Assembly (NCBI RefSeq): GCF_006345805.1
Contig: NC_043026.1
Location: forward strand, 4,712,001-4,776,000
Reading direction: 5' to 3'
DNA from: Octopus sinensis
Lineage: Eukaryota
DNA: 64,000 bases
Part shown: positions 1 to 64,000 of the stretch, one piece after another
How positions within the stretch are numbered: the first letter of the stretch is position 1
Layout: the number at the start of each line of letters is the position of its first letter
Position numbers and translations under genes: made by a program
The notes under the pieces: generated by a model
What the model saw: the letters and a program-made list of their open reading frames with translations, nothing else
Databases searched by the model: none
Told to the model about the DNA's origin: nothing

Positions 1-516
1 CTGTACTTTTAAATATGTTATCAAAATTACATCATACAACTTTCATGTGAGGTCTATGTACTTACTGACCTTCACATTGTGTAAAATGTTTGTGTTAAAG
101 TACAAAATAGAGGACAGTAACATTCTTCTTTCTCCAGAAATGTCATTCATCATTGCTTGGTTGTCGCTGTTGTCCAAGATCTCAAGTGACTTTGGAATTG
201 TTGAAACTATTGTTTAACTGAAACTCCATCGCTTACGATGACGAGGGTTCCAGTTGATCCGATCAACAGAACAGCTTGCTCACGAGAATAATGCGCAAGT
301 GGCTGAGTACTCCATAGACATGCATACCCTTTCACATACTTCTCAGGGAGATTCAGCATGACACAGTGTGACAAGGTTGGCCCCTTTACCAGCTGAGTGA
401 ACTGGAGCCCCATGAAATAAAGTGTCTTGCTCAATATGTATATATAAATAATTATCAAAGTTGGGAGGTAAGTCCAGGTAGTTATAAAGTAATGGTGTAA
501 CTAGGAACTTTCTTTT

Positions 517-630
517 AAACTCCCTGATGAAGCTGTTTTACTAAATAGATTGTATTGATTAATCATTTAATTATATAATTATAAATGGATATGCTCTTGG
601 TACATCAGTTGAAACATATGTCGGATGTTT
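517..630 (+). ncRNA. Type I hammerhead ribozyme (Penelope pLTR type), family A
   Basis: aaactcc-CTGATGA-agctg...cagtt-GAAAC-atat-GTC-ggatgttt. Stem I 7 bp with a bulge, stem II 5 bp, palindromic stem III ACATATGT, cleavage after 622. Confidence 0.75.
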
Positions 631-1289
631 CATTTATTAATCTCTCTGTTTTATGGATCTTATAGATATAAAAATAGATAATATACCACTTCCCATTGTT
701 AACTTTGTTTTATATATGTGTGTGTGTGTGCATGAGCTCACATATGTGTGTGTGTGTGCATGAGCTCACATATGTATGTGTGTGTGTGTGTATATATATA
801 CACACACACACGCACAAAGAGTGTCAGGGAATTTGAGAAGACTCAATGGTACAAGTACTAAGGAGAGGCCAATTCCTCTTTGCAAAGACAGAGGAAAACT
901 GTTCCATTGGTGTAGAGTTTCACTTAACACAGTTAAATTTTCTTACAAACATGGCATGCTTTGGTTGGTCTCTGATAAGAAAAACTTAGATTAAGGTCAA
1001 AAGACCGAAAGTCTTAACAAGGAGAAATGACAGGTTCTTCCGATGTCCACAGAGTGATACACATTAAGTTTCTAGCAACAGTTTTTAGTTGTAGTGAGTA
1101 ATGAAGGTCATGTCATATCACCTCACATCTTTCCACAGGGTCTTAGAATTAATACTGCAGGATACATCTTGGTGTTGGATGGACAAAGTATGCAGTGGAA
1201 TGCTATACATGTTTAACCAATACTCAGTGCCTTCTTACAAAGCCCGCATAACCCAAGAGTGGATATCAGACCATCTTTACAATAATTTA

Positions 1290-2195
1290 ACATCAACTGT
1301 TTGTTGCATATATTAATGACATAGATGCCAACTTGAAGAATGTTACAGTATTGAAATAGGCAGATGACATCAAGCTGTACCTTGAGATAAAAAGAACAGA
1401 TCCTATATGCGAGAGAGCTTACCTGCAATTAGACCTGAATGCAATGCAGCAATGGATTACTGACGGGCAACTCTGTGGACAAGTGCACCGCCATGCACTT
1501 TGGGAGGAAAAACCCATCTTAAGAGGTTTGTTGGTGAACGTGATCTGGGTATTATTGTAAACAGCGATCTGCGTTGGACAAACCACATCCCTAAAATTGT
1601 CAAGATGTCTGAGGGTGTCTTAGCATCACTCAGTAAGACCTTTGTCCGTTATTCTCCAGCTGCCTGTTTAAAACTGTATACGACTATGGTCTGTCCAGGG
1701 TTTGCATCACCAGTCTGGAAATCCTATCTTGCTCAGCATATCATTCTCCTGGGAACTGTTCAGAAACCTGCAAACCAACAGATGTCTGATGTCAGGTATC
1801 TACCATACCCTAAACGTCTTGCTTCCCTGAGCATGGACATATTAAAGTTTAGACGTCTGGCAACTGGGTGGGCAGATATCCACAAGATTATCCACCATCT
1901 CTCCAACAACCTTGGGCACTTTTTTGAAATTCAAGTCTAGCTCTCATGAGTAAGCTTACAAAATCACTCAGCAACACAATACCCATGACTTTTGGAAACA
2001 TATTTTCACACTCAAAATTGCTGAAGCATGGAATAAACTATCCAAATCAGTTGTTAGCTGTCGACACACTACAATCCTTCCAAATTTCCAGGCTTCCTAA
2101 AATTCACCAACTGCAGACCTAATGCCACCTATTTTTTTTTTGTAGTGCACACGAGCACTGTATATAACAATTTCATTATTATTATTATTATTTTT
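1290..2195 (+). mobile_element. CR1-clade LINE 3' fragment (RT C-terminus, degenerate)
   Basis: ADDIKLY at ~1360, DKCTAMHFGRKNP, ERDLGIIVNSDLRWTNHI, then a (TTA)n tail. Same family as 24560-25355. Confidence 0.85.
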
Positions 2196-2313
2196 CAAAT
2201 TCTGGCTGTCAAACTTGTCAGACTGAAACCCAATGGACAACTATATTTGAAGCATTGAAAGCAAAACTAATAAGTAACCTCACAATACTATAGTTTCACT
2301 GAAGGTTGCGCTA

Positions 2314-2521
2314 CTACTAGCGAACAGTGGTCCCGGTGCACGCCAGTTAGTCATGACTAGTCAATCCTTACTTTGTTTTAAAAATTATTTACTTTGTGTA
2401 AAAAAAATTATTTATTTTGTGTTTTATTTACTTTGCTGGGTAGTCGTTGTAGGATCGACTACTCACGACTAGCTGGCACGGATGCGCAACTGCGCGCACC
2501 GGGACCACTGTTCGCTAGTAG
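2314..2521. mobile_element. MITE with 26-bp perfect TIRs and TA TSD (Tc1/mariner-type)
   Basis: ctactagcgaacagtggtcccggtgc (2314-2339) and its reverse complement (2496-2521), flanked by TA on both sides. Confidence 0.8.
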
Positions 2522-3110
2522 TACCCAGAACTACATATACAATAAAGCTTTCCAATGAAAAATTTAAAACCGTAATTTGAGAGAAAATTGCCTACTACCT
2601 CTAGCAGGTTGAGAAACCAGGTAAAGGCTACGGCTATATCTCTTTGTTGTTCTTTAAAGCCCAGAGCAGACCTATGATAAAAGTTGTTTCCAAGAATATT
2701 AGGAATCCTATGACCGGTTAATGGAAAAGAAATACTATATATTATATGTTGATAAACGAAGGAAAGATTTTGTGTTTCGCGTGTGATGTTTTAGTTTATC
2801 AAATTTTAGTATCAATTTGTTTGGTGGTTGTGCAAGCTTTCTTTATTTGATGTTGTGCTACTGCCGTCTTCTTTGTCATACGAGTTATTTTCGGTGTGGT
2901 TATGAATTGCTCCTAGTTTTGTTTGTTTTAATTATTCTCGTATTTGAAGTCATGAAATGTAATTTCTTTTATTTTACCAACAAATGAAATACCTTTATGG
3001 AATCGTTTGACCTGTTTGAAATAACATTCTCTGCTCCTGCAGAACAACAACAACAATAACGACATTTAAAATAAAACAACTTTTGAAAATATATGATGAA
3101 TATAGTGGGA

Positions 3111-4271
3111 CTAGCAGCATAGCCCGGCGTTGCCCGGGTATGTAAGAGCCCCTAGTAGGCAACGACTAATCCCAATCTAGTCCTTTCCCTCTAGGGAACT
3201 AAGGCGCATGTGTAGGTTGTAATGTCTTCTCTTCACTCCCAAATAACTATCAAACAGCTATCGATAATTCAACCCAACCAATTCCTACTAGGAAGAAATT
3301 ACATTCGAGACTTTACCCCCAACACCGCCACTTCTGCTAATAGCTGCTGCAGCTGCAAGTTATTCGAATACTTTTTTTGTTTAAACTTTCTTTATAGCTA
3401 CCACCCCAAACGTTTTACCTTAAATTTTTGATGTACCCTAAGGGTCCTTGGACGCTACTTGCAAACTCTTGGTTTATTATAAACCGCTTTTGTTGTGTGC
3501 ACCAAAAAACCTTTTCCATTCGTTTGTTCAGTTTGGTCACTTTTGACTTTTTCGTTGTTGTCACTCACATTGCTGCTAGCTTTTTTGCCGTTTTTGTACA
3601 TTTTTATACATTTTGAGATACTTACCCCACGTGTTCAGAGAGTTAAAAAGGTCGAGTTGCGTCCCCTAGACAGTCTGTGGTTTTGTGTTTAATACACAAA
3701 TCGGTTTGCTATGTGTGCCACATATGATTTAATTAACCGATTTTTTCCAGTAATAATGTATCCTATTGGAATAAAAAGGGCCATATAGCTCCTTGGAGCA
3801 GGCATGATGCTCGCTGTGAATTTTAAAAGAAATTCCTGCCAATTTGTGAAAGGTATTTTCGAAAATATGTCATCTTGAATTTGAACGCGATTTCCCAAAA
3901 TAGCATGATTTTATCGATTTTTTCTGATGGTAAGGTATTGCATGGAAAACTAACGTCAGAATTGAGTTTCTTAGGGTAACATTAAGCTTCACCACGAGTT
4001 TGGTGAAAATCGATTGCAAGTTGCGAAAACTACAACAGAAAATGTGTTGCATATAAAAAGCTTAGATTCTCGACCCCATGTCGAATTTATCGATTCTTTT
4101 CAGAACTGGGGGAACTTTTAAAAATTTTCGCTGCGTTAGTTTTGAATTATGACAATGGGCTATGTGTGTGTCAAGTTTCATCAGAATCGGTTGAAAGCCG
4201 TGGTCAGGGTGAGGGTACAACCTGACAGACACACAGACAGATAAACTGCCGTTTATATATATAGAGAGAGA
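3111..4271 (-). mobile_element. Non-autonomous Helitron
   Basis: Minus strand reads A|TC(TC)n-TATATATATAAAC ... CCCGG-gcaacg-CCGGG-ctatgctg-CTAG|T: 5' TC, subterminal hairpin, 3' CTAG, inserted at an AT site. Confidence 0.8.
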
Positions 4272-4351
4272 TACCTTGAAAACGTAAAATAAAGTGAAGA
4301 GAAAATTGGCGGGAGAAAGTGACACATCCGATTGTCACAAACACACACACA

Positions 4352-4417
<66 letters not shown>

Positions 4418-6311
4418 ACTCTTTCTGTCTCGAAAACCCATTTCATTAAGAAGTAATAATGCAAAAGAAAAAAAATAACTTAAAATTATATAAATATATA
4501 TATGTTCATATATGTGAATGTAGGGGTATTTCTTTTACGAATTTATGTCTAAAGATAAGAATCGAGTCAAACGTTGGCATCAAAAGCTCCAATTTAAGAA
4601 CCGATTATTTCTGAAAACACACTGATTCATTTTTTGTATGGGAATTCGGTGAGGAAACAAAGATTTGCTTTAAGGTGGTAATAATATGTGTAAATAAGAG
4701 AATTAAGTGAAATATTTCGAGGTTACCGTAATTGGCAATCTTTCGTTTCTAGTAGACCTTTCCGTCGATTTCCGTAAAAAAACTTTTCTTTTGTTACATA
4801 TGGGCTTGCGGTAACTTTTGAAGTAATGAGAGCGAAAGAGACTAAGAGAAAGCGATTGTATGACGAGGGAAGTTCTTTTGAAGTTACCGTTCAGGGGAAG
4901 CATTGATGTACATGTGTGTGTGTGTGTGTTTGATGGGGTGCGGGAGACAGAAAGTATGTTGTGTAAGTGAAGTGCTTCTGTTAGTGTGTGTGAAGAGACA
5001 GAGAGAGTAATGTGTGAAAGAGAGAAATAACGGAAATTTTTTACTCGGTGTATGTGTATATGTATGTATGCATGTATGTATGTGTGTGTGTATGTATCTA
5101 TGTATGTGTGTGTGTATGTATGGCCGATTCAGTGTTTACATTATTTCGAGTTAAAACGAAAGATTACCTTTGCCTGTTTATGTAACGGTCTGCTATGTAG
5201 AAAACAATGAGGTTGACTCAATGGAATAATGACAGTGATCGAAGATATAGACAAAATTTTTTTTATTGAATCGTTATACATGCCTTGTCGACTGCTACTG
5301 TGCAGCCTTAATGTCTCTGTTGATGTGACGATGGTGAAATGGTAAGAAAAAGACGGGAGAGTTATAAAATGAGGAGGAGATATTCTTCTCATGAGAAAAG
5401 AGTTGCATTCAAAGGAAAAAAAAAGTTAATAGTCTATAGAGGTGCACAGAAACTGGGTGCAAGCATGCATATATATGCATGTGTAAACATTGTGTTGTGC
5501 AGCAAAAGGAACGAACAGTACAAAATGTGTAACGAAAAGTGACAAAATCCGATTGGTAATGTTCTGTGTGAAAAGTCTATGCTGAAAAGTGAGAAAAGGT
5601 TAGTTCTCTTGGTTGGGTAGCTGTCCTAAGTGTTGCATTTATGTATGGCAACTGTTTCCCTCGTGGATCTGTGCATCGGGATGCAGTACATGTGGAATGT
5701 AATTGGTGTGTGTCCATTGAGTCGGTGACTTCATTCCTTTCGTGTTGTGTTGGGCGTGTGACGATCGAACTGAAAACTATGCGTCGTGAAAGTTCGTGTC
5801 CTATAATTCTTGTTGATGCGACTGGCACGGACTGTAATTGTTTTCAAGAGTTCATGCGATGCTGAAGCAGTAAGTCTTTGAAGTCGAGCTCACCAAATGT
5901 AATGGATAAGGTAACGAAGACTGCAGTTCTGTGGCTCGGGGGTCAGCAATTGTGGCAGGGTTGTTGTGTTCGAATCACGTTGTGGGTAACCAGTTGTATC
6001 GTTGTGGTTGATGTATTCTAATAACGTCTCTCTGCCGATGCTCGATGCTGACAATACAGAATGTGAAGGTGGCATTGTCACTTCTTCATTTCGGCCGACT
6101 GTAGAAAGAGAGGTATATCACTGTGACACCTATTGTTTTCGTGTGGTGTCTGTGTAGACGCGGAAAAGTTTTACGTCAAACGGAAAACACATCAATTGAC
6201 TTAGCAAAGCCATGTGATGAAATTAACTCAAAGCACTACATATGTATAAGTAGCTACAGCTCGTTCTAACCATTTCTCTTATTTCTGTAAAATGAATTGT
6301 GGAAGCAAATT

Positions 6312-6629
6312 TCAGAGAAGAAACTGGATTTGTAACCGACAAACAGGGAATCTCTCCCGATTAAGCTGAAATAAACCTTCAACATACAATTTATTTCTGT
6401 GACTTCCAATAAATCTCGGCCCTTTACTGTTTATACAGCTAAAGCCCACTTTACATTTATAAATTCTTTCATTTAAATATATTTTGCTGTGGTCACCAGT
6501 CTGTGTGAAACACACCATGTTGTTAAATATACCATAGAGATGATATCTTTTCTCATCAACTGTAATGTTGCTATGAATACTGATATACTTTGTATATTTT
6601 GTATATTTTGTATATTTTGTCCCTCTGTC
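6312..6629 (-). pseudogene. Truncated paralog fragment of the 1801-aa propeller gene (end of repeat 4 and the linker to repeat 5)
   Basis: NMVCFTQTGDHSKIYLNERIYKCKVGFSCINSKGPRFIGSHRNKLYVEGLFQLNRERFPVCRLQ aligns to aa 1184-1252 (NILCLTQNGEYERIFLNKRIYKDEVNISSIDCKGPRFVGSSRKGMRWNELYVEGLFMVNRDSFPVARLQ) with 38/64 identities by manual count. Bounded by stops at both ends. Confidence 0.85.
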
Positions 6630-8040
6630 TTATCTCATGGTGCGACACGAACACTTAACGTGGTTTTTATAGTCAGAGTTTCGACTGCTAATTTGGTACG
6701 GTGGAGGTGAGATGTGCAACGGAAGAAATTGCAGCCTCACTGGCTACCACTGTACTAAGAGCCGAAAAATTTATAATGTGGCCCTCATACAAGGGAAGAA
6801 GAGGGGTCCGGGTTAAAATCCCGAATATACCCCCAGAAGTGAAAACAGAATGGCTGGCAACAGCTATTCTAGGAGCAGCAGAAGAGGAAGTGGAGGTGGA
6901 ATCCTTTAAGGAGTCCAACGCGGTAAACTGGAGAGGATATGGGGTAGAACTGTGTTTGATGGCCACAAAAGAGGACATTGAAAGGTTCCCCTACAGAATA
7001 GAAATTGAAGATGAGAAAACCCTCAGTGTAATTGTAGAGGGAAGAAAACCAAACTGTTACCTGTGCGGGACAAGGGGGCACATTAAAAAAGAGTGCCCGT
7101 TATACGAATTCGTAGCGGAGTGCGAGCAGGAACTTGAAGAAAAGAAGAATACGGTAAATGAAAAAGAAAACATAGAAAAGGAAACAAAACAACAAGAGAA
7201 AGGAAATAATAAGTCAATGAAGGAAAAAGAAATAAAAGAAAAGAAAGAAATAGAACCAAAACAGAGTCAGGAAAAAAAAAAGGAAAAAGAACCAACAGGA
7301 AAAAATCAAGAGAAAGATCAGAATCAAACGAAAAGAAAAGACGGCACACAAAAAGAAAAAGAAAAGGAACATAAAACACGAGAGAAAGAGAGAACAGACA
7401 AAGAACCAAAAAGACAAGAGAAGGAAGAAGAAAGAAAAGAAAGCAAAAAGAGAGAAAGAGAGAAACAAAGAGAGGAGAACAAGGAAGAAATAAGCCCAAA
7501 AAGAAAAACGAAGGAAAACGTAGGACGGAAACAAGATTACTGCTTCTACAAGTTAATAACCTTCCATTTCTGCCCCGAAATGAAAGACTTGACATGTAAT
7601 ACGGAGGGACATATATGGGTCAACAGGATGACCGATCAGTGGCAGGAGACTGCTCTAATCCCCGAAGAAAGAGTCGCTGAGTTCCTCAGAGCTGCCGGAG
7701 AGAGTGTAATATTTTACACGAGTGTTCGAGTGAGAGAGCGGCTGCCTGAGGGCTCAGTGATTGACTTTAGAGAATTGAAAGCCATTATGGAATACGTATA
7801 GAATTGTGAGAAGAGAGAGAAGAAAGAAGAAAAAAAAAAGAAAATTTTGTGAAATATATGTGACGAAAATGTAACCTCTCGATTCCGGGGATCGAGTGGG
7901 CATTTACATCTCATTGTAAATATTCTTTCATATGTCATTTTTTACTTTTATTTTTTCCTTTTCTTGTCATTCGCTTTCTTATTTTAAGTTCCCCGACTGT
8001 ACTGTCCCATCTATGTTCGCCCCTTGTGGGTAGTAATAAA
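6620..8040 (+). mobile_element. Putative ORF1-only non-autonomous retroelement (HAL1-like) with SINE-like 3' tail
   Basis: Carries the CCHC ORF, a 3' hairpin CTCGAT-tccgggg-ATCGAG (~7877-7895) and a tail 8003-8036 matching the SINE tail at 44387-44425 (reverse complement), ending in AATAAA. No TSD seen; boundaries approximate. Confidence 0.5.
6701..7801 (+). CDS. ORF1/gag-like protein (RRM-like segment, CCHC zinc knuckle, K/E-rich linker, C-terminal domain); L1/Tx1-ORF1 or ZCCHC3-like
   Basis: 366-codon open frame (GTG start in the track; first ATG at codon 26). RVKIPNIPPEV resembles an ORF1 RRM-like strand. CYLCGTRGHIKKEC fits C-x2-C-x4-H-x4-C. Strong purine skew. No endonuclease/RT ORF follows. 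Confidence 0.72.
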   Translation: MEVRCATEEIAASLATTVLRAEKFIMWPSYKGRRGVRVKIPNIPPEVKTEWLATAILGAAEEEVEVESFKESNAVNWRGYGVELCLMATKEDIERFPYRIEIEDEKTLSVIVEGRKPNCYLCGTRGHIKKECPLYEFVAECEQELEEKKNTVNEKENIEKETKQQEKGNNKSMKEKEIKEKKEIEPKQSQEKKKEKEPTGKNQEKDQNQTKRKDGTQKEKEKEHKTREKERTDKEPKRQEKEEERKESKKREREKQREENKEEISPKRKTKENVGRKQDYCFYKLITFHFCPEMKDLTCNTEGHIWVNRMTDQWQETALIPEERVAEFLRAAGESVIFYTSVRVRERLPEGSVIDFRELKAIMEYV

Positions 8041-9524
8041 ATTACATGTGTAATACTCCACCCTCTCTCTCCCCCTTTCTCTGTCTATAGACGTATGTAA
8101 ATATTCATACACACTTACATATATAAATATTTACCTGCTTATGTACATACATAAATACATACATATACACACATCCGTTAGTTTTCCTTTCTTTTTCACG
8201 TCCAAATTAATTATAATTCCTAATTAATGACTTAATTGTGAGACCTTAATGTCATTTTACATTATTTAATTCATAAAAATGCTGACAATGTCTCTTTGAT
8301 TTTAAATAAATAATTTAGACAAAGTTTTGTCTAAATTTCCCGCCTTTTTCTCCACGTTTTTTGTCATTCAAATTAGCGTTGCTAGGAAACAAATAGAAAC
8401 AATTGAACGGGAGACAGCAGAAGTTATAGAGAGACTCCAGACTGGGCAGTTTGTATGATACCAGACCCGAAATATCCCCAGACACCCTTAAGTATGGATG
8501 GTCAGAAATGGATTTACCTGTCGTCTTTTCTATGTGTGTGCAAGAAGTCTACGTATAATAATGTATAATTATATGTATATATATCTGTTGGTGTATATAT
8601 ATCTGAGTTTATATATGAATATGCATGTATGTATAATATTCTGCTTTCCTGTGGGTATAATTATGATGTATATTTATATTCCTATATAAATGTATCGGCA
8701 ATCCTATACAATAGAATCGGAAATTATCCAAAACCTCAAATATTCCAACATCTTTTGATATTTCTTTTTTAAACTTGTACATATACATGAATAAATGTAT
8801 ACACAAACACACATACATATAATATATATATACACACCTACATTTCTACAGTCATATACATATATATATATATATATATACATCCTGTGGCATAACTACA
8901 GATGAACACCCCATCGACTTTGTTTCCTCATAACTTCCAGGAAACTGGATATTTTTAATGAAACTTCCACTTTCATTTTCTAACAGAAAAGGATGCTCTC
9001 AAAAGAAATCCTCTTTTACAAAACTCTTATTTAAATCCCTGTGGATAAATCCCAGCAAGAATCTTCTCAGGCTCTCCAATATTTTACAATTATATAAAGA
9101 GAAAGAATCGGGGGCTAGGAAGTGGGGCTAAAAATAATCAGAGATTTTAAAAATATTCTTTTTATTTTTTTATAACATAAATGTGTTTCTGAGGGAAAAA
9201 ATGAGAAAAAAAAAAAAGACAAGGAGGGTGGTGTGCTAGAAACAACAGCCAAATCTCCCTTAAATCACACACTTTTTCCCTCGAACACTTACAAAACATT
9301 TTGCCAACAAATTTCTTTTTAATCGTAATCTGCATCGTTTGAAAGTTATTTCTACCAAATTTCATTCAAAAATACCCATTTTTATACAAAAATACCTTTA
9401 TACACATGTATATACCTACATATACACACATGTCTTTGCTATGTTTTTTAAACACATAAAACTCATAGATGCATACTTTTATAATATTTTACACTTAAAC
9501 CGCCACAGGACAATATTTTTAGAG

Positions 9525-9880
9525 TTGCTTCTTAAAGTGTCCTTCACTTTTTTTTATGAAAAACGATACAAATTTCAGAGTATTTGGCTGTTATTTCTAG
9601 CATGATGTTAGGCCATCTATAGGACAATATTTGACATGGATGCTTTGTAAATTGTCCTTCGATTTTTATTTGTGATGAAATAAAAATGTGAAGGTTTAGG
9701 TGGCTCTTTCTAGCATGAAATGAGACCATATACAGGTCAATTTTATTTATGAATGCTTCTTATCTGTCCTTCAAATTTTATATGAAAAGTAAAATGGTTT
9801 CTATTTCTAGCATGAAAGATGACCAGCTATGGGAAAGCTTTCACTGAATGCTTCTTCAAGTGTCCTTCTCTTTTTTTATG
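9525..9880. repeat. Degenerate tandem repeat, ~100-115-bp unit, ~3 copies
   Basis: TTCTAGCATGA recurs at ~9595, 9708 and 9806; TGTCCTTC at ~9538, 9653, 9765 and 9861. Confidence 0.6.
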
Positions 9881-10044
9881 AACCCCCAACAGCAACAACA
9901 ACAACAACAACCCTACGAGGACGAAAGGCAATGTTTGTGCATGTGTGCAGTTGGAATGTCACTGCAACAACAACAACAACAATCTATTCTTATTAAACGT
10001 TAAAAACTGTCAGATGCAGACTGCACACACGCACACACAACGCT

Positions 10045-10170
10045 GATGACGATGACGATGATGGTGATGATGATGATGATGACGACGATGATGATGATGA
10101 TGACGATGATGATGGCGATGATGGTGATGATGATGACGATGATGATGACCACGACGACGACGACGGCGGC
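10045..10170. repeat. (GAT/GAC)n trinucleotide microsatellite downstream of the propeller gene
   Basis: Direct observation; source of the poly-Ser artefact ORF at 9993-10319. Confidence 0.9.
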
Positions 10171-10541
10171 GGTGGTCGTCTGCCTTTTAATGGAGAATCA
10201 ATGATTATGAAAGTCTCTGCTTTCGGACCAGACATTCCTATACATACATGCATGCGTATATATATATATATAGATATACACACACAAACATACATACTTA
10301 TAGCCTTATTTCTATACATACATTCCTAAATATGTGTGTATATATATATAAACACATGTGTATATACTGTATATAAATATACACACACAAAGAGAGAGTG
10401 TTGAGGAATGTTACAACAATAAGTGTTAGTGTGTAGAATGCAATGTATGCGATGCAGGTTCGATTCCTGGGTGAAGCCATTTACAACAACAACAACAATA
10501 AGAAGAAGAAGAAGATTGAAGTTTAATATTTCTGGAAATAT

Positions 10542-13500
10542 TTATTTGTCAAAATAAAAGAAAGCAAAAGATTGACGTCCAGGAATAATTCCAAAAACCA
10601 TCAAAGAATTGTCTGAAACATCCAAACCAAGAACTTCATCGACTTCATTATCATCCCCTCTGAGGAGTAAATATTTTGGATTATCTTTTGATCTCAGGAT
10701 TTCAATATCTTCAGATGCTTCCTCTTCAATATGTCGAGGTATTTCGTAAATATTGTTTATTAAATCTGTTATATAAACACATTCACCAATTATGGTCAGA
10801 CGAGGTCTTGCAATATAATATTCCGGATTAATAAATATTTCTTCTTCTATTCTTATCTTCCTCACCAAAGACTTTTCCCTGAACCATTCAACAAAACACA
10901 AAACATCCCAATCTCCAGACTCCTTCTCCTCCATCTCCCTCCTCAAAACAACAACATCACCAAAAGATGTGACTCCCACATCTTCCACCCCTTCATCTCC
11001 CTTCAACCTTCCCCGTCTCCCCACCTTCCCACGACACACTTCATCTTTACATTTCCCATCTTTGATATCAACCACATCTACATAATAAGGGTCAAAGATG
11101 TAGGAGTCATTGCAAATATAGTAATACTTGTTGTTCGCCCATATTCTTTGGTATTTCTTGTCTCTCTCTTCTTGAGTTATGTCTCTAATATAATGACCAC
11201 CACACACGAGTTGATTGTCGTTGTATTTATAAATCCTGTTGTAGTATTTCTCAGTTCTGATGGTTTTTAAACGACGGAGATCCCTGTTGAAGACCCTCAT
11301 TTCTCTCCCAAAGGTGACAATGAAACATTCCTCTGTCCACCGACATATGTCCAGTGGTGGTCGTTGTTGTTGTTCATGTTGAAGTATGTCCACTGTTGTT
11401 GTTGTTGTTGTTCTGATTAATGTGACACTTTCTCGAAACATCAACACACTCACATTCTCATCTAACTTAATTAGTTTACTGTTCCGGTCCCTAATATCCC
11501 CACAATCATAATCAACAGGTTCCTCGATTGCAGGAATGGAAAAAGGGACCATTGCTGTTCTATATGGAAGTCTCCTCACTGATATTTCATCAATTCCTGA
11601 ATTATTAATCTCCGCTATGTAATTACCACATCTCACCTTTAATCTACCTTTACCAATTATTTCACCTGATTTACCTCCTCTTCTTCCTCCCCCATCTCCA
11701 TCTCCTCCTCTGTATTCCAATTTATTAATTAATTCATTACTGAATATTTCCTTGTTCGTTTCAGATGTAATGGAAGGGAAACGAAGACCAGAATCAAGAT
11801 TTAATAACGACACAGATTCCAGAATGTTCACTTGGTCCCCATCAATCTTTATGCAATGACATTCAATCAATTCATTATGTACACACCAGTAAATACCCGC
11901 CACTTTTCTCCATATTACACCATAAGGGATGAGACTCGACCAAACTTGAGATGTCTGCAAATCTTCTCCATTCAGTTGAAATATTTCTTTCCTTTTAGGA
12001 ACCGTGGCCATTATGTGTGATTCTTGTGTAAAACACACACCACCAACTAAACTTGCAACATTTCTGTGACATAGCAACTGGCCGTCTTCATCGAATATTT
12101 TAACATTTCCATTATTGGCTTTTTCACACACAACTGTCTTTCCTTCCTCAGAGACATCAAAATCTTTTACTTGAACAGGACATTCGTCTGTTTGTAAACG
12201 AGCAACCGGGAAGCTGTCTCGATTCACCATAAACAACCCTTCAACATACAATTCATTCCATCTCATTCCCTTCCTGGAGCTTCCAACAAACCTTGGTCCT
12301 TTACAGTCTATACTGGAGATATTTACTTCATCTTTATAAATTCTTTTATTTAAAAATATTCTCTCGTATTCCCCATTCTGGGTCAAACACAAAATGTTTC
12401 GATATCCAAATGAACCTAAATATTTCTCCCACCGACCATGAATGTACAAAAAACTGTCATCGATTGTCATCCTGTCAACACCACCAAAATACTGCATGTA
12501 GTGTCTGACTGAATGTAAATATTGACCACCACTGTTGAAGAAAATGATGAATCTTTCGTTGAAGACAATGATGACATCTTCATCAGTAACTTTAATATCC
12601 TGGATTGTATCAAAATAATTTCCATCTTCTCTTCTTTTTATTAATGGTTCAGGTATGTCTATTTGTTTTATTTCCTTCACACTCGAATGTATTTCATCAA
12701 TATCAACAAAATGCAAATGTCTTCCATCTCTCCGTTCACTAAAAACCAGTTGATTGTTTGAGAAAGAAGCCACACATTCATAATTATTTCTCGTTTGGTA
12801 AATTACCCACGACAATGGAAATTCCACTTTTAATGTCAACAGTTGGTGTTTATTATCATCTTCAGGATCCCAATTCGTAATGACCAGTGTGTTTGACTGC
12901 CATCGACACATTTTAATATATCTATAAACATTCACTTTGATTGAATCCAATAGGTGACCATCCAATGTGAATGTCTTAATGTTTCCATTCCTCTCGTCCC
13001 ATCCTGCAATCAGATTATTTTCAGTAAGAACCAAAGATTCAATCTTCGCTGGTTCTTTGTCTTCCAAATGTTCAGGGAGAGGAATATGTCTGGCTTTATC
13101 AGAAACTGTCAGGTCCTGTAGATATAAAGTGGAAGACAACATTTCACTGAGAGAAATGTTTCTTGAAAATACATCCACCAGGTCGATATAATAATTAAGT
13201 TGATTATTAGTAACGAGATCATTAACCAACAAATTCTGATCGTTTATGGCAAACATACGGCTTCTGTCTATCAGATAAACAGACGTTTGGTCAATAGATC
13301 CACATTGGAGACTGAGGGGACGTTTCACTTGGGACATTAAAACACTGGGGACCATCTGACGACTACCATGACCACCACCACCTATTCTAGTGTTGTACTG
13401 AAAAGCTTTTCCTCTAGTAACAATTAATAGCTTTTCTGTTTTCTTGTCTATTGATAATGATTTCACAAACACAGGGATATTAATTGTCTTAATTACTTCG

Positions 13501-15947
13501 ACTTGATTATAATAATTGATGGCTAAAATGTCTAAATGTGATGGTTTATCACAATAACAAACAATTTCACCTTCACCCATCTTACACACCCGTACATAAG
13601 GCTGCCTTAATGATACACTTCTCACTGTCTTTGATAGGTTTCCGATCACTCTTAATTGTTTCTGTAGGGGTAATGTGACCCCTATATGATTAGAATCCCA
13701 TCGACATATATCTGTAGCTGTAGACGGCAGAGATAATCTGGACACAATGTCTCCTTCCTCAGAAATGTACAACAAGTAATCATGGTTGATGTCGGACACC
13801 ACCAACTGTCCATTGGACAGATTACATATTTCGCCAATGACAAGTTTTTGGTCATTCTCCTTTTCTTTGAGTCGTAGATTTAGATTTCTGATATAAGGAC
13901 TTTTCGTGGGTAAACGGCAGCCAGACGACCGGTCTTGATACTTGTAAAGAAGAACCCTGTTGAGTTGAGTGTCCGGGACATAAAGAGTTCCTTGGAAAAC
14001 AGCTATGTGAGGGTGAACAGGGAAAGGCAGTTCCCACTGCCATTTCATTTGTCCATATAGATCGTAACATCTGAGAATAGAGTGTCTCCTGAAGAGGACA
14101 TAGAAATAAACATTATCAGAGTAGATGTGATGAGGGTAGCCATAGAATGGAAGGTACTTTTGAAAAAGTTCTTCACCACATGTGGAATAAAATACCATTT
14201 TATTTTCGCTTCCATCTACGACTACAAAATTAATTGGAGTTGCAGCAATGCTGACATTATGATCTCCCAGAGAAATTCTTTCTGCAATGTCAACTTTATC
14301 TTTGTGGATCAAGAGAATATGGACCTCACTTTTGTTTCCACTTGTGGTTAGAGCTAAACACTTATTTGATACAACATGACATAGTTTAATGTAATCAGTA
14401 TGGACTTTCATTAAAGGGCCTTTCATTAGCCCAGGGTATGTGATACACTGAAATTCTTTGCTTTCACGGTAAAACACCAGAAATCCTTTAGAATTCATTC
14501 TACAAAAGTAAGAAGGAATCTCAAGGAAAGTTGAATTATTTTGGTTAATTATTTCTCCAGTCTCAGTGAATAATATAGCTTTATTATTCCTGTAGAATAT
14601 TAATATAGAAGATGTAGACATAGGTAGAATATTAGTAATGTTGTAGCAGTCTTCAATATAAATATAGCTGTTCAATGTTGGGGTCCATAGCTGGGGGTTA
14701 TATGACTGCCTGGTCCAAAAGTCTTCATTTGTTCCAATGATATGAAGGACATCAAAATAATTGGTTACAAAAATATTTTCTCTGCCAACAGAAATATGGC
14801 GGCATTTCATGCCAATTTCTCTTGTTGTCACAGCACCTGTACCTGATATCCGATAAATAATATGTCCCTGAAGGACATAAAAATGGTTTTGGTAGACAGA
14901 GATGTGGCTTGGAATGTCCAGGGAATTGGTATCCACCTCAAATAACTGCTGGCCATCCACATTGTAACAGGTAACCCTGTTAATATTGGAAAAGGATACT
15001 AAGAGTTTATTTTGTGCTCCTACAGCAATATCTGAAGGGGTTTCTTTGGTTATGAATTCGTATTTTATTCTATTCTCTTCCCAGTCAATGACGTATATGG
15101 TCCGACCAAACATTTCTACACCTATAAGCGTAGAATGTTTCAAATAAGAAACCAAGATTAATCCTAGCTGAATTCTTTTGATTTCAAAACTTAAAGGGTT
15201 GATAATAAGAATCATCCTTCGAAATGGGAGGGTGGCCAGGACTGTGTCTTCACTGATTCTAGTAAAATCAGTGACAGAAGATGAGCAATGAACTTCATTT
15301 CTGTTGCCGTCTCTTGTTATACAACATATTGTCATAAAGTGGCGAGAATATGTTACAATACCCCCTTGTATGACAACGATATTGGATATTGGGTTGCTTA
15401 AGTCTTCACCAGATTCCTCAATCTCTACTTCTCTGGTCACAACTGGCCGAAGAGGACGAAATTTTGTGGTTACTTTTGGTGGTTCAATGGTCTTGTGGTT
15501 GTATGGGTTACAGGTGACATAAATGTCAAAGAGTCTTTGTTGAAACCAATCAAGGTTTTGGTGAACAAAATCATTATTTTGTTTTGCAAATTCCAGAAAT
15601 CTTGGCATTTTACGTTTGATATTACGTAAAATTCGAGATCCATTTAAACCCAGAGAGTGCATGTGATTACATTTATCCTTTACATAATCTATAAACGTAT
15701 TGATGTGGTCTGATTTGATTTGTGTTCGGTAACATGTCACAATATGAAGGAAACTTGGTAACATGAACTTTTCCTGTTCTTTAGATTTCTTTGTGTCTTT
15801 TCTTTCCTGTTCTTCTGTTTTCTTTGTGTTTTGTGTATGTAATATTTGGGTAAGAATTGGTGTAGTTTCCTTATAAATTGCTGTTGTATCACAGACTGTG
15901 GCAGGAATGAGAGCCAACATTTTGTTTTCTTCATTAATCTTCTCCAT
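10542..15947 (-). CDS. Large uninterrupted ORF (1801 aa): N-terminal helical region plus about six tandem NHL/TolB-like six-bladed beta-propellers (molluscan TRIM-C-terminus-like), no RING/B-box
   Basis: 5.4 kb stop-free in AT-rich DNA. ATG in AAAATGG context with an in-frame TAA 5 codons upstream. AATAAA overlaps the stop. A repeat-start motif recurs at aa ~186, 437, 704, 969, 1260 and 1489, e.g. IGEICNLSNGQLVVSDINHDYLLYISEEGDIVSRLSLPSTATDICRWDSNHIGVTLPLQKQL, VKDFDVSEEGKTVVCEKANNGNVKIFDEDG, PPLDICRWTEECFIVTF. Domain call is by eye. Confidence 0.88.
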   Translation of the reverse strand: MEKINEENKMLALIPATVCDTTAIYKETTPILTQILHTQNTKKTEEQERKDTKKSKEQEKFMLPSFLHIVTCYRTQIKSDHINTFIDYVKDKCNHMHSLGLNGSRILRNIKRKMPRFLEFAKQNNDFVHQNLDWFQQRLFDIYVTCNPYNHKTIEPPKVTTKFRPLRPVVTREVEIEESGEDLSNPISNIVVIQGGIVTYSRHFMTICCITRDGNRNEVHCSSSVTDFTRISEDTVLATLPFRRMILIINPLSFEIKRIQLGLILVSYLKHSTLIGVEMFGRTIYVIDWEENRIKYEFITKETPSDIAVGAQNKLLVSFSNINRVTCYNVDGQQLFEVDTNSLDIPSHISVYQNHFYVLQGHIIYRISGTGAVTTREIGMKCRHISVGRENIFVTNYFDVLHIIGTNEDFWTRQSYNPQLWTPTLNSYIYIEDCYNITNILPMSTSSILIFYRNNKAILFTETGEIINQNNSTFLEIPSYFCRMNSKGFLVFYRESKEFQCITYPGLMKGPLMKVHTDYIKLCHVVSNKCLALTTSGNKSEVHILLIHKDKVDIAERISLGDHNVSIAATPINFVVVDGSENKMVFYSTCGEELFQKYLPFYGYPHHIYSDNVYFYVLFRRHSILRCYDLYGQMKWQWELPFPVHPHIAVFQGTLYVPDTQLNRVLLYKYQDRSSGCRLPTKSPYIRNLNLRLKEKENDQKLVIGEICNLSNGQLVVSDINHDYLLYISEEGDIVSRLSLPSTATDICRWDSNHIGVTLPLQKQLRVIGNLSKTVRSVSLRQPYVRVCKMGEGEIVCYCDKPSHLDILAINYYNQVEVIKTINIPVFVKSLSIDKKTEKLLIVTRGKAFQYNTRIGGGGHGSRQMVPSVLMSQVKRPLSLQCGSIDQTSVYLIDRSRMFAINDQNLLVNDLVTNNQLNYYIDLVDVFSRNISLSEMLSSTLYLQDLTVSDKARHIPLPEHLEDKEPAKIESLVLTENNLIAGWDERNGNIKTFTLDGHLLDSIKVNVYRYIKMCRWQSNTLVITNWDPEDDNKHQLLTLKVEFPLSWVIYQTRNNYECVASFSNNQLVFSERRDGRHLHFVDIDEIHSSVKEIKQIDIPEPLIKRREDGNYFDTIQDIKVTDEDVIIVFNERFIIFFNSGGQYLHSVRHYMQYFGGVDRMTIDDSFLYIHGRWEKYLGSFGYRNILCLTQNGEYERIFLNKRIYKDEVNISSIDCKGPRFVGSSRKGMRWNELYVEGLFMVNRDSFPVARLQTDECPVQVKDFDVSEEGKTVVCEKANNGNVKIFDEDGQLLCHRNVASLVGGVCFTQESHIMATVPKRKEIFQLNGEDLQTSQVWSSLIPYGVIWRKVAGIYWCVHNELIECHCIKIDGDQVNILESVSLLNLDSGLRFPSITSETNKEIFSNELINKLEYRGGDGDGGGRRGGKSGEIIGKGRLKVRCGNYIAEINNSGIDEISVRRLPYRTAMVPFSIPAIEEPVDYDCGDIRDRNSKLIKLDENVSVLMFRESVTLIRTTTTTTVDILQHEQQQRPPLDICRWTEECFIVTFGREMRVFNRDLRRLKTIRTEKYYNRIYKYNDNQLVCGGHYIRDITQEERDKKYQRIWANNKYYYICNDSYIFDPYYVDVVDIKDGKCKDEVCRGKVGRRGRLKGDEGVEDVGVTSFGDVVVLRREMEEKESGDWDVLCFVEWFREKSLVRKIRIEEEIFINPEYYIARPRLTIIGECVYITDLINNIYEIPRHIEEEASEDIEILRSKDNPKYLLLRGDDNEVDEVLGLDVSDNSLMVFGIIPGRQSFAFFYFDK

Positions 15948-16365
15948 TTTATGAATATAGAATTATTATCTTTTTCTGTTAAATATATTCTTTTCTGTGG
16001 ATTTTGTTTTCTTCCTTTGGAATACAATTTATCTCTTCAAAATTCACTAATTTTTACATGAAAGCTGAAATTAAATGAAAACTTTATTAGTTTTGTGAAA
16101 AGCTTTTGATAAAATAATATTTACTTGATTCAATCAAAGAATTTCAAGGAAAACACACATTTCATTAAATACATTAAACAAATTGTTTATTTGACAGTGA
16201 AGTTAAACATTTAAACTGTTTTCAATGGAATAATCATTAGAAATAACACTTGAAGATATAAATACACCATTATCTTTATTGACTGAATATAAGTGATGGT
16301 GAAAAGTTTTGTAGTAAGAAGGAATATAAATATTTTGTTGAGGTTATTTCTACAGATATTATCAG

Positions 16366-16554
16366 TAGAAATTATAGCCAGGACTGATTTCCTGCTACAA
16401 CATTTCATATCGAAATGTCAGACAGAAACAAACAATGAGATCAAAGAGAAAAACATCTGTTGTTTGTTCTCATTGTTTATCTCATTGTTTGTTTACATCT
16501 GACATCTCGATAGGAAAGGTTTTAGCAAAAAATCAGAGCCAACTATAATTTCTA
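16366..16554 (-). ncRNA. Long imperfect RNA hairpin (76-nt arms, 37-nt loop) upstream of the propeller ORF
   Basis: Arms 16366-16441 and 16479-16554 are 62/76 identical as an inverted repeat. All 8 transitions form G-U pairs on the minus strand (70/76 paired). Confidence 0.55.
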
Positions 16555-18030
16555 TGGAATATCAATAGAATAATGTGAAAAACACTGCTAACAAAGTAGA
16601 ATGTGGTGTTGACTTCTAAAACGATTTAATATATTTTACAGGAATTTATGGTTGCATAATGAAATACCACGTCCCTACAAATCAGGAATATAAGTATTAT
16701 TAATAATTATATGCACTGGAAATGATGTGACAGTCATGGTTGGCTTGGTTTCCATCATATTTACTTGGATTAACAGATACCAATAAAGCTGGAGATGAAA
16801 CTGTTCTTAACCTGACAAATGCTGTAAATCTCTCAACATTTCAATATAATCCACACAATTATCATACACAACATTGATTAACTCGGAAAGCTTATCCAAA
16901 GATGGGCTTTCATATAATCACACTGATAGACAGCATGTTGAGAGGATCGTTATTATTTGTTGCTGATTGAGATCATAAAGATTGGTTAATGAATAAGCCC
17001 AATTAATGAAAGGTAGGTTCACCTTAATTATCTTTAATATAAGGGACAATGTTTGGGTAGCAATGAGAAAGATGTGTTTGTATGAAAAAGGGGTTTGGCA
17101 GGTGAAGTGTGTTTTGTTTTGTGTTAGGTGAGGAGTTATAACTTGGTGTAGTTTATTATGAAGTATTGGGGGTTTAATGAGGTGGATTAGGAAATATTGG
17201 TGGGGGTGTTTAATGACATTCTGGTGACCCATCATCATCAGAATGATCCTCCTTGGTCTATGAAATAATGACTGTTACTCTATTGACCCCAGGAGGAATG
17301 AAAAATAAAAGAGACCTTCTTCAGGATATACATACATATATATGTATATATGATAGAATGAATGTGTATAATATATACACAAGGATGCACATATGTATAT
17401 TTATACATCGATACGTCTGTATGTATGTATGATGATCATCATTTTACTCCCACTTTCCATGCTGGAATGGGTTGGATGGTTCAAAGAATATCTTGCCTGA
17501 AGTTACATTTTCTGGTTTTCTTTCTGCAGCTGGATGCTCTTCCTGACACCAACCACTGCACAATGTGCACTGGGTGCATCTTATGGCACCATCACTAGAG
17601 ACAATCGCCATGTCCTTGACAAAACTAAAGGTTACCCTCAATCTCTGGGTTTCACATATACCTTGGAATGTGTGAGAGATCTAGGGTAATAAATATATGA
17701 AAAGGAGTGGCTGAGTGTTGGGGAGAGACCCAGATACGTCCAGTAACATCCCTAGTTTCATTGGAAGAATGGTGAAGAGAAGAGATTTACTGCCAATCTT
17801 TGTCACAGCAGTAAGATAGTAGAGTAAAAAGAAGAAGAGAGAGTGATTGAGAGATGAAAGATAGAGGTGGGGGTGATAGGGGCGTGGCAGTAGGGACTCA
17901 AGGTCCGAGAGTTGACACTCATCAAACTGGTTTTTGGAGGTCTGGGAATATACCTCTAAAGAACCAGTTTGATAAGTGCCAATTAACGAAACTTTCGGAT
18001 CTTGGGTCACTTTGTTACTTCTGCTAAATA

Positions 18031-18066
<36 letters not shown>

Positions 18067-18069
18067 CAA

Positions 18070-19520
18070 AGGGCCTTAGAGTCAACCTACCTAAAACCAC
18101 AAATCCCTTCAGGTAGATGGCCTTGCTCGATCTGTAGTAGAGGCATAGGTAAAAATTCTATAAGATGTACCCAGTGTAAGCTATGGACACATAAGAGGTG
18201 CAGTAATATCAAAGGAAGGCTAACTGGGAAGATAGCTTTTGTGTGTGGCAGATGCTCGGGTGCAATAAACACTGAAAATGCGCAGAGAACAACTTCCGCC
18301 ACATTCCAGGAAGAAAAACTAGAAGTAGTTGATAGCTTCCATTACCTAGGTGACCAAGTCAGTAGCGGGGGTGGGTGCGCTGAAAATGTAACTGCTAGAA
18401 TAAGAATAGCTTGGGCAAAGTTCAGAGAGCTCTTACCTCTGCTGGTGACAAAGGGCCTCTCACTCAGAGTAAAAGGTTGACTGTATGACGCATGTGTACG
18501 AACCGCCATGCTACATGGCAGTGAAACATGGGATGTGACTGCTGAGGACAGGCGTAAGCTCGCAAGGAATGAAGTCAGTATGATCCAATGGATGTATAAT
18601 GTCAGTGTGCGTTCTCAACAGAGTGTAAGTACCTTGAGAGAAAAGTTGAACCTAAGAAGCATCAGATGGGGTGTGCAAGAGAGACAACTGTGCTGGTATG
18701 GTCATGTGGCAAGAATGGATGAGGATTGCTGTGTGAAAAAGTGCCACACCATAGTGGTTGTGGGAACCAGTGGAAGAGGTAGACCCAGGAAGACCTGAGA
18801 TGAAGTGGTGAAGCACGACCTTCAAACTTTAAGCCTCACCAAGGAAATGACTAGTGACTGCGACTTTTGGAAATATGCCATGCGTGAGAAGACCCGGCAA
18901 ACCAAATGTGACCATAACCTCATGGCCTATGCCAGGGGCATAACCAGCCCACTTATGCATACCTTTTCCTTCTTTGGACGACTTAAACTCTGCTTGTGAA
19001 GACCTGTTGATGCAAGTGAAATCAAAATCCAATTCGATGATTAGTGTCCGTAGCGGCTAACTGGCTTCCGTGCCAGTGGCACTTAAAAGGCACCATTCGA
19101 TTGTGATCGTTCCCAGCATCGCCTTACTGGCACTCGAGCCCTGTACTAGTAGGGTATTAAGAGCACCATCCTAGCGTGACCGTTGCCAGAGCGGATATCT
19201 GGCATCCGTGCTGTTGGCACATAACAGTCGCCATTCGAGCATGATAGTACCAGCATTGCCTTACTGGCACCTGTGCCGGTGGCATCTGTAAAAGATTTGA
19301 GCAAGGTCGTTACCAGTATCGCATGACTGGCCCCGTGCCAGTGACATGTAAAAGCACCCACTACACTCTCAATGGTTGGCGTTAGGAAAAGCATCCAGCT
19401 GTAGAAACTCTGCCAGATCAAGATTGAAGCCTGGTGCCGCCATCTGGTTCACCAGCCCTCAGTCAAATTGTCCAACCATGGTTGCATGGAAAGTGGATGT
19501 TAAACGATGATGATGATGAT
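18070..19520 (+). mobile_element. RTE-clade LINE 3' fragment with 3' UTR
   Basis: KLEVVDSFHYLGDQVSSGGG...RIRIAWAKFRELLPLL...MLHGSETW...WYGHVARMDED...GRGRPRKT with stops, followed by a repetitive UTR and a (GAT)n tail. Confidence 0.88.
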
Positions 19521-20754
19521 ATATACATACATACACATATACATAAATGGACATATGTAAATATATGAATATACCTTCACATACCCGTGTATAAATATTT
19601 GTGTCTATGTATGTTTTTAGATATGAATCAATGAATGACAAAAGAACAAGAGTTACGTAGACACCTTCATTAGCTTCCAGCTGTTTCTGCTACAGGAAGC
19701 AGTGAACTCGAGCTGAGTGTGTGTGCGCGTAGGTGTCTGTGCATTTGTTTATGTTTGCAATCTCTTTTAAGTTGCTCCAAGCAGAAACATCTGTCAACCA
19801 ATCACCCCCGCCTCGGAAGACATGGGAAATAAGAACTTTTGTTCTTGCAAAATGGTTTTGGGTAAGCAATAGGAAGGCTGTCTGTCTGTAAAACAAGGCT
19901 ACAATAATATATTCACCTAACCCATGCTAGCATACAAAATCAGATGTACAATCAAACATAAGTAAACCAATGTTTATTCATTCAGATACTCTTATGCACG
20001 CATAAACACACACACACACACACACACGTGTATGTGTGCATCTGGTGTTAAGAAGATCATCCAGCTGTAGAAATCTTGCCAAATCTTTCATTGGAGCTCA
20101 GCAATGTCCTCTGGTTCACTGCTTCCTCGTCAACTGTCCTACCCATGCCAGTTAGGGAAAATGGATGTGAAAACCTTTATAATACATTAGATGATGTATT
20201 TTCTTTTCTGTATTTTCTTTCTAATAATTTTGTTTTGTTTTTTGCCAGGTTCTTGTGAGTCCCACTCAGTCAAGTCTATGACTACACTCGATGAGGCTCA
20301 CCAATCGTCAGCTGGTTTCAAGCAAGAGAATATTTCCCCAAGTTCTTCCAACATGAACAGCACAATGGTTGGATATGTTTTCTGGTGGAACACTGCAAAC
20401 AAACGACTCTGTTTGTGTGACGTGACATTTGTTTATAATTCGCAGCAGATGTCAAGACAAGGAGACATGAGCAGACATACACACACACACACACACACAC
20501 ACATGCATACACATACAAGTACAAATGTAGATATGCATACATGAATATACACACACATGTATATACCATAGGCTTTATCAGTTCCATGTATGAAACCCAT
20601 TCACAAGGCTTGAGTCAACCTGGAACATTAGAAGAAGTTAATTCTTTAAGGTGCTGCAAAGTGGGACTGAACTTGAGACCACAAGGTTATGAAGTGAGTT
20701 TCTTAACCATACAGCCATGCCCCCCAACTTTTTTTGGTAATATTTTGAAGATAA

Positions 20755-21349
20755 TAATAATCCTTTCTACTATAGGCATAAGGCCTGAAATTTTGGGTAT
20801 GGGCACTAATTGATTACATCACCCCCAGCCCCTAACTGGTTCTTATTTTATCAATCCCAAAAGGACGAGGGGCAAAATCAACCTTGGTGGAATTTGAACT
20901 CAAAATGTAAACTTGGAAGAAATGATGCAAAGTATTTTGTCTGCCATTTTGTAACAATTCTGCTTGTTCATCACATTAATAATAATAATAATAAGAAGAA
21001 GAAGAAGAAGAAGAATATCAATAACTATAACAATAACAACATCAATAATAATAATATTAGCAGCAGCAGCAAAAACAACAACAACAGCAATGATTTCTTT
21101 TATTTTCTTTTAATATAATAAAAATGATTTCAAGTTTTGGCACAAGGCCAGCAAGTTCAAGGAAGGGTCCAGTCTATTACACTGACCCCAGTACTCAACT
21201 AGTACTTAATTTATCGATTCCCAAAAGGATGAGAGGCTAGGTCAACCTTGGTGGAATTTGAACTCAGAATGTAAAGATGGACAAAATGCCGCTCAACATT
21301 TTGCTTTGCATCCTCACAATTCTGCCAGCACGTCACAGTAATTATAATG

Positions 21350-21383
<34 letters not shown>

Positions 21384-21800
21384 TAATAATAATAATAATA
21401 CTTTCTTGCTATAGGCACAAGGCCTGAAATTTGGAGTGAGGGGACTAGTAAATTACATCGCTTCCAGTGCATAGCTGGAACTTATTGAATCGACCCCAAA
21501 AGGATGAAAGGCAAAGTTGACCTTGGTGGAATTTGAACTCAGAATGTAGTGGCAGATGAGTCATAATAATAATAATAATAATGGCTTTAAATTTTAACAG
21601 AAGGCCAGCTTGTTCTGGAGAGCAGGTAAATTGATTACATCGACCCCAGAACTCAAAAGGTACTTATTTTATTGACCCCAAAAGGATGAAGGTTGATGCC
21701 GGCAAAATTTAAACTCAGAGCGTTAAAGGCAAACAAATAGCTGCCTAGCATTTTGCCCAGCATGCTAACGATTCTGCCAGCTCACCACCCAAATTATAGT
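20755..21800 (-). mobile_element. Four head-to-tail tRNA-derived SINE copies separated by (AAT)n
   Basis: Repeated ggcacaaggcctgaaatt...gattacatcgacccc...aaaggatgaaaggcaaagt.gaccttggtggaatttgaactcag; the reverse complement has the B-box-like GAGTTCAAATTC. Confidence 0.8.
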
Positions 21801-22054
21801 AATAGTAATTAATAATAATAATGGTAATAGTAATTAATAATAATGATAACAACCCTTCCTTTCCTATTTTATATCCTTCATATGTCCTTCTCTTCTTTTA
21901 CTTTCTTCTCTCTCTCTCTCTTTCTCTCATTCCCTCTCTCCTTTTCAATATCAACTTCAACATTTTATTTCCCTTTTACATAAACATGTATATATTATGT
22001 GTGTGTGTGTATTTATATAGTGTACGTGTATATATGTATATATATTCTTTTATT

Positions 22055-22245
22055 CTTGTACTTGTTTCAGTCATTTCACTGTGGCCATACTGGAGCACTG
22101 CCTTTAGTCAAACAAATTGACCCCAGGACTTATTCTTTGTAAGCCTAGTACTTATTCTATTGCTGTCTTTTGCTGAACTTTTAAGTTAAAGGGATGTAAA
22201 CACACTAACATCGGTTGTCAAGCAATGTTAGTGGGACAAAAATAA
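22055..22245. mobile_element. SINE, second family (representative; further copies at ~39680, 46050, 47520, 55790, 60250)
   Basis: tgtttcagtcatt..actgtggccatactggagca...gacttattctttgtaagcctagtacttattctat recurs through the window. Confidence 0.7.
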
Positions 22246-23769
22246 AGACACAGTTACGTACCTATTTGATTTCTTATCTTAAATTTCTGTAAAATTGATT
22301 TACAAACTTTGAATTTTCCATGAAACATAAAATCTAAAACCTTTTGTCATTAAATATAATTTACATTTTCTTTCTTTAGAATTCATCAAATATTTTTGAA
22401 ATTGTTCAAAAAAATATAAACTTTCTCTTCTTGTAAAAGTATTTGAAATCCTGGACACATTTTTTATAGTTTATAAAATGGTTGGAGGAAATTAGCACAA
22501 ATGTGAAGAGTGTGTGTATATATGTATGTATACAAGTGTGTATCTCTCTCTCACTTTATATATATATATATTCTTTCCATCATTTAATCATTAGTACTTG
22601 CTGTTTAATTAAAATATCAACTCCATTTCCTAATTTAGCTGATCCACAAATAGATTTGGTTAAAATATTTACCGGACTTAAAAAGAAATGCTGGTGCTAA
22701 TACGATCAGTTAAATACATAAAGGCAATGCTCCAGCATGGCCATGGTTCAATAACTAAAGGAGTAAAACACATCAGCCACACATTACATACATAACTTGA
22801 AATCTTTCTACCACCACGACCACCACCATTTAGTCTGTTAATCTATCTCTATAAATGACACAACCTCTCTTCAATTATTATTCATGTCTTTCTCATCCAC
22901 AAATCTACACTTAAAGAAAAAATATATCACTATTCTATTTCTCAACCAAGCTGATAATTCCACACAAATCTCCAAGAATATTTCTAAATTTACCAAATTA
23001 TAACATAGACTATTCCTTCAAATACAATATTTAAATGTAATTTATAAAAATATATCAAAACTATAATCTTTTAAAATTTAATAGGATGTTTAACTTTTAT
23101 AATGTCAGAATACAATTTATAAAGTTGAAATATTAAAATTATTTTTATAAACATTACATTTGAAATGTAACAAATATATTTTGGAGATGTACTTGCATAG
23201 CAAGTGATTTGATCTGAGATCGTGTGCTGGAACGAAAACAATTGCAGCGTGGAAGGTGTTTATAAGCCATTTAAAAAATACACAAAAGCCGTTCGATTCA
23301 CTTCAACATTTAAGTTTAATTTCTCAAAATATTTTCGTCACTAAAATCCGCGACCTGTTCACTGACAAAATTCCGTGCTGCATCTGAGAAAGTAACAGTT
23401 AGTCCGTCATATATATGTACGTATGTATGTGTGTATGTATGTATACACGCATGTATGTACATACATACGCCTGTGTATGTATGTATATATGTATGTGTGT
23501 GTATATGCACGCACATACACACTATAAACATAATGTTATAAACCTGTAGTAATGGATAGATGTAGACTGACCACTCATCACAATAATATCAAATTTCACC
23601 CCCCCCACCGCCAAAACTAGGAAGTGATTTACGACCCTCACCCCCAAAACAAAACCCTAAAACCTATTATCAGACATTTATCTCTATATCACAAAACTTT
23701 TGTTTTGCTATTACTTGTTTTTTTTTCTCCTCCCTACATCTAGTTAGTTCAGGTCAAATATATATACGT

Positions 23770-24563
23770 ATGTATGTGTGTATGTATGTACGTAAGTATG
23801 TATCTATGTATATGTGTATGTACATACATACACATGTGCGTATGTATGTATACGCGCACGTATGTCTGTGCCCATGTATGTGTGTGCGTACATGTACGTG
23901 CGTATGTACGTGTGTATGCCCATACGTAGGTATGTATGTATGTTTGTATTCGTGTGCTACGTAGGTATGTGAGTGTCTAGGTGAATGGGCAGACGCGTCT
24001 GTGGGAGTGTATACATGTGTATGTGTATGTGAACGTATGTCCTTGTACTGGTATGTGTCCGTCCAAGTTGTGTACATGACTGTTACTTTGTTGCATACAT
24101 ACTCACATATATGTTTGTATAGACGCACACACAAATATATATATGTGTGGGTGTGTGTTTGTTCCTCTCATCACTGTGAATGGATACAACGTTTAGGTGC
24201 AACTGTGCACATATAACCATATCCATATACGCAAGTACACACAATCATATAGACACACTCATAAATATACATGTAATCTTAAAATACTCGTATATTCTAA
24301 TCCACTTCTACATACATGTCCTATTACACACACACACACACACACACATAAATATACACACGCACACCAACACACACACGCATACAAAATCCGACACAGT
24401 ATACTATATTTATATATGCATAAACGCATACATATACAATACATCCATATACGTATCAAACAACGTACGCTATAAAAAATTTTTTTTTTTTAAATGCCCA
24501 TACATACACATATGAGCATGTATGGATGTATTGTATATGTATGCGTTTATGCATATATAAATA

Positions 24564-24615
<52 letters not shown>

Positions 24616-26100
24616 TGTGTACAGTGCTCAGGTGCACTACAACTCATCTAAAGTGTATATATAATCAGGTGTAGTTTCGACGGATTTCGGGAAGCATGAG
24701 GGCCTTAAAGGATGCAGTGTCATGGCAGTCAACAACTGACGCAGGCAGTTTATTCCACGCTTCAGCAACCCTGAGCGTGAAAAAATGTTTCCGAAAGTCA
24801 TGGGAGCTGTGTGTTTCTGACTTTGTAGGCATGTCCACGTGTGTTAGACACATGGAGATCAAAAAGGTGTTCAGTGTTGTTGTTGGTGAGGTGGTTGATA
24901 ACTTTGTGGGTGTTTACCAAGTCCGTCGCTAGACGCCGGAGCTTCAGTGAATCCATGCCCAGGGAAACGAGGCGCTCAGAATATGGTAGGTGTCTGATGG
25001 AGGGTATGCGTTTGGTTGCACGTCTCTGGACAGATTCCAGGAGGTCAATGTTCTGAGCAAGATAGGGATTCCAAACTGATGATGCGAATTCCAAGTGCGG
25101 TTGTAACCATAGCTGTATACAGTTTTAAATAGATGGCTGGAGAGCGGCTAACAAAAGTCTTGCTGAGTGATGTCAAGACACCCTGGGCCTTCTTGACAAT
25201 TTTAGAGATATGCTTTGTCCAACGCAAATCACTGCTGACAGTGATGCCTAGGTCACGCTCGCAAGAGGATTTCTTGATATCAGTGTTGTGGAGGGAGTAT
25301 GTGGACGCAGGGTTTTTTCTCCCAAAATGCATGGTGGTACACTTGTCCACAGCCAGTTTCAGTTATAGTATATAGTATAGTATACTGTGTCGGATTTTGT
25401 ATGCATGTGTGTGTGGGTGTGTGCGTATGTATATTTATGTGTGTGTGTGTGTATGTGTGTAATAGGACATGTATGTAGAAGTGGATTAGAATATACGAGT
25501 ATTTTAAGATTACATGTATATTTATGAGTGTGTCTATATGATTGTGTGTACTTGCGTATATGGATATGGTTATATGTGCACAGTTGCACCTAAACGTTGT
25601 ATCCATTCACAGTGATGAGAGGAACAAACACACACCCACACATATATATATTTGTGTGTGCGTCTATACAAACATATATGTGAGTATGTATGCAACAAAG
25701 TAACGGACATGTACACAACTTGGACGGACACATACCAGTACACGGACATACGTTCACATACACATACACATGTATACACTCCCACAGACGCGTCTGCCCA
25801 TTCTCCTAGACACTCACATACATACGTAGCACACGAATACAAACATACATACATACCTACGTATGGGCATACACACGTACATGTACGCACACACATACAT
25901 GGGCACAGGCATACGTGCGCGTATACATACATACGCACATGCGTACGTATGTACATACACACATACATACACACATACATACGTACATACATACATACAT
26001 ACATCATACATACATACATACATACATACATACATACATACATACATACATACATACACACATACATACATACATACATACGCACATACATACATACATA
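23770..26100. repeat. Inverted duplication (23770-24453 vs 24520-26100) with a CR1 insertion in the right arm
   Basis: Unique segments such as caacgtttaggtgcaactgtgcacatataacc are present in opposite orientations. The right arm is split by CR1 at gacacagtatactata|...|tttatatatgcataaacg. Confidence 0.85.
24560..25355 (-). mobile_element. 5'-truncated CR1 LINE (frameshifted RT C-terminus, (TTA)n tail)
   Basis: DKCTTMHFGRKNP...ERDLGITVSSDLRW; EFASSVWNPY...LESVQRRATK...YSERL; KHFFTLRVAEAWNKLP. Confidence 0.9.
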
Positions 26101-26429
26101 CGCACAATAGTAAAACAATAGCTCTGTGATATAGAGATAAAAATCTGATAATGGATTTTAGGGTATAGTTTTGGGAGTAAGAGTCGTAAATCACTTTCTA
26201 GCTTCGGGCCCGGAGGAAGTTGAAATTTGATAGCTTTGTGATGAGTGGTCAGTCTACATCCATCCATCGCTACAGGTTTATAGCTTTATGTTTTATAGAG
26301 TGTATGTGCGTGCATATACACACACATACATATATACATACATACATACATACATACATACATACATACATACATACATACATACATACACAGGCGTATG
26401 TACGTACATACATACGTACATACATACAC

Positions 26430-27760
26430 ACAAAAGATCAATTACACAACGTAACAGTTTTCAAAAAAAATTTGTTTATTGTATTTTTTTTATTGTTTAT
26501 CAATCTATTTTTTCTGCTGATTCCAAAAATGAAATTATTTTTTGTGTCTCATCAACAGTTAAAAAAATATGTCGACTTTCAATGTTATTATATATTCGGT
26601 ATTGTTATAATGTTCCGCTAACTAATGTATGTCTAATTTTCCCTTTCAGACCAATTACTAAGTTGTGCTACTTTCAGGATGGCTTCTAGAATATGTAAAA
26701 ATTCTCCAGATACATTTTGCTATGTGTGTGGTTATTATATTGGAAAAAAGCAGGTATTACATAAGATTGTGAAAGGTGCCAAATTGTGGATAGCGTACTG
26801 ACTATTTCGGAATGCCCATGGGTGACCAGGACAAACCACGGGCCCCCACATGTGATATGTGGAAGCTGTCAGTCTACTCTAGAATGATGGTTAAGAGGTA
26901 CAGGAAGGTCAATGCCTTTTGCCATTCCAAGGGTGTGGAGAGAGCCAAAGAACCATCACGATGACTGTTACTTTTGTATGATCAATGTGACAAAGTACAG
27001 AAAAGTGAAAAGAAGACAAGCTCTTCAGTATCCAGACATACCATCATCTAGAGCACCTGACAGTTTACGAGTACCACTACCACCAGAAAATATTTCATCT
27101 GAAGAGTCAACAAGTCGCAGAAGCCGAGAAATGGCAGAAACTTTCGTACCATGAACGACTTCAGAGCCTCACCTTCCAAATCAGAGTGAGCTAGATGATT
27201 TAATCAGGGATCTGGGTCTTACTAAGCCAGGAGTTGAACTTGTTTCATCAAGGTTGAAGGAATGGAATCTACTGGGGGAAGACTGAAAGACATCTGTATA
27301 CTGGAAATGCCATGAAGTGAGGATCATGGTGAGAGATTTAATCAGGACGTCGCAACTATGGAAAGAAGATACCAAGGACGATGGGATACTGCTATGATGG
27401 GAGATTATATATGGTCTCTAGTCAGAAGAGGTGAAGGTATACACTCTAGAAAATCTCGATCGTCAAAGCACTTCTCATCTTAAGAAAAGAGTTATCAAGG
27501 CATTTACAGTGCAGAGTTTTATTGTTTCTTTTTGTTGTAACTAATATTATACTTCCTAAATACTTTTCAATCAATGAAAAATTACTAAATGTTGTGTAAT
27601 TATCCTTACGATACTAGAATAGATTGAACCAACAAAGTGCTGTAGAGAAAAGTTACAAATATAACGAGCAAATATGAAATTAGGAATAAATAAATAACTA
27701 TCGATGTTAGATAAAAATGAATGTGATTTTTGAATTTAGTGGCAAAAAATGCTTATATGA
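26430..27760 (+). mobile_element. Chapaev3/CMC-like DNA transposon remnant, internally deleted
   Basis: FCYVCG...YFGMPMGDQDKPRAPHVICGSC...MPFAIPRVWREPKNHHDDCYFCMIN...YPDIPSS matches the Cys/His-rich N-terminus of Chapaev3-type transposases; stops present. Confidence 0.75.
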
Positions 27761-28540
27761 ACATTAAAAAATACAAATAAACAAAACATGTGTTACATTG
27801 TGTTAGTAGAGTCGTTAGAACGTTGGACTTAGACACAAACTTAATCAGGCTATAAATTTGTTTTTTACTTATTTTGCTTTCTTTCTTTTTGTGGAAAAAT
27901 CCAATCCTCAATATTGAAATTTGTATACATATATAGCTACACACACACACACTACCTTGTGGTATTTATACGAACTCTTTGTCTGCTGAGTTCAAATCCT
28001 GCCGAGATTAATTTTGATTTTTTATTATGCAGGGGTCGATAATTAAAATGCCAGTCTGAGGTGGTGGTCTGATGGATTTATATATTTGACAAGATGCCTT
28101 GTAGTATTTTATGTGGTTCTTTGTAATCTGAGTTCAAATCCTTTTGTTGCCTCCTTGGGTTGCAGACTTAATCTATCACCTTTTTCAACACCATCACCTG
28201 GCCCTTGAGATACTTTTTAGGAGAGGATTTCTCTGTTGTATGCATTCATGTTAGGTCTCTTGTTTTGAGAATGTCTATCTTCCATTCACCACTTTTAAAG
28301 ACCCTGGAAATATAAAGGACCATCGGCAGGGCCCTTCTCCATTGCTAACCTTTTAAAAAAATTAAGTTTACAAAAAACTAATAATTTAACAGCCATAAAA
28401 TTTACAAATTTTATATTTCACTTGAGAATTAGAAATCCACTGTAAACTACCTAAAATTTTGTATCCTTAGATGAACATATCCATTCCTCTAATTCCCATT
28501 AAATAGTTTTGACATAGTCATAACCAAACTATACTTTATT

Positions 28541-30430
28541 TTATATTCTGGAAATGAAAATGTTTATTTGTAATGTAACAGTGTAAAATCTTTGAAAATT
28601 TTCTAGTCGAAAAAATACTGCCTGAAAATAAAACAAATTCCAATATAAAAGTTTATGCTTCAAATAGTTCTAATGAAGCTTTAACGAAGTGTATTGGTAA
28701 ATTGCGTATTAAATAAAATAATTACCTGGATTACTTGTGTTGAGGTGTTTATTCTAGCCTGAAGACTGTCTCTCTCAGAAATATCATGCAAAGGTGGCAA
28801 TGGTTTGGCTAGTATACTGCACTTAAAGCTATATTTATAATCTACCAGGAAGAAGTTTCTAGATACCTGGTGGGTGTTACCTTGTCATGGGTATGTATCT
28901 TGGTTTAAATGTATGTGTCTGTTGTAGTGTATAGGTATGTGTGTGTATATGTTGGTGTGTTGTAGTATATGTTAGCCAGATTGCATCGACACGCCTATCT
29001 CAGATTACCACAGACTGAATGAATGACACCCTCTCCCCACCTCCCATCCAATTCTATATTCTTTCTTTCTCTCTTTACATCCTCTCCAACATGGCCACCA
29101 CCACCACCACCTCTCCATGCATTTCCATTCAAGTGTTTCATGTTTCTGAACCAATCATATTCACTTATTTTGCCTTCTTTCTTTATATGGAAAAATCCCA
29201 TCCTCAACATTTAAATTTTATATACATAGCTAACATACACACACAACACATACATACATATATATACATATAAACATGTACCTACAAACACACCCATATA
29301 CATACACACATACAGGCATACCTTTTCCAATGAGTTGTAGTGACCCTAACATCGTATACAATAAGCCCATTATAGTTATTATTATTATTATAATTAATAA
29401 GAATCGTTAGCATACAGGGCGAAATGCTTAGTGGTATTTCACTTGTCGCTACGTTCCAGGTTCAAATTCCACCGAGGCTGACTTTTGTTTCATCTTCCCA
29501 GGGTCAATAAAACAAGTATCATTTGAGTACTGAGGCCGATGTAGTCAACCGTCCGCTTCCCTACGAAATGTCAGGCCTTGTGCCTTTAGAAGAAAGGACT
29601 GTCATTTATGCAGTGAATGACTTCATCGTTAATGTGTCGGACATTGAACGAAGCAAGGAAGGAGAATGCTTTAGAGTAGCTAACCCTGATAGAAATAACA
29701 GCCAAATCTCCTTCTAGTCAGATTCTATTGTTATAGGAATGTATATATGTATGTATTGAGCCAATGACCGAGAGCTCTGTATGGCTGTTAAATCACGAGA
29801 ATTCTCCTATTTTGATCTGAGCTTTGTGTACTAAAGATCTTTAAAGTTTGATATTTTCTAAATCCCTAAGTTCCAAACATTTGGCACCAATGGCTGTATC
29901 TCTTTTCATTTCTTGTGTTAGCATTTTATCTGCCATAGGGGATCAGAAAGGAGCCCTTTAGTTGGTTTGGAGAGAGTGATATACTGATAATTAAATATCC
30001 TTAAATACACCACACACACACTGTCCATATACATATATCTATGTATGTGTGTGTGTATATATCTCCGTATGTTACTGTATATAATAGCAAATTATTCCTC
30101 ACAATTTTTTCATGTAAAATGTCTCAGTTTTCTACTGAAAAATATTCTATTTCAACAGACATTCTTTGTTTCAGAAAACAAAACCTAAGAAATACCAATG
30201 TATATACAATCCCTCTCATCAATGTATATATATATGTGTGTATATAAATGTATGAATGTGTGTCTGTATATATGTAGGTCAGGAAGCATATCTATGTATG
30301 TATGCAGGGGTGAGTATGTGCATGCATCTGTAGCTGTATATATGTGTGTATGTTCATATTAAGTATATGTATAGACATGTAGTAAGTATATATACAAAGG
30401 TAAATATATGTATATATAAACATGTATATA

Positions 30431-30473
<43 letters not shown>

Positions 30474-30701
30474 ATATATGTGTATATAAACATGTATGTA
30501 TATATGCATGTATATATATCTGCTGAGCTGGCAGAATCGTTAGTACACCAGGAAAAATGCTTAGCAGTGTTTTCATCTGACTTTATGTTCTGAGTTCTAA
30601 TTCCATGGAGATTCGCATTCAGGGACGATGGCCACTGGGACTGATGCAATCAAAACTGGAGCATTCCACGAATCTGCTGGCCTTGTGCCAAAATTTGAAG
30701 C

Positions 30702-30749
<48 letters not shown>

Positions 30750-30960
30750 GTGCACATATTTATACACAAAAGAGGTGACCTTTAACAGGACACCTTACGT
30801 GCTGGAGAGGGCAGTTAAAGCCCAAACCACAAGAGTAATTTCAAAGGGAATGAAAAATAAAATATTTCTACATTTACCCCTAGACTCGATTTTCTGTATT
30901 AATGTGTAAATAAATTAATTTCCATCTGTGCTTGTGTGTATATATATATGTATATATGTG

Positions 30961-31003
<43 letters not shown>

Positions 31004-31359
31004 AAGTTTATATGTATGTATCCGTCTATATAATAGGTAACTGCACGTACATATACTTAATATTTATTATTTATTTTTTGAGTATGCATGTATGAATAAC
31101 TGCGCGTATATATATTTTACTATTTACTTATTTTTTGAGTATGCATGTAAGTATGAATATAAGGAGGCGCGTGTGTGTGTGTGTATGTGTAAGCATAGAT
31201 ATATGTATACTTTTACGCATGTGTGTACTTATGTGTATATATGGATGCGCGCGTGTGTGTGTGTGTATGGGTACGCATGTACATGTGTATGTGCGTGTAT
31301 GTGTATATGAGTATGTATGTATGTGTGTGCGTATATTTGTATATGTATGTATGTGTGTG

Positions 31360-31412
<53 letters not shown>

Positions 31413-32579
31413 ATGTGTATGTATGTATATGCGTATGTGTATGTATTTGTATGTGTATGCATGCGCGTATATATATGTACGTATATGTATACGTGTGGGT
31501 GTGTGTATGTGTATAAATGTATGTATGTATAGACTAGCCTTCTAAGAGTGTAGACATGAATCTGTAGGTACGCGTACGTATGTGTATATACGTGAATGTA
31601 TGTAGATGTATGTATGTATGAATATAACGCGTGCGTGCGTGTATGTGTATGAGTGTGCGAATGAGTGAGTGTACGTGCTAAAGAGTGTGCGTGAGTAAAT
31701 GAGTGCTTGTTTTCCAGTAGACAGATAAATGGACTGGCTGTCATAGCCAAGATGTTTGTGACCAGCGATCAAAGATAACAAAAGTAATAAATGAAGATAA
31801 TAAAATTAAAATTAGGGAATGGGTCTGTATTTGTATGTGTATATATATGTGTGTATGTGTAGGTATGCATAGGGACACATATGTATATATATATATAATA
31901 TATATATATTATATATATATATATATGTATGTATATGTATGTGTTTGTATATGTGTGTGTATGTGTATATATGTGTATATAGGGACTAGTGTGCTGTGTA
32001 TGCATATGTGTGTGTGGATATGTGTGTGTATGCGTGTATGTGAGTATGTGTGTGTATGTGTATATATATTTTTCTGTGTGTATATGTATGTGTGGTCGTG
32101 TGTGTATATATACATGTGTGTATACGTGTATGCATGTGAGTGTGTGTATGTATACATATATGTGTATGTGTAGATATGTATATGTATGTGTAAGTGTATA
32201 TATATGTATATATGTGTGTGTGTATGTATATGTATATATGTTTGTATGTGTGTGTATATATGTATACATATGTGCATAGGTATAAGTGAGAATCTCCTTA
32301 TTTACCTAAAACTCTATTCCCTTTTTTATATATATTTTTATATATTTTTTATATATTTTTTATTTTTTTATTTATTCTTCTATCTAATTTAACACTGACT
32401 CCTTGACCACTCCCCCAAGTATGATATTTTGCGCTATGCCTACCCCCAAAAAGTCCCCCACCAACACCCCTTTAAACCTGCCTAAATGTATAAATGCCAA
32501 TACAATTCTTGTTAACTAGCTTCCTGAAGATTTCTCTTGAATGAAACAGTTCTAGTCCTGTAGAAGCTCCTTCTATATA

Positions 32580-32630
<51 letters not shown>

Positions 32631-34233
32631 TATATATACACATACATACAGTCACACCCTTTACACCCATGCCTTCCCCCAATACAATCTGGTCCTCCAC
32701 CCCATCTCAACACTTTCCTTTCCTCCTACTTCATGCCCCTCCACTCTCCCTCATATGTCTCCTCACACACATTCACTCTCAATGCCCTCACAGACGTACC
32801 ATGGTCCTCTTAGACACTCCTATATCTCTCCCTCTCATTTGTTACANNNNNNNNNNNNNNNNNNNNNNNNNNNNNNNNNNNNNNNNNNNNNNNNNNNNNN
32901 NNNNNNNNNNNNNNNNNNNNNNNNNNNNNNNNNNNNNNNNNNNNNNTGTTTGTATGTATAATACATTTATGCACATAATGCAAGCTAATTAATTAGTGAG
33001 AGAGTGTAACGCAGTGCCCATAACTTACTCAGTGCCCCAAAACCTAATAATTACGTGAGCAGAATGGTAACAACGTATTACTGGTATTTTGATGTTTTTC
33101 ACTGTCTGGCGAGATTGCTGTGTAAAGTTAGTCTAAATAGTATGTCATGGCTGGAATGTCTTGGCTTCTAGATTTGATGGATCAGGGTTGAGTTGGGGCT
33201 AAACTGCTATAACCACAATAATACGATCTCTCCTCCGGACAGGCACCCATGACCACCACCACTAGCATGGACTATTAGAGAAGAAAGTAGGAAACCTCAC
33301 CCAAATCCACATGGAACAATAAATTTGTAGCTGGCATTCACTGACTTGATCAACAAGCTTGGGGAAGGGAAATGCAGACAGCAACAAAACACCAACAATA
33401 TCACACACACACACACACACACCACCACACCACCACACCACCACCACCACAACACACCACCACCACAAACCATCAAGACCAAAGAAAGAAATTAAATTCA
33501 TGATGTATAAAAGGTTAAAGAATGTTAGAGCTGTTAGAAATAGCAGCCAAATCCCCTTCTAACAACACTATTGTGTCTTAACATAACTTCATACATATTT
33601 ATGTATGTGACCAGTGACAGTTGAATTGTACATGAGGGCTAGAGCTGTTAGAAATAGCAGCCAAATCCCCTTCTAACAACACCATTTTGTCTTAACATAA
33701 CTTCATACATATTTATGTATGTGACCAGTGACAGTTGAATTGTAATGAGACTAGAGCTGTTAGAAAAGCAGCCAATGCCCCTCCAACCTACTGAAATTAA
33801 CTGCAGCTTATAAATTCTATGGCTGTCTTTCAACAAATGAACAACAGGTCCATTAAACTGCAGCACTTCATATGCTAGAAACAACAGCAAGACTTTAGCA
33901 AACATGTATATGAAGACAGAGAAAGAGAAGGGGCAATTTTGATGTAATCACCCCAAACACCCATCATAAACTTTTCCTTTTTGTGAATTTTTAGAAGAGT
34001 TTTGTAAATTTGTTCTAAACACAGGAATTGATACATTTATGCAAAAGTGAAAAGAAAAGATAGTTTTGTGTTTTTTAAGGGCTATTTAGCTGTTATTTTT
34101 AGCATATCGCATGACCACTTGATACCCTCCTTGTTTGTTTCTCACTCTTACGTATTGATGTTTTCATTATCTTTAAATAAATTCCTTTTATGGTCTTTTG
34201 ATGGGATTTAAGCACAAAGTCCAGACTGTCCAT
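28541..34233 (-). CDS. Candidate 4-exon gene, ~121 aa, unknown function (exons 34233-34152, 33874-33788, 28841-28726, 28621-28541)
   Basis: GT-AG junctions with compatible phases (1,1,0) give [121 protein letters not shown]. Strong donors C|GTAAGA and CAG|GTAATT, acceptor ttttattttcag. The exon 2 donor is weak and exon 2 abuts repeats. Confidence 0.4.
30900..32400. repeat. Long compound (TA)/(TG)/(TATG) microsatellite tract
   Basis: Low-complexity sequence; the track ORFs here are YI/VC/TH artefacts. Confidence 0.9.
32505..32585 (+). ncRNA. Single family D hammerhead copy (CTGAAGA core variant)
   Basis: agcttc-CTGAAGA-tttctcttgaat-GAAAC-agttctagtcct-GTA-gaagct at 32518-32568. Confidence 0.6.
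32847..32946. other. Assembly gap (100 N)
   Basis: Run of exactly 100 N. Confidence 1.
33527..33785. repeat. Tandem repeat, unit ~112-114 bp, ~2.3 copies
   Basis: agagctgttagaaatagcagccaaatcccc starts at 33527, 33641 and 33753. Confidence 0.85.
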
Positions 34234-35606
34234 TTTTTAAATTTCAAAATATTAAAACAAGATTTCCTGGAAACTGAAAAACACAAAACTGTTATGAGTG
34301 ATTATATGGGATGCTTCAATCAGAATTCCGACATGGACAAAATATAGAAAGAAGCAGAAAGAAAAATATTTAAATATCTCATGTATCAATGCTTAATGGA
34401 CACTAGACCTGCTGCAAGAAATAGCAGCCAAGTCTCCCTAAATCACAGACCTGTCTCTCTGTGTGTCTGTCTATCTATTATCAGCTCTTCTTCACAGCAT
34501 TTTAGGATCAGATACCTTCCTTGCAACCCTCCTCCGTATTGACATTCAGTCCCAGGGCACCATTTTCTACCATACACATATATGATTATTCTTTGCCTGT
34601 TGGCACAAGGCCTGGAATTCTAGTAGAGGCAGCTAATTGACTCCATCGACCCTGCGTGTGAACGATTCTTCCACCTCACCGGCTTATACACATACACATA
34701 CTGTAACATCTCTCTCTCTCTCTCTGTCACTCTCTCCTTCTCTATCTTTCTATTCATCTATTAATTATGTAATAATTCTCATTTTACATTTAGCACAAGG
34801 ACTGCAATTATTGTGGGCACCTAATCGATTACATTGACCATATTACTTGATTTGTGCTCAATTCATGACCCTGGAACGATTGGATGCAAAGCTACCCTCA
34901 CCAGAATTTGAACTCACAATGTGAAACTACGAAATGTCGTGAATCATTTCCTCTGGCATGTGAGGGATTCTGCAACCACGCTGCCTTATGAACACACACA
35001 CACACACACACATACTATAAACTACAATAATTATATATCATATATAGTTATATTAAATATATGCTTCTAGAAATAGCAGTCAAATCTCCTAAAATCACAC
35101 CATGCTGTGTGTTGTGTATGTTGAAGAAATTAACTGCATTGTAGGAAGGCTCGTTGGAATTACCAGCCAATTAAAGCTCTAATTACAGTGTAATTTTCTA
35201 ATGCATGTATATATGAGGTCATACAGGATCTCTATCTGGTAGCTAGATCACTTTCAGTTATGTTGATTAAACCCCTCCCCTTAAAATTTCTAGCATTCTC
35301 CATAAATGAGGAAAAAAAAATCTATTCTTTCTGAGGGCAGGGAATCGCTTTTTGTATATCTGTGTATATAGTTGTATTGATATTTTCTCTTGTAGAAATA
35401 GCAGTCAAATCCCTTTAAATCACACATTATACTGAAATATTAGCATTGTGACTCGGCTTGTTAGAAATAACATCCAAATCTCCCTCTGAAATTAAACATA
35501 GGAGATGAAAGAGAGAGAAAACAGTGAGAGAGGGAGGAGGACATATAATGATTGAGTGAGAAAGAAGGAGGGATCGCTGGAATAAATACAAGGCTTAACA
35601 AAAATA

Positions 35607-36770
35607 TGAGGAGTGTTCATTAAAGATGTTCCCTCACCCACCCACTTCCAGTTATTGCAGGAAACGGAACTTGTACAGGTATAGTCATACCTGTCTCCCC
35701 ATGTCATATTGTAAATTGCAGCTTTCCACTCGGATTCGTTTGTCTTTTGCGGCTGCTGAAGTGGACTTAGCTGTTATAATGGAGGCAGTTGAATGCAGAT
35801 CAGGGATCAGGTTCTTATACTTGGAAGGTCGTACAACAAATGGGACTTTTGATGAGATGAAAGAAGCACTTATGGTGACGATGCACCATCATACAACATA
35901 GTCAAGCACTGGCACCACCTGTTCAAATGGGGCTGGACATTGGTGGAAACTGTTGGACACACCACATTCTGCATGATGATGATGCCATCCATAAAGTGGA
36001 AGCTGCCATTTTGGAGGATCACCACAGAACTTTATGGCAACTAAACCAAAAAGTGAAGATAAGCTTAGGATCTGTGGTAAAAACTCATTTACAACCATTT
36101 GTACATGTTATCAGCACAAAGGATTCCCAGATGCTCACATCTTTTCAAAAGCAGGAATGGGTCAATTGTTCCAAGGCCCTTTGGCAATGTGTCAAGAAAA
36201 TGAGGAGGATTTTTTCAGCAAGACCTATCACACAGGATGAAGCGTGGGTCCATCACTATGGTCCTGAGACTAAAGTCCAGTCAAAACAATGGAAGTATGA
36301 TAACTCATCACCTCCAAAGAAGGGTCGCGTCCAGCCCTGACCAGGCAAGGTGATGCTCAATCTTTTTGGACCAGCACAGATTAGTGATGATGAATTTTCT
36401 GGCAAAGGGCTCCACAATTAATGGGGCACATCATGCTTCTCTGCTGCAGAAATTGCAGGATGCCATCAAAGCAGAGAAGCATGGCATGCTGACCAAAGGA
36501 GTCTGCTTCCTCAAAGACAACAACTCAGTTCACAAAACACATGTTGCCCAGATGAAAGCACACTCCTGTGGCTATGAAATCCTTACTCTCCTGACCTCGC
36601 ACCATCTGACTTCCACCTCTTTCCAACCATGAAATCTTTTTTGAAGGAGAAGAAATTTTCAGATGACAAACTTATTTCTGAGGTAAAGCCTTGACTCTAG
36701 ATGCAGCCTACCAACTTCTACAGATGAGGGATACAAACTGCATAAAAGAGACAGGAGAAGTATGACACCA
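35607..36770 (+). mobile_element. Mariner (DD34D) transposon, degenerate
   Basis: TA|TGAGGAGTGTTCA terminus; MEAVECRSGIRFLYLEG...; ITQDEAWVHHYGPETKVQSKQW; SPDLAPSDFHLFP in shifted frames. Confidence 0.85.
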
Positions 36771-36774
36771 CTCT

Positions 36775-37690
36775 GGAGGACAATGAAGGGGTTCCTATGG
36801 GACACATGTTGCGGGCTACTGACCAGATCTGTGGCTGGTGCAAAGGCCCACATGACCTCAAGGTGGCATGGTGGTGGTGGAACAATGTAGTTGAAAAGGT
36901 CATTAGGGAAAAGAAACAGGCATGGAAGGACTGGAAGTGTGGTGGAAGCAGGGAACTGTATCAGATCGCCAGAAGGAAGCTAGGAGACAGGTTTACTTAG
37001 CCAGAAGGGAAGCAGGTAAGAATAAAAAATTTGCCAATGTTCTTTTTGTGTGGACCAGAGACTCAAAGTGTTTCATATTGCAAGACAGTGTGTGAGAGAG
37101 AATTGTGATGTCAAAAGAGAGAAATGTGTCTGCATGGATGATGGGTCACTTGCATTAATGATGCTGCAAAGAGAGAGACTTGGAGATGCCACTATAAATG
37201 GTTCCTGAATGGGAGGAAGTGTGCCAATGTTGACCTAACAGAGGGATCAGCTATTCAAATTGACAGTACCTGGTAGATAAAGCAATTAAGGGTATGGAAG
37301 CAGGAAAGCTCCTGCCTCATTAGGAATCACTGGTGTGATGCTTAAAATATCTGGTGGTGTAGGCTGTAGTCTAGTCACATGTATAGTCAAGCAGGTGATG
37401 TGCAAAGGGGTCATACCCAATGACTGGTGTTGCAGCACCATAATCAATTGCTACAAAGGTAAAGGTGATGCATTAGACAAAACTAATTACAGAGGTATGA
37501 AATTGTTGGACCAGGTGATGAAAGCCACAGAGAGGGACATAGCCCAACTAAATAGGGAGTAAGTTAGTTTAGATGAGATGCAGTTTGGGTTTTTGCCAGG
37601 GAGAAGCACTATTGATGTTATATTTCTGGTAAGACAGCTGTAGGAGAAATACCTAGTTAAAGATAGTCTCCATACATGGCATTCATTGAC
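36775..37690 (+). mobile_element. RTE LINE internal fragment (RT N-terminal part); duplicate at 51630-52535
   Basis: WWNNVVEKVIREKKQAWKDW...; PNDWCCSTIINCYKGKGDALDKTNYRGMKLL; MQFGFLPGRSTIDVIF. Confidence 0.85.
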
Positions 37691-38587
37691 AAGGAGCCAT
37701 ATATTTAGTTATTGAACTTAAAACATTTGACCCTTTAAATTAACTTTGGTACTCGCAGCTATCAGGTGACATTTTTTTCAGGGGTCCTTATGCCTCTGAT
37801 CCATCTGTCCATAAGGGTATTCTTGGCCATTGAGGTGGTGGTAGGGTGTCTACCTGTTTTCAGTTGACTGGGCCAGAAACATGGATAATCTTGCGAAAAC
37901 AAACGCATAAACCTAAAAAATAGGTTTATTGACTGAAATGACTAAATCTTTTTGAATAGAGAAACATCAGGTGAATTTTATTTCAAACAATTGTTTTCGG
38001 GTTAGGTCATAAATATATCTGTATTTATGTATAAGTAAATGTGTACCCAAGCACATCTGCCCACACACACTCACTCTTACGTATGTTTTTACTTAGACAT
38101 AAACACAGGTGACATTGTAGCTGGCCTAAATCTCATCTTTTCAAATAAAACTCACCTGACCTATTCAGCATTTCATTCAATAATGCACAACAACCGGGTT
38201 TTTTTTTCCTTTTTCTCTTATTTTTTTTTTGCTTATTATTTTGACCTCTTGCAATTTCTATTCATGTGTATGTGTGTGTATATATGTATGCGTGTGTGCA
38301 ACCACCTGCATGCTAATGTGTTTGTGTAGGGATGTGCCACACCCCTCAAGACCTGGGCAGACATGAAGACTGTGTGAAAAGAAATCTGATACACCCTCCA
38401 CCCTCCACCCCACAGAAGAAAGGAGAAGACTTTGGAAATTGCTTTTAAGTAAGAAACTCTGTCTGTCTGTCTGTCTATCTGTCTATATATATATATATAT
38501 GGTGGTGCTCCAGCATGACCACAGCTGCATGACTGAAATGAGTAAAAGAAAACAATAAAACAATAGTATATATGTATACATATACAA

Positions 38588-38621
<34 letters not shown>

Positions 38622-39026
38622 GTATATATATACATTTGAAGTATTGTCCAGGTATATCTAAATGAAGAAGACTAATCAAATTTACAAATGTATTTAAAGG
38701 GTCTGAAACCTAGGTACTAGATTATCCAATTCCGGGTTGTCCATTTATCTAATGTTCTTCCTAGAGGTAAGATGGAAGTCTTTATGTTCCCAGCCTTCAC
38801 GCGTCTTTCCCAGTATATATACACAGTGAAGCTTTACTACAGGGTCGTAAAACTATTGACTGCTATTTCCAGTAAACATTGGTGCCTTGTTGTACCACTA
38901 ATCTATATTTATACTTCTACCTTAACCTCGTGTTTTATTTGACTGGAAAGTAAGACATTTGTTTTGCAATATTTTAATTTTCATTGTGTGCGTGTTGTAT
39001 ATATATATATGTATATATATGAATGT

Positions 39027-39082
<56 letters not shown>

Positions 39083-39119
39083 TATGTATATATATATATG
39101 ATATATATATATATATATC

Positions 39120-39154
<35 letters not shown>

Positions 39155-39159
<5 letters not shown>

Positions 39160-39323
39160 TATTATATAGAAGGAGCTTCTACAGGACTAGAACTGTTTCA
39201 TTCAAGAGAAATCATCAGGAAGCTAGTTAACAAGAATGTTAACTAGATTCTTGTTAACTAGCTTCCTGATGATTTCTCTGAATGAAACAGTTAGTCCTGT
39301 AGAAGCTCCTTCTATATAATAAA
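39155..39323. repeat. Duplicate copy of the family D hammerhead palindrome (39174-39224 minus, 39260-39307 plus)
   Basis: Same palindrome as 55266-55434, with small deletions in the plus arm. Confidence 0.65.
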
Positions 39324-40079
39324 TTAATTTTACTCTGCTATGTATTGAGTACCTTATTTACTGTGGTTACCCCGAATCAACCCGGGACCTACATATATAT
39401 ATTATAATATATATAATATATATTATATATAATATATATATATAAATAATTAAATTAGAGATAAAAGCACTATTAGGCAAATCAAACAGAGTAAAACATA
39501 AACCAAGACAAATAAAAATAATATAATATACAAAATATATAAATATAAAATATATAAAAATTGCTTGGCCGCAATTAATGACTGCAGGATCCAGTAAAAG
39601 ATCAACATACACATACAAGTAAATAATTTACATGGTTATGTTCACACATATGTTAATATACGTGTGTATATATATCTTTTCTCTCGTTTACTTGTTTCAG
39701 TCTTTTGACTGCGGCCATGCTGGAGCACCACCTTCAAGTAGAGTAAATCGACCCCAGGACTTATTCTTTGTAAGCCTAGACTTATTCTATCAGTCTTTTG
39801 CTGACCCCTAAGTTATGGGGACATAAACACACCAGCATTGGTTGTCAAGCAATGGGGGCGACAAACATATACACACATACATATATATACATATATACGA
39901 CGGGCTTCTTCCAGTTTCCGTCTACCAAATTCACTCACAAAGCTTTGGTCGGCCCGAGGCTATAGTAGAAGACACTTGCCCAAGGTGCCACGCAGTGGGA
40001 CTGAACACAGAACCATGTGGTTGGTAAGCAATCTACTGACCCAAACAGCCACTTCTACATATATATATATATAGATATA

Positions 40080-40119
<40 letters not shown>

Positions 40120-40297
40120 CTGTGTGTGTGTGGGGTGTGTGGTATAATGCATATGTATGTGTGATGGACTCCAATTGAAAGCAACCATACGAGAATCCAT
40201 CTTTTACCAAAGGTCTGCAGAAAAACATCCTTTACAGTGATGAAATGTTCATGCTGTACTTTCACTCATTACTACCCCTCAAATACATGTGTGTGTG

Positions 40298-40370
<73 letters not shown>

Positions 40371-40469
40371 CATATACATACATAAACATACATATACATA
40401 CATATACATATATATAGATATATATACATATATATACATATACATAATATACAATTATATACATATATA

Positions 40470-41490
40470 TACGATCACAAGTTATGCAGATGATACAAAA
40501 GTTTCACAGGCAATACAGAAACCTGAGGACACTAAACGCCTGCAATGTGAGCTGGACAAAATATACAAGTGGGCTGAAAAAGAATAGCATGCAGTTCAAT
40601 GCTGAAAAGTTTCAAGCTTTATACTATCAGCATGCAAAACTAAATGCAATATCCAATGAATACACGGACCCGGAGGAATAGCAATCCCAGAGGCACAATC
40701 AGTGCGTGACCTGGGTATTTACATGAGTGAGACGCAACCTTTCGTGTACATGTGCTAAATTGGCAATAAAATGTAGACGGCTGGCTGGATGGATTCTCAG
40801 AAACCTATAACAAGAGAACAAGAAACCATGATGGTCCTCTGGGGAGGACACTTGTCCTAAGCCTTTGACTACTGCACTCAGTTATGGTCACCATCCAGTG
40901 TCAAGTTGATCACAGAGCTCGAGGCGATCCAACGAAGCAACACGAAGAAGATAGCCTCTATGCAGAATGTAAGCTACTGGGAAAGACTCAAGAGATTAAA
41001 AAATATTCCTTGAAGCGTAGGCGGGGAAGATATGCCATAATATACATCTGGAAGATCCTGGAGGGACGTGTCCTAAACTTTGGCATCGAGAGTTACGCAA
41101 ATGCCAGAACTGGGCGCCACTGCGTGGTGCCTAGGACTCCAAGTTTGCCATCAAGATGTAGGACAAGATTCTGTGATAGCCTAGGCTTCCGAGGCCCACA
41201 GCTCTTCAATATCCTCCCGAAGAACCTGACTGAGAGACCTGCATGGGGTGGATGCAGATGTCTTTAAAATGAAACTGGATCTCTTCCTGTCAGGTGTCCA
41301 GATGAACCAACTTCACGGCAGGAGGTGCAGATGAGGGCAGCTGCATCGAACTCTCATGCACAAATGGCAGTTGCTAAAAAGCTTTCGTGAAGTAAAACCA
41401 AGTAGCAACACCAAATGGCGGTGCCCCAGCATGTCCACAGCTCATAAGCTGAAACTAGAATCAATCAATCAATCAATCAATCAATCATAC
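40470..41490 (+). mobile_element. 5'-truncated CR1-clade LINE (frameshifted copy)
   Basis: Starts at [10 protein letters not shown] and ends in an (ATCA)n tail; many indels relative to 56610-57630. Confidence 0.88.
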
Positions 41491-44039
41491 ATATAGATAT
41501 ACATTATATATATATATTATATATATAATATATAAACTGTTGTGTCTGGGGAGAGTGATTGCGTCAAGACTATTGAAAAGGTTGCAAGACGCAAGGAAAT
41601 TTTAGAAAATAAAAATAAGAAATAAGTGGAAATTTTACCGGTGAGTGTGTTAAATAATAAGGCACTAAAAGTGAATGACTCTCCCCCAGAGACACAACAG
41701 AATGTGCTTCACACACGAACTCACATAAAGAATTTTGCAAACCAAATCCAAAATCGAAATATATATACACACACATATATATACATACATACATATGTGT
41801 GTGTGCGTATATATATATAAATAAATAATACATATATATATATATATGTATACATATACATAATACCGTGTGTGTGTGTGTGTGTGTTTATATTATATAT
41901 ATATATATATATATAAATAATACGCACACACACATATATATATACATATATATAAATTTTGTCATTGAAAGCTACACCAATGCCAGAACAGGACGACCAC
42001 TGCATAGTGCCAAAGATTCCAGCAATGCCATCGCACTTCGGGACCAGTTACTGCAACAGTCTGGATTTCAGGGGCCCACAGCTTTTTAATATCCTCTTAA
42101 AGAACCTGAAGAACTTGCACAAAGTAAATGTAGGAGATTTTAAATCAAACCTGGACCTCTTCCTGTCGAGAGTCTCAGATGAACCTCCCTCACGTCAAGA
42201 GGTGTACATAAGGGTGGCTACATCAAACTCCATTCTTTACAAAGTGCCACATATTGGAGGAGGCACTCAGTAATAACAGTGTAGCAAAACGGCAGTCGCT
42301 CCAGCATGGCCGCAGCTCTGAGCTGAAACTACAGAAATAAAATATATATAATACGTATGTGGATGTTTTTATTTACATATATATTATATAAATAATACAT
42401 GCATATATATATACATATATATTATATATCAACATCATCATCGTTTAACGTCCGTTTTCCGTGCTTGCACGGGTTATATATATATAGTGCATACATATAT
42501 ATATTGAATATATACCAAATAATTGTCACATATTACATTTACCGATATATTTATATATATATTTATATACATACAAAAAACATACATACTGTATACTGCA
42601 TACGTATTTGGGACGTGGCAAGTAGTAGAATGCATCATTCAAACATGCTTGATGCTAGCACTGCCTCAGTGGCCCTGATGCCTGTGGCACAAAAAAGCAC
42701 CGACTTCACTCTCGAGTGGTTGGCATTAGGAATGGTATCCAACTGCAGAAATTTGCCAGATGAGATTGGGGCCTGGCGCAGCCTTCTGGTTGCCAGCCTC
42801 AGTCAAACCGTCCAATTCATGCCAGCATGGAAGCAGATGTTAAAGACGACGACGATGATGATGATACATATATGTCTATAGTATGTATGCATTGTAGCCC
42901 TCTTAGACATGCCAGTGGCCCCTCAGACAGCCATAGTTACCAGCTATGCTAACGATACAAAATTATCAGAGGCAATAAAAAAATCAAAGAGACATCGCAA
43001 GATTACAGCTGGGGCAAACGACTGAGAGAAAAGCTGCAAGACCATGATGGTGCTCCAGCATGACCACAGCTACATGTGTAAAGAAACGTGTAAAAGAATA
43101 ATATATCTGTGCGTGTGTGTATTATGAAACCGTATCAAAACTTTCCTGAGTCATTGACTCAACAGCACAAATTATCGACTCATAAGGCCGGTTTCCCTTA
43201 TTCTGTCATGTATATATTCCCCCAATGAAGAGGAAGGTGGGCCATCGTTGGATTCCTTGTTTTTTACTGGCCGAATAAATTGGGGGAAGTGGAATGAAGA
43301 GTGTTGCTCAAGAAAACAATCTATCACCCAATCCAGAATGAATTGAAACCTTAATCTTAGTATCATGAGTGCAACACACTAAGAATGTGCATCACACACT
43401 CGCACAGACACACACATACACAAACACACATGTACATGGGTATAAATATACACAAGTTACACCTTATAATACATATATAATAAACATATATATATATATA
43501 TACGCATAAATACATACACACACACATTTACAGTAAATATATATATGCATATACATACATATATATACACACACACACATATATATATACAAAATATATA
43601 TATATGTGTAATATATATATATACATGCACAGTAATACTTTTCTAGTAAAAATTTCCCACGCTTTTGGTTGAGAATCCAACAAAAGCTTTCTAAGAAAGT
43701 GTTTTATGAGAATGCTTACCCAAGTGTAAATAACAAGAATTGACAGTTTTACTTCGCATTCATCAAACCTATTTGAGTTTGGGATTTCTAAACATATACA
43801 TTCATACACCCATTTATATACACCCGCCTACAAACATTTTGTGTATATGTATCATTCTTTACTTTTTAAGACTGTGGCCGTGCTGGGGCACCCCACCCAC
43901 TTATCAACCTAAGGACTTAATATATAAAGCTTGGGACTTATTCTAAGGGTTTCTTTTAACAAACCATTAATTTATGGGGACATTAACACACACTCACCAG
44001 ATGGCAACTGTTGGGAGTGGGGAACAGACATAGACACAG

Positions 44040-44370
44040 ATATACACACACCATTTCCTTGGTGAGACCTAAAGTTCAAAGGTCGTGCTTCACCACTACG
44101 TCACAGGTTTTCCTGGGTCTACCTCTTCCACAGGTTCCCTTAACCACTAGGGTGTGGCACTTTTTCACACAACTATCTTCATCCATTCTCGTCACATGAC
44201 CATACCAGCGCAAACGTCTCTCTTGCACACCACAACTGATGCTTCTTAGGTCCAACTTTTCTCTCAAGGTACTTACACTCTGTCGAGTATGAACACTGAC
44301 ATTACACATCCATCAGAGCATACTGGCTTCATTTCTTGCGAGCTTACGCATATCCTCAGCAGTCACAGCC
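44040..44370 (-). mobile_element. RTE LINE 3' fragment
   Basis: STLREKLDLRSISCGVQERRLRWYGHVTRMDED...GRGRPRKT. Confidence 0.85.
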
Positions 44371-44384
44371 CATATATATATATA

Positions 44385-44615
44385 TATTTCTTTACTACCC
44401 ACAAGGGGCTAAACATAGAGGGGACAAACAAGGACAGACAAAGGGATTAAGTCGATTACATCAACCCAGTGCGAAACTGGTACTTTATTTATCGACCCCA
44501 AGAGGATGAAAGGCAAAGTCGACCTCGGTGGAATTTGAACTCAGAACGTAACGACAGACGAAATACGGCTACTTATTTCGCGTGGCGAGCTAACGTTTCT
44601 GCTAGCTTGCCACCT
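44385..44615 (-). mobile_element. tRNA-derived SINE with complete 3' tail
   Basis: B-box-like GAGTTCAAATTC; body as at 20755-21800; tail tgtcccctctatgtttagccccttgtgggtagtaaagaaata. Confidence 0.8.
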
Positions 44616-44793
44616 ATATATATATATATATATATGGCGTTAGGAAGGGTTGGCGTTAGGAAGGGCATCCAGCCGTAGAAACACTGCCAAATCTGACTGG
44701 GCCTGATGAAGCCTTCCGGCTTCACAGACCCCAGTTAAACCGTCCAACCCATGCTAGCATGGAAAACGGACGCTAAATGATGATATACATATA

Positions 44794-44879
<86 letters not shown>

Positions 44880-46372
44880 CATAATATATTATATTATATA
44901 TATTATATATATATATATATATTATATGTGTGTGTGTGTGTGTGTGTGTACACATATGCACACATATATAAGGCGGGCTTCTTTCTGTTTTCATTTACAA
45001 AATCCAAACAAGGGTTTAATCACCCTGTGGCTGTAGTGGAAGACACTTGCTGAAGGTGCAACACAATGGGACTGAACCCAGAACCATGTGGTTGGGAAGC
45101 ACATTTCTTACCACACACACAACCTTAATCGTAGTATCATGAGTGCAACACACTAAAAATGTGCATCCACACACTCGCACAGACACACATACACAAACGC
45201 ACATGTACATGGGTATAAATATACACTAGTATACACCCTTATATATACATATATAATTAAACATACATATATACACATAAATACATACACACACACGTGC
45301 AGTTATATTAAATATATATATGCATATACATACACACACACACATATATATAAATATTTATATATATATATAGATATATATATATATAATATATATATAT
45401 ATTCTATATATATATATGTATATATTTATTGCACATAGAAAAAGGCTATTTATGACAGGTAGCAACAAATATATACATTTAGATTGACTGAGGTAGTAAT
45501 ACGAGTCATAAAGGTCATTGTTATGAGATGATTATAAGATGATAATAAAGAGAACAAAACGAACCAATATATATATATACATATATATAAATATATACGT
45601 ATATACATATATATATTCATGTATGTGTGTGTCACTATTTGCCCTCCCATCCTCCCACAAACGGTTGACAACCGATGTTGGTGTATTTACATCCCCACAC
45701 TTAGCAGTTCACCAAGAGAAACCGATAGAACAAGTCCTTGGCTTACAAAGAATATGTCCTGGGGTCGATCTCTCTGAACCTTTAAGTCAGTGCTCCAGCG
45801 TGGCCACATTCAGAAGATTGAAACAAGTAATAGAATAAAATTATACATAGGTGTAGGAGTGGCCGTGTGGTAAGTAACTTGTTTACCAGCCACATGGTTC
45901 CGGGTTCAGTCTTACTGCATGGCACCTTGGACAAGTGTCTTCCACTATAGCCTCAGGCCGACCAAAGCATTGTGAGTGGATTTGGTAGACGGAAACTGAA
46001 AGAAGCTTGTCGTATATATGTATATATATATGTGTGTGTGTGTGTGTGTATGTTTGTGTTTGTGTGTGTGTGTGTCCCCAACATCACTTGACAACCGATG
46101 CTGGTGTGATTACGTAACTTAGCGGCTCGGCAAAACAGACCGATAGAATAAGTACTGGGCTTACAAAGAAAAAGTCCTGGTGTCGATTTGCTCCAGCGTG
46201 GACACAGTCAAATGATTGAAACAAGTAAAAGAGTAAAGAATATACAAACAGATGTGTGTGTGTGTATATATCCATGTATAAACATACATATGGATAAATA
46301 CATATATATGTGTGTGTATGTATAGATATACATGTGTGTATGTATGGGTGTATATATGTAAGGAAGTGTGTG

Positions 46373-46416
<44 letters not shown>

Positions 46417-46695
46417 CTACACACACACATACGCATACATATACACACATAGACATATGCATACATGCACACACACACTCACATACATTCATTGATATTA
46501 TGCCTTTGGCTGATCAGAAAATTGTGATCCTTTTGTTAGCAGAAAATTGAAGAAAACCCCTCATATAATATATATATTATATATATTATATATATATATA
46601 TATATCTACATATATATATATATAATACATACATATATATATACACACGAATATATATACATATATGTATATATATATATACACACACACATATA

Positions 46696-46777
<82 letters not shown>

Positions 46778-46906
46778 AATATATATATATATGAATTAGG
46801 ATTTTGCAGACTTCGAAACATATGTCGAAAATAAAATAACGAATTTTGTTAAATCTTCGTTCAACTCATTCTTTCCTATACTTATATATATATATATATA
46901 CCATAC

Positions 46907-46981
<75 letters not shown>

Positions 46982-47035
46982 TATATATATATATATATAT
47001 ATAAGAAAGTTGGTTTGTGAAAGCACGTGGGTGAA

Positions 47036-47488
47036 ATATAGGAAAAAGTAAAGAGTGAAAAAACTACAGAAGGCTTAAATGTTAAAAAATATATATATTT
47101 GCATCAATATGTCTGAAGAATATTAGAAAATTAAAAAAAAATTTTTTTGTCTTATAATGACATAATTTAAAAGAAAGACCGGTTTCGCATGTAGCTTTTT
47201 CAATTTCTTGCGACGTTATGTTTATGTTGAATAGAGTTTTCGTTATTTAGAACTTCCCTTATTTAGAACTCTCCTGAACATAAATGAAAACTCTATTCAA
47301 CATAAAATAACGTCGCAAAAACTTAAAAAGCTACATGCGAAACCGGTCTTTCTTTTAAATTATGTCATTATAAGAGAAAAAAATTTTTTTTTAATTTTCT
47401 AATATTCTTCAGACATATTGACGCAAAATATATATTTTTTAACATTTAAGCCTTCTGTAGTTTTTTCACTCTTTACTTTTTCCTATAT
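47036..47488. repeat. ~450-bp foldback, probably Penelope pLTR-derived
   Basis: Arms of ~200 bp are reverse complements with a ~60-nt spacer. Each arm has a hammerhead 3' half (gc-GAAAC-cg-GTC) without the matching upstream core. Confidence 0.65.
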
Positions 47489-48371
47489 ATATATTTATAT
47501 ATATCTTTTATTATTAATTTGTTTTTGTCATTTGTCTGCTGCCATGCTGGAGCACCGCTTTAGTAAGACTAGTGCTTATTCTATAGGTCTTTTTGCCGAA
47601 CCGCTAGGTTACGGCGACGTAAACACACAGCTTCGGTTGTCAAACGATATGGGGGGACACAGACACACCAAACATACACATACATACTTATAATATAATA
47701 TATATAATATATATATATACATATATATATATATTATATATATATATACACATATATATGATGGTTTCTTTCATTTTCCGTCTACAAATTGACTCACAAG
47801 CCTTTTATCAGCCCGAGGCTATAGTAGAAGACACTTGCCCAAGTTGCCACGCAGGGGGACTGAACCCGGAACCATGTGGTGGTAGGAAGCTACTTACCAC
47901 CAGCCACTCTTGTGCCTATAAATGAAAAGACACACGAAATACCATTAAACATTTTGGCCGGCAGGCAAACGATTCTGCCAGCTATATATATATATACATA
48001 CATATACATATATATATATATATATATATAGATATATATATATATATTGTGAGTGTGGGTATGTGTGTGTGTGTGTGTGAGTGTTGTCTATGTATGTATA
48101 TCAGTAGTTCCCAATGCTTCTGCACTTGCGACCCCTTAGCCAAAAGCTTGAAGCCCATGCCCCTGACTATCAACAGCTTGGCTTGATTACATTTAATTAT
48201 TTAACACTATCCAAAGCAACTTCACAGCACAAGGCTACGTGACCCTGCTACCAAGGTTTGACGACCCCTCAGCGGTCGGCAAGGACGGGTGGGAACCTCT
48301 GTATATATAATATATATATAATATATATATATATATAAATAATCAAATAAAAACATGATGCCAAGGATTCA

Positions 48372-48449
48372 GCGGTACATATGTTTCGGGCCTTTATTAG
48401 ACTGACTTATAACAATGCATAATGTGTGTCTATGGCCTTCTTCAGCCGC
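48372..48449 (-). ncRNA. Type I hammerhead ribozyme, family B
   Basis: gcgg-CTGAAGA-aggcc...ggccc-GAAAC-atat-GTA-ccgc. Stem I 4 bp, stem II GGCC/GGCC with an A-C mismatch at 10.1/11.1, palindromic stem III. Confidence 0.7.
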
Positions 48450-49230
48450 GCACAATTACTACTTGAAGGACATGTATTACATCATAGATTCTACATTGGG
48501 GATGCAAATCCTCTCAGTCGCATACGACATAGTGGGGCACCAGCACAAAAATGAAGCGTCCATCTCGTCTTTCACTCAATGTAGAATGAGGAAGCTTGGA
48601 TGTTGAGGTAATATAAATAAATAAATGAGTAAATAAATATATAAATACACACAGACGTGAAAGAATAGGGATAAATGTAGAGGGGTGAGAATTAAGGAGG
48701 AAGGCTAGAGGAATATAAAAAAATATACAAAGATAAAAAAGTAAAAAAGTATAAACGTAGTAATATAAAATATAAATATATAAAAGAATATATTCTTTTA
48801 TATATTTATATTTTTACATCCCTTTATATCTTTTTATATCTTTTATATATTTTGTTATATATTTTTTAATTTCTATGTTCTTTTATATTTTTTATATTTC
48901 TTTATATATTTATATTTTATATTACTACGTTTATACTTTTTTACTTTTTTATGTTTGTATATTTTTTTATATTCCTCTAGCCTTCCTCCTTAATTCTCAC
49001 CCCTCTACATTTATCCCTATTCTTTCACGTCTGTGTGTATTTATATATTTATTTACTCGCTTATTTATATTACCTCAACATCCAAGCTTCCTCATTCTAC
49101 ATTGAGTGAAAGACGAGATGGACACTTCATTTTTGTGCTGGTGCCCCACTATGTCGTACGCGACTGAGAGGATTTGCATCCCAACGTAGAATCTATGATG
49201 TAATACATGTCCTTCAAGTAGTAATTGTGC

Positions 49231-49311
49231 GCAGCTGCTGAAGAAGGCCATAGACACACATTATGCATTGTTATAAGTCAGTCTAATAAAGGCCCGAAAC
49301 ATATGTACTGC
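49231..49311 (+). ncRNA. Type I hammerhead ribozyme, family B (variant stem I)
   Basis: gcagctg-CTGAAGA-aggcc...ggccc-GAAAC-atat-GTA-ctgc. Confidence 0.62.
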
Positions 49312-49439
49312 TGAATCCTTGGCATCATGTTTTTATTTTGATTAATGTACTCCACCACCCTACACCCACCTAATGGTATACACAGGTGCTTACATTTATC
49401 AAGTACTCACCCTGAATTTATATATATATATATATATAT

Positions 49440-49487
<48 letters not shown>

Positions 49488-49491
49488 GTAG

Positions 49492-49529
<38 letters not shown>

Positions 49530-49603
49530 CCTTCGAAACACGCATTGAGTCAAACCAGGGGCAGTTGATGAAGTGGAATTTTCCTTGTATTGTTTGTCCT
49601 GTA

Positions 49604-49644
<41 letters not shown>

Positions 49645-52600
49645 TTGTATATATACATGTAGATGTAACTACGTACATATATGTATGTATATATGCATAT
49701 ATTTTATTTATTTATTCTATTGTTATTATATGACCGAACGCACGCGTCGTTTCTCTTCTCCAAGTTTTTATTTATATATATATATATTTATATATACACA
49801 TACACACACACACACACACGTGCATGCACACATACATATACATGCATGCAGATACGTATACAAAAACCCCCCAAAATACTCATAAAGTGTTTGTGAAACC
49901 GTTGTGCAATTATGCAAGAGAAACCAGTTGCTCCCTCCATCCTCTTCGTTAATAGTAATATAAACTCTTCCGATATTTACGTTTCTTCAAAGATATCATC
50001 ATCAAAGCAATCCCTTTTCGCTGTGTAACAACCCTTTCCATTGTTTGCCCAAAGCTTGAAATTTTGGTGGAGGGGATTAATTGATTACACTGATCCCCAG
50101 TGTTTCTCTGGTACTTTATTTATCGATCCCCAAATGATGAAAGGCAAAATTGACCTTTTTTTTCACTTTTTAAACTTTTTATGGGTTTCTACTTGGATAT
50201 AATTAATGTAGCGTTAATAAGTTCACATAAAGAAATCTATGATTTAAACGGATTATTAAGATATATCCGAGCGAATCTCTGTCAACTTCTCACTTGGAAT
50301 CTTTCAGTGTCCGAGTTGCAATTAGTGCCACTTCTCTCTCTCTCTCTCCTCTCTCACTTTCTCTCCCTCTCTCTCATTTTCGCTCAGTTTAGAGATGTTC
50401 CCCTTTACCTCATATATTTATTCAGTTATCCAATTGAGAAAAACAGAACAATAATAATGATTTCTAGCATAGGTACAAGGCCTGAAATTTTGGTTTAGGG
50501 GTCTAGTTGGTATCATTGATCCCAGTACTTGATTGGTTACTATTTCGTCGATCCAGAAAGGAGGAAAAGGCAAAGTTGACCTCGGCGGGATTTGAACTCA
50601 GAACGTAGAGATTCACTACATGTTGCTATGCAGTTTACATGGCGTGCTAATGATTCTGCTAACTCCCCAATGATGTCCTCTTTTTCCCAGAGAATCAAAT
50701 CCCATTTGCTCGCCACAAATCCTCTGTCAAAATCCAATATTGAACTTCCAACAGCTACATTATCCCACTGGTAGAGGATCGCCAGGGCTTGACCATATTC
50801 CAGCTGTTTTGGCCTCCGATTGAGAGAAACTGGGGGGAAACAGCGACCACACATGTTCACCGTCAAGGAATCGATGGAGAGAGGTCGCAGCCTCAGTGCA
50901 TACCTGTGTGTAATCAGCTACAGCTTGTCCAGTCGTTCGTTGAGCAGGTGTTGACAGCAAATGCAGCGCTTGGCCAGTGGAATGCATCCGTCGCACAGAG
51001 AGCGGAATGGCAAGCGCTCCAGGTTGGTTAGACTTGAAATGAGGCGAGGCACAACGGTCAGGCAGTAATATATGATGGAGCTAATGTAAGTGTTCGCCAA
51101 ATCCGCCTGACCAGTTAAGGATTATTTTTTTTCTCTCAGCCGTTTTACTAGACTTCAAGGCACTTGGCTACTCTTTCTAGCGCGGGTAGGTAGGAACCGA
51201 TGGAGGGTACATGCGGCCCTGTTTCCCGGCCCTCAACATTTAGGAAAGGAATAAACAAAATAAGCCCCGGAATAACATGTTTGTTAAGAGATGGAAAGAC
51301 AGTTTGTTTCAAAGCAGAGAAGCGTGGCATGCTGACCAAAGGAGTCTGCTTCCTCAAAGACAACAACTCAGTTCACAAAACACATGTTGCCCAGATGGAA
51401 GCACACTCCTGTGGCTATGAAATCCTTACTCTCCTGACCTCGCACCATCTGACTTCCACCTCTTTCCAACCATGAAATATTTTTTGAAGGGGAAGAAATT
51501 TTCAGATGACAAACTTATTTCTGGGGTAAAGCCTTGACTCTAGATGCAGCCTACCAACTTCTACAGATGAGGGATACAAACTGCATAAAAGAGACAGGAG
51601 AAGTATGACACCACTTCTGGAGGACAACTGAAGGTTCCTATGGGACAACCTGTTGCGGGCTACTGACCAGATCTGTGGCTGATGCAAAGGCCCACTTGAC
51701 CTAAGGTGGCATGGTGGTGGAACAATGTAGTTGACATGGTCATTAGGAAAGAGAAACAGGCATGGAAGGACTGGAAGTGTGGTGGAAGCAGGGAACTGTT
51801 CAGATCGCCAGAAGGGAAGCTAGGAGACAGGTTTACTAAGCCAGAAGGGAAGCAGGTAACAAAAAAAAATTGCTAATGTTCTTTCTTGTGTGGACCAGAG
51901 ACTCAAAGTGTTTCATATTGCATGACAGTGTGTGAGAGAGAATTGTGATGTCAAAAGAGAGAAATGTGTCTGCATGGATGATGGGTCACTCCATTTAATG
52001 ATGCTGCAAAGAGAGAGACTTGGAGATGCCACTATAAATGGTTCCTGAATGGAAAAAAGTGTGCCAAATGTTGACCTAACAGAGGGATCAGCTATTCAAA
52101 TTGACAGTACCTTGGTAGATAAAGCAATTAAGGGTATGGAAGCAGGGAAAGCTCCTGCCTCATTAGGAATCACTGGTGTGATGCTTAAAATATCTGGTGG
52201 TGTAGGCTGTAGTCTAGTCACATGTATAGTCAAGCAGGTGATGTGCAAAGGGGTCATACCCAACGACTGGTGTTGCAGCACCATAATCAATTGCTACAAA
52301 GGTAAAGGTGATGCATTAGACAAAACTAATTACAGAGGTATGAAATTGTTGGACCAGGTGATGAAAGCCACAGAGAGGGACATAGCCCAACTAAATAGGG
52401 AGTAAGTTAGTTTAGATGAGATGCAGTTTGGGTTTTTGCCAGGGAGAAGCACTATTGATGTTATATTTCTGGTAAGGCGGCTCCAGGAGAAATACCTAGT
52501 TAAAGATAGTCTCTATACATGGCATTCATTGACAAGGAGCCATATATTTTTTTATTGAACTTAAAACATTTGACCCTTTAAATTAACTTTGGTACTCGCA

Positions 52601-53422
52601 GCTATCAGGTGACATTTTTTTCAGGGGTCCTTATGCCTCTGATCCATCTGTCCATAAGGGTATTCTTGGCCATTGAGGTGGTGGTAGGGTGTCTACCTGT
52701 TTTCAGTTGACTGGGCCAGAAACATGGATAATCTTGCGAAAACAAACTCATAAAGCTAAAAAATAGGTTTATTGACTGAAATGACTAAATCTTTTTGAAT
52801 AGAGAAACATCAGGTGAATTTTATTTCAAACAATTGTTTTCGGGTTAGGTCATAAATATAACTGTATTTATGTATAAGTAAATGTGTACCCAAGCACATC
52901 TGCCCACACACACTCACTCTTACGTATGTTTTTACTTAGACATAAACACAGGTGACATTGTAGCTGGCCTAAATCTCATCTTTTCAAATAAAACTCACCT
53001 GACCTATTCAGCATTTCATTCAATAATGCAAAACAACTGGTTTTTTTTCTTTTTTCTATTTTTTTTTTTTTGCTTATTATTTTGACCTCTTGCAATTTCT
53101 ATTCATGTGTATGTGTGTGTATATATGTATGCGTGTGTGCAACCACCTGCATGCTAATGTGTGTGCGTAGGGATGTGACACACCCATCAAAACCTGGGCA
53201 GACATGAAGACTGTGTGAAAAGAAATCTGATACACCCTCCACCCTCCACCCCACGGAAGAAAGGAGAAGACTTTGGAAATTGCTTTTAAGTAAGAAACTC
53301 AGTCTGTCTGTCTATCTGTCTATATATATATATATGGTGGTGCTCCAGCATGACCACAGCTGCATGACTGAAATGAGTAAAAGAAAACAATAAAACAATA
53401 GTATATATGTATACATATACAA

Positions 53423-53490
<68 letters not shown>

Positions 53491-53911
53491 CATTTGAAGT
53501 ATTGTCCAGGTATATCTAAATGAAGAAGACTAATCAAATTTACAAACGTATTTAAAGGGTCTGAAACCTAGGTACTAGATTATCCGATTCCGGGTTGTTC
53601 ATTTATCTAATGTTCTTCCTAGAGTTAAGATGGAAGTCTTTATGTTCCCAGCCTTCACGCGTCTTTCCCAGTATATATACACAGTGAAGCTTTACTACAG
53701 GGTCGTAAATCTATTGACTGCTATTTCCAGTAAACATTGGTGCCTTGTTGTACCACTAATCTATATTTATACTTCTACCTTAACCTCGTGTTTTATTTGA
53801 CTGGAAAGTAAGACATTTGTTTTGCAATATTTTTATTTTCATTGTGTGCGTGTGTATATATATATATATATATATATGAATGTATATACATGTATATATA
53901 TATATATATAT

Positions 53912-53985
<74 letters not shown>

Positions 53986-54271
53986 GTATAATTAATTAAT
54001 AAGGGTGAGAGAATTAGATACTAATTTAATAGTATATTTATTCCACACCAAGTGGCCTAGTGCTACGAGAAACCTGGATTATTATAATATTTTATAACAT
54101 ATTATAATATTTTCTAATATTTTCACAAAATATAAGAGAGTGGTCACTATATTGATCACTCTAGCACCAGTTAATCCAAAAGGTTTCAACCACGAAAATA
54201 CATGTTTCCCATGAAAGCCAAGTACGACTGTTAGCTCACACGGACAGGGCAAATAAAATATAACAAAAATA

Positions 54272-54365
54272 CAGATTATTTTGGGACAATTGTTTCGCTA
54301 TTAATGAATTAAATGTAATATTACTTACAATAATCCATTTGTAGCTCGTCAGCCAAGACTATCTG
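54272..54365 (-). ncRNA. Type I hammerhead ribozyme, family C (inverted complete copy)
   Basis: Reverse complement of 54970-55063. Confidence 0.82.
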
Positions 54366-54969
54366 GATGAAATCCACTCAATCACACGCCAGATTTTACC
54401 ATAACGATAAATACGCGTGTGGTTCAATTGATTACATCCGACGTTATAATTCAACTGACGAGCTACAAATGGATTATTGTAAGTAATATTACATTTAATT
54501 CATTAATAGCGAAACAATTGTCCCAAAATAATCTGTATTTTTGTTATATTTTATTTGCCCTGTCCGTGTGAGCTAACAGTCGTACTTGGCTTTCATGGGA
54601 AACATGTATTTTCGTGGTTGAAACCTTTTGGATTAACTGGTGCTAGAGTGATCAATATAGTGACCACTCTCTTATATTTTGTGAAAATATTATAATATGT
54701 TATAAAATATTATAATAATCCAGGTTTCTCGTAGCACTAGGCCACTTGGTGTGGAATAAATATACTATTAAATTAGTATCTAATTCTCTCACCCTTATTA
54801 ATTAATTATAATTATGCTGCATTTATTTCTAAATGCTGTATTTGTTTCCGTGAGAGTTTGGCGCGCTGTTGGTTGGGGCATTTGAATTATAACGTCGGAT
54901 GTAATCAATTGAACCACACGCGTATTATCGTTATGGTAAAATCTGGCGTGTGATTGAGTGGATTTCATC

Positions 54970-55063
54970 CAGATAGTCTTGGCTGACGAGCTACAAATGG
55001 ATTATTGTAAGTAATATTACATTTAATTCATTAATAGCGAAACAATTGTCCCAAAATAATCTG
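54970..55063 (+). ncRNA. Type I hammerhead ribozyme, family C (complete)
   Basis: cagatagtcttgg-CTGACGA-gcta...tagc-GAAAC-aatt-GTC-ccaaaataatctg. Stem I 11/13 paired, stem II GCTA/TAGC, palindromic stem III ACAATTGT, cleavage after 55050. Confidence 0.85.
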
Positions 55064-55212
55064 TATTTTTGTTATATTTTTTTGCCCTGTCCGTGTGAGC
55101 TAACAGTCGTACTTGGCTTTCATGGGAACATGTATTTTCGTGGTTGAAACCTTTTGGATTAACTGGTGCTAGAGTGATCAATATAGTGACCACTCTCTTA
55201 TATTTATTTATA

Positions 55213-55258
<46 letters not shown>

Positions 55259-55265
55259 ATATTTA

Positions 55266-55434
55266 TTTATTATATAGAAGGAGCTTCTACAGGACTAGAA
55301 CTGTTTCATTCAAGAGAAATCATCAGGAAGCTAGTTAACAAGAATTGTTAACTAGATTCTTGTTAACTAGCTTCCTGATGATTTCTCTTGATGAAACAGT
55401 TCTAGTCCTGTAGAAGCTCCTTCTATATAATAAA
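55266..55434. repeat. ~165-bp palindrome with a compact family D hammerhead on each strand (55282-55332 minus, 55369-55418 plus)
   Basis: agcttc-CTGATGA-tttctcttga(a)t-GAAAC-ag-ttctagtc-ct-GTA-gaagct. Stem I 6 bp, stem III 4 bp, weak stem II. Confidence 0.68.
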
Positions 55435-55501
55435 TTAATTTTACTCTTCTATGTATTGAGTACCTTATTTACTGTGGTTAACCCCGAATCAACCCGGGAC
55501 C

Positions 55502-55556
<55 letters not shown>

Positions 55557-56207
55557 TTAAATTAGAGATAAAAGCACTATTAGGCAAATCAAACAGAGTA
55601 AAACATAAACCAAGACAAATAAAAATAATATAATATACAAAATATATAAAATATAAAAGATATAAAAAATTGCTTGGCCGCAATTTAATGACTGCAGGAT
55701 CCAGTAAAAGATCAACATACACATACAAGTAAATATATTTACATGGTTATGTTCACACATATGTTAATATACGTGTGTATATATATATCTTTTCTCTCGT
55801 TTACTTGTTTCAGTCTTTTGACTGCGGCCATGCTGGAGCACCACCTTCAAGTAGAGTAAATCGACCCCAGGACTTATTCTTTGTAAGCCTAGTACTTATT
55901 CTATCAGTCTCTTTTGCTGAACCCCTAAGTTATGGGGACATAAACACACCAGCATTGGTTGTCAAGCAATGGTGGGGGGACAAACATATACACACATACA
56001 TATATATACATATATACGACGACGGGCTTCTTCCAGTTTCCGTCTACCAAATTCACTCACAAAGCTTTGGTCGGCCCGAGGCTATAGTAGAAGACACTTG
56101 CCCAAGGTGCCACGCAGTGGGACTGAACACAGAACCATGTGGTTGGTAAGCAATCTACTGACCAAACAGCCACTTCTACATATATATATATATATATATA
56201 ATATATA

Positions 56208-56238
<31 letters not shown>

Positions 56239-56395
56239 ATATGTATGTGTGATGGACTCCAATTGAAAACAACATACGAGCATCCATCTTTTGCCCAAAG
56301 GTCTGCAGAAACAATTCCTTTACAGTGATGAAATGTTCATGCTGTACTTTCACTCACTCTACCCATCAAATACATGTGCGTGTGTGTGCATATAT

Positions 56396-56473
<78 letters not shown>

Positions 56474-56609
56474 CATATATAATATACATATACATACATA
56501 AACATACATATACATATATATACATATATACACATATATATACATATATACATATACATATATATACATATATATACATATACATATATATACATATATA
56601 CATATATAT

Positions 56610-57630
56610 ACGATCACAAGTTATGCAGATGATACAAAAGTTTCACAGGCAATACAGAACCCTGAGGACACTAAACGCCTGCAATGTGAGCTGGACAAAA
56701 TATACAAGTGGGCTGAAAAGAATAGCATGCAGTTCAATGCTGAAAAGTTTCAAGCTTTATACTATCAGCATGCAAAACTAAATGCAATACCCAATGAATA
56801 CACTGGACCCGGAAGAATAGCAATCCCAGAGGCACAATCAGTGCATGACCTGGGTATTCACATGAGTGACGACGCAACCTTTCGTGTACATGTTGCTAAA
56901 TTGGCAATAAAATGTAGACGGCTGGCTGGATGGATTCTCAGAACCTTTAGAACAAGAGAACAAGAAACCATGATGGTCCTCTGGAGGACACTTGTCCTAA
57001 GCCACTTTGACTACTGCTCTCAGTTATGGTCACCATCCAGTGTCAAGTTGATCACAGAGCTCGAGGCGATCCAATGCAGCTACACGAAGAAGATAGCCTC
57101 TATGCAGAATGTAAGCTACTGGGAAAGACTCAAGAGATTAAAACTATATTCCTTGAAGCGTAGGCGGGAAAGATATGCCATAATATACATCTGGAAGATC
57201 CTGGAGGGACGTGTCCTAAACTTTGGCATCGAGAGTTACGCAAATGCCAGAACTGGGCGCCACTGCGTGGTGCCTAGGACTCCAAGTTTGCCATCGAGAT
57301 GTAGGACAAGATTCTGTGATAGCCTGGGCTTCCGTGGCCCACAGCTCTTCAATATCCTCCCGAAGAACCTGAGAGACCTGCATGGGGTGGATGCAGATGT
57401 CTTTAAAATGAAACTGGATCTCTTCCTGTCAGGTGTCCCAGATGAACCAACTTCACGGCAGGAGGTGCAGATGAGGGCAGCTGCATTGAACTCTCTCATG
57501 CACCAAATGGCAGTTGCTAAAAAGCTTTCGTGAAGTAAAACCAAGTAGCAACACCAAATGGCGGTGCCCCAGCATGTCCACAGCTCATAAGCTGAAACTA
57601 GAATCAATCAATCAATCAATCAATCAATCA
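56610..57630 (+). mobile_element. 5'-truncated CR1-clade LINE with near-intact RT C-terminal ORF (56727-57533)
   Basis: SYADDTKV...[11 protein letters not shown]...DLGIHMSDD...HFDYCSQLWSP...ELEAIQ...SYWERLKRLKLYSL; (ATCA)n tail. Confidence 0.9.
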
Positions 57631-58094
57631 TACATATAGATATACATTATATATATATATATATATATATAAACTGTTGTGTCTGGGGAGAGTGATTGCG
57701 TCAAGACTATTGAAAAGGTTGCAAGAAGCAAGGAAAATTTTAGAAAATAAAAATAAGAAATAAGTGGAAATTTTACCGGTGAGTGTGTTAAATAATTAGG
57801 CACTAAAAGTGAATGACTCTCCCCAGACACAACAGAATGTGCTTCAACACACGAACTCACATAAAGAATTTTGCAAACCAAATCCAAAATCGAAATATAT
57901 ATATACACACACATATATATACATACATACATATGTGTGTGTGCGTATATATATATAAATAAATAATACATATATATATATATATGTATACATATACATA
58001 ATACGCGTGTGTGTGTGTGTGTGTTTATATTTATATATATATATATACATATAAATAATACGCACACACACATATATATATACATATATATAAA

Positions 58095-58460
58095 TTTTGT
58101 CATTGAAAGCTACACCAATGCCAGAACGGGACGACACTGCATATTGCCAAAGATACCAGCAATGCCATCGCACTTCGGGACCAGTTACTGCAACAGCCTG
58201 GGTTTCAGGGGCCCACAGCTTTTTAATATTCTCCTAAAGAACCTGAAGAACTTGCACAAAGTAAATGTAGGAGATTTTAAATCAAAGCTGGACCTCTTCC
58301 TGTCGAGAGTCTCAGATGAACCTCCCTCACGCCAAGAGGTGTAAATAAGGGTGGCTACATCAAACTCCATTCTTTACCAAGTGCCACATATTGGAGGAGG
58401 CACTCAGTAATAACAGTGTAGCAAAACGGCAGTCGCTCCAGCATGGCCGCAGCTCTGAGC
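58095..58460 (+). mobile_element. Short divergent CR1 3' fragment (duplicate at 41960-42330)
   Basis: IESYTNARTGRHC...SLGFRGPQLFNILLKNL...FKSKLDLFLSRVSDEP. Confidence 0.8.
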
Positions 58461-58516
58461 TGAAACTACAGAAATAAAATATATATAATACATATGTGTG
58501 TGTTTTTGTATTTACA

Positions 58517-58559
<43 letters not shown>

Positions 58560-58724
58560 ACATCATCATAGTTTAACGTCCGTTTTCCGTGCTAGCATGG
58601 GTTATATTTATATAGTGCATACATACATATATATATTGAATATGTACCAAATAATTGTCACATACTACATTTACAGATATATATATATACACATATATAT
58701 ATATATATACACATATATATATAT

Positions 58725-58755
<31 letters not shown>

Positions 58756-59782
58756 CTTACAAAAAACATACATAAATGTATACTACATACGTATGTGACG
58801 TTGGCACCTAAAATGCATCATTCAAGCATGCTTGATGCTAGCACTGCCTCAGTGGCCCTGATGCCTGTGGCACATAAAAAGCACCGACTTCACCCTCAGA
58901 GTGGTTGGCATTAGGAATGGTATCCAACTGCAGAAACTTTGCCAGATGAGATTGGGGCCTGGTGCAGCCTCCTGGTATGCCAGCCCTCAGTCAAACCGTC
59001 CAATTCATGCCAGCATGGAAGCAGACGTTAAAGACGATGACGATGATGATGATACATATATGTCTCTATGTATGTATGTATTTGTAGCCCTCTTAGACAT
59101 GCCAGTGGCCCCTCAGACAGCCATAGTTACCAGCTATGCTAACGATACAAAATTATCAGAGGCAATAAAAAAATCAAAGATGACATCGCAAGATTACATC
59201 TGGGGCAAACGACTGAGAAAAGCGGCAAGACCATGGTGGTGCTCCAGCATGACCACAGCTACATGTGTAAAGAAACGTGTTAAAGAATTATATGTCTGTG
59301 CGTATGTGTATTATGAAACCATATCAAAACTTTCCTGAGTCATTGACTCACACAGCACAAATTATCGACTCATAAGGACGGTTTCCCTTATTCTGTCATG
59401 TATATATTTCCCCCAATGAAGAGGAAGGTGGGCCATCGTTGGATTCCTTGTTTTTACTGGCCGAATAAATTGGGGGAAGTGGAATGAAGAGTGTTGCTCA
59501 AGCAAACAATCTATCACCCAATCCAGGAATTGAAACCTTAATCTTAGTATCATGAGTGCAACACACTAAAAATGTGCATCCACACACTCGCACAGACACA
59601 CATACACAAACACACATGTACAGGGGTATAAATATACACAAGTATACACCCTTATATATACATATATAATTAAACATATATATATATACACATAAATACA
59701 TACACACACACAGTTACAGTAAATATATATATGCATATACATACATATATATATACACACACACACAAACACACACACATAT

Positions 59783-59815
<33 letters not shown>

Positions 59816-60745
59816 TCATATATGTGTGTGTCGCTGTTTGCCCTCCCATCCTCCCACAAACGGTTGACAACCGATGTTGGTGTATTTACATCCCCACACA
59901 TAGCGGTTCACCAAGAGAAACCGATAGAACAAGTCCTTGGCTTACAAAGAATATGTCCTGGGGTCGATTTCTCTGAACCTTTAAGGCAGTGCTCCAGCGT
60001 GGCCACATTCAGAAGATTGAAACAAGTAATAGAATAAAATTATACATAGGTGTAGGAGTGGCCGTGTGGTAAGTAACTTGTTTACCAGCCACATGGTTCC
60101 GGGTTCAGTCCCACTGCGTGGCACCTTGGACAAGTGTCTTCTACTATAGCCTCAGGCCGACCAAAGCATTGTGAGTGGATTTGGTAGACGGAAACTGAAA
60201 GAAGCTCATCGTATATATGTATATATATATGTGTATGTTTGTGTTTGTGTGTGTGTCCCCAACATCACTTGACAACCGATGCTGGTGTGATTACGTAACT
60301 TAGCGGTTCGGCAAAAGAGACCGATAGAATAAGTACTGGGCTTACAAAGAAAAAGTCCTGGTGTCGATTTGCTCGACTATAGGCGGTGCTCCAGCGTGGC
60401 CACAGTCAAATGATTGAAACAAGATAAAAGAGTAAAGAATATACAAACAGGTGTGTGTGTGTGTGTGTGTGTGTGTATCCATGTATAAACATACATATGG
60501 ATAAATACATATATATGTGTGTGTGTGTATATAGATATACATGTGTGTATGTATGGGTGTATATTTGTAAGGAAGTGTGTGTATATATATATATATTTCT
60601 ACACACACACACATACGCATACATATACACACATACACATATCCATACATGCACACACACACACTCACATACATTCATTGATATTATGCCTTTGGCTGAT
60701 CAGAAAATTGTGATCCTTTTGTTAGAAGAAATTTGAAGAAAACCC

Positions 60746-60799
<54 letters not shown>

Positions 60800-60809
60800 C
60801 ATATATATA

Positions 60810-63350
60810 TATGATTGATTGATTTTGATTTTTCCAGTTTCAGCTTATGAGCTGTGGCCATGCTGGGGCACCGCCATTTGGTTTGCTACATGATTTTACC
60901 TCACGAATGCTTTTTAGCAACTGCCATTTGGTGCATGAGAGAGTTCGATGCAGCTGCCCTCATCTGCACCTCCTGCCGTGAAGTTGGTTCATCCGGGACA
61001 CCTGACAGGAAGAGATCCAGTCCTACTTTAAAGACATCCGCATCTACACCATGCAGGTCCCTCAGGTTTTTCGGGAGGATATTGAAGAGCTGTGGGCCTC
61101 TGAAGCCCAGGCTATCACAGTATCTTGTCCTACATCTTGATGGCAAATTTGGAGTCCTTGGTACCACGCAGTGGCGACTGGTTCTGGCATTTGCGTGACT
61201 CGATGCCAAAGTTTGGGACAAGTCCTTCCAGGATCTTCCAGATATATATTATGGCATATCTTTCTCGCCTACGCTCCAAGGAATAGAGTTTTAATCTCTT
61301 GAATCTTTCCCAGTAGCTTACATTCTGCACAGAGGCTATCTTCTTCGTGTAGCTTCGTTGGATTGCCTGGAGTTCTGTGATCAACTTGACGCTGGATGGT
61401 GACCATAACTGAGAGCAATAGTCAAAGTGGCTTAGGACAAGTGTCTTCCAGAGGACCATCATGGTTTCTTGTTCTCTTGTTCTAAAGGTTCTAAGAATCC
61501 ATCCGGCCAGCTGTCTACATTTCATTGCCAGTTTAGCAACATGTACATGAAAGGTCGCGTCATCACTCATGTGAATACCCAGGTCACGCACTGATTGTGC
61601 CTCTGGGATTGCAATCCCTCCGGGTCCAGTGTATTCATTGGGTATTGCATTCAGTTTTGCATGCTGATAGCATAAAGCTTGAAACTTTTCAGCATTGAAC
61701 TGCATGCTATTCTTTTCAGCCCACTTGTATATTTTGTCCAGCTCACATTGCAGGTGCTTAGTGTCTTCAGGGTTCTGTATTGCCTGTAAAACTTTTGTAT
61801 CATCTGCATAACTTGTGATCGTGGCTATCTGCATGGCTGAGGGCATGTCTGAAAGGGCCATTATGAACAGTAGTGGTCCCAAAACAGTGCCCTGCTGAAC
61901 ACCGCTCACTATTTGCTCACTACCACCTGACTTCTATTCTTCAGAAAGTCATGAAGCCATTCTCCCAATTTTCCAACTACGCCAAGATCACGCAGTTTGT
62001 GACATATCATTCCATGATCGACTTTATCAAAGGCCTTTGCAAAGTCGAGATATATCACTTCCACATTTGTGTGGTTGAGCAGTCGTTTCAGCACCCAGTC
62101 ATAGTGTTGTAGGAGCTGAGTTAAGCAGCTTCTTCCTGGTCGGAAACCATGTTGGGTGTCTGGCAGCAAGTCATTTTCTTCTAGGAAGGTGATCAGTTTC
62201 CTTCTGACTATTCGTTCCATGACCTTGCTGATGTGTGAGGTCAGAGAGATAGGTCTGTAGTTCTTGGCCTCTGCTCTGCTACCTCCTTTATGAATAGGGC
62301 ATATTTTACCTTCCTTCAGTTTTCTTGGAAGTTTGCCAGTTGCAAGGAAGCTCTGAAAGAGGAACTGCAGTGGTCTTGCTAGGACTCTCTTACATACTTT
62401 TAGGAGGATTGCCGGGAATCCATCGGGGCCAGTAGCTGAGTTTGTTTTCATTTCATCTATAGCCTTTATTACATCGTCTTCTTTTATATTGATGTAATCA
62501 ATCATTGCTGCCTCTGATTTTATAGCTGCAGTGGTAAAGAAGTCAGTTGGATTGCTGATTTGGAAATGCTCAAGGGGTGGAGTGAAAACACTCTTGAATT
62601 GCTCATTCAGTATTTCACTTACCCTCATTGGTTTTCCTGTGAGTGTGCCATCCTTTTCAAGGAGTGGCCCTATCCTACACTGCACCGTAGCTGTTTTTTG
62701 GCATACCTGTAGAAAGCTCTGGGGTTAGATTTTATGTTGTCTATAGCCCAGGCTTCTTTGTCTGCTCTTTCCTTTTCATGGGAGAGTTGCAGACATTTTT
62801 CAATTTCCAACAGTTTTATTTTTAGGCGGGACTTTTCACTGCTTTCAATTTGTTTGTTTAGGCGATTTGAAATTTTTGTACACCGTCTCATTAAAATTTT
62901 CCTCTCTCTGGGGATTTTGTTCTTGTGTACAGTGACCTTTCTCTCTGGGACACATTTGTAGCATATGGCTTGCATTACAGACAGGAATTGTTGAAGTTTC
63001 ACATCGATGTCTGGCAAGGAGAGACATTCAGGCCAGTTTTGTTTGAGGATCTCTTTCTCAATTTGTTTCCAGTTTGCCTTATGGAAGTTCAAGCTGGAAA
63101 GATTCTGAGAGTTTCTTGTAGGCTGCATGTCCATGCTTTCCTTTGGCCCATACATGGTCAGCTCTAACATGTTGTGATCCGAGAGTAGTGTCGGTGTCAC
63201 TTTCACATTATGGATGAAATCCATATTATTTGTGAAGCAGAGATCCAGTGTGTTACCTTCCCTGCTGGGTGGAGTATTACTTGTTCCATGTACAGGGTGT
63301 TGATGAGATTCAGGAGGGACATCGCCTGTCCTCGTTCACATCATGTCATT
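60810..63350 (-). mobile_element. CR1-clade LINE, longer copy with RT core, three frameshifted ORF pieces
   Basis: ATGPDGFP, NYRPISLTSHISKVMERIV, QHGFRPGRSCLTQL, YLDFAKAFDKVDH, SGVQQGTVLGPLLF, SYADDTK; frameshifts near 62680, 61909 and 61200. Confidence 0.93.
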
Positions 63351-63409
63351 CCTGGGAGAGAAAGGCCCTCGGGCCATCTGACATTGGGTATATATATATA
63401 TATAAATAT

Positions 63410-63562
63410 ACCGGAGTAAACACATAAATGTGAAACAAGGTGGAAAAAAAAGAGTACTCAAATACCAGTGGTAGAGTAATATGCTTTATTTTAAGCAGCA
63501 AAAAATTCAACAAAATCTGTTGCTCTGAGTTTCTCGTTGCCGTTCATCAGACAGTTTTTGCT
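63410..63562 (-). mobile_element. Penelope-like pLTR fragment with a degenerate hammerhead (family E)
   Basis: aaaaactgt-CTGATGA-acggcaacga-GAAAC-tcaga-GCA-acagatttt (63512-63559). Core and stem I intact, but the triplet is GCA and 10.1/11.1 is mismatched. Confidence 0.55.

Positions 63563-64000: not shown

What the first reader, a model, noticed from the sequence alone, without database searches (positions are those of the whole stretch)
10542..15947. Uninterrupted 1801-aa protein built from about six tandem TRIM-type NHL-like propellers, without RING/B-box
Seen: a 5.4-kb stop-free ORF in a window otherwise full of microsatellites. Its own short simple-repeat runs (Thr6, Gln, Gly-rich) keep the frame. 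Six divergent ~230-330-aa units (aa ~170-408, 425-672, 685-947, 952-1242, 1246-1460, 1470-1800) each open with I-x-x-I-x-x-L-x-x-G-x-(L/I)-V-x-x-D...G followed by D-I-C-x-W...V-T-x-P. Established: this signature is the single C-terminal propeller of the expanded molluscan TRIM-like/NHL families. Inference: six such ligand-binding modules concatenated in one ORF, with the E3 ligase module absent, is an unusual architecture. It could be a multivalent cytosolic sensor or scaffold (no signal peptide or TM segment is apparent) from a fast-evolving, possibly immune, family.
Basis: partly seen in the sequence, partly recalled or inferred. Interest (0 to 1): 0.8.

Follow-up and report, generated by a model that had tools for sequence, protein, structure and literature searches.

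The report
Octopus protein of six NHL propellers
An intact 1801-residue octopus gene encodes six beta-propeller domains in a row, all derived from the binding domain of TRIM-type ubiquitin ligases but lacking the ligase part; it belongs to an undescribed, rapidly diversifying family seen only in octopods that looks like a set of intracellular recognition proteins.

Summary
Window 10542-15947 on the minus strand is one 1801-codon ORF. AlphaFold2 models and profile comparisons show six tandem units of about six blades each; five fold confidently.

The domain assignment also holds, but only by remote homology. No family member matches Pfam NHL. Each unit profile aligns in register with the C-terminal propeller of cephalopod RING/B-box/NHL proteins (E 1e-17 to 1e-5; unit 2 only 6e-4). 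Those proteins in turn match solved TRIM-NHL domains (Thin, TRIM2/3/71, Brat; 1e-25 to 1e-15). No RING, B-box, signal peptide or transmembrane segment is present.

A profile search of 1.84 billion proteins found only 37 hits. Full-length members occur only in Octopus and Argonauta. At least 21 clusters lie on one 29-Mb O. vulgaris chromosome.

New findings:
- Paralogs are mosaics of exchanged blocks.
- Propellers 1-3 and 5 are constrained, and 3 and 5 look homogenised.
- Propellers 4 and 6 are hypervariable, and the variation sits on one face. Entropy alternates over all 22 loops of propeller 4 (P<=5e-6). dN/dS is about 1.1-11 in the variable-face loops of propeller 6.

Best reading: a ligase-less, multivalent cytosolic binding scaffold with germline-diversified recognition faces. 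Its ligand, expression and any immune role are untested.

The parts
10542..15947 (-). Complete single-exon ORF, 1801 aa plus TAA stop (10542-10544)
   Evidence: Intact orthologous or paralogous ORFs of 1776-1801 aa occur in O. vulgaris, O. sinensis and O. bimaculoides.
15498..15947 (-). N-terminal region, aa 1-150. It is poorly conserved and comes in two unalignable types in the family: type A 'MEKINEENKML' (this gene) and type B. No known domain.
   Evidence: dN about 1 between types. No Pfam hit. Unrelated to TRIM N-termini.
14733..15383 (-). Propeller 1 (aa 189-405), about 6 blades; the most constrained unit (median dN/dS 0.28)
   Evidence: AF2: 23 strands, pLDDT about 80. hhalign to the TRIM-like NHL propeller 81.5%, E=1e-5. 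dN/dS.
13941..14678 (-). Propeller 2 (aa 424-669), 6 blades
   Evidence: AF2: 24 strands, pLDDT about 80-87. hhalign to unit 4 E=6e-5. Only a weak link to TRIM-like NHL (28%, 6e-4).
13098..13865 (-). Propeller 3 (aa 695-950), carrying the canonical opening signature ...GQLVVSDINHDYLLYISEEGDIV...ATDICRWDSNHIGVTLP; conserved
   Evidence: hhalign to TRIM-like NHL 98.9%, E=1.4e-17 over 179 columns. AF2: 19 strands. Median dN/dS 0.44.
12240..13091 (-). Propeller 4 (aa 953-1236), 6 blades; hypervariable on one face
   Evidence: AF2: 24 strands in the list (23 within 953-1236). hhalign to TRIM-like NHL 98.1%, E=8.8e-14. Loop entropy alternates 20/20, P<=5e-6. dN is 3.5-fold higher in variable-face loops than in other-face loops. 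dN/dS 1.9-2.6 among the three closest paralogs.
11553..12212 (-). Unit 5 (aa 1246-1465): shorter, 97-100% identical among O. vulgaris paralogs, poorly folded by AF2. It holds a Gly/Arg-rich insert at aa 1411-1436 (window 11640-11717).
   Evidence: pLDDT 30-45. hhalign to TRIM-like NHL 96%, E=4e-9 over 141 columns. Identity blocks. dS 0.01-0.07.
10545..11540 (-). Propeller 6 (aa 1470-1801), 6-7 blades with long inserts; hypervariable. Variable-face loops have dN/dS of about 11 (79 N : 2 S) among the closest paralogs and 1.1-1.3 family-wide.
   Evidence: AF2 pLDDT about 80-93. hhalign 96%, E=3e-9 over 200 columns..
14700..16750 (-). Exchanged block: about 800 bp upstream, the N-terminus and propeller 1. 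It is 98-99% identical to the paralog locus at 9.57 Mb in the upstream and N-terminal part and 94-98% across propeller 1, but only 40-75% identical to the allelic reference locus, which matches at 99-100% everywhere else.
6330..6527 (-). Relic fragment of another family paralog (matches aa 1182-1252, 55% aa identity)
   Evidence: DNA repeats D7/D8

Best explanation
The ORF is an intact member of a gene family seen only in octopods. Its product is a cytosolic chain of six NHL-type, roughly six-bladed beta-propellers behind a short variable N-terminal region. Inferred origin: the C-terminal NHL propeller of a cephalopod RING/B-box/coiled-coil/NHL (TRIM-like) gene lost its ligase module and was duplicated internally six times, before Octopus and Argonauta split. 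In Octopus the gene then multiplied by segmental duplication, mostly on the smallest chromosomes, and copies keep exchanging blocks. Shown here: propellers 1-3 and 5 evolve under purifying selection, and propellers 3 and 5 look homogenised among copies. Shown here: propellers 4 and 6 are hypervariable, the variation lies in alternate loops (one face of the propeller), and dN/dS reaches or exceeds 1 there. By the NHL blade register, the variable loops are the B-C and D-A loops, which form the 'top' face where TRIM-NHL domains bind RNA or protein (inference). Inferred mechanism: the protein is a multivalent binding scaffold with no catalytic activity of its own. The conserved propellers dock constant partners, possibly self-assembly or a separate effector such as an E3 ligase. 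The diversified faces of propellers 4 and 6 give each paralog a different ligand specificity, so the family forms a germline-encoded repertoire of intracellular recognition proteins. A target in genetic conflict (virus, transposon or other selfish element) is the most likely kind of ligand, but that is the least certain step.
For: ORF and integrity. Fold: AF2 all-beta blocks with about 24 strands per unit; Foldseek hits tandem-propeller proteins at E 1e-22 to 1e-11. Internal repeat. NHL/TRIM ancestry: nearest non-family hit is a RING + B-box + NHL protein of Acanthosepion pharaonis (E=2.7e-8), with further B-box/NHL proteins behind it; the shared signature can be read in their sequences; unit-versus-TRIM-propeller hhalign 1.4e-17, 8.8e-14, 4e-9, 3e-9, 1e-5 in register; the TRIM-like profile hits Thin, TRIM3, TRIM71, TRIM2 and Brat NHL structures at 7e-25 to 1e-15. 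No ligase module. Cytosolic: no TM segment or signal peptide. Narrow range: 37 hits in 1.84e9 proteins, all full-length ones from Octopus or Argonauta; collinear at 36% identity with Argonauta. Expansion: 21 clusters (44 models) on one 29.19-Mb chromosome, with copies at 9.57, 10.9, 21.88-21.93, 22.03 and 22.66 Mb. Not a mobile element: 95% identity extends about 14.5 kb into flanks with inconsistent boundaries, and there are no LTRs or TIRs. Mosaicism; the nearest paralog changes from unit to unit and dS ranges from 0.01 to 0.5 within one pair. Selection: whole-gene dN/dS 0.43-0.78; N:S in units 4+6 of 111:14, 125:14 and 107:9 against 65:50, 190:132 and 158:103 elsewhere, Fisher P 1e-8 to 5e-12. 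Face-specific variability.
Against: No family member reaches any Pfam NHL score (0 of 25 at E<=1), so NHL ancestry rests on transitive profile matches. Unit 2 links only weakly, and unit 5 is not confidently folded (pLDDT 30-45). The first blades of unit 5 also cross-hit bacterial and designed WD40 proteins. No transcript, protein or tissue evidence was available, and no paper mentions these genes. The three dN/dS>1 comparisons come from only three sequences, and per-unit excesses are individually modest (P 0.005-0.09). Relaxed constraint rather than positive selection could explain much of units 4 and 6, apart from the 79:2 loop class. The propellers are neutral to acidic (pI 5.0-7.7), unlike the basic RNA-binding faces of Brat and LIN-41. 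Some copies are frame-broken, and the reference allele of this very gene is disrupted near aa 418. The top-face assignment is inferred from the blade register, not from coordinates.
Confidence: 0.62

Rival explanations
1. It is a post-transcriptional regulator. Like the TRIM-NHL proteins Brat, LIN-41/TRIM71 and Mei-P26, the propellers would bind RNA, and six of them plus the Gly/Arg-rich insert in unit 5 would make a multivalent mRNA- or small-RNA-binding scaffold for cell-fate or neuronal regulation, not a conflict-driven sensor.
For: Ancestry from TRIM-NHL propellers whose solved relatives bind RNA on the top face (plus established knowledge of Brat and LIN-41). An RGG-like run GGDGDGGGRRGGKSG at aa 1413-1427. 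The variable face is the same face used for RNA binding in those relatives (inference).
Against: Propellers are neutral to acidic (pI 5.0-7.7). A housekeeping regulator would not be expected to have 20+ copies, dN/dS of 0.4-0.8 overall and >=1 on a binding face, or paralog mosaicism. Only part of the Gly/Arg run is conserved in Argonauta.
Confidence: 0.15
2. It is an ampliconic 'genomic conflict' family, such as a meiotic-drive or germline-restricted multicopy family. Copy number and rapid change would then be driven by intragenomic competition on particular small chromosomes, not by recognition of external ligands.
For: Copies are concentrated on one 29-Mb O. vulgaris chromosome and on the small chromosomes of O. 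sinensis (15.1 Mb) and O. bimaculoides (12.0 Mb). Very similar copies, gene conversion and haplotype differences are present.
Against: No expression data. The family also has a divergent member on a large chromosome with counterparts in O. sinensis and O. bimaculoides in the same 90%-identity cluster. Face-specific hypervariability points to ligand binding, which this model does not require.
Confidence: 0.1
3. It is a decaying or neutral multicopy sequence (pseudogene array or cargo of a mobile element) whose long ORF has no organismal function.
For: The neighbourhood is rich in transposable elements (a gag zinc-knuckle ORF and reverse-transcriptase fragments in the window; retroelement pol nearby in the reference). 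Some copies are frame-broken. Whole-gene dN/dS is fairly high. No transcripts are documented.
Against: 5.4-kb ORFs are intact in at least eight loci of three species, and the protein is collinear in Argonauta. dN/dS is 0.28-0.44 in four propellers with strongly non-uniform N:S ratios (Fisher P down to 5e-12). There are no terminal repeats, no transposition enzymes and no consistent copy boundaries.
Confidence: 0.05

Closest known systems
TRIM-NHL proteins (TRIM2, TRIM3, TRIM32/Thin, TRIM71/LIN-41, Brat, Mei-P26) and the lineage-specific molluscan RING/B-box/NHL expansions (e.g. Acanthosepion pharaonis CAE1315789.1; Haliotis 'TRIM56-like')
   Same: Each of the six units is homologous over its whole length to the single C-terminal six-bladed NHL propeller of these proteins. 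They share the opening two-blade signature (…hVVSD…G…/…GIC.W….VT.P…). They also share cytosolic localisation and a ligand-binding top face.
   Different: There is no RING, B-box or detectable coiled coil, so no intrinsic E3 activity. There are six propellers instead of one. Pfam NHL does not recognise the units. The family is seen only in octopods and is multicopy.
Multi-propeller scaffolds: DDB1/CPSF160/SF3B3 (three WD40-like propellers) and LRP4/5/6 and LRP1/2 (tandem YWTD propellers)
   Same: Several propellers on one chain act as an interaction platform, and these are the best structural matches. DDB1 is an adaptor that recruits substrates to an E3 it does not itself contain, which is a possible functional analogy. 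YWTD and NHL belong to the same six-bladed superfamily.
   Different: About 8-11% identity and no sequence-level relationship. LRP propellers are extracellular and separated by EGF modules. DDB1-type proteins are single-copy, highly conserved housekeeping genes with 7-bladed propellers.
Diversifying intracellular recognition families: primate TRIM5alpha (variable B30.2 loops) and fungal HET-E/NWD STAND proteins with hypervariable WD40 repeats under concerted evolution (from established knowledge, not tested here)
   Same: Germline-encoded paralog repertoires, positive or relaxed selection focused on the binding surface of a repeat or propeller domain, and exchange between copies that reshuffles variants.
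   Different: Different domains and no effector module (no RING, NACHT or HET). No demonstrated ligand or phenotype. Here whole propellers, not single repeats, are the units of conservation or variability.

Membership tests
TRIM (tripartite motif) family | N-terminal RING finger | tested here: not met
   No RING hit in the ORF or in 25 relatives. tblastn with TRIM-like N-termini finds nothing in the window.
TRIM (tripartite motif) family | One or two B-box zinc fingers followed by a coiled coil | tested here: not met
   No B-box in Pfam scans. The N-terminal profile (aa 1-185) is unrelated to TRIM-like N-terminal and coiled-coil regions (hhalign probability <1%).
TRIM-NHL subfamily | C-terminal domain homologous to the six-bladed NHL propeller | tested here: met
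   Units 3, 4, 5 and 6 align to TRIM-like NHL propellers at 96-99% probability (E 1e-17 to 3e-9) and unit 1 at 81.5%. That profile hits solved TRIM-NHL domains at 1e-25 to 1e-15. There are six copies, none of them C-terminal to a tripartite motif.
NHL repeat (Pfam PF01436) | Match to the Pfam NHL repeat model at or above the gathering score (20 bits) | tested here: not met
   0 of 25 family members match, even at E<=1. Only sub-threshold hits to other propeller models appear: DUF4934 in 11 members (best E 0.008) and the WDR90 4th propeller.
Six-bladed beta-propeller fold (NHL/YWTD/TolB-like) | Closed propeller of about six four-stranded blades per unit | tested here: met
   Strand counts are 23, 24, 19 and 24 for units 1-4 and about 25-30 for unit 6, at pLDDT about 70-93. 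Foldseek probability is 1.0 to propeller proteins. Unit 5 is inconclusive (pLDDT 30-45). Blade closure was not inspected in coordinates.
WD40 repeat family | Match to WD40 repeat models or GH...WD repeat signatures | tested here: not met
   No WD40 Pfam hit at threshold. Only the first blades of unit 5 weakly cross-hit designed or bacterial WD40 proteins (E 2e-4; P0066 and P0070).
Transposable element-encoded protein | Terminal repeats or target-site duplications, transposition enzymes, and copies with constant boundaries | tested here: not met
   No LTRs or TIRs, no enzyme domains, and similarity between copies starts and ends at different points.

The most novel reading that the evidence does not exclude
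Octopods evolved their own intracellular recognition-receptor repertoire. It would be a family of ligase-less proteins with six NHL propellers, in which two propellers carry germline-diversified, positively selected top faces that are reshuffled among paralogs by gene conversion, while the conserved propellers couple to a common effector. That would be an innate-immunity or genome-defence system, functionally analogous to TRIM5, NLRs or fungal NWD proteins, built on a domain architecture not described in any other animal.
Probability: 0.3. Interest if true: 0.85.

Novelty: new variant of a known kind. Interest (0 to 1): 0.64.

Why it matters
Cephalopod genomes are known for expansions of protocadherins, C2H2 zinc fingers and GPCRs, but little is known about their lineage-specific recognition or defence genes. 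This is a large, intact, multicopy family that public annotations list only as 'uncharacterized' or 'hypothetical' and that no searchable paper mentions.

Its evolutionary signature is one usually seen in recognition molecules: conserved docking modules, two hypervariable binding faces and exchange between paralogs. If it is expressed, it gives a concrete, testable candidate for how octopods recognise intracellular parasites or selfish elements.

It also shows how a TRIM ligase's substrate-binding domain can be freed from its ligase and multiplied into a new scaffold. On the practical side, it explains several chimeric gene models in the O. vulgaris annotation.

Tried and rejected
- Translating the plus strand gives only stops; the ORF is on the minus strand.
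- Direct sequence searches were uninformative. Pfam found only a sub-threshold WDR90 hit. PDB phmmer found nothing. A PDB search with the family profile gave only weak designed-WD40 and sub-threshold TRIM71/TRIM2 hits.
- Self-BLAST barely detects the repeat; profiles were needed.
- Foldseek on the three-propeller models returned generic multi-propeller proteins and could not resolve the propeller subtype.
- Mobile-element hypothesis rejected: no terminal repeats, no enzymes, variable copy boundaries.
- A hidden RING/B-box exon was not found in the window.
- Signal peptide and TM segment: none.
- The charge test for RNA binding was not supportive.
- Literature searches by topic, LOC identifiers and UniProt accessions found no description. 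The O. vulgaris genome and repeat papers say nothing relevant.
- The organism behind the >70 B-box/NHL ENA proteins could not be named.
- ARAGORN found no tRNA in the tRNA-like stretch 3' of the gene.
Full report
**Observation**

The finding's coordinates hold one open reading frame on the minus strand. It runs from the ATG at 15947 to the TAA at 10542-10544 and encodes 1801 aa. The plus strand is full of stops. An in-frame stop lies five codons upstream of the ATG, and poly(A)-signal-like hexamers follow the stop. The next longest ORF in the 64-kb window is 366 aa. The window is AT-rich (31-44% GC) and rich in microsatellites, so a 5.4-kb stop-free frame cannot be chance.

**Source and relatives**

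A search of 5.8 billion proteins returned 41 relatives, all from Octopus vulgaris, O. sinensis or O. bimaculoides.
- They are 42-100% identical to the ORF and mostly 1,600-1,900 aa long.
- All are annotated as hypothetical or uncharacterized, with no Pfam domains except in obviously chimeric gene models.
- Twenty-one of the 90%-identity clusters (44 models) lie on one 29.19-Mb O. vulgaris chromosome, OX597841.1.
- Copies were located on that chromosome at 9.57, 10.8-10.9, 21.88-21.93, 22.03 and 22.66 Mb.

The window is collinear with the 10.9-Mb locus of that chromosome at 99-100% identity through most of the gene. It is therefore O. vulgaris or something extremely close to it. The reference annotation at that locus (P0006) is a chimera. 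It joins retroelement gag and pol pieces, DUF4371, part of a neighbouring paralog and aa 487-1801 of this gene.

**Internal repeat and fold**

The family is conserved from about aa 150 to the end.

AlphaFold2 with 25-sequence alignments gave all-beta models.
- The first half has three blocks of 23, 24 and 19 short strands (aa 189-405, 424-669, 704-901) at pLDDT about 80.
- In the second half, unit 4 (953-1236, 24 strands) and unit 6 (1462-1801) are well predicted with pTM 0.66.
- Unit 5 (about 1239-1459) is poorly predicted, at pLDDT 30-45.

Foldseek against the PDB returned tandem-propeller proteins (IFT-A subunits, LRP4/LRP2, DDB1, Utp21) with probability 1.0 but only 8-11% identity. This confirms the fold but not the subtype.

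**What kind of propeller**

Pfam gives no NHL hit for the ORF or for any of 25 relatives, even at E<=1.

A profile of units 3-6 searched against 1.84 billion representative proteins found only 37 hits at E<=1e-3. The strong hits are all family members or fragments from Octopus. Two full-length Argonauta hians proteins (about 1,915 aa) and a divergent Octopus member (P0047) on a large chromosome also appear.

The weak tail is the informative part.
- The best hit is a 656-aa Acanthosepion pharaonis protein with RING, B-box and NHL (E=2.7e-8).
- It is followed by proteins with B-box + NHL or NHL alone.
- Two microbial WD40 proteins match only the first blades of unit 5.

P0065, for example, reads 'FIVVSDRHSGALKKFGFDGQMLEEFELHSPPHGICLWANYEVVVTLPENKQ'.

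Profile-profile comparison of each unit with an alignment of five such propellers gave these values, always in register with the propeller start:

| Unit | Probability | E-value |
|---|---|---|
| u3 | 98.9% | 1.4e-17 |
| u4 | 98.1% | 8.8e-14 |
| u5 | 96% | 4e-9 |
| u6 | 96% | 3e-9 |
| u1 | 81.5% | 1e-5 |
| u2 | 28% | 6e-4 |

The TRIM-like propeller profile alone, with no octopus-family sequences in it, retrieves three groups:
- more than 70 clusters of 400-450-aa B-box + NHL proteins;
- gastropod RING/B-box/NHL proteins, including one named 'TRIM56-like';
- bacterial six-bladed NHL propellers.

The same profile hits solved NHL domains: Thin 7e-25, TRIM3 7e-23, TRIM71 1e-21, TRIM2 3e-21, Brat 1e-15, Mei-P26 1e-8. 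The units are therefore NHL-type propellers by transitive homology.

**What is absent**

There is no RING, B-box or coiled-coil relationship in the ORF, its relatives or elsewhere in the window. There is no transmembrane segment (maximum 19-residue Kyte-Doolittle mean 1.36) and no signal peptide. There are no transposition enzymes, LTRs or TIRs.

Similarity to the closest paralog locus extends about 14.5 kb, well into both flanks. Similarity to other paralogs begins and ends at different points. This is segmental duplication, not transposition.

**Age and architecture**

The Argonauta protein is collinear from aa 43 to about 1800 at 36% identity. P0047 is collinear at 31%. The six-propeller architecture therefore predates the Octopus-Argonauta split. 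No multi-propeller relative was found in the cuttlefish proteome that supplied the TRIM-like hit, or anywhere else.

**Evolutionary dynamics (new here)**

*Intact copies.* Intact single-exon ORFs of 1776-1801 codons were recovered from seven further loci in three species. An inverted, frame-broken copy also exists.

*Mosaic paralogs.* Sliding identity shows sharp mosaic blocks.
- Unit 5 is 97-100% identical among O. vulgaris copies, while units 4 and 6 drop to 59-89%.
- Synonymous divergence within a single pair ranges from 0.01 (unit 5) to 0.5 (unit 4).
- The nearest paralog changes from unit to unit.

These patterns indicate repeated gene conversion or recombination. The window carries an example: a roughly 2-kb block (16750-14700: upstream region, N-terminus and propeller 1). 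It is 98-99% identical to the 9.57-Mb paralog in its upstream and N-terminal part and 94-98% across propeller 1. It is only 40-75% identical to the otherwise identical reference allele, whose frame is broken near aa 418.

*Selection by propeller.* Whole-gene dN/dS is 0.43-0.78. Median values by unit are 0.28, 0.43, 0.44, 0.59, 0.61 and 0.73 for units 1-6.

Among the three closest paralogs, units 4 and 6 have dN/dS of 1.9-4.1. Their N:S counts are 111:14, 125:14 and 107:9, against 65:50, 190:132 and 158:103 in the other four units (Fisher P 1e-8 to 5e-12). The excess over neutrality per unit is individually modest, P 0.005-0.09.

*Variability on one face.* I combined the AF2 strand assignments with per-site entropy in a 42-sequence family alignment.
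- Loop entropy in propeller 4 alternates without exception over 22 consecutive loops, with means of 0.64 and 1.97 in the two sets. All 20 possible direction changes occur, and the permutation P is <=5e-6.
- Propeller 6 shows 20 of 22 direction changes with one parity slip.
- Propellers 1-3 show no such pattern.

Alternate loops of a propeller lie on the same face, so the variability is confined to one face. The blade register is A 'IESLVL' - TENN - B 'LIAGWD' - ERNG - C 'NIKTFT' - LDGH - D 'LLDSIK' - VNVYR. On that register the variable loops are B-C and D-A, which is the conventional top, ligand-binding face. This is an inference from the NHL repeat register, not read from coordinates.

Codon counts agree:

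| Codon class | dN/dS |
|---|---|
| Propeller 6, variable-face loops, three closest paralogs | about 11 (79 N : 2 S) |
| Propeller 6, variable-face loops, O. vulgaris copies | 1.29 |
| Propeller 6, variable-face loops, all eight genes | 1.10 |
| Propeller 6, other-face loops | about 0.65 |
| Propeller 6, strands | about 0.7 (0.82 among the three closest paralogs) |
| Propeller 4, variable-face loops | 1.64 / 0.87 / 0.77 |
| Propeller 4, other-face loops (O. vulgaris copies / all eight genes) | 0.29-0.33 |

**Interpretation**

Shown:
- six NHL-derived propellers on one chain, with no ligase module;
- a cytosolic protein;
- a family found only in octopods and multicopy;
- mosaic exchange between copies;
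- four constrained propellers and two propellers with a hypervariable face.

Inferred: the protein is a multivalent binding scaffold. The conserved propellers hold constant partners, and the diversified faces of propellers 4 and 6 confer paralog-specific ligand recognition. The evolutionary pattern resembles that of intracellular recognition families such as TRIM5alpha or the fungal NWD/HET-E proteins (my own knowledge, not tested here). That is why a role in conflict with viruses, transposons or other selfish elements is the favoured guess.

Alternatives are an RNA-binding regulator in the Brat/LIN-41 manner, an ampliconic intragenomic-conflict family tied to small chromosomes, or non-functional multicopy DNA. 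The selection pattern largely excludes the last of these.

**Limits**

- No expression or protein evidence could be obtained, and no paper mentions these genes.
- The NHL assignment is transitive.
- Unit 5 is unresolved structurally.
- The dN/dS>1 signals rest on few, non-independent comparisons and on pairwise counting without recombination-aware site models.
- The face assignment was not checked on coordinates.

**Verdict**

The architecture is a new variant of a known domain class in an undescribed family seen only in octopods. The face-specific diversification makes it a credible candidate recognition repertoire that merits experimental follow-up.

Noticed in passing
window 6330-6527 (-): A 66-aa relic of another family paralog (matches aa 1182-1252, 55% identity). 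It sits next to a gag-like zinc-knuckle ORF at 6701-7801 (+).
   Followed up: partly
window 14700-16750: This block differs from the otherwise 99-100% identical O. vulgaris reference allele (40-75% identity). It matches the paralog locus at 9.57 Mb at 98-99% in its upstream and N-terminal part and 94-98% across propeller 1. This is either a recent gene conversion or recombination haplotype, or an assembly difference. The reference copy is frame-broken near aa 418, while the window copy is intact.
   Followed up: yes
window 33640-43823 and 51309-59823: Two window segments each match the same reference intervals (L003 about 19754-23857 and about 30905-36486). A block of roughly 10-16 kb is therefore present twice in the window but once in the reference locus.
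   Followed up: no
window 61130-62685 (-): Reverse-transcriptase domain split over two adjacent ORFs (61130-61909 and 61909-62685), which indicates a degraded retroelement.
   Followed up: partly
window 16366-16554: A 90-nt inverted repeat (78% complementary, 9-nt spacer) lies about 420-600 bp upstream of the gene's ATG. It is MITE-like or hairpin-forming.
   Followed up: no
window 10044-10160 and about 10470-10500: A (TGA)n/(GAT)n microsatellite and a stretch resembling a tRNA T-arm (GGAATCGAACC), probably a SINE fragment, lie just 3' of the stop codon. ARAGORN finds no tRNA.
   Followed up: partly
L004 3903-9061 (-) and 27515-32924 (+); L006: At about 21.9 Mb of OX597841.1, an inverted frame-broken copy, an intact copy and a third copy lie within about 50 kb. 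This is a local sub-cluster containing a pseudogene.
   Followed up: partly
L004, L005, L006, L007, L008, just upstream of the ATG: Type-B family members share a conserved pyrimidine-rich stretch (translating as NFNIFTKLNVFLIFLYRF) immediately 5' of the start codon in three species. It looks like a splice acceptor for an untranslated 5' exon. The window gene (type A) has a different 5' region.
   Followed up: no
window 11640-11717 (aa 1411-1436): A Gly/Arg-rich, RGG-like insert (EYRGGDGDGGGRRGGKSGEIIGKGRL) in the highly conserved but poorly modelled unit 5. It is only partly conserved in Argonauta.
   Followed up: no
L009/L010 (ENA ERZ25073280, ERZ25073293): More than 70 clusters of single-exon 400-450-aa B-box + NHL proteins come from an unnamed eukaryote in ENA assemblies. 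This is a large TRIM-like expansion whose host organism I could not identify.
   Followed up: partly
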